64,000 nt of DNA from NCBI GenBank assembly GCA_964187785.1, contig OZ076409.1, positions 9,982,001-10,046,000 of the forward strand, given 5' to 3'. This document shows positions 1-64,000 of the stretch, piece by piece. The notes under the pieces were generated by a model that worked only from the letters and a program-made list of their open reading frames with translations, ran no database searches and was not told the origin of the DNA. This DNA comes from Amphiscolops sp. MND2022 (Eukaryota). Made by a program: the position numbers and the translations under genes. Position 1 is the stretch's first letter, and each line of letters begins with the position of its first letter.

Positions 1-400
1 GTGGCAAGTGTAATGTAGCTAGAGGTGTATATTCAATATCAGGTAGTGGTACAATATTAGATGGAAGGTTTGGTGAAACACGGGCAGTTTTAATAGCAGT
101 TGGTTGTTTGTAATTTACAAGATGTGCGACAGTATGAGGGGGTGGTATGTGAACAAATGATGGTTGAGATCGAGAGCGAGGAGTATAAGGTATTTCAGCA
201 ATAGGTGGTCTACTAATATGGGTAGATGTTGTATGAGAAGATGGTGCTGGTGAAGTAGTTGTAATATGAGATCTTGGTCGTTTTGAAGGAGTTACAGGAG
301 TTACATTACTAGTGGTAGTGGTGTTTGAAACTGAGGATTCAAATGGAGAAGGTATATGAGGAGCAGAGGGAGATGTTTCAGATGAAGAATCCAGGTTGGT
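1..400 (-). pseudogene. Ser/Thr/Pro-rich extra ORF (ORF-X) between pol and env, copy A
   Basis: Manual translation is stop-free from ~400 to 1 (NLDSSSETSPSAP...VTPVTPSKRPRSHI...SRPPIAEI...YKQPTAIKTAR). It shares these motifs with ORF 20414-20860 of copy B. No in-frame ATG is seen. Confidence 0.65.
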
Positions 401-476
401 AGTCCAGTTTGGTTAGAGGTTATTTTCACTTTTTATGTGACTAGTTGGAGCAGTGACTATAGAGTGAATGAATGTT

Positions 477-1888
477 TCACAGTTTGGATGTTGGTATGAA
501 AATACGATAATCCATTTTCGGTAGTTGTCTTAAATTATAATGAGTTTTGGTATCTCTATTATTTGTAGTAGAAGGTGACGGAGATTGGTTTTGAGATCGG
601 TGACGATTTCTGTCACGGGACTGATTGGTACCAGGAGGTTGAAGAATTGATTGAAAAGGTGGGTCAATTTTTGAAGGAGGATTAGTATTTGATGAAGTTT
701 GTGGAGAAAAGTTATTTGGTGACAAGGTTTGGTCATTATCTGAAAAGGATGTATCATCAGAAAGGGATTCATCGGAATTAAAAGGTGATGAGTCGCTATT
801 GGCATATTTAATAAGTTTTGGAATGTCTGAATTAATTGAATCAGAGAAACGCATGAAATTACGAAGGAGAGGATAGAAGAGTGATTCTTTTGGATAATAG
901 GGGCTTAAGTGGTTTCTGTGAACATGTAATGTAGAACCATCTTGTGCGAGAAGTTCATATGTAACATCGGATAATCGATCGAGAATTTTGTATGGGCCAA
1001 TCCGAAGCGGTTTAAGTTTGTCTGAAAAATGAACGTGTGCAAAATGGCGTTTAAGGACGAAGGTGCCAAAAGGAAGTGGTTTACATTCATGGTAGGTTTT
1101 AGTAATGTATGCTTGAGAATTGAGTTTTTTGAGAGTATAATAATATACAGTTGAATAAATTTGTAACATTGCAGTTTCTACAGCAAGAAACCAATGTGGA
1201 ATGGGTTTTGAAAGAGTTTTGTAAAAGAAAGGATTTAAATCTGTTTTGTCATAGTGTGAGTGTTCTGGAAGTTGTGAACAGTATTGTGAAATACAAGTTT
1301 TGGAGCTGTTACGGTTAAGGTTAAGATCAAATGTCAGTGGGATTCTGGGTCTTGTGTGAAACACTATTTCGTAAGGAGAAACATTGAGTTCTGAAATTAG
1401 TTGAGAATTGTGTGCGTAAGCATACATGTGGATTTGGAAAGCCCAATCTTCAGGAGTGTTATGAAGAAACATACGAATATGTGTTCCAAGATTTCGATTT
1501 TGTTTTTCAACAAAGCCATTTGTCCAAGGAGAATATGCTGTTCGTGGAGAGTGTCTAATACCCATAAGTGTACAAAGGTGGACCATCTTCCTTAACATCC
1601 ACGATATTCTGATCCACGATATTCTGATCCACGATCAGTGACGAGGTAAGTGGGAGGGCCATATTTGGTAATCCAATGGTGTAATAAAGTTTTAACTGCA
1701 GTTTTTGCATTGTTCGATTTGATTGGAACAGTAACAACAAAGTGGCTAAAAGCGTCAACGATAACGTGAATGTATGATTTACGTTGTGAAGGAGGATTAA
1801 TAGGTCCTTTGGTATCCATTGAGATTCTGCAATTGAAGAATGGAGCGTGTTCTGAAAACGATTTTGTTGCAGCAGTTTGAATTTTCAT
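477..1888 (-). pseudogene. Integrase (DDE core plus GPY/F region), frameshifted
   Basis: ORFs 1592-1888 and 477-1598 carry ISMDTKGP, IVDAFSHF, TDRGSEY, TAYSPWTNGFVEKQN and LRIGPYKIL. A 15-bp tandem duplication (ATCCACGATATTCTG x2, 1597-1626) repeats RGSEY at the frameshift. Confidence 0.9.
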
Positions 1889-1966
1889 GTTAAAGTGTTT
1901 GTTTTTTTGACATTCAAGACAATCATGTACAAAAATAGAGTGCCATTTTTCAAGATAAGGAATGTA

Positions 1967-4340
1967 CTAATATTGAGAAAAAGTGTTATAGGTTGTTTTA
2001 ATACCTGTATGAGAATGGTCATGTAATTTTGACCATTCGAAAATTTGGAACATTCGAAAAGGGAGACAAATTCTGATAGTACTATGCAGTAGGTTTGGAA
2101 TTGAAATAGGTTGTGTTTCAGGAGGAAGTGGATTTGTTATATAAAGGCTTACGAGGTTAGTAGTGGTATCGATGAAAACTTGTTTAAATCTTTTGTAATA
2201 TGCGTGCAAAAAGAGATTGCCAGTAATAAGGGGGGTGAGAAATTCAGGCTTTTCATTACGAGATATGCAAGAATGTACAGTTCGAAGAACTGGGTCTTGA
2301 GATTGTTGTACTTGAAGTGTTTTAAGGTCCAATGAGTAATCGTCAGGGAGGAAGAAACCTTGAAAATACATTTTGTACTTGAAAAAGGAAGGGTCGTAAA
2401 AAGATATTAATTGTGAAGAATGTGTCAGAGAGGTAGAATTAGTTTGTACGTCTATAGCAGAAGTAATTTCGGATAAGGATTTTGGTTTTGTGGTGGGTTT
2501 TGGTTTGGTTATTGTAGAAAAGGTTTCTTGTTCATGTAGGGTTTCATCAGGTGAAAAGGAAGAGTTATATTTTGGAATTCGAGTGTAGATATGATCTTCG
2601 TCAGCACTTGTAACATCAGTATCATTGACAAGAAGAGATTGTTGATGAAGGGATTTGTTATGTTTTTTGACCGGAGCTTCAAATTTGGTTTTAAAAGGGG
2701 TGATAGCGTTGAATGAAAATGAGTTCAAAGGTTTAACTATAATGTCATTACCTTTGTCATTAATACGTAATGAGAATTGGTCTGTACCATAATCTACAAG
2801 AACTAGATGAGAATCGTGTTTTTGATGTGGTAGAACTACTTCATGTTTGATTAAGTAATGTGCGGGTTTAAGTTTGTTGTTTTGTAATATTGTGAAATCA
2901 ATATGAGGTGGAAGGTGTTTATGTTTGAGTTGATTGATTTTTAATTCTTCTTTAGTAAAAGATCGACTGAGTAAGTCAGCAACAGAAAGGTTTTTTCCTG
3001 GAGTATGTATTATTTTAAGTTTCGAAAATTTGGTGAGTTGCATTTGTGCTCTATAAAAGCGTGGACTAAGGTTTCCTTTTTTTGTAAAACAATGTAAAAA
3101 GGTTTATGGTCAGTGAAAACGTGGATAGGATGTGGTGATCCTATAATGATGAATTCGTAGATTTGAAGGGCGTGTACAATACCAAGAAGTTCGCGTTCAA
3201 GAGTAGAGAGTTTTTATTATTGTGGGTTTAATATACGTGAGTTGTAAGAGATGACTTTCATTTGGTTTTGTTCATTCAGTTGAAAAAGGTCAGCGCCTAA
3301 TCCAATAAGGGAAGCATCTACAGTTATAAAGAAAGGATGTTTTGTATTAGGAATTGTAAGTTCTGTATTGGAAGTGCGAGAATTTTTCAAAGTTTGAAAC
3401 AAACGTTCATGGTCTTCAGTCCATTTCCAAGGGGTATTTTCATGTAACAAATCGTAAAATGGTTTGAGATTAATATGAAGTTTTTCGATGAATTTGGTGT
3501 AAAAATTAAGTGCACCTATGAAACTCATAAGGGCGACTTTTCCAGTGGGTGAAGGAATCTTGTGTATAGCTGTAATTTTGGAATGTATGGGTTTCATAGT
3601 ATTATAACCTATTTCATGTCCCAAAAATTTGACTTTGAGGAGCATGAAAAAAAAATTTCCGGAGCAAGTTTAAGGTTATTTTTTGTGCTAATAATATGTA
3701 GTTGTTCAATAAGTTGAAACATGTGTTCTTTAGAATTTGATAGGAGTGAAATATCATCGATGTACACAAGAGCAAAACCTTGTTCAATAAGTGTTTTAAA
3801 GAATGATGACATTTGTTCATTAAAAAAATTTGGAAGGCATTTGAGACCATAAAAGCCTCGTATAAAAGCGAAAAGTTTATCGCCTTAAGAAAAACTTGTA
3901 AGTTTGATAATTTCTTCGTCAAGAGGGGTATGCGCATAGGCGTACATGAGGTCTATGGCTGATTTGTATTTTTTATTTGCTCGTGCGAGTTGTGGAGCAA
4001 AAAGTTCAATAGGCCAAGATTCGTCCGATTGTTCTGTATTAGAATTGAGGTGACGGACATCTAGTACACATTTAATGGAATCACCTTAGGGTATAATAAT
4101 AAGAGGGTTTAAGTAAGTTGTGCCACAAATGGGTTTATCGTGAGGAGAAGAACCAATTTGTTTTATAATGTTATGTTTTTCTAAATCTTTGAGAAGAGTA
4201 TTGAGTTTATCACGGTAGTGGATCGGTACTTTAGATGGACGTTGTGTAAGCAATTGAGCGTTTGGTTTAAGTCGAATGCGGAAAAGAGTTGCAATTTTGC
4301 CAACATCATTTTTATGAGTAGCGTAACAGGTTTTATATTT
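1967..4340 (-). pseudogene. Reverse transcriptase, RNase H and linker to integrase, fragmented
   Basis: ORFs 3609-3812 (ALVYIDDISLL), 3217-3645 (VKFLGHEIG, FIGALNFYTKFI, ITVDASLIGLGA) and 1967-3043 (IIHTPGKNLSVADLLSR). Confidence 0.9.
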
Positions 4341-4343
4341 GAG

Positions 4344-6464
4344 TTACAAATTACAAAGTGTGATATATTTTGTATCAGTAAGGTCAGAGAATTGGAACTT
4401 GAATGTATGTATGAATTTGAGGTTTTCTGGTGAGTACGGAAATGAAGGGAACACTCTATGTTGTGAAGAATGAGAAGTAGGTTGAACGTTATATATAAAT
4501 GGTGAGTGTGATATTGAATTGGTGTCGGTCATATAGACTTGATTTAGTGAAAATTGTGTTGGAAATATTGTTTGTTGTGATGTAGTTGGTGAGTAGTTTG
4601 TTGGTGGTATAAGTTCTGTAATTTCCGGGTGGTATGTATCAGTAACATTGTGTATAAGTGTGTTTAAGTCCTTGACTTGGTAATATTTGGGTTTTTCATT
4701 AGTTATTGGAACTTCAATATAACCAATGTGTCCTGTAGGTAGTGTTGCAATGTGATTTGTAGAGTTTTGTATGATTGTGGCACAAGTGTCTGGTTTGTCA
4801 TCTGTAAAGACTTCAATAAAGTTGAAAGTTGTACGAAATTTGGATGAAAAATAAGTATGTGGATTTGTAGGGAAAAATTGTTTTTGTGGTGTTGTTGAGA
4901 AATGGAGGCTATAATAGTTGTTGATAGGAAAGTGTGCAATTTGGGAAGAATTCGGTTTTAAACGAATTTGGGTTTTGGAGTTGATTCTATAGATATAGGA
5001 GAAATATGGATAATCTTTGGATAGTAAAGATGTAAATTTAGCATAATTGGGATATACTCTTGAGTGGTGTTTAAATTGTAAAGTAAAGTCTTGTATATTT
5101 ATATTTTGAATATTTTCCTCAAAGAAGGGTGTACCAAGGATGTTGTCTTTAATATCAGCTACTGCGAACGGTATTGTGAATTGACGTGAATTATCTTCTA
5201 TGGTTGTGTTTAAAGTATTGGTGATGTAGTGTAAAATAAGAACTTCTGTCTGATTAGCAACGGTGAGTGTTTTAGATGAATTATGAGGAGGATTTTGTTT
5301 AATATTAAGAAGTTTTGCAATAGTAATATAAGTAGGATGGTTTAATACAAAAATTGAAGCCCCACTATCAAGAAGGAAGGAAATTTCAAGCCTTGAAGGG
5401 TAATCACGATGGTTTTGATTTGAGGATGTATGTGTGTATAAAGAGTAAAACCAGCTTGTAGGAGTTAATGCATTTGTCATATCTGTTGGGTGGTACATGT
5501 GTATTTCAAAGTTGATTGGGTCAGTAGAAGCTTGTGGTTGAATGTTATTGATTTTGTTTCGTGTGTGAGAATGAGAGCGAGATCTAGAATATTGGGAATC
5601 TCTAGGTCGAGACGGCGGTCTATAAGAAAAATTGTACCGTGGAAAGTTGTTATCTCCTGAGTATGATCGAGATTTGTAACGGGAACGTGAATCGCGTCTA
5701 TAAGGTGATCTGTAGGAAGATCTATATGGTGAACGATATGAGCGAGAATCTCGGTGATAGTTGTCATAACGAGATCGAGTGTAATGTGGAGGGGTGGTAG
5801 TTCGATCGTAATTATAGCGAGTTCTTGAAGTAGATCGTTGTCGAATATGTTTTTGGTAATCATGACAAGATGTACTTCGACTACGGTATCGTGTGGGGTA
5901 TTCAGTTGGTTTTGTATCAAATCTTTGTGTTTCATCTTTGGAGGAGGAACGGAAATATTGTACAAAAGATTTTTGAGGGGATTTTGATCTCGCATAAGTA
6001 TCGCGTTTATCTTCATCATCTCGTTGTTTTTTAAAACAAGCAAAGATAGAATGATTTGTTCGATGGCAATAGGAGCAGTACTTTTTGTAAGCAGGTTTTT
6101 TGTTATTTGGATCTCGTGGTTGTGTAAACATTACTTGGTCAGATTGTTGTGAGTGTAATGACTGAGTTTGTAGTTGTTTTGTAATGTTATTGACTTCGGG
6201 GGTAAGATCATGTGTACGTATCTTGTCGTTTGCCATGTCTTCAGCATCGACAAGTTTTACAAGTGTATGAAAGGGTATCGAGGGCTCTAAAATAGTAGAA
6301 GTATGTTTAACTTGTCTTTTGTTTGCGAAGTCCTTAAGGTTTTTTGAGAAGTCCTTTTGTAAATATCTCGTTACATTTGAGGTTGATAGTTGATGCGTTC
6401 TCATTGCACCAGCCTTTTTCAACAAGTTGTTGAACTCTGAGTGCAAATTGACGAACAGTCTCAT
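4344..6464 (-). pseudogene. Gag C-terminus (zinc knuckle plus RS-rich tract) fused to aspartic protease; 706-codon open segment
   Basis: CSYCHRTNHSIFAC knuckle, an RSRS/YRS tract, LLDSGAS protease motif and DNILGTPFF. Gag-like frameshifted sequence continues to ~7290. Confidence 0.88.
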
Positions 6465-8604
6465 TGTCTTTTTTTATTAAACTAAGAGCTTCAACTTGTG
6501 CGTAATGGGCATTTTTCTGTGATGAAAATTGCTTTTTGAAAGCTTGTACATAAGCGTGCCAATCTTGTTTGTAAGTGTCATTTAAACGAATGTACCAACT
6601 AAGAGCAGTTCAAGTTAGTGAGCATTGTATAAAAGCCATTCGGCGTGCATGCCAAAATTTGTACTCGTGAGCAGTAGGAGGTTGTAATCCTAGCGAAAAT
6701 GTAACACGGGCCTCATTATGTTGTAAGTATTCTTCTGGTGTATAAATATGGTCTAAACCATCAAAAGGTTTAATGGGTTCTGAGATTGAAGTAGCAGAGT
6801 TAATGTATGTAGGTATATTTAAGGTAGACAGAGGTATTGTAGTTGGAGGTATAGTGTGAGTGGTAGAAGGTTAGAGGATGTGGAAGGATTTAGGACATTG
6901 ATTTGAGGTTGAATTGGAATTGTTTGTACGGGTTGAAGTGTTTGTGTTATAGTAGTAGGAATATGAGTCTGAAAGTGAGTAGAAGAGGGTTGTATATTTA
7001 AATTAGATTGTGTATTATTGGAACTGAATTGTGATTGTCTATTGGTACTTGTTAGGTTGTACGAAAGTGGGTTTTTTTGAATGAGTGGTATAGGAGGTCG
7101 TGATAAGGTACGAGAAGTTGTAACATTAGTTATGGGATTAGTGTGTAAAGTATTAATAGTTAGTATAGGATGAGTAGTGGGTTGTAGAGGTGGTTGAGCA
7201 GGAAGGTATGGTATTGTTTGGGGAGATTGTATTGGTGGAGTTGTTGTTTGGAATTGAGTTTCAATTAAAGGTAGTTGTCTAGTAGAAAATGTTTTAATGC
7301 TCCAAAGGGTCCCCTTCAGTTTTTTTTTGATATTTTGCGACAGAATGGATGTTGAAAAATCCGAAAGGCTCCACCTTTTAGCGCGTCAAGGGCCCGCGCT
7401 GGCGTGCATCCGGCGTGCCAGATCGGTCGTTTGGGTTTTTCGAAAGTGTTTCGAACTTTTTTGCGAGTTTGATACTTTGAGTTTTTTCTGACACTTTGAT
7501 GTCCTCTTGCTATTTTTGAGCCTTAGAAATGGCACCGACTTATGCTGTATCCGGCTTGTTAGATATAACATTGATATCTTCGTTTATATAAAGTATTCCA
7601 ATCATGGGATGTTTAAGATTAACTCATTAGATTAAAACATCATCGATGGAAAATTATCAAAAATAGTTTTGCTGGGATGACGGATTCAAAAACAATTTCA
7701 GAGTGAATTGGGTCTAAATTATTCAGTATGATGCAGAAACAAAATGGCAGAATTTTGCAAACGAGCTGGAGATTGCGGTTTGAAGTTTGAACAAATCGTT
7801 TGAAATTTTTAAAAAATACATGCGCACTACGTGAAACAGTGCACTGCTCAAATGAGTGTTCAAATGCCTGGAATCAAAAAATCGAGTAAGTTGAAACTTT
7901 TTTTGATTATATTCGGGAGTTACTTCAGCAAACGTTGACAGAGTACTCGGGGTATGAGAGAAAAAGCAAGCTAGGAACGGCCCAAGTCGAACCTCGATCA
8001 AGGCTCAAAAAGAGCAAAGTGTTTGAAATAATCAAAAGAAAACTGTTGAGAAACTTTTTAATTATTCAATTATTATACAGTGCCAAAAAACAACCCAAGA
8101 TGGGACACTCGAGAATCCAAAACAGCGTTGTTTCCTGAACTGGAAACAGGTCAAACTTCCCATAGAAAATTTTCAAAAATAGTTTTGACAAAAAAGTCAT
8201 ATACTGCCGATAATTCAAACCGAGAACATTAAGCATCATTGATCGCTTTGTCAGGTTAAACACCCCGTTATCAACAACACTTCAGAAAAAGTGTGAAAAT
8301 TTCGTTCAACCAAAAGTTTGCTGAGAGCCGAAGCATGTCACAAATTTATTCGTCCCACAGAAAAGAGTTCAAAAGAGAGACAGGTCTCACAGCCCGCTCC
8401 CAGCTGTTATCGCTTTGAATGCGATTACAATTAAATTTGCTTTGATGAACTAATTAGAATGATTTTTGTGACGTCATCGAGACAGCTATGCTAGCAATGC
8501 GTTGTTATTTGGAATGATTTAAGTTTTGTGACGTCATTAGTATGAGAATTGGAATGATTTTTGAGCTTGCCGTAATACCTCGGTAAACCGCCGCTCAGCT
8601 ATAT

Positions 8605-8750
8605 CTAATTTTAATACGTACGGAGCAGTTACGAAGCAAATTACAGCTGTGCCTAATCTTAATACGTACGGAGCGACTACGGAGTTAATTGTAAGCTTGC
8701 AAAGCTACACCTAATCTTCATACGTATGGTGCGACTACGGAGCAATTTTA
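8605..8750. repeat. Three degenerate direct repeats, 48-58 bp spacing
   Basis: Core CTAATYTTMATACGTAYGGWGC at 8605, 8653 and 8711. Confidence 0.7.
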
Positions 8751-9385
8751 CGATTGTAGTTACAAAATTAGATAATTGAAAAAATTTAGTATGAAATTTG
8801 CTCAGGAATTGATGATTGCAAAGAGTTTTTGAATAGAATGCAACGTAAGGACAACCTCATAAGAATGGATTCTTCTTTTCAGATTAACTTCATACCAGTG
8901 TTTTCATTGAGTGTTCTGCATGTATACTATTGAATCGAAATTGTCAATCGAAGTAATTACGTGTTTATGTTATTAACCGATGTTCTGATTAGCATTTTTC
9001 AAAGTGTGGAATTTGTTGACCGCAAGGTCTCCGTTGTTTTAGTACTTATGTGATTGTATGTTTAGCTTAGATTTATTTACGTCGTTTTATGTTCGTGCTA
9101 ATAATACTGGCATTAACTGGGAACTGTTATTCCGGCATCATTTGTTCCTTTTCATCAGTAATCAAATGTTTCCGCTCTCTACATTATTTAATCCGTCTCA
9201 GTTACGCCGTCAATTTTGCTATTCATACTTTTGTCTTGAGCACTTGAATTCCCAACTTGGAAATTGACAAATTGATCACGCCGGTGTGCCTCCGTCGATA
9301 GAAACATCAAGCCGGTTCTCATTTTGCCGCCATTTTGACGTTCAAACAGGAAGTGTATCGTTTGAACAAATTTGATTTCAACAAA

Positions 9386-10768
9386 TGTTACGGAAGGGCG
9401 ACGCAACTAGGAGTTTCGATATATGATTTTGTGACTCGGGACTGAAATAATATAAATCAACTGTGTTTTTGTCTTGTTCTTTGTTCATGAACCTTTCTTC
9501 TGTTCTCTTTCCTTTTGCTGTGATTTCACTCTTTTTCGAGCTCCTTTACTGCTTCTTTCGTCTCTTTTCATCCATATTTCCTAGATTTTTTTCAAATACA
9601 ATGTAAAATTTTTCAAACATTACATTTTGGTGCTTTTCCATGTGTAATATTTTCATTTTTATGACCTGTATACTCTGTTTCAATGTTTTACATACTCTTT
9701 CACATCCGTCTGTTATTTATGTGGTCTTCTCCACTTCGATTTAATATTCCACCTTCTGTTTCAAACCTAGCTCCTAATCAGTTTTCAACTTTGCTTCTCA
9801 ATCACTTCGGTTCGACATATACTACACAACTTTTTTCACATTTCCTATTTTGAAGGAATGTTCACTCACTCCTTAGAATGAAATTCTTTCAAAAGATTTT
9901 TCTCGAAAGTTTTCTATCAAGGCAACGAAGTTTTCTTTTTGAAAATATCTGAACAAGTTGTGAAAAATAATATGTCACTCATTGAACTCAAATTACCTTC
10001 TGTCACTTTTCTCACTTTGATCACGCCGCCGTCTTGCCGCTAAAGTGCCAATGCGAATTCTGGTTTTAGTATGTAAAAAATGACGTCAAGATGAACGCCT
10101 AAGTTGACACGAAAACTAAGAATCTTCGTTCGTCCCTTGCTTCATGTTTGTCAACAAGGTCGCGTATTGTCTTTTTACTGTCCTGATCCTTTCAAGCCTC
10201 TTCTGGTCTTTCCCGTCCTCCCTCTTCTGTTCTTACTTGCACTGTTCACGTCACCTTAATTTTGCAACCCGTTCGAAGGTGTAAACTAAAGACTAACTAA
10301 AAAACAACGACTCCAAATATTAAAATCCTTTTACACCACTTTTAAAACATCTTTTCATTACTTTAAAATATGTTTTTTAAATTCTATATTTATTCATATT
10401 CAAATGAAAACCCTATGTTAAACTAGACTCCAACTCTTCAATTATTAGAAATAATCACGCTCATATTACTTGACCTCAAGCTAGAAGTTCTATATTGCAC
10501 GAACCTCACGTAAGGGAAGAATGATTACAACTTGATGAAACCTCTGATTAAAACTTCCATATACAATTTGATTTTCCTTGAAAATATAAAACGCACTTTC
10601 TTTACTCCCTCTGACCTCTAAAACAACTCTTTCACCAACTCACTCCTACCTCAGACATATTAAATCACGCTCATCATATAGTCGCTCTTAAACCAAACCC
10701 TACCTCATCTCAGTCATCAATTGTCGGAGCCCCAGCGTTGCGATGGACCCGTAGTGCAACCCTGAACA
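9386..10768 (+). mobile_element. Probable LTR-element remnant with TGTT...AACA ends
   Basis: Starts TGTTAC at 9386 and ends TGAACA at 10768. Its T/C-rich plus strand resembles the leader of copy D. No clean target-site duplication. Confidence 0.3.
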
Positions 10769-11020
10769 AACAGAAAAATAGCCAAATTCAACAAAACTTA
10801 AAGACTTATTATGTTTTTGGAAGTCATGTAAATGTTTAATTTTTTCCCCATTCAAGGATATATTGATTTGATACTGATGTTAAATTAGTATGTCAAATGT
10901 CTTTTTGTCATGAAGATTCAACACTTTAAGTTGAGTCATCTTTATATGATGCAATTTTAGGGCTACAGTGCGTTTGTTATTTCATTCACGCAGTAATGAT
11001 CGTTTTCGCTCAATTTGGCA

Positions 11021-11245
11021 ATACGGCATTATACAGTTTCTCGAGTGCCGCATGTACGGCTTCATACTGTTTTGCACAATATTGGTATGCGGCAATATAC
11101 GTTTTTAAGAGTAACGCAAATGCGTTATCATACGTTCCTTCTGCATACGGTATTATACGTTTTTCATGATAATGTACACACGGTCTTATACATTTTCAGC
11201 AGGATTAACTACGCGTTATAGATAATGCATACACGATGCTGTATA
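11021..11245 (+). repeat. About 8 degenerate copies of an ACGG-x-TTATAC motif at ~25-33 bp spacing
   Basis: ATACGGCATTATACAG 11021, GTACGGCTTCATACTG 11054, ATACGGTATTATACG 11145, ACACGGTCTTATACA 11178 and others. Lies upstream of the PPT/LTR at 11409. Confidence 0.55.
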
Positions 11246-11408
11246 TCATTTTAAATACCTTGTACCTTGCTTTATACCTTCTTTTTCAGGGTCCAATAGG
11301 ACTGCTAGGTTTGTTTTAAATGCCATGCTATGATGATCGCAGGATATAAATAGAATGACGTCCTTTTGATGCAATGCTATTTTTGTACTTTTCCCAGCGC
11401 GACTCCAT

Positions 11409-12196
11409 AAAAAAGGGGTGTGATACTTTCATTTTGAAACCAGGAGTGCAATAAGAGAATTTGTCAGAGTTGTTTTCCACCTTCGCTGAATGCAGTTGCT
11501 TCTTAATTGCATATCACTTGTTCAATCTGTAAACTTTTCTTCAACAACTCTGATCACCAACCGTTTCATATTTCATCAATTCACTGAAGAAGTTCAATTG
11601 TTTTCTCTCTGCAAACTGCTGTTTTCAACTAAGCAAAGATGGGAAATAAAGGAGACAGACGCTCTAGGAGAGTAGAGACACCTTCCCCTGAGAGAGGAGT
11701 CAATAACACCGAGCTAGAGACGCCTAACACAGGTAATGAAACTTTAACCAATTTAAATGTGAATATTCAAGAAGGTTTAGGTGATAATATCTCAGAAAAT
11801 CAATTAGCTGAACCCAGCCAAACTAGCAACGAAATACAAGTTTGGACACAGCTTTTAGAGCAAAAAAGCAATGACAGAATCACCAAAATGAGAGAGGAAA
11901 TAGACAATAAACTAGAAACCATCCTGAAAGAAATTAGATCGAACAAAAGCATGTCAACAACCACAAACCCAGGTCAGAAACAGCAGACACCCAAAATCCA
12001 CAACCGTTGGGATCCAAGTCTATTGGAGTACACGCATCTTACATTGAAAATTCTAATTCAGAAAACGAGGACTATTCTATTAAAGCCCCAGGGTCCAAGG
12101 ATCTGAGACATCCTGCAAAACCGTTGTATCGTAATGAGATAGACCTAGATGAAACAATGATCTCAAATGAGGACTCTGAGGAAGAGGATTATGACA
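11409..12196 (+). mobile_element. Polypurine tract (11409-11418) plus 3' LTR (11419-12196) of a family 2 Ty3/gypsy element
   Basis: AAAAAAGGGG directly precedes TGTGATA. The segment ends TATGACA (one mismatch to the inverted TATCACA) and no TGG PBS follows. It contains frameshifted Gag N-terminus-like ORFs 11639-12106 and 12007 onward, organised like the start of copy C. Confidence 0.65.
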
Positions 12197-12239
12197 ACAA
12201 TATTTTTAATTTCATTTTCAAAATCCTGTCAGATGATAT

Positions 12240-12538
12240 ATCTAGAATCCAATACTTAATCATCATCCCCCTACCCATTTTATTTATGTCTAGACATAAT
12301 ATACGCACTTTGAATTTTAATGTATTTTATTTATATTCTATACACATTCTATTATGCAAATCACTTTTTTTGATAAGTAACCATTCACAACGATAATAAA
12401 ATCTTCGCCGTCAAGTGCTCTTCTCCTCAGGCCTAATACTGCAGCTCTGTTAGAGTCTCTTTAAAGTACTTCATATCTCATCTAAAATATTACAACATCC
12501 CAAAACAAAACAAAACAAAACAAAACAAGTACTTTACT
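12240..12538 (+). mobile_element. Diverged family 1 LTR remnant containing a (CAAAA)5 microsatellite (12501-12525)
   Basis: Shares ATCCCCC...TATGTCTAGAC, CCTAAT..CTGCAGCTCT.TTAG.GTCTCT and the terminal AAGTAC.TT.ACT with the LTR at 48967-49299. No PBS follows. Confidence 0.6.
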
Positions 12539-12729
12539 TGACAAGAATCTGGGAGGGGAAGATTTCGATTACGTCGAAATTTAGTGCGGTTTTGCAAAAT
12601 GTTGAAATAAAGTCTGTCTACAGTAATTTTGGGCCATGTTATGGGAAATCTAAAAATTACTTTTTTTAAGCAAATATACGGCGACAATTCCAAAAGCCAA
12701 TTGTCTGCATTTACCAATTCTGCAATTTT

Positions 12730-13620
12730 TCAATCTTATATGATCAATTTTGTGTCTGAAATATGTAATTCTTAGATCTTAAATCCGTACCAATTGGATC
12801 TTGTTTTCAATCCTATTAGATCATAATTTTGCTTAACTCAGATCTGAAATTGCATATGTGAGCGCATAATTTATTGATTTTCCAATTTCAGTTGCGTTTT
12901 TCGATCTTTCATGATCAATTTTTTAAACCCATACCAATCGGATCAAGATTTCAGTCCTTTAAGATATTAATTTTGCTGAGTAGCGCGAATAACGTCTAAA
13001 TAAAAGTCTTTCGTGAATAACGTCCAATAGAATAACGTCTCAAATTCAGTGTTTTAATATAGTGATCGGCATTTAACTTGACTTGGCTTTAAACGTTATT
13101 TCCGTTTGGCAATTAGACTTCATTCTCGTTTTGGATTTAGACGTTTTTCCCGCTCTGATTATGATCTGATGGATTTTGCAATTGTGAGAGCAGAATTCAA
13201 CGAATTGACCATGTGTCTGATTCCTCCACTCAAGCGGCCGCTAACAATTATATTCCTGCGTTTTGTTTACATCTTCCGTCCCCAGATCGGTTCGTTTTTC
13301 TTGTGGTCGCCTGTGAAATTGTCTACAAATTTCAGGTCACTCATTTGTTATTCAAGCAGAATTCGATGATTTTTGAACTTCATCATGAATTTTTACGGTC
13401 TTTTCTTGATCAGTTTTGAGTCTGAAATTTGTAACTTTCAGATCGTTATTCCATAGAAATTGGATCTTATTTTCGATCTTTCCTTATTAATAGTTTTGCT
13501 CAATTTAGATCTGAATTTACAATTAATAGAGCAGATTTCGATGATCTTCCAACTTCATCTGCATTTTTTTGGATCTTTCATGATCAGTTTTGGGTCCGAA
13601 TATGTTAGATAGTAACTCCA
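12730..13620. repeat. Degenerate GATC-rich dispersed/tandem repeats
   Basis: Recurring TGATCARTTTT, TTGGATCTT and TTTTGCT...AGATCTGAA blocks near 12740, 12910, 13405 and 13575. GAATAACGTC occurs three times at 12988-13050. Confidence 0.5.
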
Positions 13621-13699
13621 CAATGCTGGATATTTTTGGATAATTTATCAGCTCATTTGCCGAAACTTCTGAAGGTTTTATGATTACTGAGGTTCTAAA

Positions 13700-13917
13700 T
13701 GGGAATCTCGAAGCCCCTTGCATTTTCTTGCTTTTTCTTGGTTTGTCTTGAGACTCTTGATAAGAATCTTGGGATTTCACGAACTTCTTGGCACGATTTT
13801 GCAAGATCTTGCAAACTCTTGGATTTCTTGGTAAGAGTCTTGGTAAGATTCTTACCAAGAAATCCAAGAATATCCAAAATTCTTATCAAGAGTTCCTCCA
13901 AGCGTTTTTACACTGGG
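13700..13917. repeat. TCTTG/CAAGA-rich element with a perfect 20-bp inverted repeat (MITE-like)
   Basis: TCTTGGATTTCTTGGTAAGA (13817-13836) and TCTTACCAAGAAATCCAAGA (13850-13869) with a 13-nt loop. Confidence 0.6.
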
Positions 13918-14065
13918 TACACTAACCCTAGTTGAACCAACCTTATAACCAACCTTTGGGGACCTTTCCTCGACGGTGGCCCACCGTAGCCCACCGATGG
14001 TCCAGAGGTGGCCCACAGATCCCCGGCCACCGGTGGCCACCGCTAAAACTGTTACGGCCACCGAA

Positions 14066-15776
14066 GTGGCCACCGATGGAACAGTGGTGGAAGATCGGTG
14101 GCCACCGATGGAACTGTGGTGGAAGATCGGTGGCCACCGATGGAACTGTGGTGGAAGATCGGTGGCCACCGATGGAACTGTGGTGGAAGATCGGTGGCCA
14201 CCGATGGAACTGTGGTGGAAGATCGGTGGCCACCGATGGAACTGTGGTGGAAGATCGGTGGCCACCGATGGAACAGTGGTGGAAGATCGGTGGCCACCGA
14301 TGGAACTGTGGTGGAAGATCGGTGGCCACCGATGGAACTGTGGTGGAAGATCGGTGGCCACCGATGGAACTGTGGTGGAAGATCGGTGGCCACCGATGGA
14401 ACAGTGGTGGAAGATCGGTGGCCACCGATGGAACTGTGGTGGAAGATCGGTGGCCACCGATGGAACTGTGGTGGAAGATCGGTGGCCACCGATGGAACTG
14501 TGGTGGAAGATCGGTGGCCACCGATGGAACAGTGGTGGAAGATCGGTGGCCACCGATGGAACTGTGGTGGAAGATCGGTGGCCACCGATGGAACTGTGGT
14601 GGAAGATCGGTGGCCACCGATGGAACTGTGGTGGAAGATCGGTGGCCACCGATGGAACAGTGGTGGAAGATCGGTGGCCACCGATGGAACTGTGGTGGAA
14701 GATCGGTGGCCACCGATGGAACTGTGGTGGAAGATCGGTGGCCACCGATGGAACTGTGGTGGAAGATCGGTGGCCACCGATGGAACTGTGGTGGAAGATC
14801 GGTGGCCACCGATGGAACTGTGGTGGAAGATCGGTGGCCACCGATGGAACTGTGGTGGAAGATCGGTGGCCACCGATGGAACTGTGGTGGAAGATCGGTG
14901 GCCACCGATGGAACTGTGGTGGAAGATCGGTGGCCACCGATGGAACTGTGGTGGAAGATCGGTGGCCACCGATGGAACTGTGGTGGAAGATCGGTGGCCA
15001 CCGATGGAACTGTGGTGGAAGATCGGTGGCCACCGATGGAACTGTGGTGGAAGATCGGTGGCCACCGATGGAACTGTGGTGGAAGATCGGTGGCCACCGA
15101 TGGAACTGTGGTGGAAGATCGGTGGCCACCGATGGAACTGTGGTGGAAGATCGGTGGCCACCGATGGAACTGTGGTGGAAGATCGGTGGCCACCGATGGA
15201 ACTGTGGTGGAAGATCGGTGGCCACCGATGGAACTGTGGTGGAAGATCGGTGGCCACCGATGGAACTGTGGTGGAAGATCGGTGGCCACCGATGGAACTG
15301 TGGTGGAAGATCGGTGGCCACCGATGGAACTGTGGTGGAAGATCGGTGGCCACCGATGGAACTGTGGTGGAAGATCGGTGGCCACCGATGGAACTGTGGT
15401 GGAAGATCGGTGGCCACCGATGGAACTGTGGTGGAAGATCGGTGGCCACCGATGGAACTGTGGTGGAAGATCGGTGGCCACCGATGGAACTGTGGTGGAA
15501 GATCGGTGGCCACCGATGGAACTGTGGTGGAAGATCGGTGGCCACCGATGGAACTGTGGTGGAAGATCGGTGGCCACCGATGGAACTGTGGTGGAAGATC
15601 GGTGGCCACCGATGGAACTGTGGTGGAAGATCGGTGGCCACCGATGGAACTGTGGTGGAAGATCGGTGGCCACCGATGGAACTGTGGTGGAAGATCGGTG
15701 GCCACCGATGGAACTGTGGTGGAAGATCGGTGGCCACCGATGGAACTGTGGTGGAAGATCGGTGGCCACCGATGGA
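14066..15776. repeat. Tandem minisatellite: 53 full copies plus a partial copy of a 32-bp unit GTGGCCACCGATGGAACTGTGGTGGAAGATCG
   Basis: Exact 32-bp period read directly. The only variant is T>A at unit position 18, in units 1, 7, 11, 15 and 19. Perfect palindrome ATCGGTGGCCACCGAT spans each unit junction. Confidence 0.98.
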
Positions 15777-16526
15777 TTTCCCTGGGTTATTAACTCGGGT
15801 AACCATCAACGTTTTTCAAAATTACATTCTTTGTATTTGAATACTTTAACATACCATAGAATCTAATTTTAGCGTTGTAGGGAACTGTGGCTAAAGCAGA
15901 ACAGCCAAGTTAATTGCTTTTCTCATGATTTATTTATGAAATGTTTTGAAGTCCTGCTTTTACATAAACTTCGAAAGACAGGTTTCGAATTATGATTCAG
16001 ACAAAAAAGCAACATCATGCATTGGTGGAAATAAACATGAAACCGTGGAGCAAAACCAATGGAGTCTTCCGTAAATAATTGATTATTCAATCATATTGAC
16101 GTCAAAGTTTTTGAACTTTGCTGAGTATTTAAAGAAAGTGTTTTCGTTCCATCATTTTATTGTGTTTTGACGTATTTTCCTTGATTCCACAAGTTTGTAT
16201 TATTGGAAATTTGAATTTTTCAGGTTATAGCAACCACTAGAAGCTTCTTGTGGTACACCTGGTCGATTGTCATTGTGTACCAAACGGATCAATTGAATTC
16301 CGCAAACGGAATTTCATGTATAAGAACGGCTTCTGCAGTTGACGACAGTTTGTTCATTGTTTTATACAGACAAAAGGCTTTTGTTTCTGTAACTGTCCAA
16401 GCCTCTTCGCTCGTTCGAGTACAATAATTATCAGCAAAAACGAACTTCACAATCAGTTAAATTGAATATTATACTAACTTCTTTTGTTACAATCAGAAGA
16501 ATATTAGGAAATTTCGGGCCGCTTCT

Positions 16527-17462
16527 ATGAACACAGGAGTTATGATTGGGATTATCAGCGTTTATGTTACATTTACTCTTGTTGCAAAAACGGCAAATGG
16601 CAATTCCAATACATTTCGTTCCACGGCATTCGAAGACCCAATAAATGAGAAACGTTTGGACGTAGGAAAAGCTATTGGAACACGACAAGAATCATCGCGT
16701 ACAAAATGCGCTCTTGCTTGTTCTAAAAATGATGACTGCCTTTCTTTCGGTTTCTGCGGGGAGAACTCCTGCGAATTGTACAACGAAGACATTTTTTCAA
16801 CGGAGTATGGAGAGAATATTCTAGAAGAAGATTTAAGCTGCAAATATTTTGGGATGAAGACGGAATCTAAGCCAATATGCCAGCAAGATGGTGTGTTTGC
16901 AGACATACAGAGTGACGATGGAAACAGTGAGTTTTGTCCAATAAGTGGGAAGCGAGTTGATACAGTGTGGGGCCAATGGGGAGGGGAAGAAACAGTATAC
17001 CACCCTCCTGATTGGAAGATATTAAACAGGAGAGAGTCCGTTATTGAAGCAGCCCATGGGGGGCTTCTTGACTTGGGAGATTCTGAGCGAGCTTTAGAAT
17101 GGATCAAGTTTGTAGATCAAGAGATGACATGGGAGGATGCCAAAGCGAATTGCGAAAAAGTCAATGGAACTTTGTTCTCCAGAGTAGATGGAACTGAGGA
17201 ACAGTTAGATTTTTTGCTACAGGGAATGAATGGAAACTCACACTGGTTAGGGATCTGCACTGAGGATCACGAAGTCTGGAAATCAGTGACGGGTAATATC
17301 GTTAGCTCAACGTTATTGCATTGGAAACCTGGACAGCCAAATAATGTAGGAAATCAACAAAGATACGTCGCTAACCACCCTGCGTGGGAAAGAGTTCCTT
17401 TCATTGGTTTGGCTGATGACGAAAACTCAAATGTCAAGAGGTCAGTTTGCGACATGTTGTGA
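16527..17462 (+). CDS. Secreted PAN/apple plus C-type lectin domain protein, 311 aa, single exon
   Basis: Hydrophobic N-terminus (VMIGIISVYVTFTLVA). PAN-like cysteine pattern SRTKCALACSKNDDCLSFGF...CELY. CTLD motifs MTWEDAKANC...GTL, HWLG, WKPGQPNN and terminal SVCD. ORF is intact. Confidence 0.8.
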   Translation: MNTGVMIGIISVYVTFTLVAKTANGNSNTFRSTAFEDPINEKRLDVGKAIGTRQESSRTKCALACSKNDDCLSFGFCGENSCELYNEDIFSTEYGENILEEDLSCKYFGMKTESKPICQQDGVFADIQSDDGNSEFCPISGKRVDTVWGQWGGEETVYHPPDWKILNRRESVIEAAHGGLLDLGDSERALEWIKFVDQEMTWEDAKANCEKVNGTLFSRVDGTEEQLDFLLQGMNGNSHWLGICTEDHEVWKSVTGNIVSSTLLHWKPGQPNNVGNQQRYVANHPAWERVPFIGLADDENSNVKRSVCDML

Positions 17463-19489
17463 TGTCTGCAGGAACTGGCCGAGGTGTGACAGTTGTAAGA
17501 TATAGAAAAAAAACTGATCAAAATGTTGATTTCATTCCCAATTTTCCTATTTATAGCCGGTACTACTGATTTCTACTAATGATTTGATGGAACTTAGAAA
17601 ACTGGAAATACCTTCATTTAAAATGTTTGTCCCTTATACTGTTTAAGTCATGAACGACAAAAAGCGGCGGCCCGCTTAAGGGTTAAAAAAACAGTATCGG
17701 CAGGTGCTATGGTCTAAACCCCAATATCTGCTTGGCATGATAAAGCTCAAAATCTGAAATCTTCAACGTTATATCCGCCTATTGTAAATATACACTCTAC
17801 ATATCGGAGAAGAGTAAGAGCAACTGAGATGAATGAACATCTTGGTATTAGCTAGGTTCTAAACCCAATCTCTGCTTAGCAGCAAGAGACAAAACTAACC
17901 TGAAAAAGCACAAAATTCGAACATTTTTAGCTCCGTTTTGCATTCACCCCTTTAAAATCTTTCAGCGAACTATTTTTTAGCGAAAACCAAACACTCGATT
18001 GCTTTCACTCAATTTAGTTCCTAGGGAGTTAGAGAAATAACATCCGGCGCTGTTAGGTGAGATTTATAAATTTTATAGAAGTGGACATTTCAGGGCGACT
18101 GATCAAAAAATTTATCATTTTAAGAGTCATTATCATTTTTGCTAAAAAGCGCCGACGACAAACACTTAAAATGGAAAGACTTCTTGATCGTACTCCGGAA
18201 GTACTTGAAACAAAATTTTCCAAGAGTACAGGAAAAACATCACAGAGTTAGAAGAGATGTACATGAACTTCTAGTTTGAGTTTACGTAAAGGTACCAGTT
18301 AGATTTCATGATGCCTCATGTAAACAGCTTACATCCACTTCTCAATGTTTTTTGTCTCATTTTTCGAAATATTATAATGAAAGACTGATTCAAAATGCTT
18401 CTAACAGTTGTTTGATTCGTATTGTATTTATTTCGAAATCGAATGCTGCAGATGAAATTTTAACCTTCATGTGATACTGGATCTCTATAACTTGTGAACT
18501 GTCTGAAGACAAAACATTAAACTGGCATTTCTTCAAAAATTAGTCATCGTAAAAAATGATCATAAGTTCTCAGGCTGTCATTCAGGAATTGCTTGAAATT
18601 AATATTTGATATCGGGTACCAGTTTCAAATTTCTGTCAACTCATCAGCGTCCAGTTTCACAAATATTACTTTCATCTGAGAGCATAGGTTATCTCGAAAT
18701 GTTGCTGGATGATAGGTGGTTCAGGAGCGTGTTCAAGATGTGCCAAATGCTAAAATTTTGCATTCAAGGTTAACCAAAGGAATGTGAATCACCAATTTTG
18801 AAGCTGGGACCCAGACAGTTTATGGTCTGGTTTGAGTTGATCATGATCACATTCGAAATGGCATTTAAAAAGCGAGAACAATTCTGCCGAAACTACTTCA
18901 ACCACGACATACTTTTAGTGCCCGAGCGAAAGCTGTGAAAATCTTCGAAATTTTTTTTTTCGACCAATGACGTAAGTTTCTTTCGCATTCAATCCTTTTA
19001 TTTCCAACATTTCTGTACCAATTTAAAATACTATACACTTACTTCAAAAAACCCTGAGCTGTTAAAGACTGTTTTATGTTTAGATTTAGTTCTTTTAGAG
19101 AGCACATAAGAAGTGTAGAAGTCTGAACAGGATATCGTCTGTTTAGCTAGCTATTTCTAGAATCACAGTTCTCTGAGATCTCAGTTAGGTCTTTCTCTTC
19201 GAAGAAAACTATTCAACAGATCAGAATCCGACTTCTCTTTCTTCTGAATATATATCATCAGCAATTTTATCAATGATTTCAGGGATTAATTATAATTCTG
19301 AATATTCTAAAGTGACAGTAATAAGATTCTCAAGTGACACCAATAACAATAAATACTAATGATGTTATCACTAAATGTCAGCAAATTCGTTTAGCTTTTG
19401 GCTCTAACATAGACTCGGGCTTTAAAATTGTTGTATGTTAGACGCAGCTTCTGTGCATTGCTTTATACAGTATTGTTAATAAAGCATTG

Positions 19490-19661
19490 TTAATAAAGTA
19501 AATTGTCTAAGATTATGTTGTTTTTCCAAATCATAGTAAGAAACCATAAGATTTGAAACAATCGGGTCGTCTGATGGAAGGTAATTTTTTGTTTTAGTTG
19601 GTGTTATAGGTATTGTGGATGTGAAAGTGAATATCAATGAATGTAGTATAAAATTTGTCAT
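19490..19661 (-). pseudogene. Truncated env N-terminus of copy B
   Basis: MTNFILHSLIFTFTSTIP...DDPIVSNLMVSYYDLEKQHNLRQF matches DPHISDLLVSHYDCPKQHNLRQF of the copy D env. A short tandem duplication (ATTGTTAATAAAG) marks the breakpoint. Confidence 0.75.
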
Positions 19662-20413
19662 TCAAAGGAAAGTATGTTCTTTAAAAGGAAGTTGTATATT
19701 TAGGACCTGAGTATGGATTGAAAAATACGATTTTGTCATATGCTAAAGTTGGAAAGTTGGGATCTTTTTTCAAATTCTATATCAGTGACTTCAAATGGAG
19801 CAGGAGTGGTTGTATGTTCTCTTTTTGAGACTTTGAAAACTGGATAAGGGTTTAAGCCTTGAAACTTGACTTTTACTTCAAATTCTACTTCTAGGTTAGA
19901 AGTTTGAAGTCGTGTAAGTTCTGTTTCTTTTTGTTTATTCGAAATGAATCGTTAGTTGTGATAAAACGTTCTGTAAGAATGGGAAAGCGTGGTTCGTGTT
20001 TTGGATCATATGTAGTACAACCATCAACTCGTATTGGATAACCGGCTAAGTTAGGAGTTGGATGTCGAGAATGTTCTGCAGTTATTTTTTATCAATGATT
20101 ACCAATTATCAAGGGTAAAATATGATTGTGGAACCAAATCTGAAGATTGAGTATCAGAAGATAGAGGATGTGCGTGTAGTCTTGCAAGTCGTAATACAAT
20201 ATTGCTTAAAAGCGCAGAAAAAATGATTGTTGAAGTGTCTGTACATAACCTTCGTGAAGGAAGGTTTCGAAGGATATATCTATGATGAGGAATAAAAAGT
20301 GCGCTTGTAGATTCCTGTGATGGTGTAAGTTCAGAAGAATCGTCCTAAAGATTTGATAGTAGTGTAGATGATTTTCTAAGAGGTTTTAGTGGAGTATATA
20401 TTTTTGAAGTTGT

Positions 20414-20860
20414 TCAGTTTGATTCCGATGGGAGTTGTAATAAAGGTATTAGTGAATAATCAGTATCAGGAATGTGTACACGATTTAGTTGTGGTTGAAG
20501 TCTAACAGTTTTGATAACTGAGGGCTGTTTATAGATTACATACCGTTCAACAGATTCTGGGTTTGGTAAATGTATTAAAGGAGTGTGAGTTGATGATGGT
20601 TGAGATTGAGAACGTGTAGTGCTAGCAATTTCTGATATGGGTGGTCTACTTGTATGAGAAATAGACGTAGATGATACAGAAGAGGTGTCAATAATTTGTG
20701 ATCGTGGCCTTTTAGAAGGCCTTACAGGAGTTACTTTATGAGTGTGTGTTGTAGTAGTAGTGGTTTGAAATTCAGAATTACAGTATAGACTTGGAGCAGA
20801 AGAAGATGTACCAGAAGAAGAATCCAGGATTATACTTTTGTGGAATAGAATTGAGTTCAT
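20414..20860 (-). CDS. Ser/Thr/Pro-rich extra ORF (ORF-X) between pol and env, copy B
   Basis: ATG-initiated 148-aa ORF with protein-level similarity to the copy A segment at 1-400. Probably part of a longer decayed ORF. Confidence 0.55.
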   Translation of the reverse strand: MNSILFHKSIILDSSSGTSSSAPSLYCNSEFQTTTTTTHTHKVTPVRPSKRPRSQIIDTSSVSSTSISHTSRPPISEIASTTRSQSQPSSTHTPLIHLPNPESVERYVIYKQPSVIKTVRLQPQLNRVHIPDTDYSLIPLLQLPSESN

Positions 20861-21195
20861 ATATGGCTATGTTTCAGTGTGACCAACTTTCATTTATCTC
20901 CTCTTCAGTGTGACCAACTTTCATTGAGCTTCTCAAGGTAGTGAATGATTATTTCAAATCTTTGAAGATGATATGAAGAGACGATAATGCTTTTTTGGTT
21001 GGTGTCTGAGGTTACAATGAGTTTTAATGTTTCTGTCAGCTGACGTATTAGGTAACATAGATTGGTTTTGAGATGGATGGCGTGAATGTGGATGGCGCGA
21101 GGAGGTAATTCGTTTTGATGAGTTTTACTTAGTTGTTTGAGAGACGAAATTTCATTTGTCATGTTAGAGGAATTATCCTTTGAGAAGAGATTTGT

Positions 21196-24100
21196 GGAAG
21201 ATGTAAGAAGTGGTAATAAAAGGTTACGAAAAATGAGGGGAAGTAGGATCATTTTGGGATGAGTTTTCGTCGGATAGGAAGTCATCAGAATTAAACGGGG
21301 AAGAGTCACTATTTGCATACTTGATAGGTTTTGGAATGTCATGATGGGTTGAGTCTGAAAAACGCATGAAATTGAGAATATGAGGGTACAAAAGTGGTTC
21401 CTTTGGATAACAAGGGATTAAGTGGTTTCTTTGAACGTGAAGTATGGAACCATCTTGTGAAAGGAGTTCATATGTAACATCGGACAATCTGTCGAGTGTT
21501 TTGTATAGGACAATCCGAAGGGGTTTAATTTGTCAGAAAAACGAAAGTGAGAAAAATTACGTTTGAGTACAAAGGTGCCAAGAGGAAGTGGTTCACCTTC
21601 ATGTTAGGTTTTTGTGATATATGCGTGAGAATTTAGATTCCAAGTGTATTTTCGTGTACTGTAGAGTAAATTTGTAACAATGCAGTTTCCACTGCAAGGA
21701 ACCATTGGATAATAGGTTTTGAAAGAGTTTTGTAAAAGAAGGGATTTAAGTCCATTTTATCATAATGTGAGTTTTCAGGCAGTTGGTAGCGATAATGTGA
21801 AATTATTGTTTTGGATGTGTTTTGATTGAGGTTTAAAGCAAAGGTTCGGGGAATTCGTGGTCGTGTGTGGAAAACAATTTTATGAGAGGAAACAGTGAGT
21901 TCTGAAAGAGGTTGTGAATTGTGTGTGTCTTTATGAGAAATGCCCAGTCTTTAGAAGTAACGTGGAGGAACATACAGAGATGAGTGCCATGATTTCTGTT
22001 TTGTACTTCGACAAGACCATTTGTCCAAGGAGAATAAGCTGTTTGAGATATTTTCTGATTCCCATGAGTGTACAAAGTTGTGTCATATCGGTATTTATTT
22101 ATTCTGATCCGGGATCAGTAACAAGGTAATTTGGTTGACCAGTATTTGTATAACAAAGATGTGAAAATGTTTTTACATCGGTTTAAGCATTATTTGATTT
22201 GATGGGGACTGTTACAACAAAATGAGTGAAAGCGTCTATTTTTACGTGAATATAAAGTTTGTGTCGTGAAGGAGGATTAATAGGTTCTTTTGTATCCATA
22301 GAGATTCTATAATTAAAGGAAGGAGCATGTTCAGAAAAAGATTGTGTAGGAGCAGTCCGTATTTCCATATTGAAATGTTTATTGCGTTGATATTCAGAAC
22401 AATCGTGTACAAAAATTGATAATCATTTTTCAAGATAAGGTATAAAATTCCATTGAAAGAAAGTATCATGGGTGATTTTAATACCAGCGTGGCGTGGGAG
22501 TGTTCACGTAATTTGTTAAAGACAGTTTTGAATAGTCTAATAGGGAGGCAGATTCTAATAGTACTTTGCATTGTATTTGGAAGTGGATTGGGATGTATTG
22601 CAGAAGACCAGGTAAATTTTTGTGCATAAACTAATGAGGATTGTGGTATCATCAATAAAAAGTTGTGAGAATCGTTTAAAATAGGCTTGGAGAAAAAGAG
22701 TGCCAATTATCAAGGGTTTAAAAATTTCAGGCTTGTCCTTATGAGGTAACTAAGAGTAGACTGATCTGAGATCAGGATCTTGAGATTGTTGTTGTTGAAG
22801 GGTTTAACGTCCAAGGAACAGTCATCAGGAAGAAAGAACCTTGAAAATATATTAATTTTTTTTAAAAAAGGATGTAACATAAAAGGGTATGATTTGTGAA
22901 CAGTGTGTAGAAGGTTGAGAGTGTGTTTTTACATCCATTGCAGAATTAGATTCTGGTTTTGTAATGGGTTTTTGTTTGGTTATGGTGGAGAAGTTTTCTT
23001 CATGTAGAGTTTTGGCATTTAAAAAAGTTGAATCGGGTTTGGGAAATCTAGAATATATATGTTCTTCATCATCGCTTGTAATATCAGTATCATTGAGTGA
23101 AAGAGATTGTTGATGAAGAGTTTTGTTGTGTTTTTTTTTGGGTGTTTTGAAATTGGATTGGAAAGGAGTAACAGATTTAAAAGTAAAAGGAGGTTGGAGG
23201 TTTAACAACAAAATATTCGCCTTTGTCAATTATGCGTATCAAAAATTGGGCTAAATACCAAAATCGGCAAGAACTGGATGGGAATCATGTTTTTGATGTG
23301 GTATTATTTTTTCATGTTTAATCAAGTAATGTACGGGTTTCATTGTGTTGTTTTGTAGTATTGCAAAGTCAATTTGAGGTGGAAGTTAATTGTGTTTCAA
23401 TTGGTTTAGTTGTAATTCGTCTCTTGTGTAGGAAGAACGACTTAACATATCGGCAACAGAATGATTTTTGCCAGGCGTGTGAAATATTTTAAATTTAGAG
23501 AATTTTATTATTTGATTTGAGCTCGATAAAATCGTGGACTGAGATTTCCTTTTTTGTAAAACAATGTAAAAGAGGTTTTTGATCAGTGATGATATGAATC
23601 GGTTGTGGAGATCCAATAATGATAAATTCAATAATTTAAAGGGCATGTACTTCACCAAGAAGTTCACAGTCCAGTGTGGAAATGTGTGTTGTTGTGGATT
23701 CGATATGCGAGAATTGTGACTTTCATTTTGTTTTCTTCGTTGAGTTGGAAGGTAACAGCGCCTAATTCATTAAGCGAAGCGTCTACTGTAATAAACATGG
23801 ATGTTTTGTATTAGGAATGGTGAGTTCTGTGTTCGAAGTAAGAGAGGATTTCATGTATTCAAGAAGGATTTCATGTTTTTCATTTCAAGAAATAAAAAGA
23901 CGTTCATGTTCTTCGGTCCAATTCCTTGGAAGGTTTTCATGTAAAAGATCACAGAATGGCTTGAGATTTATGTGAAGTTTTTCTATAATTTTGGTGTAGA
24001 AACTGAGTGCGCCAATGAAATATATTAAACTGACTCTTACAGTGGGGGCAGGAACTTTGTGAACAGCTGCAACTTTGGAATGTTTGGGTTTAATTGTATT

Positions 24101-27004
24101 GTAACCTATTTCATGTCCAAGAATTTTAACTTTAAGGATCATGAAAAAGGATTTTTCAGGAGCGAGTTTAAGATGGTTTTTCGTACCAATAATGTGTAAT
24201 TGTTCAATAATTTGAAACATATGTTTCTTTGAGTTTGAGAGAATTAAAATGTCATCTATATGAACAAGAGCAAAACCTTTTTCTATAAGAGTTTTAAAGA
24301 AATTTGACTTTTGAAAGAAATTTGGAAGTCCTTTAAGTCCAAAAAAGCCACGTATAAAAGCAAAGAATTTATCACCAGATGAAAAACTGGATAGATTTAT
24401 GGTTTCGTCGTCTAGAGGAGTATGTGCACAGGCATACATGAGGTTTATTGCACATTTGTAATTTTTGTTTGCGTGTATCACATTGTTCTGTATTGGAGTT
24501 AAGGTGTCGACCATCTAATACACATTTGACAGAATAAATCACTACCTGTCGTTATGTTGCTTCTCGAAAATAATTGAACTAACTTGAGTCGATAACAAAT
24601 ATAACTATCAACATCTTGAGTCAAGTGATTTTATCAACTTTTGACAAACAACAGCAGCCGCCGGCGGAACAACTAAATAAATATCAATGGCTAATTGAGG
24701 CCCACACGTTCAATTTTTGGTTGAGAGCTCTAGTATTGTTATTAAAAAAACATCCCCCCAGCATTTTCAGGCTCGATTTTAACAGAATCGATCGAAAATT
24801 TGAAAATTCCTAAAATTTCTTCTTGTTTACACTAGTTTAATTGAATTTTTAAGACGAAAATTGAAAAAGTTACAGACAGCTGACTGTGTGCAAAATTCGG
24901 ACTTTCGGCCGTTTTTCTATTCTTTCAAAAAATGACTTCAAGTTGACTGATAAATCCGCAAATTTTAGGCAAGTCTTTTTTTCAACTAACTCCCACAAAG
25001 CTATTGAATCTATCGACATACTTTGATTTAGAAATTATCAACTGTTTTCGAAATATCATGCATAGTTGTAACATAAAATTCTCCCGAACAAATCCAATCT
25101 GACAATTTATATTTTCTCGAAAACACTGTAAATTACCTAAACATGAGGTCGTTTCATGAATGGCTTTTAAACATGTAATTAACATTTTCAACAGTTAAAA
25201 ACAGAGTTTTAATTAACACAGTTTTTAACAAGCCAACATCGGCTCGTTTTGAGCTGTTTCGTCGCAGAGCCTTTTAAAAAGCTAGTGGTTTCTAGAAATG
25301 ATTCATCTCTGACATTACACACTCCAGCCTATAATGAAACAGCCTTTAACACTGTTTATCTCCTTAACAAAGAGGCTTTTGCTTTTGTTGTTCAAACGCA
25401 GCTTGTACTGAAAGGGAAAACATACGATGCAAGAGAGCACAAGGGCGAAGTTAATTGGAAACCCTTTTACGATGACTCGATGATTTCCGGCGGACATCAT
25501 TGATTGATTTTGACAGTAGTTGATAATATTTTTGGAAACAACAAGCCGATGTTTCCGACGGTAGATGTTCCTCTTTTTTTTTGGGAACAACTACTCGAAA
25601 TTTCCAACAGTAATTGTCCAAAACACAGTAAGATACAATTCAGAACGTAACAAACTTACAAAAGATCAAGGCTGTACAAATGAACTATAAGTCGATGGTA
25701 AATTGTACACTTTAATTTATCAAACGAATAGTAACCTAAAAATTGAAAAATGGTCAACAAAAAATTTCTTACCGTGAAATTATTAGTTAAAATCAAAATT
25801 TCATGTGCACTAATTGGTAATTGAACTATGTCGTAATGATTTGCTGAATGTTCCAACAACAAATACCAAGTTGTAGACGGCAGGGGTGATAAAAAATATT
25901 TGTAGGTCACGGTAATTGCAATAATATTGTATACAAAAACTGTTTTCAGAACGTTATCAAATACAATATTTTGTTGTGATTTTTTACAATAAGTGTTTTA
26001 CAATAAGAAAAGAATTCGGAGACATGAGTTGGGTACCAACTACTTCCAATCTGGCGGAGAGACTTTTCAGTCAAGTTAAACACTTTGTAAATCAATATCG
26101 AAAAAATGCTGCCCATACATCTCGAAAGCCAAATTTTTCTAATGACAAACGAACAGGTTTGGGATGCTGATTTGATCAACAAATTGATTTGGTTGATCTT
26201 TCAAACAATCTTTTTCATAAACACAAAAATTGCAATTCCTGTTTCAACAAAATTCAGAATAACAATATATTGTTCTTTGTATCCCAATAGTATTGCAATA
26301 CAACAATTACCACCCCTGGTTGACAGTCATTCGAGACTCCAGAGCAGTTTTTCAAACTTCAAGTTGGTGGCACTTTTGGGTAGATTCAGATTTTGTTGAA
26401 GAGTTCAAAAATAGATTCAGATCTTGTTTTTGTCGTATAATGGTTTATGCGTGTTCTGTTTAACGATAACGAAATGCCATTCAATTTTTATATATCGAGC
26501 CGCAGTGTACAATTTACTGAGCACAACAAATAACTCGGACAACAAGAAAGTTCAACATGTTAAGTTAAAAGTAGCACAACTGTATGCAAGACAGGGTGGC
26601 TAATGATTGAAGCAACGTGACGATCAATAGATGGTCTGATTTCTGAAACAAAAACAATGAATTTGATTACCACTCCATTAATTTCATTTTGAAGTCGTTT
26701 TGACGAAAGAAGAAAACAAATGTAAGATGTTCAACCAGGTGACCAGTTTTGAGTTGACTAATATCACTAACATAACCTTTATGTAAATATAAACGAAACA
26801 ACCAGGATATAACTGAAATGGTAGACAAACTTACCACGGACTTGAACGAGGGTTCTTCTTTTCGGCACTTTGTGCAAACCTCTGACAGTTTGTGACGGTT
26901 GCGGGTGAACATAGGTGGTGGCTTTCTCATAGCTGATTAAAACATCACAATTCGGTTCGTCAACATCAGGTCTTCGGCACAAAAAAGAGAGGCGCTCCTC
27001 AGAA
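21196..27004. repeat. Segmental tandem duplication, first copy
   Basis: Near-identical to 27561-33369 at an offset of 6364-6365 bp, e.g. ORFs 21224/27589, 23885/30249, 25249/31614 and 26667/33032. Confidence 0.95.
26010..26190 (+). pseudogene. hAT-family transposase C-terminal (dimerisation) domain fragment
   Basis: Joining two frames at the A-run at 26101 gives PTTSNLAERLFSQVKHFVNQYRK-MLPIHLESQIFLMTNEQVWD, matching the hAT pattern PxTS..xERxFS...R..L.P..LE..xFL..N...W. Confidence 0.6.
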
Positions 27005-27560
27005 ATTGCTTCCTTCGTGAACCTCACGCCATCCTCGTTGATAACCCAGTTACTCCTTCCGAAGCAAGGTTTGGGGCAAAGAAGATATGCTTTTTTCAGG
27101 CCGTCTCCTTGAAAGCGGTGACACAAACATCGTTTACGATGTTTATGCGCTGTAAACGAGTCCTTGCTGAATTCTGGGCAAATCTGAAACAAAAGTCGTG
27201 ATAACACACTATGCTATTTGATCCTCTTCGTTGATTACCAATTTCCTTTTGGTCCCTGTCGTGAGTCACATCGTCATCATGAACATTATGATAACTGCTC
27301 AAACTTTGATTTTTATTCATGTCGTGAGTCAAAACACGGCTTCATTGTACACATACTTTATTCGATCTCTATTTTGATTCAAAACGAACGTGAACTCGGT
27401 CAAAAAACATAACTCACAGCAACGGCTTCACTTTCTTGATAAGGATTCTCAATTACCCTGTGAATTCGAAGGAAGTTCGGAGTTATCATGCAACTCTCTC
27501 TGATGCTTTGAGCATAAAAACAGCTAGCATTTCCAACATGCCCGGTAATTTCTCATTATC

Positions 27561-30500
27561 GGAAGATGTAAGAAGTGGTAATAAAAGGTTACGAAAAATG
27601 AGGGGAAGTAGGATCATTTTGGGATGAGTTTTCGTCGGATAGGAACTCATCAGAATTAAACGGGGAAGAGTCACTATTTGCATACTTGATAGGTTTTGGA
27701 ATGTCATGATGGGTTGAGTCTGAAAAACGCATGAAATTGAGAATATGAGGGTACAAAAGTGGTTCCTTTGGATAACAAGGGATTAAGTGGTTTCTTTGAA
27801 CGTGAAGTATGGAACCATCTTGTGAAAGGAGTTCATATGTAACATCGGACAATCTGTCGAGTGTTTTGTATAGGACAATCCGAAGGGGTTTAATTTGTCA
27901 GAAAAACGAAAGTGAGAAAAATTACGTTTGAGAACAAAGGTGCCAAGAGGAAGTGGTTCACCTTCATGTTAGGTGTTTGTGATATATGCGTGAGAACTTA
28001 GTTTCCAAGTGTATTTTCGTGTACTGTAGAGTAAATTTGTAACAATGCAGTTTCCACTGCAATGAACTATTGGATAATAGGTTTTGAAAGAGTTTTGTAA
28101 AAGAAGGGATTTAAGTCCATTTTATCATAATGTGAGTTTTCAGGCAGTTGGGAGCGATAATGTGAAATTATTGTTTTGGATGTGTTTTGATTGAGGTTTA
28201 AAGCAAAGGTTCGGGGAATTCGTGGTCGTGTGTGGAAAACAGTTTTATTAGAGGAAACAGTGAGTTCTGAAAGAGGTTGTGAATTGTGTGCGTCTTTATG
28301 AGAAATGCCCAGTCTTTAGAAGTAACGTGGAGGAACATACAGAGATGAGTGCCATGATTTCTGTTTTGTACTTCGACAAGACCATTTGTCCAAGGAGAAT
28401 AAGCTGTTTGAGATATTTTCTGATTCCCATGAGTGTACAAAGTTGTGTCATATCGGTATTTATTTATTCTGATCCGCGATCAGTAACAAGGTAATTTGGT
28501 TGACCAGTATTTGTATAACAAAGATGTGAAAATGTTTTTACATCGGTTTAAGCATTATTTGATTTGATGGGGACTGTTACAACAAAATGAGTGAAAGCGT
28601 CTATTTTTACGTGAATATAAAGTTTGTGTCGTGAAGGAGGATTAATAGGTTCTTTTGTATCCATAGAGATTCTATAATTAAAGGAAGGAGCATGTTCAGA
28701 AAAAGATTGTGTAGGAGCAGTCCGTATTTCCATATTGAAATGTTTATTGCGTTGATATTCAGAACAATCGTGTACAAAAATTGATAATCATTTTTCAAGA
28801 TAAGGTATAAAATTCCATTGAAAGAAAGTATCATGGGTGATTTTAATACCAGCGTGGCGTGGGAGTGTTCACGTAATTTGTTAAAGACAGTTTTGAATAG
28901 TCTAATAGGAAGGCAGATTCTAATAGTACTTTGCATTGTATTTGGAAGTGGATTGGGATGTATTGCAGAAGACCAGGTAAATTTTTGTGTATAAACTAAT
29001 GAGGATTGTGGTATCATCAATAAAAAGTTGTGAGAATCGTTTAAAATAGGCTTGGAGAAAAAGAGTGCCAATTATCAAGAGTTTAAATTTTTCAGGCTTG
29101 TCATTATGAGGTAACCAAGAGTAGACTGATCTGAGATCAGGATCTTGAGATTGTTGTTGTTGAAGGGTTTTAAGGTCCAAGGAACAGTCATCAGGAAGAA
29201 AGAACCTTGAAAATATATTAATTTTTTTAAAAAAAGGATGTAACATAAAAGGGTATGATTTGTGAACAGTGTGTAGAAGGTTGAGAGTGTGTTTTTACAT
29301 CCATTGCAGAATTAGATTCTGGTTTTGTAATGGGTTTTGGTTTGGTTATGGTGGAGAAATTTTCTTCATGTAGAGTTTTGGCATTTAAAAAAGTTGAATC
29401 GGGTTTGGGAAATCTAGAATATATATGTTCTTCATCATCGCTTGTAATATCAGTATCATTGAGTGAAAGAGATTGTTGATGAAGAGTTTTGTTGTGTTTT
29501 TTTTGGGTGTTTTGAAATTGGATTGGAAAGGAGTAACAGATTTAAAAGTAAAAGGAGGTTGGAGGTTTAACAACAAAATATTCGCCTTTGTCAATTATGC
29601 GTATCGAAAATTGAGCTAAATACCAAAATCGGCAAGAACTGGATGGGAATCATGTTTTTGATGTGGTATTATTTTTTCATGTTTAATCAAGTAATGTACG
29701 GGTTTCATTGTGTTGTTTTGTAGTATTGCAAAGTCAATTTGAGGTGGAAGTTAATTGTGTTTCAATTGGTTTAGTTGTAATTCGTCTCTTGTGTAGGAAG
29801 AACGACTTAACATATCGGCAACAGAATGATTTTTGCCAGGCGTGTGAAATATTTTAAATTTAGAGAATTTTATTATTTGATTTGAGCTCTATAAAATCGT
29901 GGACTGAGATTTCCTTTATTGTAAAACAATGTAAAAGAGGTTGTGATCAGTGATGATATGAATCGGTTGTGGAGATCCAATAATGATAAATTCAATAATT
30001 TGAAGGGCATGTACTTTACCAAGAAGTTTACAGTCCAGTGTGGAAATGTGTGTTGTTGTGGATTCGATATGCGAGAATTGTGACTTTCATTTTGTTTTCT
30101 TCGTTGAGTTGGAAGGTAACAGCGCCTAATTCATTAAGCGAAGCGTCTACTGTAATAAAAATGGATGTTTTGTATTAGGAATGGTGAGTTCTGTGTTCGA
30201 AGTAAGAGAGGATTTCATGTATTCAAGAAGGATTTCATGTTTTTCATTTCAAGAAATAAAAAGACGTTCATGTTCTTCGGTCCAATTCCTTGGAAGGTTT
30301 TCATGTAAAAGATCACAGAATGGCTTGAGATTTATGTGAAGTTTTTCTATAATTTTGGTGTAGAAACTGAGTGCGCCAATGAAATATATTAAACTGACTC
30401 TTACAGTGGGGGCAGGAACTTTGTGAACAGCTGCAACTTTGGAATGTTTGGGTTTAATTGTATTGTAACCTATTTCATGTCCAAGAATTTTAACTTTAAG

Positions 30501-33369
30501 GATCATGAAAAAGGATTTTTCAGGAGCGAGTTTAAGATGGTTTTTCGTACCAATAATGTGTAATTGTTCAATAATTTGAAACATATGTTTCTTTGAGTTT
30601 GAGAGAATTAAAATGTCATCTATATGAACAAGAGCAAAACCTTTTTCTATAAGAGTTTTAAAGAAATTTGACTTTTGAAAGAAATTTGGAAGTCCTTTAA
30701 GTCCAAAAAAGGCACGTATAAAAGCAAAGAATTTATCACCAGATGAAAAACTGGATAGGTTTATGGTTTCGTCGTCTAGAGGAGTATGTGCACAGGCATA
30801 CATGAGGTTTATTGCACATTTGTAATTTTTGTTTGCGTGTATCACATTGTTCTGTATTGGAGTTAAGGTGTCGACCATCTAATACACATTTGACAGAATA
30901 AATCACTACCTGTCGTTATGTTGCTTTTCGAAAATAATTGAACTAACTTGAGTCGATAACAAATATAACGATCAACAACTTGAGTCAAGTGATTTTATCA
31001 ACTTTTGACAAACAACAGCAGCCGCCGGCGGAACAACTAAATAAATATCAATGGCTGATTGAGGCCCACACGTTCAATTTTTGGTTGAGAGCTCTAGTAT
31101 TGTTATTAAAAATCATCCCCGAGCATTTTCAGGCTCGATTTTAACAGAATCGATCGAGAATTTGAAAATTCTTAAAATTTCTTCTTGTTTACATTAGTTT
31201 AACTTTGAATTTTTTAAGACGAAAGTTGAAAAAGTTACAGACAGCTGACTGTGTGCAAAAATCGGACTTTCGGCCGTTTTTCTATTCTTTCAAAAAATGA
31301 CTTCAAGTTGACTGATAAATCCACAAATTTTAGGCAAGTCTTTTTTTCAACTAACTCCCACAAAGCTATTGAATCTATCGACATACTTTGATTTAGAAAT
31401 TATCAACTGTTTTCGAAATATCATGCATAGTTGTAACATAAAATTCTCCCGAACAAATCCAATCTGACAATTTATATTTTCTCGAAAACACTGTAAATTA
31501 CCTAAACATGAGGTCCTTTCATGAATGGTTTTTAAACATGTAATTAACATTTTCAACAGTTAAAAACAGAGTTTTAATTAACACAATTTTTAACAAGCCA
31601 ACATCGGCTCGTTTTGAGCTGTTTCGTCGCAGAGCCTTTTAAAAAGCTAGTGGTTTCTAGAAATGATTCATCTCTGACATTACACACTCCAGCCTATAAT
31701 GAAACAGCCTTTAACACTGTTTATCTCCTTAACAAAGAGGCTTTTGCTTTTGTTGTTCAAACGCAGCTTGTACTGAAAGGGAAAACATACGATGCAAGAG
31801 AGCACAAGGGCGAAGTTAATTGGAAACCCTTTTACGATGACTCGATGATTTCCGGCGGACATCATTGATTGATTTTGACAGTAGTTGATAATATTTTTGG
31901 AAACAACAAGCCGATGTTTCCGACGGTAGATGTTCCTCTTTTTTTTTGGGAACAACTACTCGAAATTTCCAACAGTAATTGTCCAAAACACAGTAAGATA
32001 CAATTCAGAACGTAACAAACTTACAAAAGATCAAGGCTGTACAAATGAACTATAAGTCGATGGTAAATTGTACACTTTAACTTATAAAACGAAAAGTAAC
32101 CTAAAAATTGAAAAATTGTCAACAAAAAATTTCTTACCGTGAAATTATTAGTTACAATCAAAATTTCATGTGCACTAATAGGTAATTGAACTATGTCGTA
32201 ATGATTTGCTGAATGTTCCAACAACAAATACCAAGTTGTAGACGGCAGGGGTGATAAAAAATATTTGTAGGTCACAGAAATGGCAATAATATTGTATACA
32301 AAAACTGTTTTCAGAACGTTATCAAATACAATATTTTGTTGTGATTTTTTACAATAAGTGTTTTACCATAAGAAAAGAATTCGGAGACATGAGTTGGGTA
32401 CCAACTACTTCCAATCTGGCGGAGAGACTTTTCAGTCAAGCTAAACACTTTGTAAATCAATATCGAAAAAATGCTGCCCATACATCTCGAAAGCCAAATT
32501 TTTCTAATGACAAACGAACAGGTTTGGGATGCTGATTTGATCAACAAATTGATTTGGTTGATCTTTCAAACAATCTTTTTCATAAACACAAAAATTGCAA
32601 TTCCTGTTTCAACAAAATTCAGAATAACAATATATTGTTCTTTGTATCCCAATAGTATTGCAATACAACAATTAACACCCCTGGTTGACGGTCATTCGAG
32701 ACTCCAGGGCAGTTTTTCAAACTTCAAGTTGGTGGCACTTTTGGGTAGACTCAGATTTCGTTGAAAAGTTCAAAAATAGATTCAGATCTTGTTTTTGTCG
32801 TATAATGGTTTATGCGTGTTCTGTTTAACGATAACGAAATGCCATTCAATTTTTATATATCGAGCCACACTGTACAATTTACTGAGCACAAAAAATAACT
32901 CGGACAACAAGAAAGTTCAACATGTTAAGTTAAAAGTAGCACAACTGTATGCAAGACAGGGTGGCTAATGATTGAAGCAACGTGACGATCAATAGATGGT
33001 CTGATTTCTGAAACAAAAACAATGAATTTAATTACCACTCCATTAATTTCAATTTGAAGTCGTTTTGACGAAAGAAGAAAACAAATGTAAGATGTTCAAC
33101 CAGGTGACCAGTTTTGAGTTGACTAATATCACTAACATAACCTTTATGTAAATATAAACGAAACAACCAGGATATAACTGAAATGGTAGACAAACTTACC
33201 ACGGTCTTGAACGAGGGTTCTTCTTTTCGGCACTTTGTGCAAACCTCTGACAGTTTGTGACGGTTGCGGGTGAACATAGGTGGTGGCTTTCTCATAGCTG
33301 ATTAAAACATCACAATTCGGTTCGTCAACATCAGGTCTTCGGCACAAAGAAGAGAGGCGCTCCTCAGAA
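27561..33369. repeat. Segmental tandem duplication, second copy (includes copy B' at 27561-30891)
   Basis: Homology starts at GGAAGATGTAAG (21196/27561) and ends at CTCCTCAGAA (27004/33369). Scattered substitutions separate the copies. Confidence 0.95.
32375..32555 (+). pseudogene. hAT transposase C-terminal fragment, duplicated copy
   Basis: Same sequence as 26010-26190 within the duplication (PTTSNLAERLFSQAKHF...). Confidence 0.6.
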
Positions 33370-33642
33370 TACACGGGACAACATTTCCGTACGTGTTTTC
33401 ATTGTAAATGCAAAATTTTCAACTTTCAATGCACTATATTTTGTTTTTGCATCGCCGAAAGTTTTGATAATACTCACTGAGTTCCAAGAGTTTTCTTTTT
33501 AAGCCAACATTTTTCCTAATATCAGCAGAACATAATTTAAACTAGAAGTTGAAAGTAGTATTTAATCTACAGAAGGTGCAAAACAATACAGAAGTAGATG
33601 GACACATAAGCTTAAACTCGTTGATGAATCAATACAACTTAC

Positions 33643-35058
33643 ATGTCCCCACGTTCATGTTTGGACCAGGCCTTGAACAACTCTATGTTGTTTTCAGTTG
33701 GTGCAATCAGAAAGAAGGTCTTGGACCCAGCCAAGACTGTATAAAAGATATGTTGAACTGAAGTCCGTGTGCCAAGTTGTTTGACAACCATCGTAGGAGA
33801 TCAGCAAGTAGTATGAAGTCGCTACTGAGTACGGTTCTTCTGACTTACTGACCAGCTCATTCACAGGGTGGTTCACTGACAACTTTTTTGATCATCGTTG
33901 GCACGTTGTAGATGGACTGAAAAGACAAAAAATCAATATAAGTTGAAGAAGTTGTTTCAAAACAATGTGCATTATGTTAAGTAAAAACCTCAAACTCCAA
34001 TTTTTAGGCAACTACTAGTAAACAGGGGTTTGGGGAAAAACATAAAAGAAGTTTTCCAGTTGATTCGCGTTTTCCATCAAAGGTGCCCATTATTTACCTT
34101 TGGCTGCATGGCGATGCCTATAGCGTTTAAAGGATAGTAAATCTTTAACGCTGCCTCTGTCGGCGTTGATGAGCTCCTGCTTGTACTCATCCAGACTGAG
34201 GTGGCGACTATGAAATGAAATGCTCAAACGTGACTGAGACGGGAATAGGACGGGCAACTTTCTCCTCGTTAGAATAGTTCAAATGCAGTTGTTCGACGAG
34301 GTGGAAAATGAGCTCACGACAGGGATCAAATTGCAGTTGTTCCAAGTATTTTACGAAGTATACAAGCTTCAAATTGAAAGTAATTCTACCAAAGACTTAC
34401 TTCTCCAATATTTGCCGACTTGACATTGATGGTTGCTGCACTTGATTGTAGCTTGTGGGGAACTAGAAGCTCTTTGACGACTTCAGTGAAGGCGAGTTCT
34501 TCCACTTGAGGCAGCTTCAAACCATGGCAACGGTTGACGCCTCCACGCCACAAAAGAGGCACACTGTGTCTCATCAGGGAATTGAATTTGACATGGTCGT
34601 CAACGTTGCCTCCCATTGAGCTACAGGAAACTCGTAGTAGAGGGGCACTTCCATCGCGAACTGGAACAATCCATTAGATCCAAACACATCAGGAGGAATA
34701 TGGTTGAAATCTTCTGGCCTGAATCGCTCCTCAGTGTTACTAGAGGAATCTGAGCCCAAGTGTACTGCAGCCTAAGCAGTTGTCAGTGTTAGCAAAACTA
34801 TTCATATTCCAATAAAATGAATTTCAGTCACTTTTTCACCATGTAAAACACGGCGTTTCGAGAATCAAATGGTCAATCAAATCTTTCAACATATGTGATT
34901 AAAGAGATAAAAATTAGGACAGGCACTCACATTCGCTCCTTCCAGGCATTGAGGACTCTTCAAAAGGTGTACGCGCAAGTTATAAGGGTAAACATCTGAT
35001 TTGACCCAACATCTGCCGTAGCATAAGTTAAGCTTCTGCTTCAAGCCTTTTGCAGCTG
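33643..35058 (-). pseudogene. Spliced JmjC-domain gene (KDM2/KDM7/PHF8-like histone demethylase), frameshifted and 3' incomplete
   Basis: Exon 33643-33916 has AG/GT ends and encodes YYLLISYDGCQTTWHTDFSST[fs]IFYTVLAGSKTFFLIAPTENNIELFKAW, which parallels the KDM7 motif [36 protein letters not shown].LF. Upstream pieces HSVPLL..GLKLP and LVYFVKYL also fit. Further GT-AG-bounded exon at 34931-35058. Confidence 0.7.
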
Positions 35059-35993
35059 CTGTAACATAGAAGTTACATGAATAAAAACACATGTTTTGTT
35101 CGAAACCGCGACTATCTTTTCAAAATCATTGAGTTTCTCTTATCGTTTTGGGCATGACACACTGATCTTTTCAAAAAGTTACAAGTCGATCAATTTTTGA
35201 CATACCTTGTAATGACTAACCGTACTGGTACATTCGGGTGAGCAGGCCTCCTGCTTTCCGCTTTTGCTGCTCCTTACAATACTTTGACTTGTAGTGCTTC
35301 TTCAGCAGTTTTTGGCGCAATTGATAAGGCCGCAGAGCTGACACGTTCTCTCCATGAGCTTGAACTGCTCTCGTGGCATTCGGGGACAGACTTTGCGGTG
35401 GCATAGGATGTTGGACAGCTTGTCCACAACGTCACAAGTGCCTAAAAAGAACTCCATATGTCAGTTTAAGTTTTTCCGTGAAAGAAATCAGCAAGCTTGA
35501 TTACGTTTTACCACGTAACAACTTGATCACAAAAATTATTGTTTATCGAACCTTGGCCGCACTGGACCTTCTCTGGTGTCTTTCGATGAGACGTGGATGG
35601 TGTAGTCGGCAGTGTTGCCATTTGATCTCTACTGAAAAATTCCAGGAAGTCACTCTTGAGTTATAAACCATTCATTATTGTATGAAATTAACTATAAAAT
35701 GATTGTCAAATATATACATTCAACAACTCACAACAAGTCACACTATTCCAGGAAGTCACACTTCCTCATAGATCATTCCTGCGACAACTGTCATAAAACA
35801 TTCAATAGTAAATAAGGTAACAGAGGGAAAGTCAACTCGATGCAGTCAAAAATTGCGCTAACGACGGGGATCAAAATTTCGACTGATGGAATTCTCAGAG
35901 AAAACGTCACGGCGAAAAGATATTACATGGAAGTATAAGTTGAACAGCGATTATTTGGATTATTCTATTGTCCTTTATCTACCATAAGTTTAA

Positions 35994-36202
35994 AATCTGC
36001 ACTGAAATGATAATGAAGCGGTCAAAGACATCTTGTCTGATAAAATAAGTTAGTTTTGGATATGCACTGAAATGATAATGAAGCGGTCAAAGGGACCTTG
36101 TCTGATCATAAGTAAGTTTCAGATATGGACTGAAACGATAATGAAGCGGTCAAAGGGACCATGTCTGATAAAATAAGTAAGTTTTAGATCTGCACTGAAA
36201 TG
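35994..36202. repeat. Tandem repeat of ~64 bp, three copies plus a partial copy
   Basis: GCACTGAAATGATAATGAAGCGGTCAAAG recurs at 35999, 36064, 36127 and (partial) 36192. Confidence 0.85.
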
Positions 36203-36916
36203 AGTCGGTATTGAACGTTGTCTGTTTTCCTCTTCAAGGCGGCCTTTTTTAGTGTATTCTTGTATTTCCGCATTGCAGTGTGGTAATTTAATGAACCATG
36301 TCGTTGGGGGGTTGAATGACGTTGTAATTGTGGGGCCATTGACATGTACTTCATCTTTTTGAATTTGGCTCTCGCAGACTCATCTACTTCGAAAACATAC
36401 CCTTTGGGATCAATCAAGTCCGACCCTGTTTACCACATCGTTTGGAGCAAGCCTGAGACTTTGGTAAGTCTTCCATTATGTGGGATAGGAATTCCTTTTT
36501 CTCCTTTTACTCTTTTTGTTTCGTTTTGGTTGTTTTGCTTTTGTTTCTTTGTGAAAGAGTGATAGTTTACGCGTGTATTGTTTCGTGTGTTTGTGTTCGT
36601 AGGCTCTCATCTATGACGCAATGTATCCGCGCGTTCTTGGCTATGTGTTTTCTTTAGTTGGACGCTTCAAACAATACAGTGTGGAGTTCAAGGAGCAGGG
36701 CGATGCGGTTTATTGCTATGTGCGGACGTGGCATGAGTTGCGACTGAAGCGAGTGTGTGTTCTTGTGGAGGACCTTCATGCCCCACTGCCTCGTGCTGAG
36801 CTGCCATGCTTGTGTCGGTGATCGCCAATAGTGTGGGTGATTTGAAATTCCCTGTGGCGGTTGTCGGTGGCACTTCGTCATTGATTAACTGTTTGAATGC
36901 TGTTTAAGACGATGGG

Positions 36917-37216
36917 ATGTCATTTGTGCCCTACCCACTCTTTTCACCTGTTGCTTTGATGAAGTGTATTCAACAGGTTCACCAGGACATCTTCGGTATG
37001 ATTGACATTGTGACAGTGGTTGAATATCTGATGTCACGTTTGGGTACTGCTCTCCACGAAGAATGGCTTGATCGTCATGTTGTTATCCGCCGCTCTGTCC
37101 GCGCGGGACATGTGCCCTTTGAAAATTTACTTGCTATGGTTGACGATCTCGTGTCTATGTGGCAGCCCATTCAGCATTTTGTTCGTTATACCGGTCCGAC
37201 ACATATCAAGGAGTAG
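36917..37216 (+). CDS. Antisense ORF of unknown function in the 3' region of copy C
   Basis: ATG-initiated 99-aa protein-like ORF on the strand opposite to pol. No recognised domain. Confidence 0.3.
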   Translation: MSFVPYPLFSPVALMKCIQQVHQDIFGMIDIVTVVEYLMSRLGTALHEEWLDRHVVIRRSVRAGHVPFENLLAMVDDLVSMWQPIQHFVRYTGPTHIKE

Positions 37217-38140
37217 GAGGTCGATGTGAGTATTGTGTTGACGTAATGTTGACGATCGCTTATTGTTGTAGCTGTTTATGTGACATCTTGTTCAGCGTTC
37301 TATTCGTTATCTTTGCTGATAAGCTAATTCCTCTTAGGTTCGGACTCCTACAGATGGTCCTAGAGTCTTGTGATTATGTGTGTCGCTATTCATGGTTGTA
37401 ATTGTGGCTGTTTCTGCTTACTTGTGTTTGGCAACTTCCTGCGTTCTTATGTGGATTGATTCCAATTGTCCTCTTCTCTGTTGTTCTTTCCGCTTTTGTA
37501 GTTTGTGGTTTGGTATCTTTGTTTGAAGCTGATGTGTTTTAGTTCACCTGACTTTCAAGAAGATGGCACAGCGACGTGACGACTATGGGTTTCATTGTTA
37601 CAGTGAGCTGTGTCACTTTGTTTATCGTCTGCTGGGGGAGACTCGGGTCCTTGGCAGTTTACCTCGTATCCATCAATGGGAAGGATGTATGACAGTGAAG
37701 AAGAACCAGTGAAGAAGTTGAGCCCTATAGCTGACGACCTGCTCTTAGTTAATCAGCCTTTTGGAGAGGTTCTGTTGGCAGCAAAAAAGTGGTGCCCGAG
37801 AGTTCCGTCTAGAGTGTCGTCGTTTTCTGGATCATCTCGTGGACAAGATTCATCAAACTGTTCATTTATCGTCACCAGTTTCTCAGGGCTTAAACTTCGT
37901 TTGCCCAGAATTATTACTTGACGGAGATGACGTTGTCGTACTTTATTTATTTGCGAAATTTGTGGGCTGTCTTGATCGTTGCGGATTGTTATAGTCAAGC
38001 AAAGTTGCTGAGAGCAAGGCTGATTTCTTGTCTTACGTGATGGAAGCTCGGCAGTGCCATGTGTCTGGAGGGACTGTTTCCAGTGATGTCTAAAATGTTG
38101 TGAGGTATATGATGCGTCAATATGCTTTTCTGTCTCGGCA

Positions 38141-38539
38141 TTGCATTATGCGGGTGTTTCAGTTGTGCTGTTTATTTGTGTAAACCAAGATGTCGTCCCA
38201 GCCCTAATTGATTTCGACATTAGCGAGTGTGTCATTTGTCCTGGGTTGCTGACATCATGTTTGAGGTGTGTGCAGTCTTTTGTTACTTCTGCTAGCTACG
38301 ACCAGTCGTCGTTTTTCTCCTTGACGACTATCGATAAGGTTCGACAGGCATTGGGCGAGGCTGATGTTTTCATGGAGAATGCTGATTTTATTCCTTGGGA
38401 TGGTGTGTGCACTGGAGATTTCGCTGGTTTGCTTCGTCGATTGGATGCTGCTTACACTTCTTATCTGCAGGATCAGGTGAAGAGTGCTGAGTCAAATTAT
38501 AAAGCAGCAAAGGACACAAAAATTGAGACAAATTGTTAA
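38141..38539 (+). CDS. Second antisense ORF of unknown function in the 3' region of copy C
   Basis: 132-aa open frame with helical protein-like composition. No recognised domain. Confidence 0.3.
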   Translation: MHYAGVSVVLFICVNQDVVPALIDFDISECVICPGLLTSCLRCVQSFVTSASYDQSSFFSLTTIDKVRQALGEADVFMENADFIPWDGVCTGDFAGLLRRLDAAYTSYLQDQVKSAESNYKAAKDTKIETNC

Positions 38540-41500
38540 ATTGTTGTTAAATTTGAGACAACCCAATCATCTGCTGCTACGTCATCCGTTGCGTCTACCA
38601 AGTCCGTCACTAAGCCTCAAGCTGTGAATAATGAATAATGATGGGGGAGCATTTGTGAAATCAATTTTTGGTGATGGTGGTTTTTCTTTCAGACGTGTTG
38701 TCACTTCTGGTCAGCGTGGTAGAAGACGTGTTCGTCCGAAAAGAGGATCCGAGTCGCAAAGAGGTTCTTAGTCTTCAAAGTAATCTTTCCTGCCTGTTGA
38801 TTGACTTTTATGATTTTTGTTGATTGTTGCGTTGTATATTTATTACAGTTAGGTTAGTTTGTTCTGAAGTTTGGAATGGAATTTTTTTGATAAACTGATT
38901 TTGATTTGAGTTGGTTATATTTGAAAACCGTCGGGCTGGTTCAGTCTGGACTCTGATATTTGTTTTATGTTTCGAGTTATGTCAAGAGCGTCTAGTCGTC
39001 GAAAGTCAAGTTTTGTTTTGGGCGTAGGATTTGGCCTCAAATTGTAATCTGCCACTTTTCTTGGATTATATCCTATTGAAATGGGAGATGATTCATTTTG
39101 GTAGTCTAAGTCGTCTATTGGCGGGGGGTTAGTTATGAAAGGGTTATCACCTGCGTCCGTTGTTAAGTTGGAAAAATCCGGAGTTGACGATGTGTCCTCG
39201 TCTAATTCGTCGTTAGTGTCACTTAGGTGGATTTCTTGAACATGTGGTGTGCTATTGGTTATTTGTTCTGAAGGCTTTATATTCTTGTTTTGGTCTTCAA
39301 AATTGGATTCGCTTTGGCGTAGCATTCATTGTGTTGTACTAGTACTTCTGGGTTGTATAGGTAATCCGTTTGCTTTACTGTGACGTCAGGTAGGCATTGA
39401 TCTGGTTTGTAGGTACATAAGAGTATTCTGTGTAATGTCTGGGTATATCTCGTGCCCAGCCTGCGTATGGTGTAGTTGTTGTTTGAGAGGACTTTGACTA
39501 TTACGTAAGGACCCGTCCATATGCATTCGTTGAACGAGAATTTTGTGGATTGGTTATCTGCCTTTGGGTTGAGAATGTAGCAGTATTCGTTGACCTTCAA
39601 TGGTGTTGCGTCCGGTTTTCTGTCGTAGTAGCGCTTGTATTTGATGTTTGACTGCTTTAGGTTCTCTTTGACTACGTTTTCCACCTAGTTGAGCTGTTTC
39701 TGTAGTTGGTCTGCTAATTCTGTGTTACTTTGTTGTTGCCATTGGAATTTAGACCCTAGTTTAAGGTCTAGTGCATTGTAGGGAATGTGACCATGGAAGA
39801 CAGTTGATGGTTCGCAAACTATGCTTTCGTGATATGTTGTATTGTGAAGAATGACCGCGATTTGTACGTATTTGTGCCACATTGATTTCCTTTCTCCGGG
39901 AGATTTTTAGTTCAGTTTTGGTTGAGGCACATGAGTCCTTTCGAGAATGTCAATTGTTTGTGCATGTTTTGTGGTTGCGTGTCTGATTTCTATGTCTAGG
40001 ATCTTGGTTATTTCTTGTACCACCTCTGCTGTGAATTGCGATCCCTTGTCTGAAATTATTGTGGTGGGGAGATAAGCGTGTCTCGTCATGACATCAATGA
40101 TACATTTTCCCACTGTTTGTGCTGTCATGTTTTGCGTTGGGTATGCGAAGAGATAATTTGAGAATACATCTATCATCGTGATGATGTGTTGGTATCCTGC
40201 TGAGCACGGTAAGTTGGACAGTATATCAATCTCGAGTATGTCTTCTCATCCCATTGAGAAATCAGTGGGGTTGATCATTTTGGGGCGTGTTTGTCGTGTA
40301 CTGATTCGTTTGTATTTGATGCAATCCTGGCAGGTTGTTACGCATTTTTTGATGTATCTGGCCAACACTGGGTGGTAACTTTTCGCTCGGCACCCTTGTA
40401 TCATCTTTGTAATTCCTGGTTGTTTCACTGTCGCTCCTTGTAAGGTTTTTAGTAGTTCGGGAATGATTTGTGTTGGTAGTATAGTTTGATGGTGAGTGAT
40501 TTGGCCACATTCTCAGTAATATTTGTGCATTAGTACTCCATCTTTGATGATTATTAGGTTTTCGTGTTTGAGTAGCTTCTGTGCTGTTGGGTTAGTTTTT
40601 AGTGAGTGTTCGTCATGTTCTTCGTTCGATAGTTTGGCCTTGATTGTTTTCAGTATGATGTCTGCGTGCTGTTTGTTCCTGATTCGTGCGTCCTCTTTGA
40701 TGGCTCCTAGTGTGAAAGACGTTTTGTGGATGGGTATTATATTGGCTTCTTGGGTTGTTGTGTGATTTGGGCTCGTTTTTTGGCATGTTGTTTTCTAGGT
40801 AGCGTTTTTTGTCAGTCTCGATTGTTTCGTCGGGTAAGAAAAACTGTTGTTCTTCTTCTGCCACATTGTTTGATTGCATTTTTATTTGTATGGGGAGGGT
40901 TTGTATATCTTCCGGGATGGTGAGTTCGATTTTTTCTTTCGATGTTAGTTCCAATCGAGAAAAAAATCTGCTGCCGTGTTGAACGTTCCTGCAACGTGTG
41001 TGATTCTAAAGATGAATTGGAGGATGTAATCGCAGGCGTTCCATAAAGTCGGTGGTATTGCTTTTGTTTGGGAGAATCCGGTGAAATATCTGTTATCCGT
41101 CATGACTAATGTGGGTAGTGTGGTTTCCCATAGTATATGGTTATACTCGAGGAATGCATGATAAAGTGATGGGAATTCTTTGCAGTATAAAGACATTTTG
41201 AGTTGTGCTGGCAAGAACACTTTTGAACCAAACGCTACTGGGGCGAAGGTTTTCTTTCTGGAAGTTAATTTTTTCTCATCTTGTTCTTCTATCATTAGTG
41301 CGTATCCTGATGTTCTAAAGCTGGCATCTGCCATGATGCGGTATGGCGTCCTGTGATAGGCTGTTCAAGTGCTTGTCCACAGGCGTCTGCTAGTGCTGTG
41401 TTGATCACCTTGTAGTCATTTAGTGTTTCCTCTGTGACTCTTAGCTGTGTTTCATTTTTAAGAAGTTCGTAGAATTGCCTCAATTTCTTTGATAGTCTCG

Positions 41501-44500
41501 GTATATAGTTTCGATAATAGTTGATGAATCCAATGTATCGTTAGACTTGTTTTCGTGTCTTCGGGAACCGGACCTTGGCAAGAAATTTTTTGATTTTGTG
41601 GTCTTGAGGGGCTGTTTCAAGGGTAGTGATTGTTCTCCCAAGGAGTTCTACTTTGATTTCTCAGAAGTGGCATTTTTTGTATTGTTAGTTTTAGGCCTGC
41701 ATTGCGTATGCACTCAAAGACTGCTCGGATGATGTGTATTAAATGGGCGACCGTGTTGGCTGCGATGCCGAAGTCGTCAACGTTTTGAGCACCTTGGTCT
41801 GCTTTTTTACTTTATCCAGGTATTCCCTCATGAAACTGGAGAATGCTGAAAAGGCTCTGCTGGGTCCTTGCGCTAGTCGTTTATAGGCGAAGGTTCTACT
41901 GGTGAAGTTGAACGCCAAGAGTTCAACTGATCGCTGGTCGGCTATTTGGTGGCAATGGTACGCTTGAGAACAATCGAGTTTGCAGAATTGTTTTATCACT
42001 GCTAGGTGCTGGGCTGCGTCTGAGAGTGTGATTATGGGATGGTTTTTGTTTATGTATCAATGCGTTTATTTACCTCAGATCTACAAGTAGTCGCAGTTTG
42101 CCGTTAGGTTTGCGTTGGGCGAAGATGGGACTTGCGTACTTGGAGAATGGTAGTGTCGTTATGATGCCATATCTATGCATTAAGGCTAGCTCAACTGTGA
42201 TGTCTTTTTTGAGGTTGTCGGCACCGGTAGACTTTGTGTGTATACTGGGTTCTCATTCTTTGGTTTTAACTTTACTTTGAAATCATTGTTGATGCCTATG
42301 TCGAGGCGGTGACGTGCGAAATGGTCGTTGAATTCTATTATTTCATCCTCAAGTTGTTGTTTGTCTTCTCCTTGTATGATGGAAGAAGTCCCATTGGAAC
42401 TTTCTGAGGAAAAGTTTGCGTGACTCGCTATCCTTGGTGGGATTTAATTTTTCTTCTTGTTCTAATTCTCTGATTTTTTTGATGATGCGTTATTGAAGGG
42501 GCGTATCTTCGGCTTCGTTTCCAGGGTTCTCAGGGGTCGCGAACGAGAATCGGTCTGTTTCAGAAAGGTCAGAAGCAGTTTTCCTTAATTCATTCACATA
42601 CGTGATTGTGTCGTTGGGGTATTCTAGTAGTTTGAGTGCTGCGACGTCTATTGGGCGTATGTTTTTTGTGTCATCTGAATTTCGTATTTGTAGTTCAGCT
42701 CTTTTTGTGTTGGTGGGTATTGTGTAGGGCGCGTCCGTAGTGTTCACGACTCTTATTTTGATTTTTTTTGTTATCAGCAGTGGCTAGTGCGGGAGCCACT
42801 ATGATTTGGGCATCTTCGTCAAATTGGAGTTGTGGTTGTATTGTGCCTGTGATAGGGTGTTCAATATTGGTAATAGCTACGGCATTGACGGCTAGAGTTT
42901 GTTGTACCGTTGGTCTTTATTTGGATGGGGTGAAGATTGCGTTTTTTTCATTTCGTCCTTCATGGCTAGCGTCATTTCTACATGCGGAACGTCATGGTGC
43001 CGTTTGCAGTGTTGAGCAGGGCTTGGTGATTTCTCATGAAATTGAGTCCTATTAAAGGAAATGATGTGCGGGACAGTACCATTAAAGTATCTGAAGGTGT
43101 ACGTTCCACTGTTAAATTGTACGTCTGCTGCTGCGATCCGTTGTTCTATTTGTGCATTTGCACACTCAATTCGGAAAGGAGGTTGGGGGTTGCTTTTATG
43201 GTGCAATTTTCGGTGTTGTTTCCGATCAGGATATAGTCTGGACATGATATGGCCGTCAATTGTTTTTTCTCCGAACTCGAGCGGGATATCGAGCATGCGT
43301 CTCCTCTTTTTGAGGGGGATCGTGGACATTAGTGGTATGTAGTTGTTGTTGTCCTTGTGGATGATGATTTCCTTTATGAAACTGAGTGATGCTGGAAGGT
43401 CAAGGTCGCTAAGGTGTTGTTGGTCAGTTGTTGTTGTTGTTTGGACAAAGCTTCGGTAGTGACTGGGAAGATGTTGAGTATTTGTGTTTAGAGTATTCGA
43501 TGGTGCTAGTTTTTGTCGTGTTTTTGTTGGTTTGGTGATCGTCATTGTGTTCTGGTGTCGGGGGAAGGAGACGTTTGGTTGTCATGTATTTGTCCTCTGC
43601 CTCTGTTATCCATGGTGGTTTTTTTGGTCAGAGTGTCTGGAAATGTACTTTTTGATTGCGGCTATTTCTCGTCTTCTTTGCCAATCTTGTAATGGATGCC
43701 CGCTGCAGATTTGACTTGAGTCGTGATTGTATTGCGTCGGGGGGTCTTCGATTGAATATGCACTCGCATCTACCTTGTCCCCGAATCGCAGTCGCGGCAT
43801 TTTGAGTGTTTTGCCTCTTCGTTTGTAGTGATGCTGATTGTTTTGTCAGCGTTTGGGGGTGCAGCGTTGTGTCGTTTGGGACGCGGGTCGTTGACTGCGT
43901 TGGCGCAATTCCAGCAATCCTCTGTTTTATGGTGTTTTCTGCAGGTTTCGCATTTTGGTTTGGGTGGTCGATGTGTATTGGTTTGTCCGTTTTGTTTTCT
44001 CGTTTCTCGCCATTTGTCCCGTTTAGGCTTTCGGCAATGGGCTTTATATTGTCCATATTTGTTGCAGTAGAAACAGCAGCCTCGTTTTGGTTCAAGTTTC
44101 GTGGTTGATGCCGGTGTTGTTTCAATGTGGTTTAGTGGGACTAAAGTGACGTCGTCAGGTGCACCTAGACCGTTAAATCTCATTTCTCTTTCGAGATGGA
44201 GAACATGGTCGTTGTAAGGTTTGTCCACTAGGTATGCGTGGTTGAGTATCTTTTTCACGTGGTCAGGATTTTTTGCATATATTGCCTTGTCGATAAAGTA
44301 ATGGGCTTCCGCTCCAAACACTTCTCTCGCTGTTTTTTGTAATGAGTCGTGGAATTCGTGTAGTTTTTGAGTGGATGGGTCGAATTTAAGTGTATCCCAT
44401 TCGCAACGGGCTTTTGCCATTGATAAGTAGTCTCCAAATTGACGTATAGTGTCGTCAAGGTTGCGAAAAGCTTGTAAAGCCTCGCCTCGTAGGAGGGAGT

Positions 44501-44722
44501 GAAATTAGTTTATCTTCTGTATTTCATTGAGGTGGGAATACATTTTGAGGTTGTTTTGAAAAAGATCTTTGAACATTCCTTGGGGATGGGGAATGCATTG
44601 TTGGCGTCCATTTGGCTTGATGTGCTGAATAGTGTTTTGGTGATGTTTGGACGTTCCTTGGCTGGAGATTGGCTTTGTGTGCGCCTTTCGTTTTTTTCTT
44701 GGGGTGAGTGGGGCCGTTTGGG

Positions 44723-44735
44723 ACTCCTGTCACCA
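44723..44735 (-). promoter_or_regulatory. Primer-binding site of copy C, TGGTGACAGGAGT (tRNA-Leu-like)
   Basis: Follows CGTAACT on the minus strand. One mismatch to the metazoan tRNA-Leu(CAG) PBS TGGTGTCAGGAGT as I recall it. Lies inside the gag reading frame (RNLVTGV). Confidence 0.6.
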
Positions 44736-47579
44736 AGTTACGAGAACAACTGGGTTCAAGATTTTCCACGTTGTTAAAGCGTAGGGTCTTATTAGGTGAA
44801 GAGCGTGTTCTAACTGGAGTAATCTCTGGGTCTGAGTTCATCATTTCAGTATCGTCTCTATTAGCCGGTCTAAAAGCTCGTATGATTGCGTTCTGAGATT
44901 GAGCGACTAGAGTTTTTATTTCCTCAGTAATCTCTTCTCTTAGGGTGGATTCCAGATTCTCAAACTCACTGTTGTTTTGGGTTACATTTTCATCAGTTGA
45001 CGTGGAAGGGACGTTATCAACAATTCTCTTAAACTCAGTACTGAAAACTCTTGGAGGAACTTGATCCAAACTCAGGTTCCTCTTCTTCTCGGCTTACAGC
45101 TCTCTTCTTCCGGGTTCTGGTAGACATAAATGCTCAGGAAGTTTCGAGAAATTTTGCTGAACAAGAATTAATTAATCGGGAGATTCTTTTGAGGATTGCA
45201 ATTACAATCTTCAAGAAATCCAGTTTACAGAAACACAAAGGCTAGAACAAACTTTTAACAAGATTTTAGAATGAAATTAAATGAAATCTTCTCTTTTTCC
45301 TAAGTATAATTACCCTCCTAGCGTCATTCGTTCATGCGGGCGTCCCCGATGGAGCGGCCAATATTTGTCATATCCGGGAAAAGTAAGAACAATCTCAAAA
45401 CATTTCACAAGTAGCATCATGGCCCCGACAATTTTCCTATCACGGTTGCGGGAAGTTCAATAAATGGAATATTATTCCGCGGGAAAAGTAGCTAAACCGG
45501 AAATGTGATTCATTTTGATTTTTCATTCTCACCAAAACAACCCAACTTAATCGTGAGATTCAAAACCGTTGAAGTTGCGTGAACAAAATAGTCAATATTA
45601 GTGGAGGAAAAGTTTTCATAAAATTGATAGGGGGGATTTTCTTATCTGCTAATTGCCCTTGGTTTGATACTAGAACAAAATGAAGTTTTCGTTTTCGAGA
45701 AGGAGATTTATTCACTTCGATACATTCATCGACGATTAAGAATATAGGAATTACAGGCAAAAAAAACAACACTATGCTGACGCACGCATGACGTGCGGTT
45801 TATTTAAAACTTCACTGACATAGCAACGTTAATGAGACGTCTTCCCGTATCGGGTCAGTCCCTCACAAAATAAGTTCAATGTAATTAAACACAACAATAA
45901 TTCAACATATTTTAAGATTCAAAGCGACGATTAGGTGTCTGAATCATTAAAATAGGGCGGGGCATTGAGTCTTGTAGTATTAGTTATCAATAAACTGTGA
46001 CCTTGATCATTTTACGAGCATCATATATCAAAAGTTTCGGAATTACATTAGAGCAATTCGAAATGTCCTAGGAAATAGTTAGTTATCCAAACGAATATAC
46101 ATGAACGCATCCTCTGACGAGACCGGTTAAAAAATACGGTTTCATTTGACGTAGCGTTGACGTGGCTATTCCGACTAGTTCAACAAAGACGTAGTTGTGA
46201 CGTAGGCTATTATGCCATTCTTACTGAGTGAGCAACATGAGCGTGATGTAAAAGCGACGTTAGTTAATCTTTCATTCTTTTTGAGTTAGTGACGTAAGCG
46301 CGACGTTATTCATTGATCAGTACTGTAAGCTGATTCGACTACTTATTCACTTAGTGTGTTATTTGCGGGTAACTTACAGCAGAAGCACGTTAGTGGAAAC
46401 TTCCTAATGAATGACGGCATCTTTGTAGTTTATTTGACGATACTCAAAAAGTGTTTTATTGTTGAGAAAGCCACTGAAATTTCAAGTCGCATACCTATTC
46501 TCAAAGTGGTAAATGAGTAGAAATCCCACCGGGATTAAATTCCGTTTATCGAAAAACTCGCTTAGGCAATTTTAGTATTGTTCGTTGAATTTCATTACCT
46601 AACAGTGAATTTTGCGACGTGCGGTAGTCCGTAGATGTTGAAAATGGCCGTGTTATCAGTATGCTAGTATAATAATTTCTTTTAGGAAGCCGCTTGATTT
46701 TCTTTCTATGAATGTTTTTTCTCTGGTCACAGTCTATTCAATTGTTATTAAGGTAAAATCGTTTTAATTCCAACAGTACTTAGCTGACATTAGACAACAT
46801 GTGTCCTCTCTCAAACTGTACTATTTGGCAAGAACATGCCAGTCCTGGAGCGGTCTGTGACAATGACATCTGACAAGTTATTAGGTTAGGAGGTTAGATA
46901 AACATATCAAGGTTTATGAAAACACTTGAGGACATGCATAATAGCATCACAATCAACCGGGAATTTAAAAAGAAAAAAATTATCTGCAATTTTTGGAGCA
47001 GTGTGTCTCAAAAGATTCTGTTTCATTTTAGTTTCGTATTCTTTGTTCTAAAGAGCATGTATCATACTTAAGGAGCGATAACAACCTAGGACGGTTTAAC
47101 TTCTTATGTTTTTAGACTGTTCACTTTGCTGCAACATTGTTGAGGTCGAAAAGTTTTGACTGAGAGTTTCGTTCAAGGTATTGTTTTGACAACTGCCAAT
47201 TTTTCTTGAGTTTTGAGGCATGGAAGAATGTAAGTATCCTTTTGTCGGCCTAAAAAAATTAAGTGAATTTCTTCAAAAGAGCAATCGTGATTGAAAACTT
47301 TTCAAGTTGTAGAAAATTGACAGAGTTGTCAATGACTCATGAAGCAATATTGGCGGGTAGTGAACAAAAATTGAAGAAGTTAGTGAGAGCCAATTATTTT
47401 CTATTTTCAACGAAAGTGCAAACAAGAGTGAGCGTTGAAAAAGTGTTTCAAACTTGGACTGAAAATATCCTAAGTTGTCCTGTGACAAAGCTCATTTATC
47501 AAAGTTTGAAAGTGTGTAGCAAAGCTCATTTTTCAAAATTTTTTAGGTGTACTGAAGTTTTGAAAAGCTTTTTGTACCA

Positions 47580-48740
47580 TAAAAAGAGAGCAATACAATA
47601 ATGTATTAGGTGAACTAGAAATAAAATGTTGTAAATGTCCCATATGTTGATAGTAAAAAACACACTCTATAGTAAGATACACATTTTATAGTAAGATACA
47701 CATTTTCAATTAGGTTATTATGGTAAGATTACACAAAACTACAATTTTATGGGAAAGATAAAAATATACAAGATTATTATGGAAGCTCTGAATAAGATTA
47801 CAAGAATAATAATTGCTTGAAGTACTTTGAATACAATGTTAGGATTAGAATAGCACTAATAAGATTGTTCGATGTTATTGGATTATTAAATAAATTGTTA
47901 TAATATTGACCATGCATTATAAATGAAGCATAACTGGAGTATTATTGATGAATAAAAAGGAGTTTGAAACAGTTTTTCAGAGTGATGTGTTGGTTACGAA
48001 ACAATGACGTCATTACCAGAGCAGGGGTGACCCGTGGAAGACCAGAAACGATGTTGAAGACCAGACGTGAAGTTGAAGACCAGACGTGAAGTTGAAGACC
48101 AGAAGCAGTGTTGAAGACAAGAATAGGAGTTGAAGACCAGAAGCGGTGTTGAAGATCAGAAGTGAAGTAAAGTTGTTGTAAAAACAACGAAAACGAGACT
48201 GCCAGCCAGGCAGTAAATATGAGGCATTTGTGCAGGTTTGAGGGAGTTTAGTGAAATGCTTTTCGACTTGCAACATGATGAAGACAGACATCACGAAGAG
48301 GGGCAAGAAGGAAAGGCATGAGTGAGAGAACTGAGAAAATGTTTTTTCCATCCACAGAAAGGATGTTTCTGTGGTACGCGATACTGATGCGTTTCTGGAT
48401 CATAGGCTTATAGTTGTTGAGTGAAGCCAAAATCCTTCATTGTAGCATTGAAGGCATCACATGCTTCTGTGAGCGCATGAGGGAAATAGTGGTCCTTTGT
48501 TGTGAATGAGGGGTTTTAGAATGAAAAGAACCTCAGAAGTGGTTTCGCAGATTAGGACCGTCGAAGTGAATGCGGGCATATTGTTCAAAGTTTATTGTTT
48601 CTTTTCGAAGTAGATGCAGCGGGTGTAACAGTGGGTGTAAGCCAAGGAGGCAACAAAGAAGGAGGTGGAGAAAGAGAAGTTTCTGAAACAAGAGAAGTTT
48701 GATTACATCGAATCATTTTGGAGGTATTTATACTGTACTA
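47580..48740 (-). mobile_element. Retroelement-like remnant containing a 19-21 bp tandem repeat (48053-48168)
   Basis: Same strand skew as the minus-strand LTR elements. GTTGAAGACCAGA units occur about six times. One partly open frame (FTTKDHYFPHALTEACDAF...). Confidence 0.35.
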
Positions 48741-48966
48741 TATGGTGCTAGAAATTTATGTTTCATTGGAAATGCTATTTGTAGTAAAAACTTTGTGTTA
48801 TAAGAAAAATTCCAAAGTTTAAAGGAACTTTTTATTGTGTCATAAGTAAAAAAGAACGAAGTAAAAAAGAACCCATCATAAATGACTCTAAAAGTATGAA
48901 ATTTTTACATGAAGAATAGGTACAAAAGATAAAAAGTGTCAGAAAATCCAAGGATTTCCTAAATAA

Positions 48967-49299
48967 AGTTATAACCACCAATTCATCTTAATCCCCCGCC
49001 CCATGAATATATGTCTAGACTATCGATTACTGACTAATGTATCCGTAAATGAATGTATATTATTTATAATCCAGACGTATCTTGAATTTGATGTACCTAT
49101 TTTATATTCAATGCTATAATTTTTACTGTAAATTTATTCTGATTTATACTACCAACACAACGCTGAATTGACTCTCCATCGTCAGTTGTCTTCCCATTCT
49201 AAGACCTAATATCTGCAGCTCTATTAGTGTCTCTTAATGTACTAAGTCCTCAAATGCAAGATCTCAACAAAATAAATACAAACAACAAGTACATTAACT
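48967..49299 (+). mobile_element. 5' LTR of copy D (333 bp, AGTTA...TAACT)
   Basis: 5-bp terminal inverted repeats AGTTA (48967) and TAACT (49295-49299). The last T is shared with a TGGTGC PBS-like motif. A related copy lies at 12240-12538. Confidence 0.65.
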
Positions 49300-49351
49300 G
49301 GTGCAACCAACACCATTTTCCAACTCTTTCCTTCCATCATTTCTGAATTTT

Positions 49352-49610
49352 TGTACTAATCACACCTCAGTGATTCGACAATTTGTCGGTACAACATTTC
49401 TTCTGTACTAATCACAATGTCAAGTGATTCGACCTCGTAGTCGGTTCATTTCATCTTCTCTTCTGTACTAATCACATCTCAGTGATTCAGCTACGTGCTG
49501 GTACATCCCTTCTTTCTGTACTAATCACTTTTCAGTGGTTCAACTAATTGCTGGTACATTCATCTTCCCTGTACTAATCGCTTTTCCAAGTGATTCAGCT
49601 TCACGCTACA
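49352..49610 (+). ncRNA. Five tandem putative three-way-junction RNA motifs in the 5' leader of copy D
   Basis: TGTAC-T-AATCAC-loop-GTGATT-stem3-GTACA at 49352, 49404, 49464, 49517 and 49570. Loops vary while stems keep pairing. Confidence 0.6.
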
Positions 49611-50050
49611 TTTTTGCAATGCTTGTTTTCCTAATGCTTCTCATTGAAAAAATCCTCTCTTCTCTCTTTCGATAACTTTCCCTTGCCTTCTTTCCCATCA
49701 CATTTTCCTTTCACCACTTCCTCTCCTTTTATTCCCCTTCTCTCCGTATATTAACCATACCTCCTTTTCACCGCTACTCCTTTTTATCATCCCTTCCTCC
49801 TTTCTCCCCTCTCCCGTAAGAATTTACTTTTTCTCCATTCTAACCCTTTTCTTGCATCAATCCAGCTTCTCTTAATCCCACTCTTTCTTTTATTCCCTCC
49901 TTTATCTTTATCCACCTCTCTACTTCCATTTTAACCATAATCTCCTCAGAATACACCGCTTTTTTAAACCACTCCCTACTGAACCATCATTCATCCTGAC
50001 ACTATCTTGGACCGTATTTGGTTACACTTTCTCCCTCATCGACATTCTTA

Positions 50051-53000
50051 ATGTCTGATCCTCCATCACCCCTCATTCCTCTCCCTTTTGTTTGCGAAAA
50101 CACCTCTCAACGTATTACCCGTGACATTTCTCACACCCTCTCCAAATTTCTTGACAATCTCATCTATAATATTATCGCACCTCTTTCTTTTGAAACCTAC
50201 CCAGAAAATATTTATACTACCCCCCTCATTCGTGAACACCACGACTCTTATTGATACACATTCTGTTGTTGAAACTCCTGATGAACCTCCATTTTCTATT
50301 CCTTTTACTTCTCCCATAAACCATTCTGATACCTTTAAAAAATATATCCATCATAATACCATTTATATTCCCATTGCGAATGTATTTACCACCTTTCTCA
50401 ATAACCTCCAAGAAAAAAATAATCTTTTACCTAAACATGTTTTTAATCCATCCTCAATCCAAACCCTTCTTCAAAAAAAATCTCTTTTTGATCTCCATAA
50501 TATTGACCAATTCCGCAATAATGAAAAAAAACCCTCATCACTGGCGTACTGCTGATATTCTCCAAATTCATCATTTTCAATACCAATTTTTTTCAAAATC
50601 TCACTCTCAATACAAGTACTAAAGATCAAATTCAGATATATTCTCTTTTTCTTAGAAAATTTTTCAGACATAATTGCCAACTAGTTTGGCACTCAAAATT
50701 CCAATCAGCTTGTATCAATTTCCCCAACATCTTACTAACGATGAACTTTTACCCTTTATTGATACCTCTGACAATCACCACCCTCAATATTATAATTTTC
50801 TCGAATTTCCTCCTTCCCATTTCGCCTATACATATATGACTCCAATAGTTTTGATAAAAGTCTTAACTTTCCCCCTCCCATTCGTCCTTATGCAAAACAA
50901 CACCCTCTCCCTCCTTCCATCGACAAAACTTCAAACGTCTCTCTCCAAACGCTTCCCTCCTCTTTAAATGTAATAGTTAATACAAACCCTACTACAAATC
51001 AAAACCTTCCTCCCTCTACATCTCAAATTACCACAACAACTGAAAACCTTTCTACTTCCCATACACCAAATCAATATACTACTTCTAACACTCCCCATGT
51101 AATACCTTCTAATAATGTACAACTTCCAGTTTATCAAATTCCTACCATACCTCCAATCCCTATTTCATTGAACAATACACTTTCTACTCAACCTCTCACA
51201 CAAAATCCTCCACTTTATTTCCCCCAGAATAATTCTCTAATTAATCAAAACCCTCCATTATCCTTACCTATACCGCCAAATCCTTTCAATTCCCAACCTT
51301 CTATCTCTACCCTTCAGTCTACATCATATAACCCCTATGTCTCACTTCACCATGGCTTTCAAAATTTTCACACCAATTCTTTTCAGCCACCTAATTTTCC
51401 TCCTAATCATCTTCCACCATCTAATTCTACATTACCATTTAATCCTCCTTCTTCTTACCCCTCTCCCATTTTCAAATGCCTCCATCTGTTCCTTTCGCTG
51501 CTCTCTCAGACCCCTTAAACTTTTTGATAGCTTAGATCATACTTATCCTTCTGAAAAATTCTTAGCCCACCTTAGTGCTCTTGTAACAATTCAGCTTGGT
51601 CCCCAACCTGTTGACTTTCAATCATATTTAACCTGGCATTCTCGACGCATGTCCCTCCTCTATTGTTCCTTAACAGGAAGTGCCTCTTATTGGTATGAGC
51701 GCCTCCCACAAGTTCATTAAGATGATTGGTCACCCTTCCTCCAAATTTTTATGAATCAGTTCTATTCCCAAAAACACGCATACCATGCTCAAAATGAAGC
51801 TCTTTCCCTTATCAAAAAGGAAAATGAAAATGTTCGTCACTACGCTCTTAAAGTTGAAACCCTTGTTAAACAAGTCTGGTATAATGAATACCCCTCCATC
51901 GTTAACCTTAAATGAAAAGAATTTTTCACACGTGTTCTCCCTAAAAAATTAAAAGATTTCGCCAATAACCGCCAAGTCAAACATATTTCAAGTTCACTGG
52001 AACCTTCAATTCCTTTTCATTCTCTTGTTAATATGGTTGATTCTGAAGACATCACACTTGAAAAAATCAAAACTCAAGAACTTTTTCTTGAAATTAATAA
52101 TCTTTCAAACACCTTCATACAACCTTCATACAAAATACAACTGTTCATGATTCTTCTCCCGAACCTCCACAAATCCAAGCCGTGGATCCTAATAAAATAT
52201 CTAAGCCCCAATATAAAAACTTTTGTACTTTTTGCCACAAAAATAATCACCATGTTTCAACTTGCGTTCGTAGATTCAATATTCTTAACGAATCTAAACC
52301 AGAATCTCGATCTCGAACTCCTTCCTTCTATCAACATTTTAAAACCCCCTCTAATATTCCTCAATATTCTCGCTACCGTAGTAGAAGTAATAGTAATCCT
52401 TACCGTAGATCTTCTCGTGACACTCGATATAGATCTCGCTCTTACTCGCGCTCGCATTCTCGTCCTAGATACAATGATAAATCTCACCCTCATAACTATT
52501 CGTCTTAATACAACCGTGATCGATCTAGAAATGACAAACAGTATAACCAAAACTCCCACAAATCACACTCTTCTTCTTCACGTCCATTTTATAATTCTAT
52601 CTCTTCTCGTAGTCCATTTAAATATTATCCTCGTTCTCGTGAACGTTCCACAAGTTATAGTAACCCCTCCTCTAAAAGATACAATCTCCTTATTGCCCTC
52701 CTTCCAAACCACGTAACGATCGCTATCGTAGTAGATCACATTCAAATTCAAAGAACTACTCTCAATTTCGATATAATCCCTCTATTAGTCTTACTCACCC
52801 ATCAACACCGCCTCTTCAAAATAATACTTCTACAGAACCCTAATTTGAAACTAATATGTACCAACCCACTACTTCTGCTTCACAATACTCCTCACTCTCC
52901 ACTGAACACGCTAACGCTATTACACCTTCAACTTGGTTTGTTAATTTATATCTTTTTTTATACCCAGTGAAGATACTTCGCTCCCTTCTAAATTGGAAAT

Positions 53001-53960
53001 CCTATTTTTACTCGATAATGGTGCATCTATCTGTGTTTTAAACTGACCCACCTTTACAAATGTAGCCGATCACTTTTTAAAGTGTTCAAAACATTCTCCT
53101 CATAATGATGAGTTCAAAACTTTAACTGTCGCTAATAAAACTGAAGTACCTATTTTATACAATGTCATCCTCACCCTGCATACTTCTATTCATGGAAGTA
53201 CTCGCACACTTATTATTCCTTTTGCAGTAGCAAACATCAAAGACAATATTCTTGGAACTCCTTTTTTGAAAAGTACGTTAAAACCCTTAATATTGAAAAT
53301 ATGTTTCTTACATTTAACACTCCTCATGAATCTCGTGTGAACACTGTCCCTATTACAGCTCATAAGGAAAAAGACTATCCTTATTTGTCTTACATATACA
53401 CCATCAAAGTTAAAAATAAAATCTATTTTAAACCAAACGCCTCTCAAGTTATCCATTTCCCAATCCAACCACTTCTCCCTTTAACTTTTCAAACTTCTGA
53501 TAATGAAGTTATATTTCCTTCTACCCCTCACCCATTCTTCAATACTTCATGTTTTAATTCTACCTTTAATTTCCTCCAGGTATATCAAAATATTAAAACT
53601 GAACCTACTAGTTGTTCCGTTATTATTCAAATTATCACTCATCATTCTGCTATTCTCACCCCAGGATACATCGGATACAACGAATTCCCCGCAACTAATA
53701 ATAAACCTCTCCATCACAAAGTTAAAGATGTAAACTACTTAATACACACCGTATTTCTTTCATATTACCCAGATTTATCTGAACCAAAACCTCTTCTCCG
53801 TCGTTTTTCCCTGCGCAAACCTAATGTTGAAATTCATAATTTACAAACCATCTCAAGTTTTAACCCTTCCTCTTCCTTCATTGCCGTACTCACCTGATAC
53901 TCAACAGTTCCTCAAAATATTTAAATTCCATAAGTATGATGTAACTGACGAAGAATATTT
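50051..53960 (+). pseudogene. Gag (Pro/Ser-rich N-terminus, capsid-like region, zinc knuckle, RS tract) and protease of copy D, first copy
   Basis: YPSEKFLAHLSA...WYERL capsid-like block, CTFCHKNNHHVSTC knuckle, RSRSYSRSHSR tract, LLDNGAS protease motif and DNILGTPF. Confidence 0.85.
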
Positions 53961-56890
53961 ACAACTCTGCTCTATTCTTGTTAAATATAGAAGTTGCTAT
54001 GCAACACAAAAAAATGACGTTGGTCAAATAGCCACTCCTTTTCGAGTTCGCCTCAAACCTAATGCTAAACTCCAAACCCAAAGACCACCAATTCCCAACC
54101 TTCTATCTCTACCCTTCAGTCTACATCATATAACCCCTATGTCTCACTTCACCATGGCTTTCAAAATTTTCCCACCAATTCTTTTCAGCCACCTAATTTT
54201 CCTCCTAATCATCTTCCACCATCTAATTCTACATTACCATTTAATCCTTATTCTTCTTACCCCTCTCCCATTTTCAAATGCCTCCATCTGTTCCTCTCGC
54301 TGCTCTCTCAGACCCCTTAAACATTTTGATAGCTTAGATCATACTTATCCTTCTGAAAAATTCTTAGCCCACCTTAGTGCTCTTGTAACAATTCAGCTTG
54401 GTCCCCAACCTGTTGACTTTCAATCATATTTAACCTGGCATTCTCGACGCATGTCCCTCCTCTATTGTTCCTTAACAGGAAGTGCCTCTTATTGGTATGA
54501 GCGCCTCCCACAAGTTCATTAAGATGATTGGTCACCCTTCCTCCAAATTTTTATGAATCAGTTCTATTCTCAAAAACACGCATACCATGCTCAAAATGAA
54601 GCTCTTTCCCTTATCAAAAAGGAAAATGAAAATGTTCGTCACTACGCTCTTAAAGTTGAAACCCTTGTTAAACAAGTCTGGTATAATGAATACCCCTCCA
54701 TCGTTAACCTTAAATGAAAAGAATTTTTCACACGTGTTCTCCCTAAAAAAGTAAAAGATTTCGCCAATAACCGCCAAGTCAAAAATATTTCAAGTTCACT
54801 GGAACCTTCAATTCCTTTTCATTCTCTTGTTAATATGGTTGATTCTGAAGACATCACACTTGAAAAAATTAAAACTCAAGAACTTTTTCTTGAAATTAAT
54901 AATCTTTCAAACACCTTCATACAACCTTCATACAAAATACAACTGTTCATGATTCTTCTCCCGAACCTCCACAAATCCAAGCCGTGGATCCTAATAAAAT
55001 ATCTAAGCCCCAATATAAAAACTTTTGTACTTTTTGCCACGAAAATAATCACCATGTTTCAACTTGCGTTCGTAGATTCAATATTCTTAACGAATCTAAA
55101 CCAGAATCTCGATCTCGAACTCCTTCCTTCTATCAACATTTTAAAACCCCCTCTAATATTCCTCAATATTCTCGCTACCGTAGTAGAAGTAATAGTAATC
55201 CTTACCGTAGATCTTCTCGTGACACTCGATATAGATCTCGCTCTTACTCGCGCTCGCATTCTCGTCCTAGATACAATGATAAATCTCACCCTCATAACTA
55301 TTCGTCTTAATACAACCGTGATCGATCTAGAAATGACAAACAGTATAATCAAAACTCCCACAAATCACACTCTTCTTCTTCACGTCCATTTTATAATTCT
55401 ATCTCTTCTCGTAGTCCATTTAAATATTATCCTCGTTCTCCTGAACGTTCCACAAGTTATAATAACCCCTCCTCTAAAAGATACAATCTCCTTATTGCCC
55501 TCCTTCCAAACCACGTAACGATCGCTATCGTAGTAGATCACATTCAAATTCAAAGAACTACTCTCAATTTCGATATAATCCCTCTATTAGTCTTACTCAC
55601 CCATCGACACCGCCTCTTCAAAATAATACTTCTACAGAACCCAAATTTGAAACTAATATGTACCAACCCACTACTTCTGCTTCACAATACTCCTCACTCT
55701 CCACTGAACACGCCAACGCTATTACACCTTCAACTTGGTTTGTTAATTTATATCTTTTTTTATACCCAGTGAAGATACTTCGCTCCCTTCTAAATTGGAA
55801 ATCCTATTTTTACTCGATAATGGTGCATCTATCTGTGTTTTAAACTGACCCACCTTTACAAATGTAGCCGATCACTTTTTAAAGTGTTCAAAACATTCTC
55901 CTCATAATGATGAGTTCAAAACTTTAACTGTCGCTAATAAAACTGAAGTACCTATTTTATACAATGTCATCCTCACCCTGCATACTTCTATTCATGAAAG
56001 TACTCGCACACTTATTATTCCTTTTGCAGTAGCAAACATCAAAGACAATATTCTTGGAACTCCTTTTTTGAAAAGTACGTTAAAACCCTTAATATTGAAA
56101 ATATGTTTCTTACATTTAACACTCCTCATGAATCTCGTGTGAACACTGTCCCTATTACAGCTCATAAGGAAAAAGACTATCCTTATTTGTCTTACATATA
56201 CACCATCAAAGTTAAAAATAAAATCTATTTTAAACCAAACGCCTCTCAAGTTATCCATTTCCCAATCCAACCACATCTCCCTTTAACTTTTCTAACTTCT
56301 GATAATGAAGTTATATTTCCTTCTACCCCTCGCCCATTCTTCAATACTTCATGTTTTAATTCTACCTTTAATTTCCTCCAGGTATATCAAAATATTAAAA
56401 CTGAACCTACTAGTTGTTCCGTTATTATTCAAATTATCACTCATCATTCTGCTATTCTCACCCCAGGATACATCGGATACAACGAATTCCCCGCAACTAA
56501 TAATAAACCTCTCCATCACAAAGTTAAAGATGTAAACTACTTAATACACACCGTATTTCTTTCATATTACCCAGATTTATCTGAACCAAAACCTCCTCTC
56601 CGTCGTTTTTCCCTGCGCAAACCTAATGTTGAAATTCATAATTTACAAACCATCTCAAGTTTTAACCCTTCCTCTTCCTTCATTGCCGTACTCACCTGAT
56701 ACTCAACAGTTCCTCAAAATATTTAAATTCCATAAGTATGATGTAACTGACGAAGAATATTTACAACTCTGCTCTATTCTTGTTAAATATAGAAGTTGCT
56801 ATGCAACACATAAAAATGACGTTGGTCAAATAGCCACTCCTTTTCGAGTTCGCCTCAAACCTAATGCTAAACTCCAAACTCAAAGACCTA
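51287..56890 (+). repeat. Internal tandem duplication of 2802 bp (51287-54088 and 54089-56890)
   Basis: ORF pairs 52033/54835 and 53301/56103 are offset by 2802. The junction AAGACC-ACCAATTCCC at ~54086 shows CAA microhomology. Confidence 0.95.
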
Positions 56891-58100
56891 CCAAAGTTCC
56901 CATTTACTATAGGGAAAAACTTAAAAAACTCCTCGATGGATTAGAAAACACAATATCATTCGCGAAATTGGTTCTACTCCGTCTGATAAATCCATTTATG
57001 GTACCACATTTTAAAATCCTATCATTATTATCTCCAAAGGAGATACTATTAAAGTCGTCCTACGCGCAAGACATCTCAACTCTAACACCGATCAATCTTT
57101 TGAATCTTGGCATTTTGAACCTTTAGCTCCTCAACTTGCACGCGCTAACAAAAAATTTAAATCAGCTATTGATCTCATGTATGCTTATGCTCATGCCCGT
57201 TTAGATGAGGAAACTATAACCTTAACTAGTTTCTCATCTGGAGATAAACTTTACACCTTTACCCAAGGTTTTAATTGCCTTAAAGATCTGCCCAATTTTT
57301 TCACAAAACAAATGTATTCATTCTTTCAAAAACTCATTGATCAAGGCTTTGCACTTGTTTACATCGATGATATTCTTCTTCTTGGTCTTACAAAACTCAT
57401 ATGTTAGATTTATTTGAACAATTACATCAAATTTGTTACTCTAACAATCTTAAAATTGCTCCCGAAAAATCACTTTATATTCTCCTCACTGTCAAATTTC
57501 TTGGACATGAAATTGGCAACAACACTATTAAACCCATCTCTTCTAAAGTTGATGGGATACACAAATTAAAAACACCAATTTCTAAAGCGAATGGATGCGC
57601 TTTATCGGATCAATGAATTTTTACTACTCCAAATTAATTAACAATATACATAATTCCTTAAAACCCTTTTACACTCTTCTCCATGCCGATGTTTCCTTTG
57701 AATGGACTTCTAATCTTGACAAACTTTTTAATCAAATTAAACTCTCTCTCTCTCTCTAAAGATGCAGAACTCGCTATTCCTAATACTACTCATCCATTTT
57801 ATATAACCGTTGATGCTCCCTAATTGGTCCAGGCGCAGTCTTATTTAAACCTAACTCCAATAATAAAATGCAAGTAATCTCCTACAACTCTCGTATTTTA
57901 ACAACTCAAGAACAAAAACTTTCTACATACGACAGAGAACTTTGTGCTATTACCTTTGCTTTCTTAATATGAATTTATTGTAATTGGTTCTAAATTTCCA
58001 ATAACTATCTTCACAGATCATACCCCGTTCTTTTCTTTTTCATCCGTAAAGGTAACCTTACTCCCAGACAATATAAAGCTCAAATGTTATCAACCAAAGT
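56890..58100 (+). pseudogene. Reverse transcriptase and RNase H of copy D
   Basis: IDLMYAYAH, ALVYIDDILL, VKFLGHEIG, ITVDA and LSTYDRELCA motifs, with frameshifts. Confidence 0.9.
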
Positions 58101-59129
58101 CTCCAACTTACAAATTATTCATACAGCTGGTACAATTCTTACTGTTGCTGATATGCTCAGTAGAGATTTTTCAACTAATGATAACAAAACATGCCAACTT
58201 CAACATAAAACCCTTCCTCCACACATCGATTTTCTTCAACTCAAAAATGATAACATCTTAAAACCAATTCACTATTTAGTCAAACACGAAGATGTACTCC
58301 CTACACAAAAAAATGATTCACATCTCATTCTAGTTGATTATGGTGATGATCAGTTTACCATTCGTATCCAAGATAAAGGAAATATTGTTAAATATACCCC
58401 TCTTGATTCTTTCTCTTTTCAATCTGTTTCATCATTTTCAAATAAATATAAAAAGCGTATTAGGAATAAAGTTAAAACTTTACTCCAAGAAAACCCTCTC
58501 CTAAATGAAACTGATTTATATGAAACTGACGATCCCGTCATTAAACGAAACCCTACAAAAGACTCACATAAATCTCATGAACTACACATCCTTTTCACTG
58601 AAATACAAAACCACAATTTTACTAATAATCATTTGTCTCAAGACATTTTAACCAACATTGCCAATTCCTCTTCTAATGTTACCAACAATACTAACATTAA
58701 TGCTATAACCCAAACCCCTAATAAATCTACATCTACTCACTATTTGTCATTCTTTGACCCATCATTTTTGCCCAATATAAAGCATTTGAGAATTTATTCC
58801 TACGTTCGGATACTCTTCTGACACTACCTATTCTGCTTCAAGCTCAAAAGGATGATACTGTCCATTGTACTGTCTACAAATGGTTAAAACAAAACAAAGA
58901 CCTCATTCTTTAACTCCAATTCTTTAAGCAAACTCCTTTTTTTACACGTACTATCGACAATTCCAACGCCTATATATTGACCCAAACTCACATCTCATTC
59001 AATATTATACACCTAATTCTCGAATCTTTGAAGAAATCCTTATCAAAACTCAACGTTCTATTATTCAAACCCGCATATGTTTACCATTTAAACTCTTTTA
59101 TGCTGCTTTTAATAAAACTCATTCTCATG

Positions 59130-60290
59130 GTCACTCCGGCGAAAAACTCTAGTAAAACATTTAACCAATTTTATTATATTCCTCACCTGCCTTTGAAGTT
59201 CTCGATTTTTATTCATGACTGCATTGAATGTCAAACAAATAAAAATTTATTTAAAAAAGTTAAAAATTCCTATTTAACCCCAAAATATTTCTCCTCTACC
59301 ATTATATGAAAACGCCACTCATTCTAATTACCGAATATCAATGGATACTAAAGGCCCCATTTCTCCCTTTTCTCAAAATAACTCATATATTTTTGTTATC
59401 ATTGATGCTTTCAACCACTTTGTTGTTACTAACCGAGCTCCTCACATTATTTCCAAATATGCAATTCAAACTCTTCTTCATCATTGAATTACAAAATTTG
59501 GACCCCCACAATATCTCCTTACTGACCGAGGTATTGAATATATAAACCAAGTTATGGCCCATCTATGCTCTCTCTTTTATATTAATCACTCACCTCGTAC
59601 TCCATATTCTCCCTGGATAAATGGTTTAGTTGAAGTCCAAAATCGTACCCATGGAACTCATCTACGTCTTTTTTTTACAAAACGCTCCTACGAACTGGTC
59701 ATTCCAAACTCAAATGTATGCTTACGCCTATAATACTACCCCTCTTTCTCAACTTGAACTCTCCCCTTATCAGATTGTTTTCCATACCCACCCTCGCATT
59801 CCTTTAACCTTCTCTCTTAACCTACATCGTGTTTCCTCTAACAACTGTATTGCAACATATTGTGATTCTCTTCCCTTCATACACACTATAGTACTCAAGA
59901 GCTTAACCCTTTTTTCCACTCACTCCTTGATAAACCTACCTTCTCATGGCTCTTATCTGCTGAACATGCAATGTTAGAAATATATTCAACTGTTTACCGC
60001 CATATAAATCATAAATTAAATTCTCAAAGCTCTACATTTGAAACAACCCACTTGAAACAGTTACCTCTTCATACTTTCGTTATCCATACGAGTTTTAAAC
60101 CTGTCAAATTTTCGCAAAAACTTAAACCTCTTGGGCTTGGACCAACTAAAATTCCTAAACATTTTTCTGACGTGACATATGAACTTATGTCTCAAGATGG
60201 CTCTACCGTTCAACTCATAGAAACCATATATTACCATATTATCCAAAAGAACCTGTAATTTTTCCATACCTCAAACAATACCACTCTACT
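59130..60290 (+). pseudogene. Integrase of copy D
   Basis: HSHGH...IHDCIECQ zinc-binding domain, ISMDTKGP, LTDRGIEY, PYSPWINGLVEVQN and GPTKI region. Confidence 0.88.
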
Positions 60291-62389
60291 TTTTCCCTTA
60301 TCAATATTCCCGATACTGATCCTTATCAGGACACCTTTTCTCAATTTTCTTCATTAGATATACAATCAAATCCTGATCCTCCTTCAACTCAAACTTCCAA
60401 AAAAGATACAAACAAATCAAACGATTCCACCCCTACTCCTAAATATCAAAACCTTTCATATTCTGCTTCTCTACAAGATCATTTAGATATTACACTTGAT
60501 TCTACTGACTCTGATTTGGAATTGCTTCCGAATCCAATCTATTATTCAAACTCATCCAATAATTCCTTTCCTCAAACCTTCCCTCGTAATGCTGACTCCC
60601 CAAACGTCTCGTTAACTCCTCCAACCGACCCCCAAACTGTACCCAATTACACCAGAGCTCCTCATGCCCCATACAACTTACGTTAGCTTACCCTAAACAC
60701 CCCCCTCCCCGAAATTACAATTCCTCCAGACCGAACGTCAGCTTCCCTCCATAATTTAATATTCATCCTTTAATTGGATTAACTGACTGTCCCTATTGTC
60801 CCTGACTATCCCTAGTGTCTTGACTTTTAATCAATCTGACACACGACGATGTAATTACTAACAGTTTCTTACCAACCTTTCTTCATTTTTCGTTCACGAA
60901 TTCTAGCTGAACGTTTGCTTTTCATCAATTTCAATTTTGTCTTTAAAATTCATAACTATATTTTTGTACCAAGCAGTGTACCAATCTTTGTCCAACCCTC
61001 AACACTCTCTATTAAAATTCACTACATTCCTCTTTTTGCTTCCATCCTGGATCTTACTGTCTTTTTGTCTGACTCCACGGATTCTACCTCTCAAACCCCT
61101 TCTTCCGTTTCTACAGATATTATCTTCTCACAAAATTCTCTCCAAATTTTTCAACAACCTCCTCTCAATCCTATACCCGTAACTCCCTCTTTAAAGACCA
61201 CTCCCATCAACGCTCTTAGTCATACTCCTATTAAAACCATATCCTCAACAAACTCAAACTTCTTTAACTCTTCCACTTTCAGATACTGAATTTCCTCTTT
61301 TTGCTTTTAACATATCCTCCACACTATCTCCACCTCCCTCTCTTCTTCATATTCCTGATCCTAGTGATATTGATCCTCTCTTACTCAGAAATATCAATAA
61401 TCCAACAGCAACAGCGAGCGCCTAAATCTATCCTCATTCCTACTTCCATCAAGTCTTTTCGTAGACGCTCTCAATTTGATAATTCTCTTCCAGTTCCTCC
61501 ACCTTGTTCCCATCTCCCATCCCAATCTTCACTTCCCCCACCTAAATCCTTTAAAATTCCTGCAATTGAATCGTTTGATTCCCTTCAAAAGAACACTGAT
61601 CTCAGTGAAATTGATTCAACAACTTCCTCTCTTCTTTATCCCCGTCTTTCTCCTTCTAATTCCGCTTCTAAATACACTACTTCTTCTTTAGATATCCTTC
61701 TCGAAACTACTTCTGAATCCACCATTCGCCAACCACCTCGTCATAGATACAACCTCCGTAATAATCGTCGTCCTATTCTTCTCTCGCAAGTACAAACTCT
61801 TCTCTTTTACGACATCACGCTCAATCTCTTTCAACAGACTCTCTTTCGATTCCTGATAACGCTCCAACTTCTGAAGTCGGTACTGCTTTCTCTCAACGCT
61901 CATCTCTTTCAACTTACAACGAAACTGGTCATCTCTTTTCTCGGCCAATTTCTCAACATCCTAGTGTTCTTTCATCTGATAGTCATTTGTTTAAAATTGA
62001 CCTAACTACTGATCAATACTCTACTCCCCCTACACCTAATCGTGTTGACTATCCTTTAATTGTCAACGATATGCTCATCAACAGTCCTCGTCAAGATCTT
62101 CGATTCCTATAACTTGCCACCCATAAACTTAGTTCCAATCCTTACATTTCAAATGAACGTCACCGTAAAGAATTTCACCGTCTCAATAACACAAACCTAG
62201 AAATTAAAATTGAAATTACTGCTAAATTCCCCAATTAAAGCCCCCATCTAATTCCTTCTCACACTACTGTCCACTTCAAGTCTTTGCCTCATCGTTTCAT
62301 TGCCTCTAATCTTAGTCTTTTTGAAGGCGACCATCCTCCCTTTCGCCTTTTACACGGCTCTATCACCTTTCTTGACACTCTCACCTTCT

Positions 62390-64000
62390 TAAAATATCCT
62401 GCTCATTTTTAAATTTGCCTCTCTCTTTCTTTACTATCTCTCCTATTTTCTCTTTTCTTTTTTCTCAATCACTTCCTCAACTGACTCTTCCTCTGATCAT
62501 GTTGATCCAAACGATCCCCACATTTCTGATCTTTTAGTTTCTCATTATGATTGCCCCAAACAACATAACTTAAGACAATTTAGCCTCACTCGAGTTCAAC
62601 CTTGCTCTCAAGCTTTCTCTTCATTTGAAAATACTCGCGCTATTGTAAAGGTTTTTGTCCGTGCCGAAGCTAAACGTCTCAAAGCTTGGACATGTGAAGC
62701 CTACGTTAAACGTGAAAAATTTGTCTGTGCTCAGTCTGATTACAAATACCGCCGCCATGATCGTTCTGATTACCACCAAAACACCATTGTACGCCCTCGT
62801 ACTCTTGACCCTGCGGGATGCAAATATGCTATCCGCCACCTAAATGGAACTAATAATCCTCAACTCGATGCTTTTAATTACACCAACTCCTTTACATTCT
62901 TTAATGATATTCAAAAACAGCGCCTCCTGTAAACTAAACAACCTCCTTTTCGTATCACCAAACTGAATACATTTCACTATGGTGCTTTTGCCTGGTTTGC
63001 CAATTCCCGATTGGTATTAAACTCAACTCTTGAAGAAAAAGCTGTCTGTTGGGACCGCTATGAATACAATATTGAAAAAGATAGCTGTCTCTCATTGTAA
63101 AAGAAATTGAAATTACCTATGATGATAAAGATAATAAACTTATTCATCATGGGCACACCTTACTCTGCCTCCACGACAAGGGTTTTTGTAAACCCACCAT
63201 TTTGACACCCTTCACCATTGTTTGCTTCCCTGAAGAACTTTGTTTACTCTTCTCCCTTCATTCTTTATTGGACGAATGTCCAAACTCAATAACCGCTACT
63301 GGCTTGAAACTGAACACTTTTTTAACAATCTTTAACAACGCCTCTACTACTTCATCTGACACTCCTTATCATGATACTAAATCTCAAACCCACCTCTCTC
63401 GTTTTGAAAATTTCCCCGAAAATAAAATGTTTTGTAACAAACCCACTTTTTTATAAATAACTCAATACCCTGACCTCTTCATTGCATATAAAGAAGGTTT
63501 TAACATGCATACTGGTTAACCTAATCCTCTTCAACTCCCTCAAAATAAACAATATAATCAACTCACCACCCAATTAAATTCTGGAAAATTATTCTATACC
63601 CAAGACAAGTTTCTTTTCCCTGCTCTAAATTTTTCTAATAACTTTGCACCATTGATTATGAAGCTCACATCAACACCAAAACTGGTTATTCTAATAACCA
63701 TGTATTTTAAAGTATGTCCGTTGCTGAACCTAATACTCTTCGTACTATATGCGAAGTCGAACGCACTCAACTCTTAACAATTCTTGCAATGTCTGTTAAA
63801 AATCCAAAACTTGCTGGTTTCCTCTTAACTCAAAACCGTAGTAATTTTTTGTATGTCGGAGGCTCTACAGCCTGGCTCTATGATTGTCCTCATCACCTTT
63901 CTCCTTTATATATTGCTGAACAATGTTACGATAAAATTCCAGTTAATTATCTTGATACTGTATGTTGACCCCATTACACTCCAAACCTTTGAATATGCAA
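62390..64000 (+). pseudogene. Env-like glycoprotein resembling class III viral fusion proteins; disrupted, continues beyond window
   Basis: Hydrophobic signal-like segment, then HYDCPKQHNLRQFSLTRVQPC, WTCEAYVKREKFVC, LCLHDKGFCKPT..TPFTIV and GSTAWLYDC...CYDKIPVNY...YVDPIT. Stop at 62930 and later frameshifts. Confidence 0.7.

Follow-up and report, generated by a model that had tools for sequence, protein, structure and literature searches.

A tandem array of short repeat units in the leader of an LTR retrotransposon of Amphiscolops sp. MND2022 is a real, selected and apparently undescribed RNA motif. The array lies in a 64,000-nucleotide stretch of contig OZ076409.1 (positions 9,982,001 to 10,046,000, referred to here as the window), and its host is a decayed, env-carrying Ty3/gypsy element of about 20 kb. 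Quite possibly the array is a multivalent signal, specific to the family, at which Gag binds for packaging or dimerisation, and this reading is put forward tentatively.

Host element and array in the window

The host is a Ty3/gypsy element with env, an errantivirus in the broad sense, with LTRs, a PBS, gag, the RT-RNase H-integrase order and a downstream env (Table 1). Its 3' LTR lies outside the window (L031:4699 to about 5040) and agrees with the 5' LTR at 294 positions, with 31 mismatches (about 90% identity). The broken gag contains a 2.8-kb tandem duplication (51287-56902), and the knuckle and tail that it encodes are also found in Gag of better-preserved relatives. The env product was assigned from its Pfam match (E 1.8e-27). 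With regard to a gB-type env and a place in the clade of 'ancient' errantiviruses, which is marked by RNase H plus a mini domain, no sequence match was found in PDB, and the bridge region has no Pfam match above the cut-off. Relatives in better shape carry two extra ORFs 3' of env, and in one copy (L037) three large ORFs, one in the pol-env gap (2-1411) and two after env (4319-5971 and 6569-7507), have no Pfam match. The first of two small hydrophobic upstream ORFs is deleted in the window copy. Such ORFs are conserved between the array and gag in both env families (L229 at PBS+415 and +571; L133 at PBS+770; L136), and tandem hydrophobic upstream ORFs are present in an env-less family too. The position at which a polypurine tract is expected (L025:1485 and its equivalents) is not polypurine and reads as an A-run, CCC and then a G-rich stretch, which is common to both env families.

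The array consists of five repeat units of about 52 nt each (TRF period 53) and begins 43 nt 3' of the PBS. Within each unit, two P1 strands enclose one U followed by the P2 and then the P3 hairpin, and the five tandem units with their stems, as described in the original prediction, were confirmed at all five starts. The mismatches that had been pointed out in P1 of unit 2 and P3 of unit 4 are indeed present, but they are private decay, as relatives are paired there. What had been taken for a small deletion in unit 5 is really a 308-nt deletion relative to L003, which runs from 49606 into a small downstream ORF and also takes a conserved small hydrophobic ORF. A near-copy of the window neighbourhood about 250 kb away (L002, at G000:C1:10290881, and L244) has the same 308-nt deletion but four units, which suggests a segmental duplication. 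Complementarity of the repeated TGTACT to AGTACA at the LTR end (49288-49293) had also been proposed. However, the end of the LTR is at 49296, and AGTACT is what the majority of relatives have, so the complementarity reflects a decayed base and the GTAC palindrome; pairing of the array with the LTR end was rejected, AGTACA being decay and not the LTR terminus.

Compared with shuffles, the window array had a folding z-score of -4.1 on the plus strand and -4.0 on the minus strand, and because these values are nearly equal, energy z-scores give no polarity. In a structure-descriptor scan of the whole window, tight three-helix arrangements clustered at the array (11 of 18 rows). The statement that the array matches no recognised motif agrees with Rfam, which gave no match to the array at E<=10 and, for four loci from the two families, none at E<=5. 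Hammerhead and HDV-like ribozymes are defined by a catalytic core consensus, and no such core motif was found in the array on either strand, where junctions have 0-1 unpaired nt and Rfam gave no match. The hallmarks of a flavivirus-type xrRNA are a 5' end that pairs into the junction and a pseudoknot between a loop and downstream sequence; the array does not conform to this type, as its loops and linkers, both pyrimidine-rich, vary freely.

Table 1. Features located in the window (window coordinates)
Feature	Position	Strand	Remarks
Sister-family copy	828-7300	-	5'-truncated
32-nt repeat	14066-15776		53.5 nearly perfect copies
Host-like ORF	16461-17462	+	PAN and C-type lectin domains
Young multi-copy element	31500-33300		unrelated to LTR families
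65-nt triple repeat	35985-36203
5' LTR	48967..49296	+	decayed; boundaries from 30 related loci; TG...TA-type ends in relatives
PBS	49299..49309	+	11-nt, tRNA-Met(CAU); one mismatch in window copy; 2-nt spacer before; tRNA-Met genes L169, L171, L172
Unit 1	49352..49393	+	P1 strands on either side of U, P2 hairpin and P3 hairpin
Unit 2	49404..49448	+	private mismatch in 3' P1 strand
Unit 3	49464..49505	+	P3 stem of alternative type
Unit 4	49517..49558	+	U.G in P2; private mismatch in P3
Unit 5	49570..49606	+	308-nt deletion removes 3' P1 strand
Second small hydrophobic upstream ORF	49607..49675	+	tail remaining; ORFs of 45-48 aa and 37 aa conserved in relatives
gag	50051..56990	+	broken; one CCHC knuckle and Arg/Ser-rich tail
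pol	57021..60728	+	RT, RNase H, integrase; broken
Unannotated ORF between pol and env	61188..62409	+	broken
env-like glycoprotein	62498..64000	+	Pfam PF24664; runs past window end

Selection on the stems

Units across the family were parsed by anchors in the sequence and not by pairing (306 units from 79 leaders), and stems were compared with loops and linkers only among copies with equal parsed unit number. Variable sites amounted to 1/120 in stems versus 13/79 in loops and linkers among 16 four-unit copies, 1/150 versus 12/101 among 9 five-unit copies, 2/180 versus 24/115 in 4/6 copies of a second subfamily, and 6/120 versus 37/79 in 7/8 representatives across subfamilies. Stems are thus nearly invariant, and loops and linkers vary freely, as had been remarked earlier. 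Over the 306 units, pairing was 91-93% in register and 3-40% when the strands were slid. The recurrent P3 types were GAC/GTC (61 leaders), AGC/GCT (57), GAT/ATC (13) and AAC/GTT (11), and the recurrent P2 types were TCA/TGA (64), TCA/TGG (48) and CCA/TGG (21), a series that fits a sense-strand path through U-A, U.G and C-G.

In an alignment of 42 units, the rows of which were chosen for intact anchors, the covariation score was 0.207 compared with 0.119±0.010 for shuffled and at most 0.047 for slid alignments, and pair counts were UA 26, CG 9 and UG 7 at P2.3, GC 23 and AU 17 at P3.2, and AU 20 and GC 16 at P3.3. When pairs with two-sided changes and further pair types were counted conservatively, 194/500 and 276/500 shuffles, respectively, reached the observed value. 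That these event-counting measures do not exceed shuffles points to few independent events, namely compensatory changes at about five pairs, G.U fixed twice and A.C fixed once. Among stem types that are not Watson-Crick, only sense-strand G.U is common to at least 10 leaders (48 and 10 leaders), and singleton decay is strand-symmetric (21 G.U versus 22 A.C). The fixed A.C is found in P2 of one unit type of older subfamilies (5 leaders) and counts against a strict sense-strand polarity.

The inner lengths of the hairpins vary (7-22 nt for P2 and 10-20 nt for P3), and the loops have no invariant unpaired G. The sequence face that does not vary is made up of the 5' UUC, the P1 strands, the lone U and, in P2 as in P3, the first pairs, with the unpaired 5' UUC kept in 327, 317 and 315 of 339 units. 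The compensatory changes in P2 and P3, together with the varying loop lengths, suggest a structure in the sense RNA, and the secondary structure of P2 and P3 is conserved. The claim of covarying stems thus stands for P2 and P3 across subfamilies and fails for P1, in which there is no compensatory change.

Two possible registers of P1

Four of the five P1 pairs never vary, and the fifth deviates by one unpaired cell only. No unit differs from the others in its P1 strands, which leaves the 3' strand free to pair either within its own unit or with the one that follows. In predicted folds of six arrays, the probability of P1 pairing within its own unit was 0.00-0.27 and mostly about 0.01, the probability of pairing with the strand of the next unit was 0.6-0.98 in 22/23 links, and the neighbour register was predicted to be more stable by 5-17 kcal/mol. 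When the window units were folded singly, a three-way junction formed only in units 1 and 3 of the five; across the family, 103/126 fully paired units gave a three-way junction when folded singly, with 118 imperfect units set aside. The own-unit register is favored by the complete P1 strands found at both ends of arrays and by the order of transcription, in which a strand's own partner would come first. Of the predicted three-way junction, the P2 and P3 hairpins are upheld, and each unit may either be closed by its own P1 or belong to a chain with three hairpins to the repeat. That P1, the junction pairs and the unpaired 5' UUC do not vary implies either a sequence-specific reader or that both registers are needed.

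Retention of the array across the family

The exact motif pattern had 843 matches in the genome (430 + 413) and 0 for a reversed control. Arrays hold 3-7 units, the number changes by whole units, and in older subfamilies there are about seven types of unit, each specific to its position. When young loci were picked by their gag sequence, 29/30 had the PBS and 4-6 units, and the 30th starts inside an array, apparently split by a nested insertion. Together with the conservation of stems over loops, the compensatory changes and the variation in loop length, this retention supports the prediction that the leader contains a multimerised RNA structure under selection.

No non-autonomous amplified derivative, in which the array would have outlasted the genes, was present among 20 young loci, all of which had gag and pol. 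A scan for arrays with the same P1 and another first P2 base found none (39 matches versus 113 in the control). The pattern scan gave 0 matches in viral contigs and 4 single matches in metagenome contigs, none of which was an array or near retroelement genes, and these were taken as chance. A literature search found no description of the motif in the papers within its reach.

Primer and primer binding site

The primer was identified as tRNA-Met(CAU) by its match to the tRNA-Met genes, and it is presumably of the elongator type, judging from G1-C72 and the T-loop. At three aberrant loci (L214, L215 and L217) the family LTR end is joined to about 29-50 nt of a tRNA copy, which directly supports tRNA-Met as the primer. 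At these loci and at L166, reverse transcription had gone on into the primer tRNA for about 28-50 nt, which gave an aberrant insertion. The PBS measures 11-12 nt in 15/15 array-bearing leaders, and 14/14 leaders with an 18-nt PBS have no array. An array-family LTR end joined to a full-length PBS was seen at 5 loci only, with a different context in each.

Additionally, a box of 8-9 nt (in older copies a core of 7 nt) that could pair with positions 47/48-55 of tRNA-Met lies about 230-280 nt before the 3' LTR in L037:8545, L190:8150, L035, L025, L029 and L197, and is absent from L024, L026 and L027. This box is possibly the second part of a bipartite PBS like that of Ty3. The array itself was rejected as a bipartite PBS box (tRNA T or D arm), as no match to the tRNA of at least 8 nt was found within it in 11 stretches examined.

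A different array in the sister env family

A sister env family, with RT about 73% identical, has the same primer and a homologous upstream ORF, and its knuckle region has diverged. Its leaders (L133, L153, L177, L179 and L183) carry a different covarying array at the same position (PBS+150..480), the unit of which opens with two G/C bases and UU, continues with a 5-bp helix, a stacked hairpin and a 6-nt bulge, and ends in a closing strand. Covariation was found in three helix types. The 5' dinucleotide also covaries with bulge positions 4-5 (GG/CC in 68 and CG/CG in 63 of 140 units; 32/36 leaders), and this 2-bp contact, possibly a mini-pseudoknot, may go back to a single event. A second pseudoknot was not seen in the sister motif, and energy z-scores of the sister array, too, have no strand polarity. 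Two sister-family copies have no array, namely a pol-less copy with a 17-nt PBS (L176/L213, a single locus) and L160, in which the PBS is joined straight into gag. A supposed third family in the window was rejected because its closest matches are older sister-family copies. The simple gag-pol families, with a full 18-nt PBS and the same primer, have neither array (14/14), and a long branch, supported at 100/100, sets them off from the two families with arrays in a tree from which 5/30 rows were left out as too short.

Possible functions of the array

If the array is a packaging or dimerisation signal, it would fold in the sense RNA of the leader and form a multivalent landing pad for the element's own Gag, which would in this way pick the genomic RNA to be packaged and possibly dimerise it. 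Reading would fall to the one CCHC knuckle of Gag together with its Arg/Ser-rich tail, and the 3-7 copies of the unit would add avidity. Since every unit has the same self-complementary GUAC, P1 may pair with its own unit, with the next unit or with the same strand of a second genome, and strand exchange at P1 would be a possible route to a dimer. In the DNA copy the array sits between the PBS and gag, the classic position of a packaging signal. The presence of a different array in a sister family with the same host and primer is easier to reconcile with a reader encoded by the element than with a host factor common to both, and position, avidity-like repetition and a family-specific architecture in a shared host together point to an element-encoded protein, most simply Gag. 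Family-specific accessory ORFs, and not Gag, could also provide the reader. However, conserved exposed guanosines for NC knuckles were not found, the common loops having no G, and 14/14 simple gag-pol elements with the 18-nt PBS have multiplied with neither array, which likewise counts against this reading.

The main rival, though rather unlikely, is that the array is instead an RNA response element for the export, stability or translation of unspliced RNA, which would be read by an accessory protein (Rev/Rex-like) or by host proteins of the STAR/PTB type. The sequence ACUAAY, the QKI motif, occurs in the invariant strand of nearly every unit behind a UUC-rich linker, with P2.3 almost only U or C, and the conserved unpaired 5' UUC fits a host or accessory reader, for which the three unannotated ORFs of the element are candidates. 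Additionally, gag begins about 1 kb downstream of the array, behind two upstream ORFs and at least 7 AUGs. However, ACUAAY would be buried in helices under both P1 registers, and its repetition is missing from the sister array. In three young copies AG is depleted 3' of the array (0-2 AG versus 8-14 GA in 700 nt), but a milder depletion is found elsewhere in the element. A conserved splice acceptor 3' of the array was rejected, as L227 and L226 have no AG at all in these 700 nt.

It is improbable that the array assists in placing the primer or in starting reverse transcription and so offsets the short 11-nt PBS. The array starts 50-80 nt behind the PBS, and short PBSs and arrays occur together without exception among the leaders described above. 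However, the short PBS and the array both belong to a single branch of the tree and so amount to a single correlation; the array holds no tRNA match of the length sought, and the possible second primer box sits near the 3' end and not in the array.

There is also little probability that the array acts at the DNA level as a set of protein-binding sites, that is, as an enhancer, an insulator or a chromatin-targeting element. In ZAM, HP1a is bound by the tandem repeats of the 5'-UTR, and the repeats of Tirant number 2-6 (PMC5408687, available portions), and cell-type expression of insect ERVs is driven by the LTR plus the 5'UTR (PMC12992720, available portions); the sequence invariance of P1 and the junction would suit such sites as well. 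However, the compensatory changes in P2 and P3, the free spacer lengths and the sense-strand G.U have no rationale in double-stranded DNA, and the same kind of covariation recurs in the sister array. Neutral tandem duplication, with pairing arising from template-switch palindrome correction or CpG decay, is very improbable and largely refuted, as stems are conserved far above loops, linkers and flanks, compensatory pairs other than P3.2 are not CpG changes, and CpG sites of young gag show no excess of change (3/406 versus 126/10904, in copies that are not independent), even though unit number is free to change by whole units and P3.2 is compatible with double CpG decay.

Beyond the reading of the array as a Gag-binding signal, it is a doubtful but conceivable generalisation that env-carrying Ty3/gypsy lineages carry modular arrays of small folded RNAs, variable in copy number, as 'identity badges', which would co-evolve with their own Gag or accessory protein. 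If this is true, one family would use a strand-swappable three-helix module able to zip two genomes and its sister a mini-pseudoknot with a 6-nt bulge, and this would be the first sharply defined packaging code built from repeats in Ty3/gypsy elements. Two RNA motifs outside Rfam are added by this study, and a module of about 45 nt in 3-7 copies, for which compensatory variants occur naturally and the sister family has another module in the same cell, offers a test with built-in specificity controls.

Comparison with known systems

The choice of RNA for packaging in Ty3/gypsy elements is poorly defined, even in yeast (PMC4974528). In the accessible parts of that source, packaging determinants and Gag footprints of Ty1 fall in the first ~400-500 nt, and the 5' signals of Ty1 and Ty3 (a pseudoknot and a bipartite PBS) are single-copy, with packaging sequences not precisely defined. 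The window family resembles Ty1 and Ty3 as an LTR retrotransposon with a short PBS and a structured 5' region, and possibly with a second primer box at the 3' end as in Ty3. It differs from Ty1 in that the signals of Ty1 lie inside gag and are single-copy, and no tandem structured array is described in those parts (PMC4974528).

Insect errantiviruses offer a parallel in layout. Tandem repeats are present in the 5'-UTR of ZAM (307 bp) and Tirant (102 bp) (PMC5408687), and both they and the window family are env-carrying Ty3/gypsy elements with leader repeats of variable number. However, the ZAM and Tirant repeats are treated as DNA or chromatin elements, with no RNA fold mentioned in the portions available, whereas in the window family selection acts on base pairing. 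The 'ancient errantiviruses' with a gB-type env are likewise gag-pol-env Ty3/gypsy elements in invertebrate genomes, but the window family differs from what is available on them in its size of about 18-20 kb and its extra ORFs (PMC13524379). Small ORFs upstream of gag are known from MDG1-group elements (PMC11952523, in part), and leaders are the most divergent parts of insect ERVs according to the sections available (PMC12992720).

With retroviral packaging signals the window family shares a structured RNA between PBS and gag that is repeated or rich in junctions, and a Gag with a CCHC knuckle. According to the accessible parts of one source (PMC7599994), HIV-1's core signal for encapsidation is a tandem three-way junction, nested and with exposed G, the leader packaging signals of gammaretroviruses have paired GACG hairpins, and retroviral NC requires exposed or weakly paired G. 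The junctions of HIV-1 are nested and not repeated, whereas the units of the window family are repeated, as 3-7 head-to-tail copies of one module of about 45 nt in variable copy number. Unlike these retroviral signals, the window family has no conserved loop or exposed G, and the face that it conserves is the helix junction.
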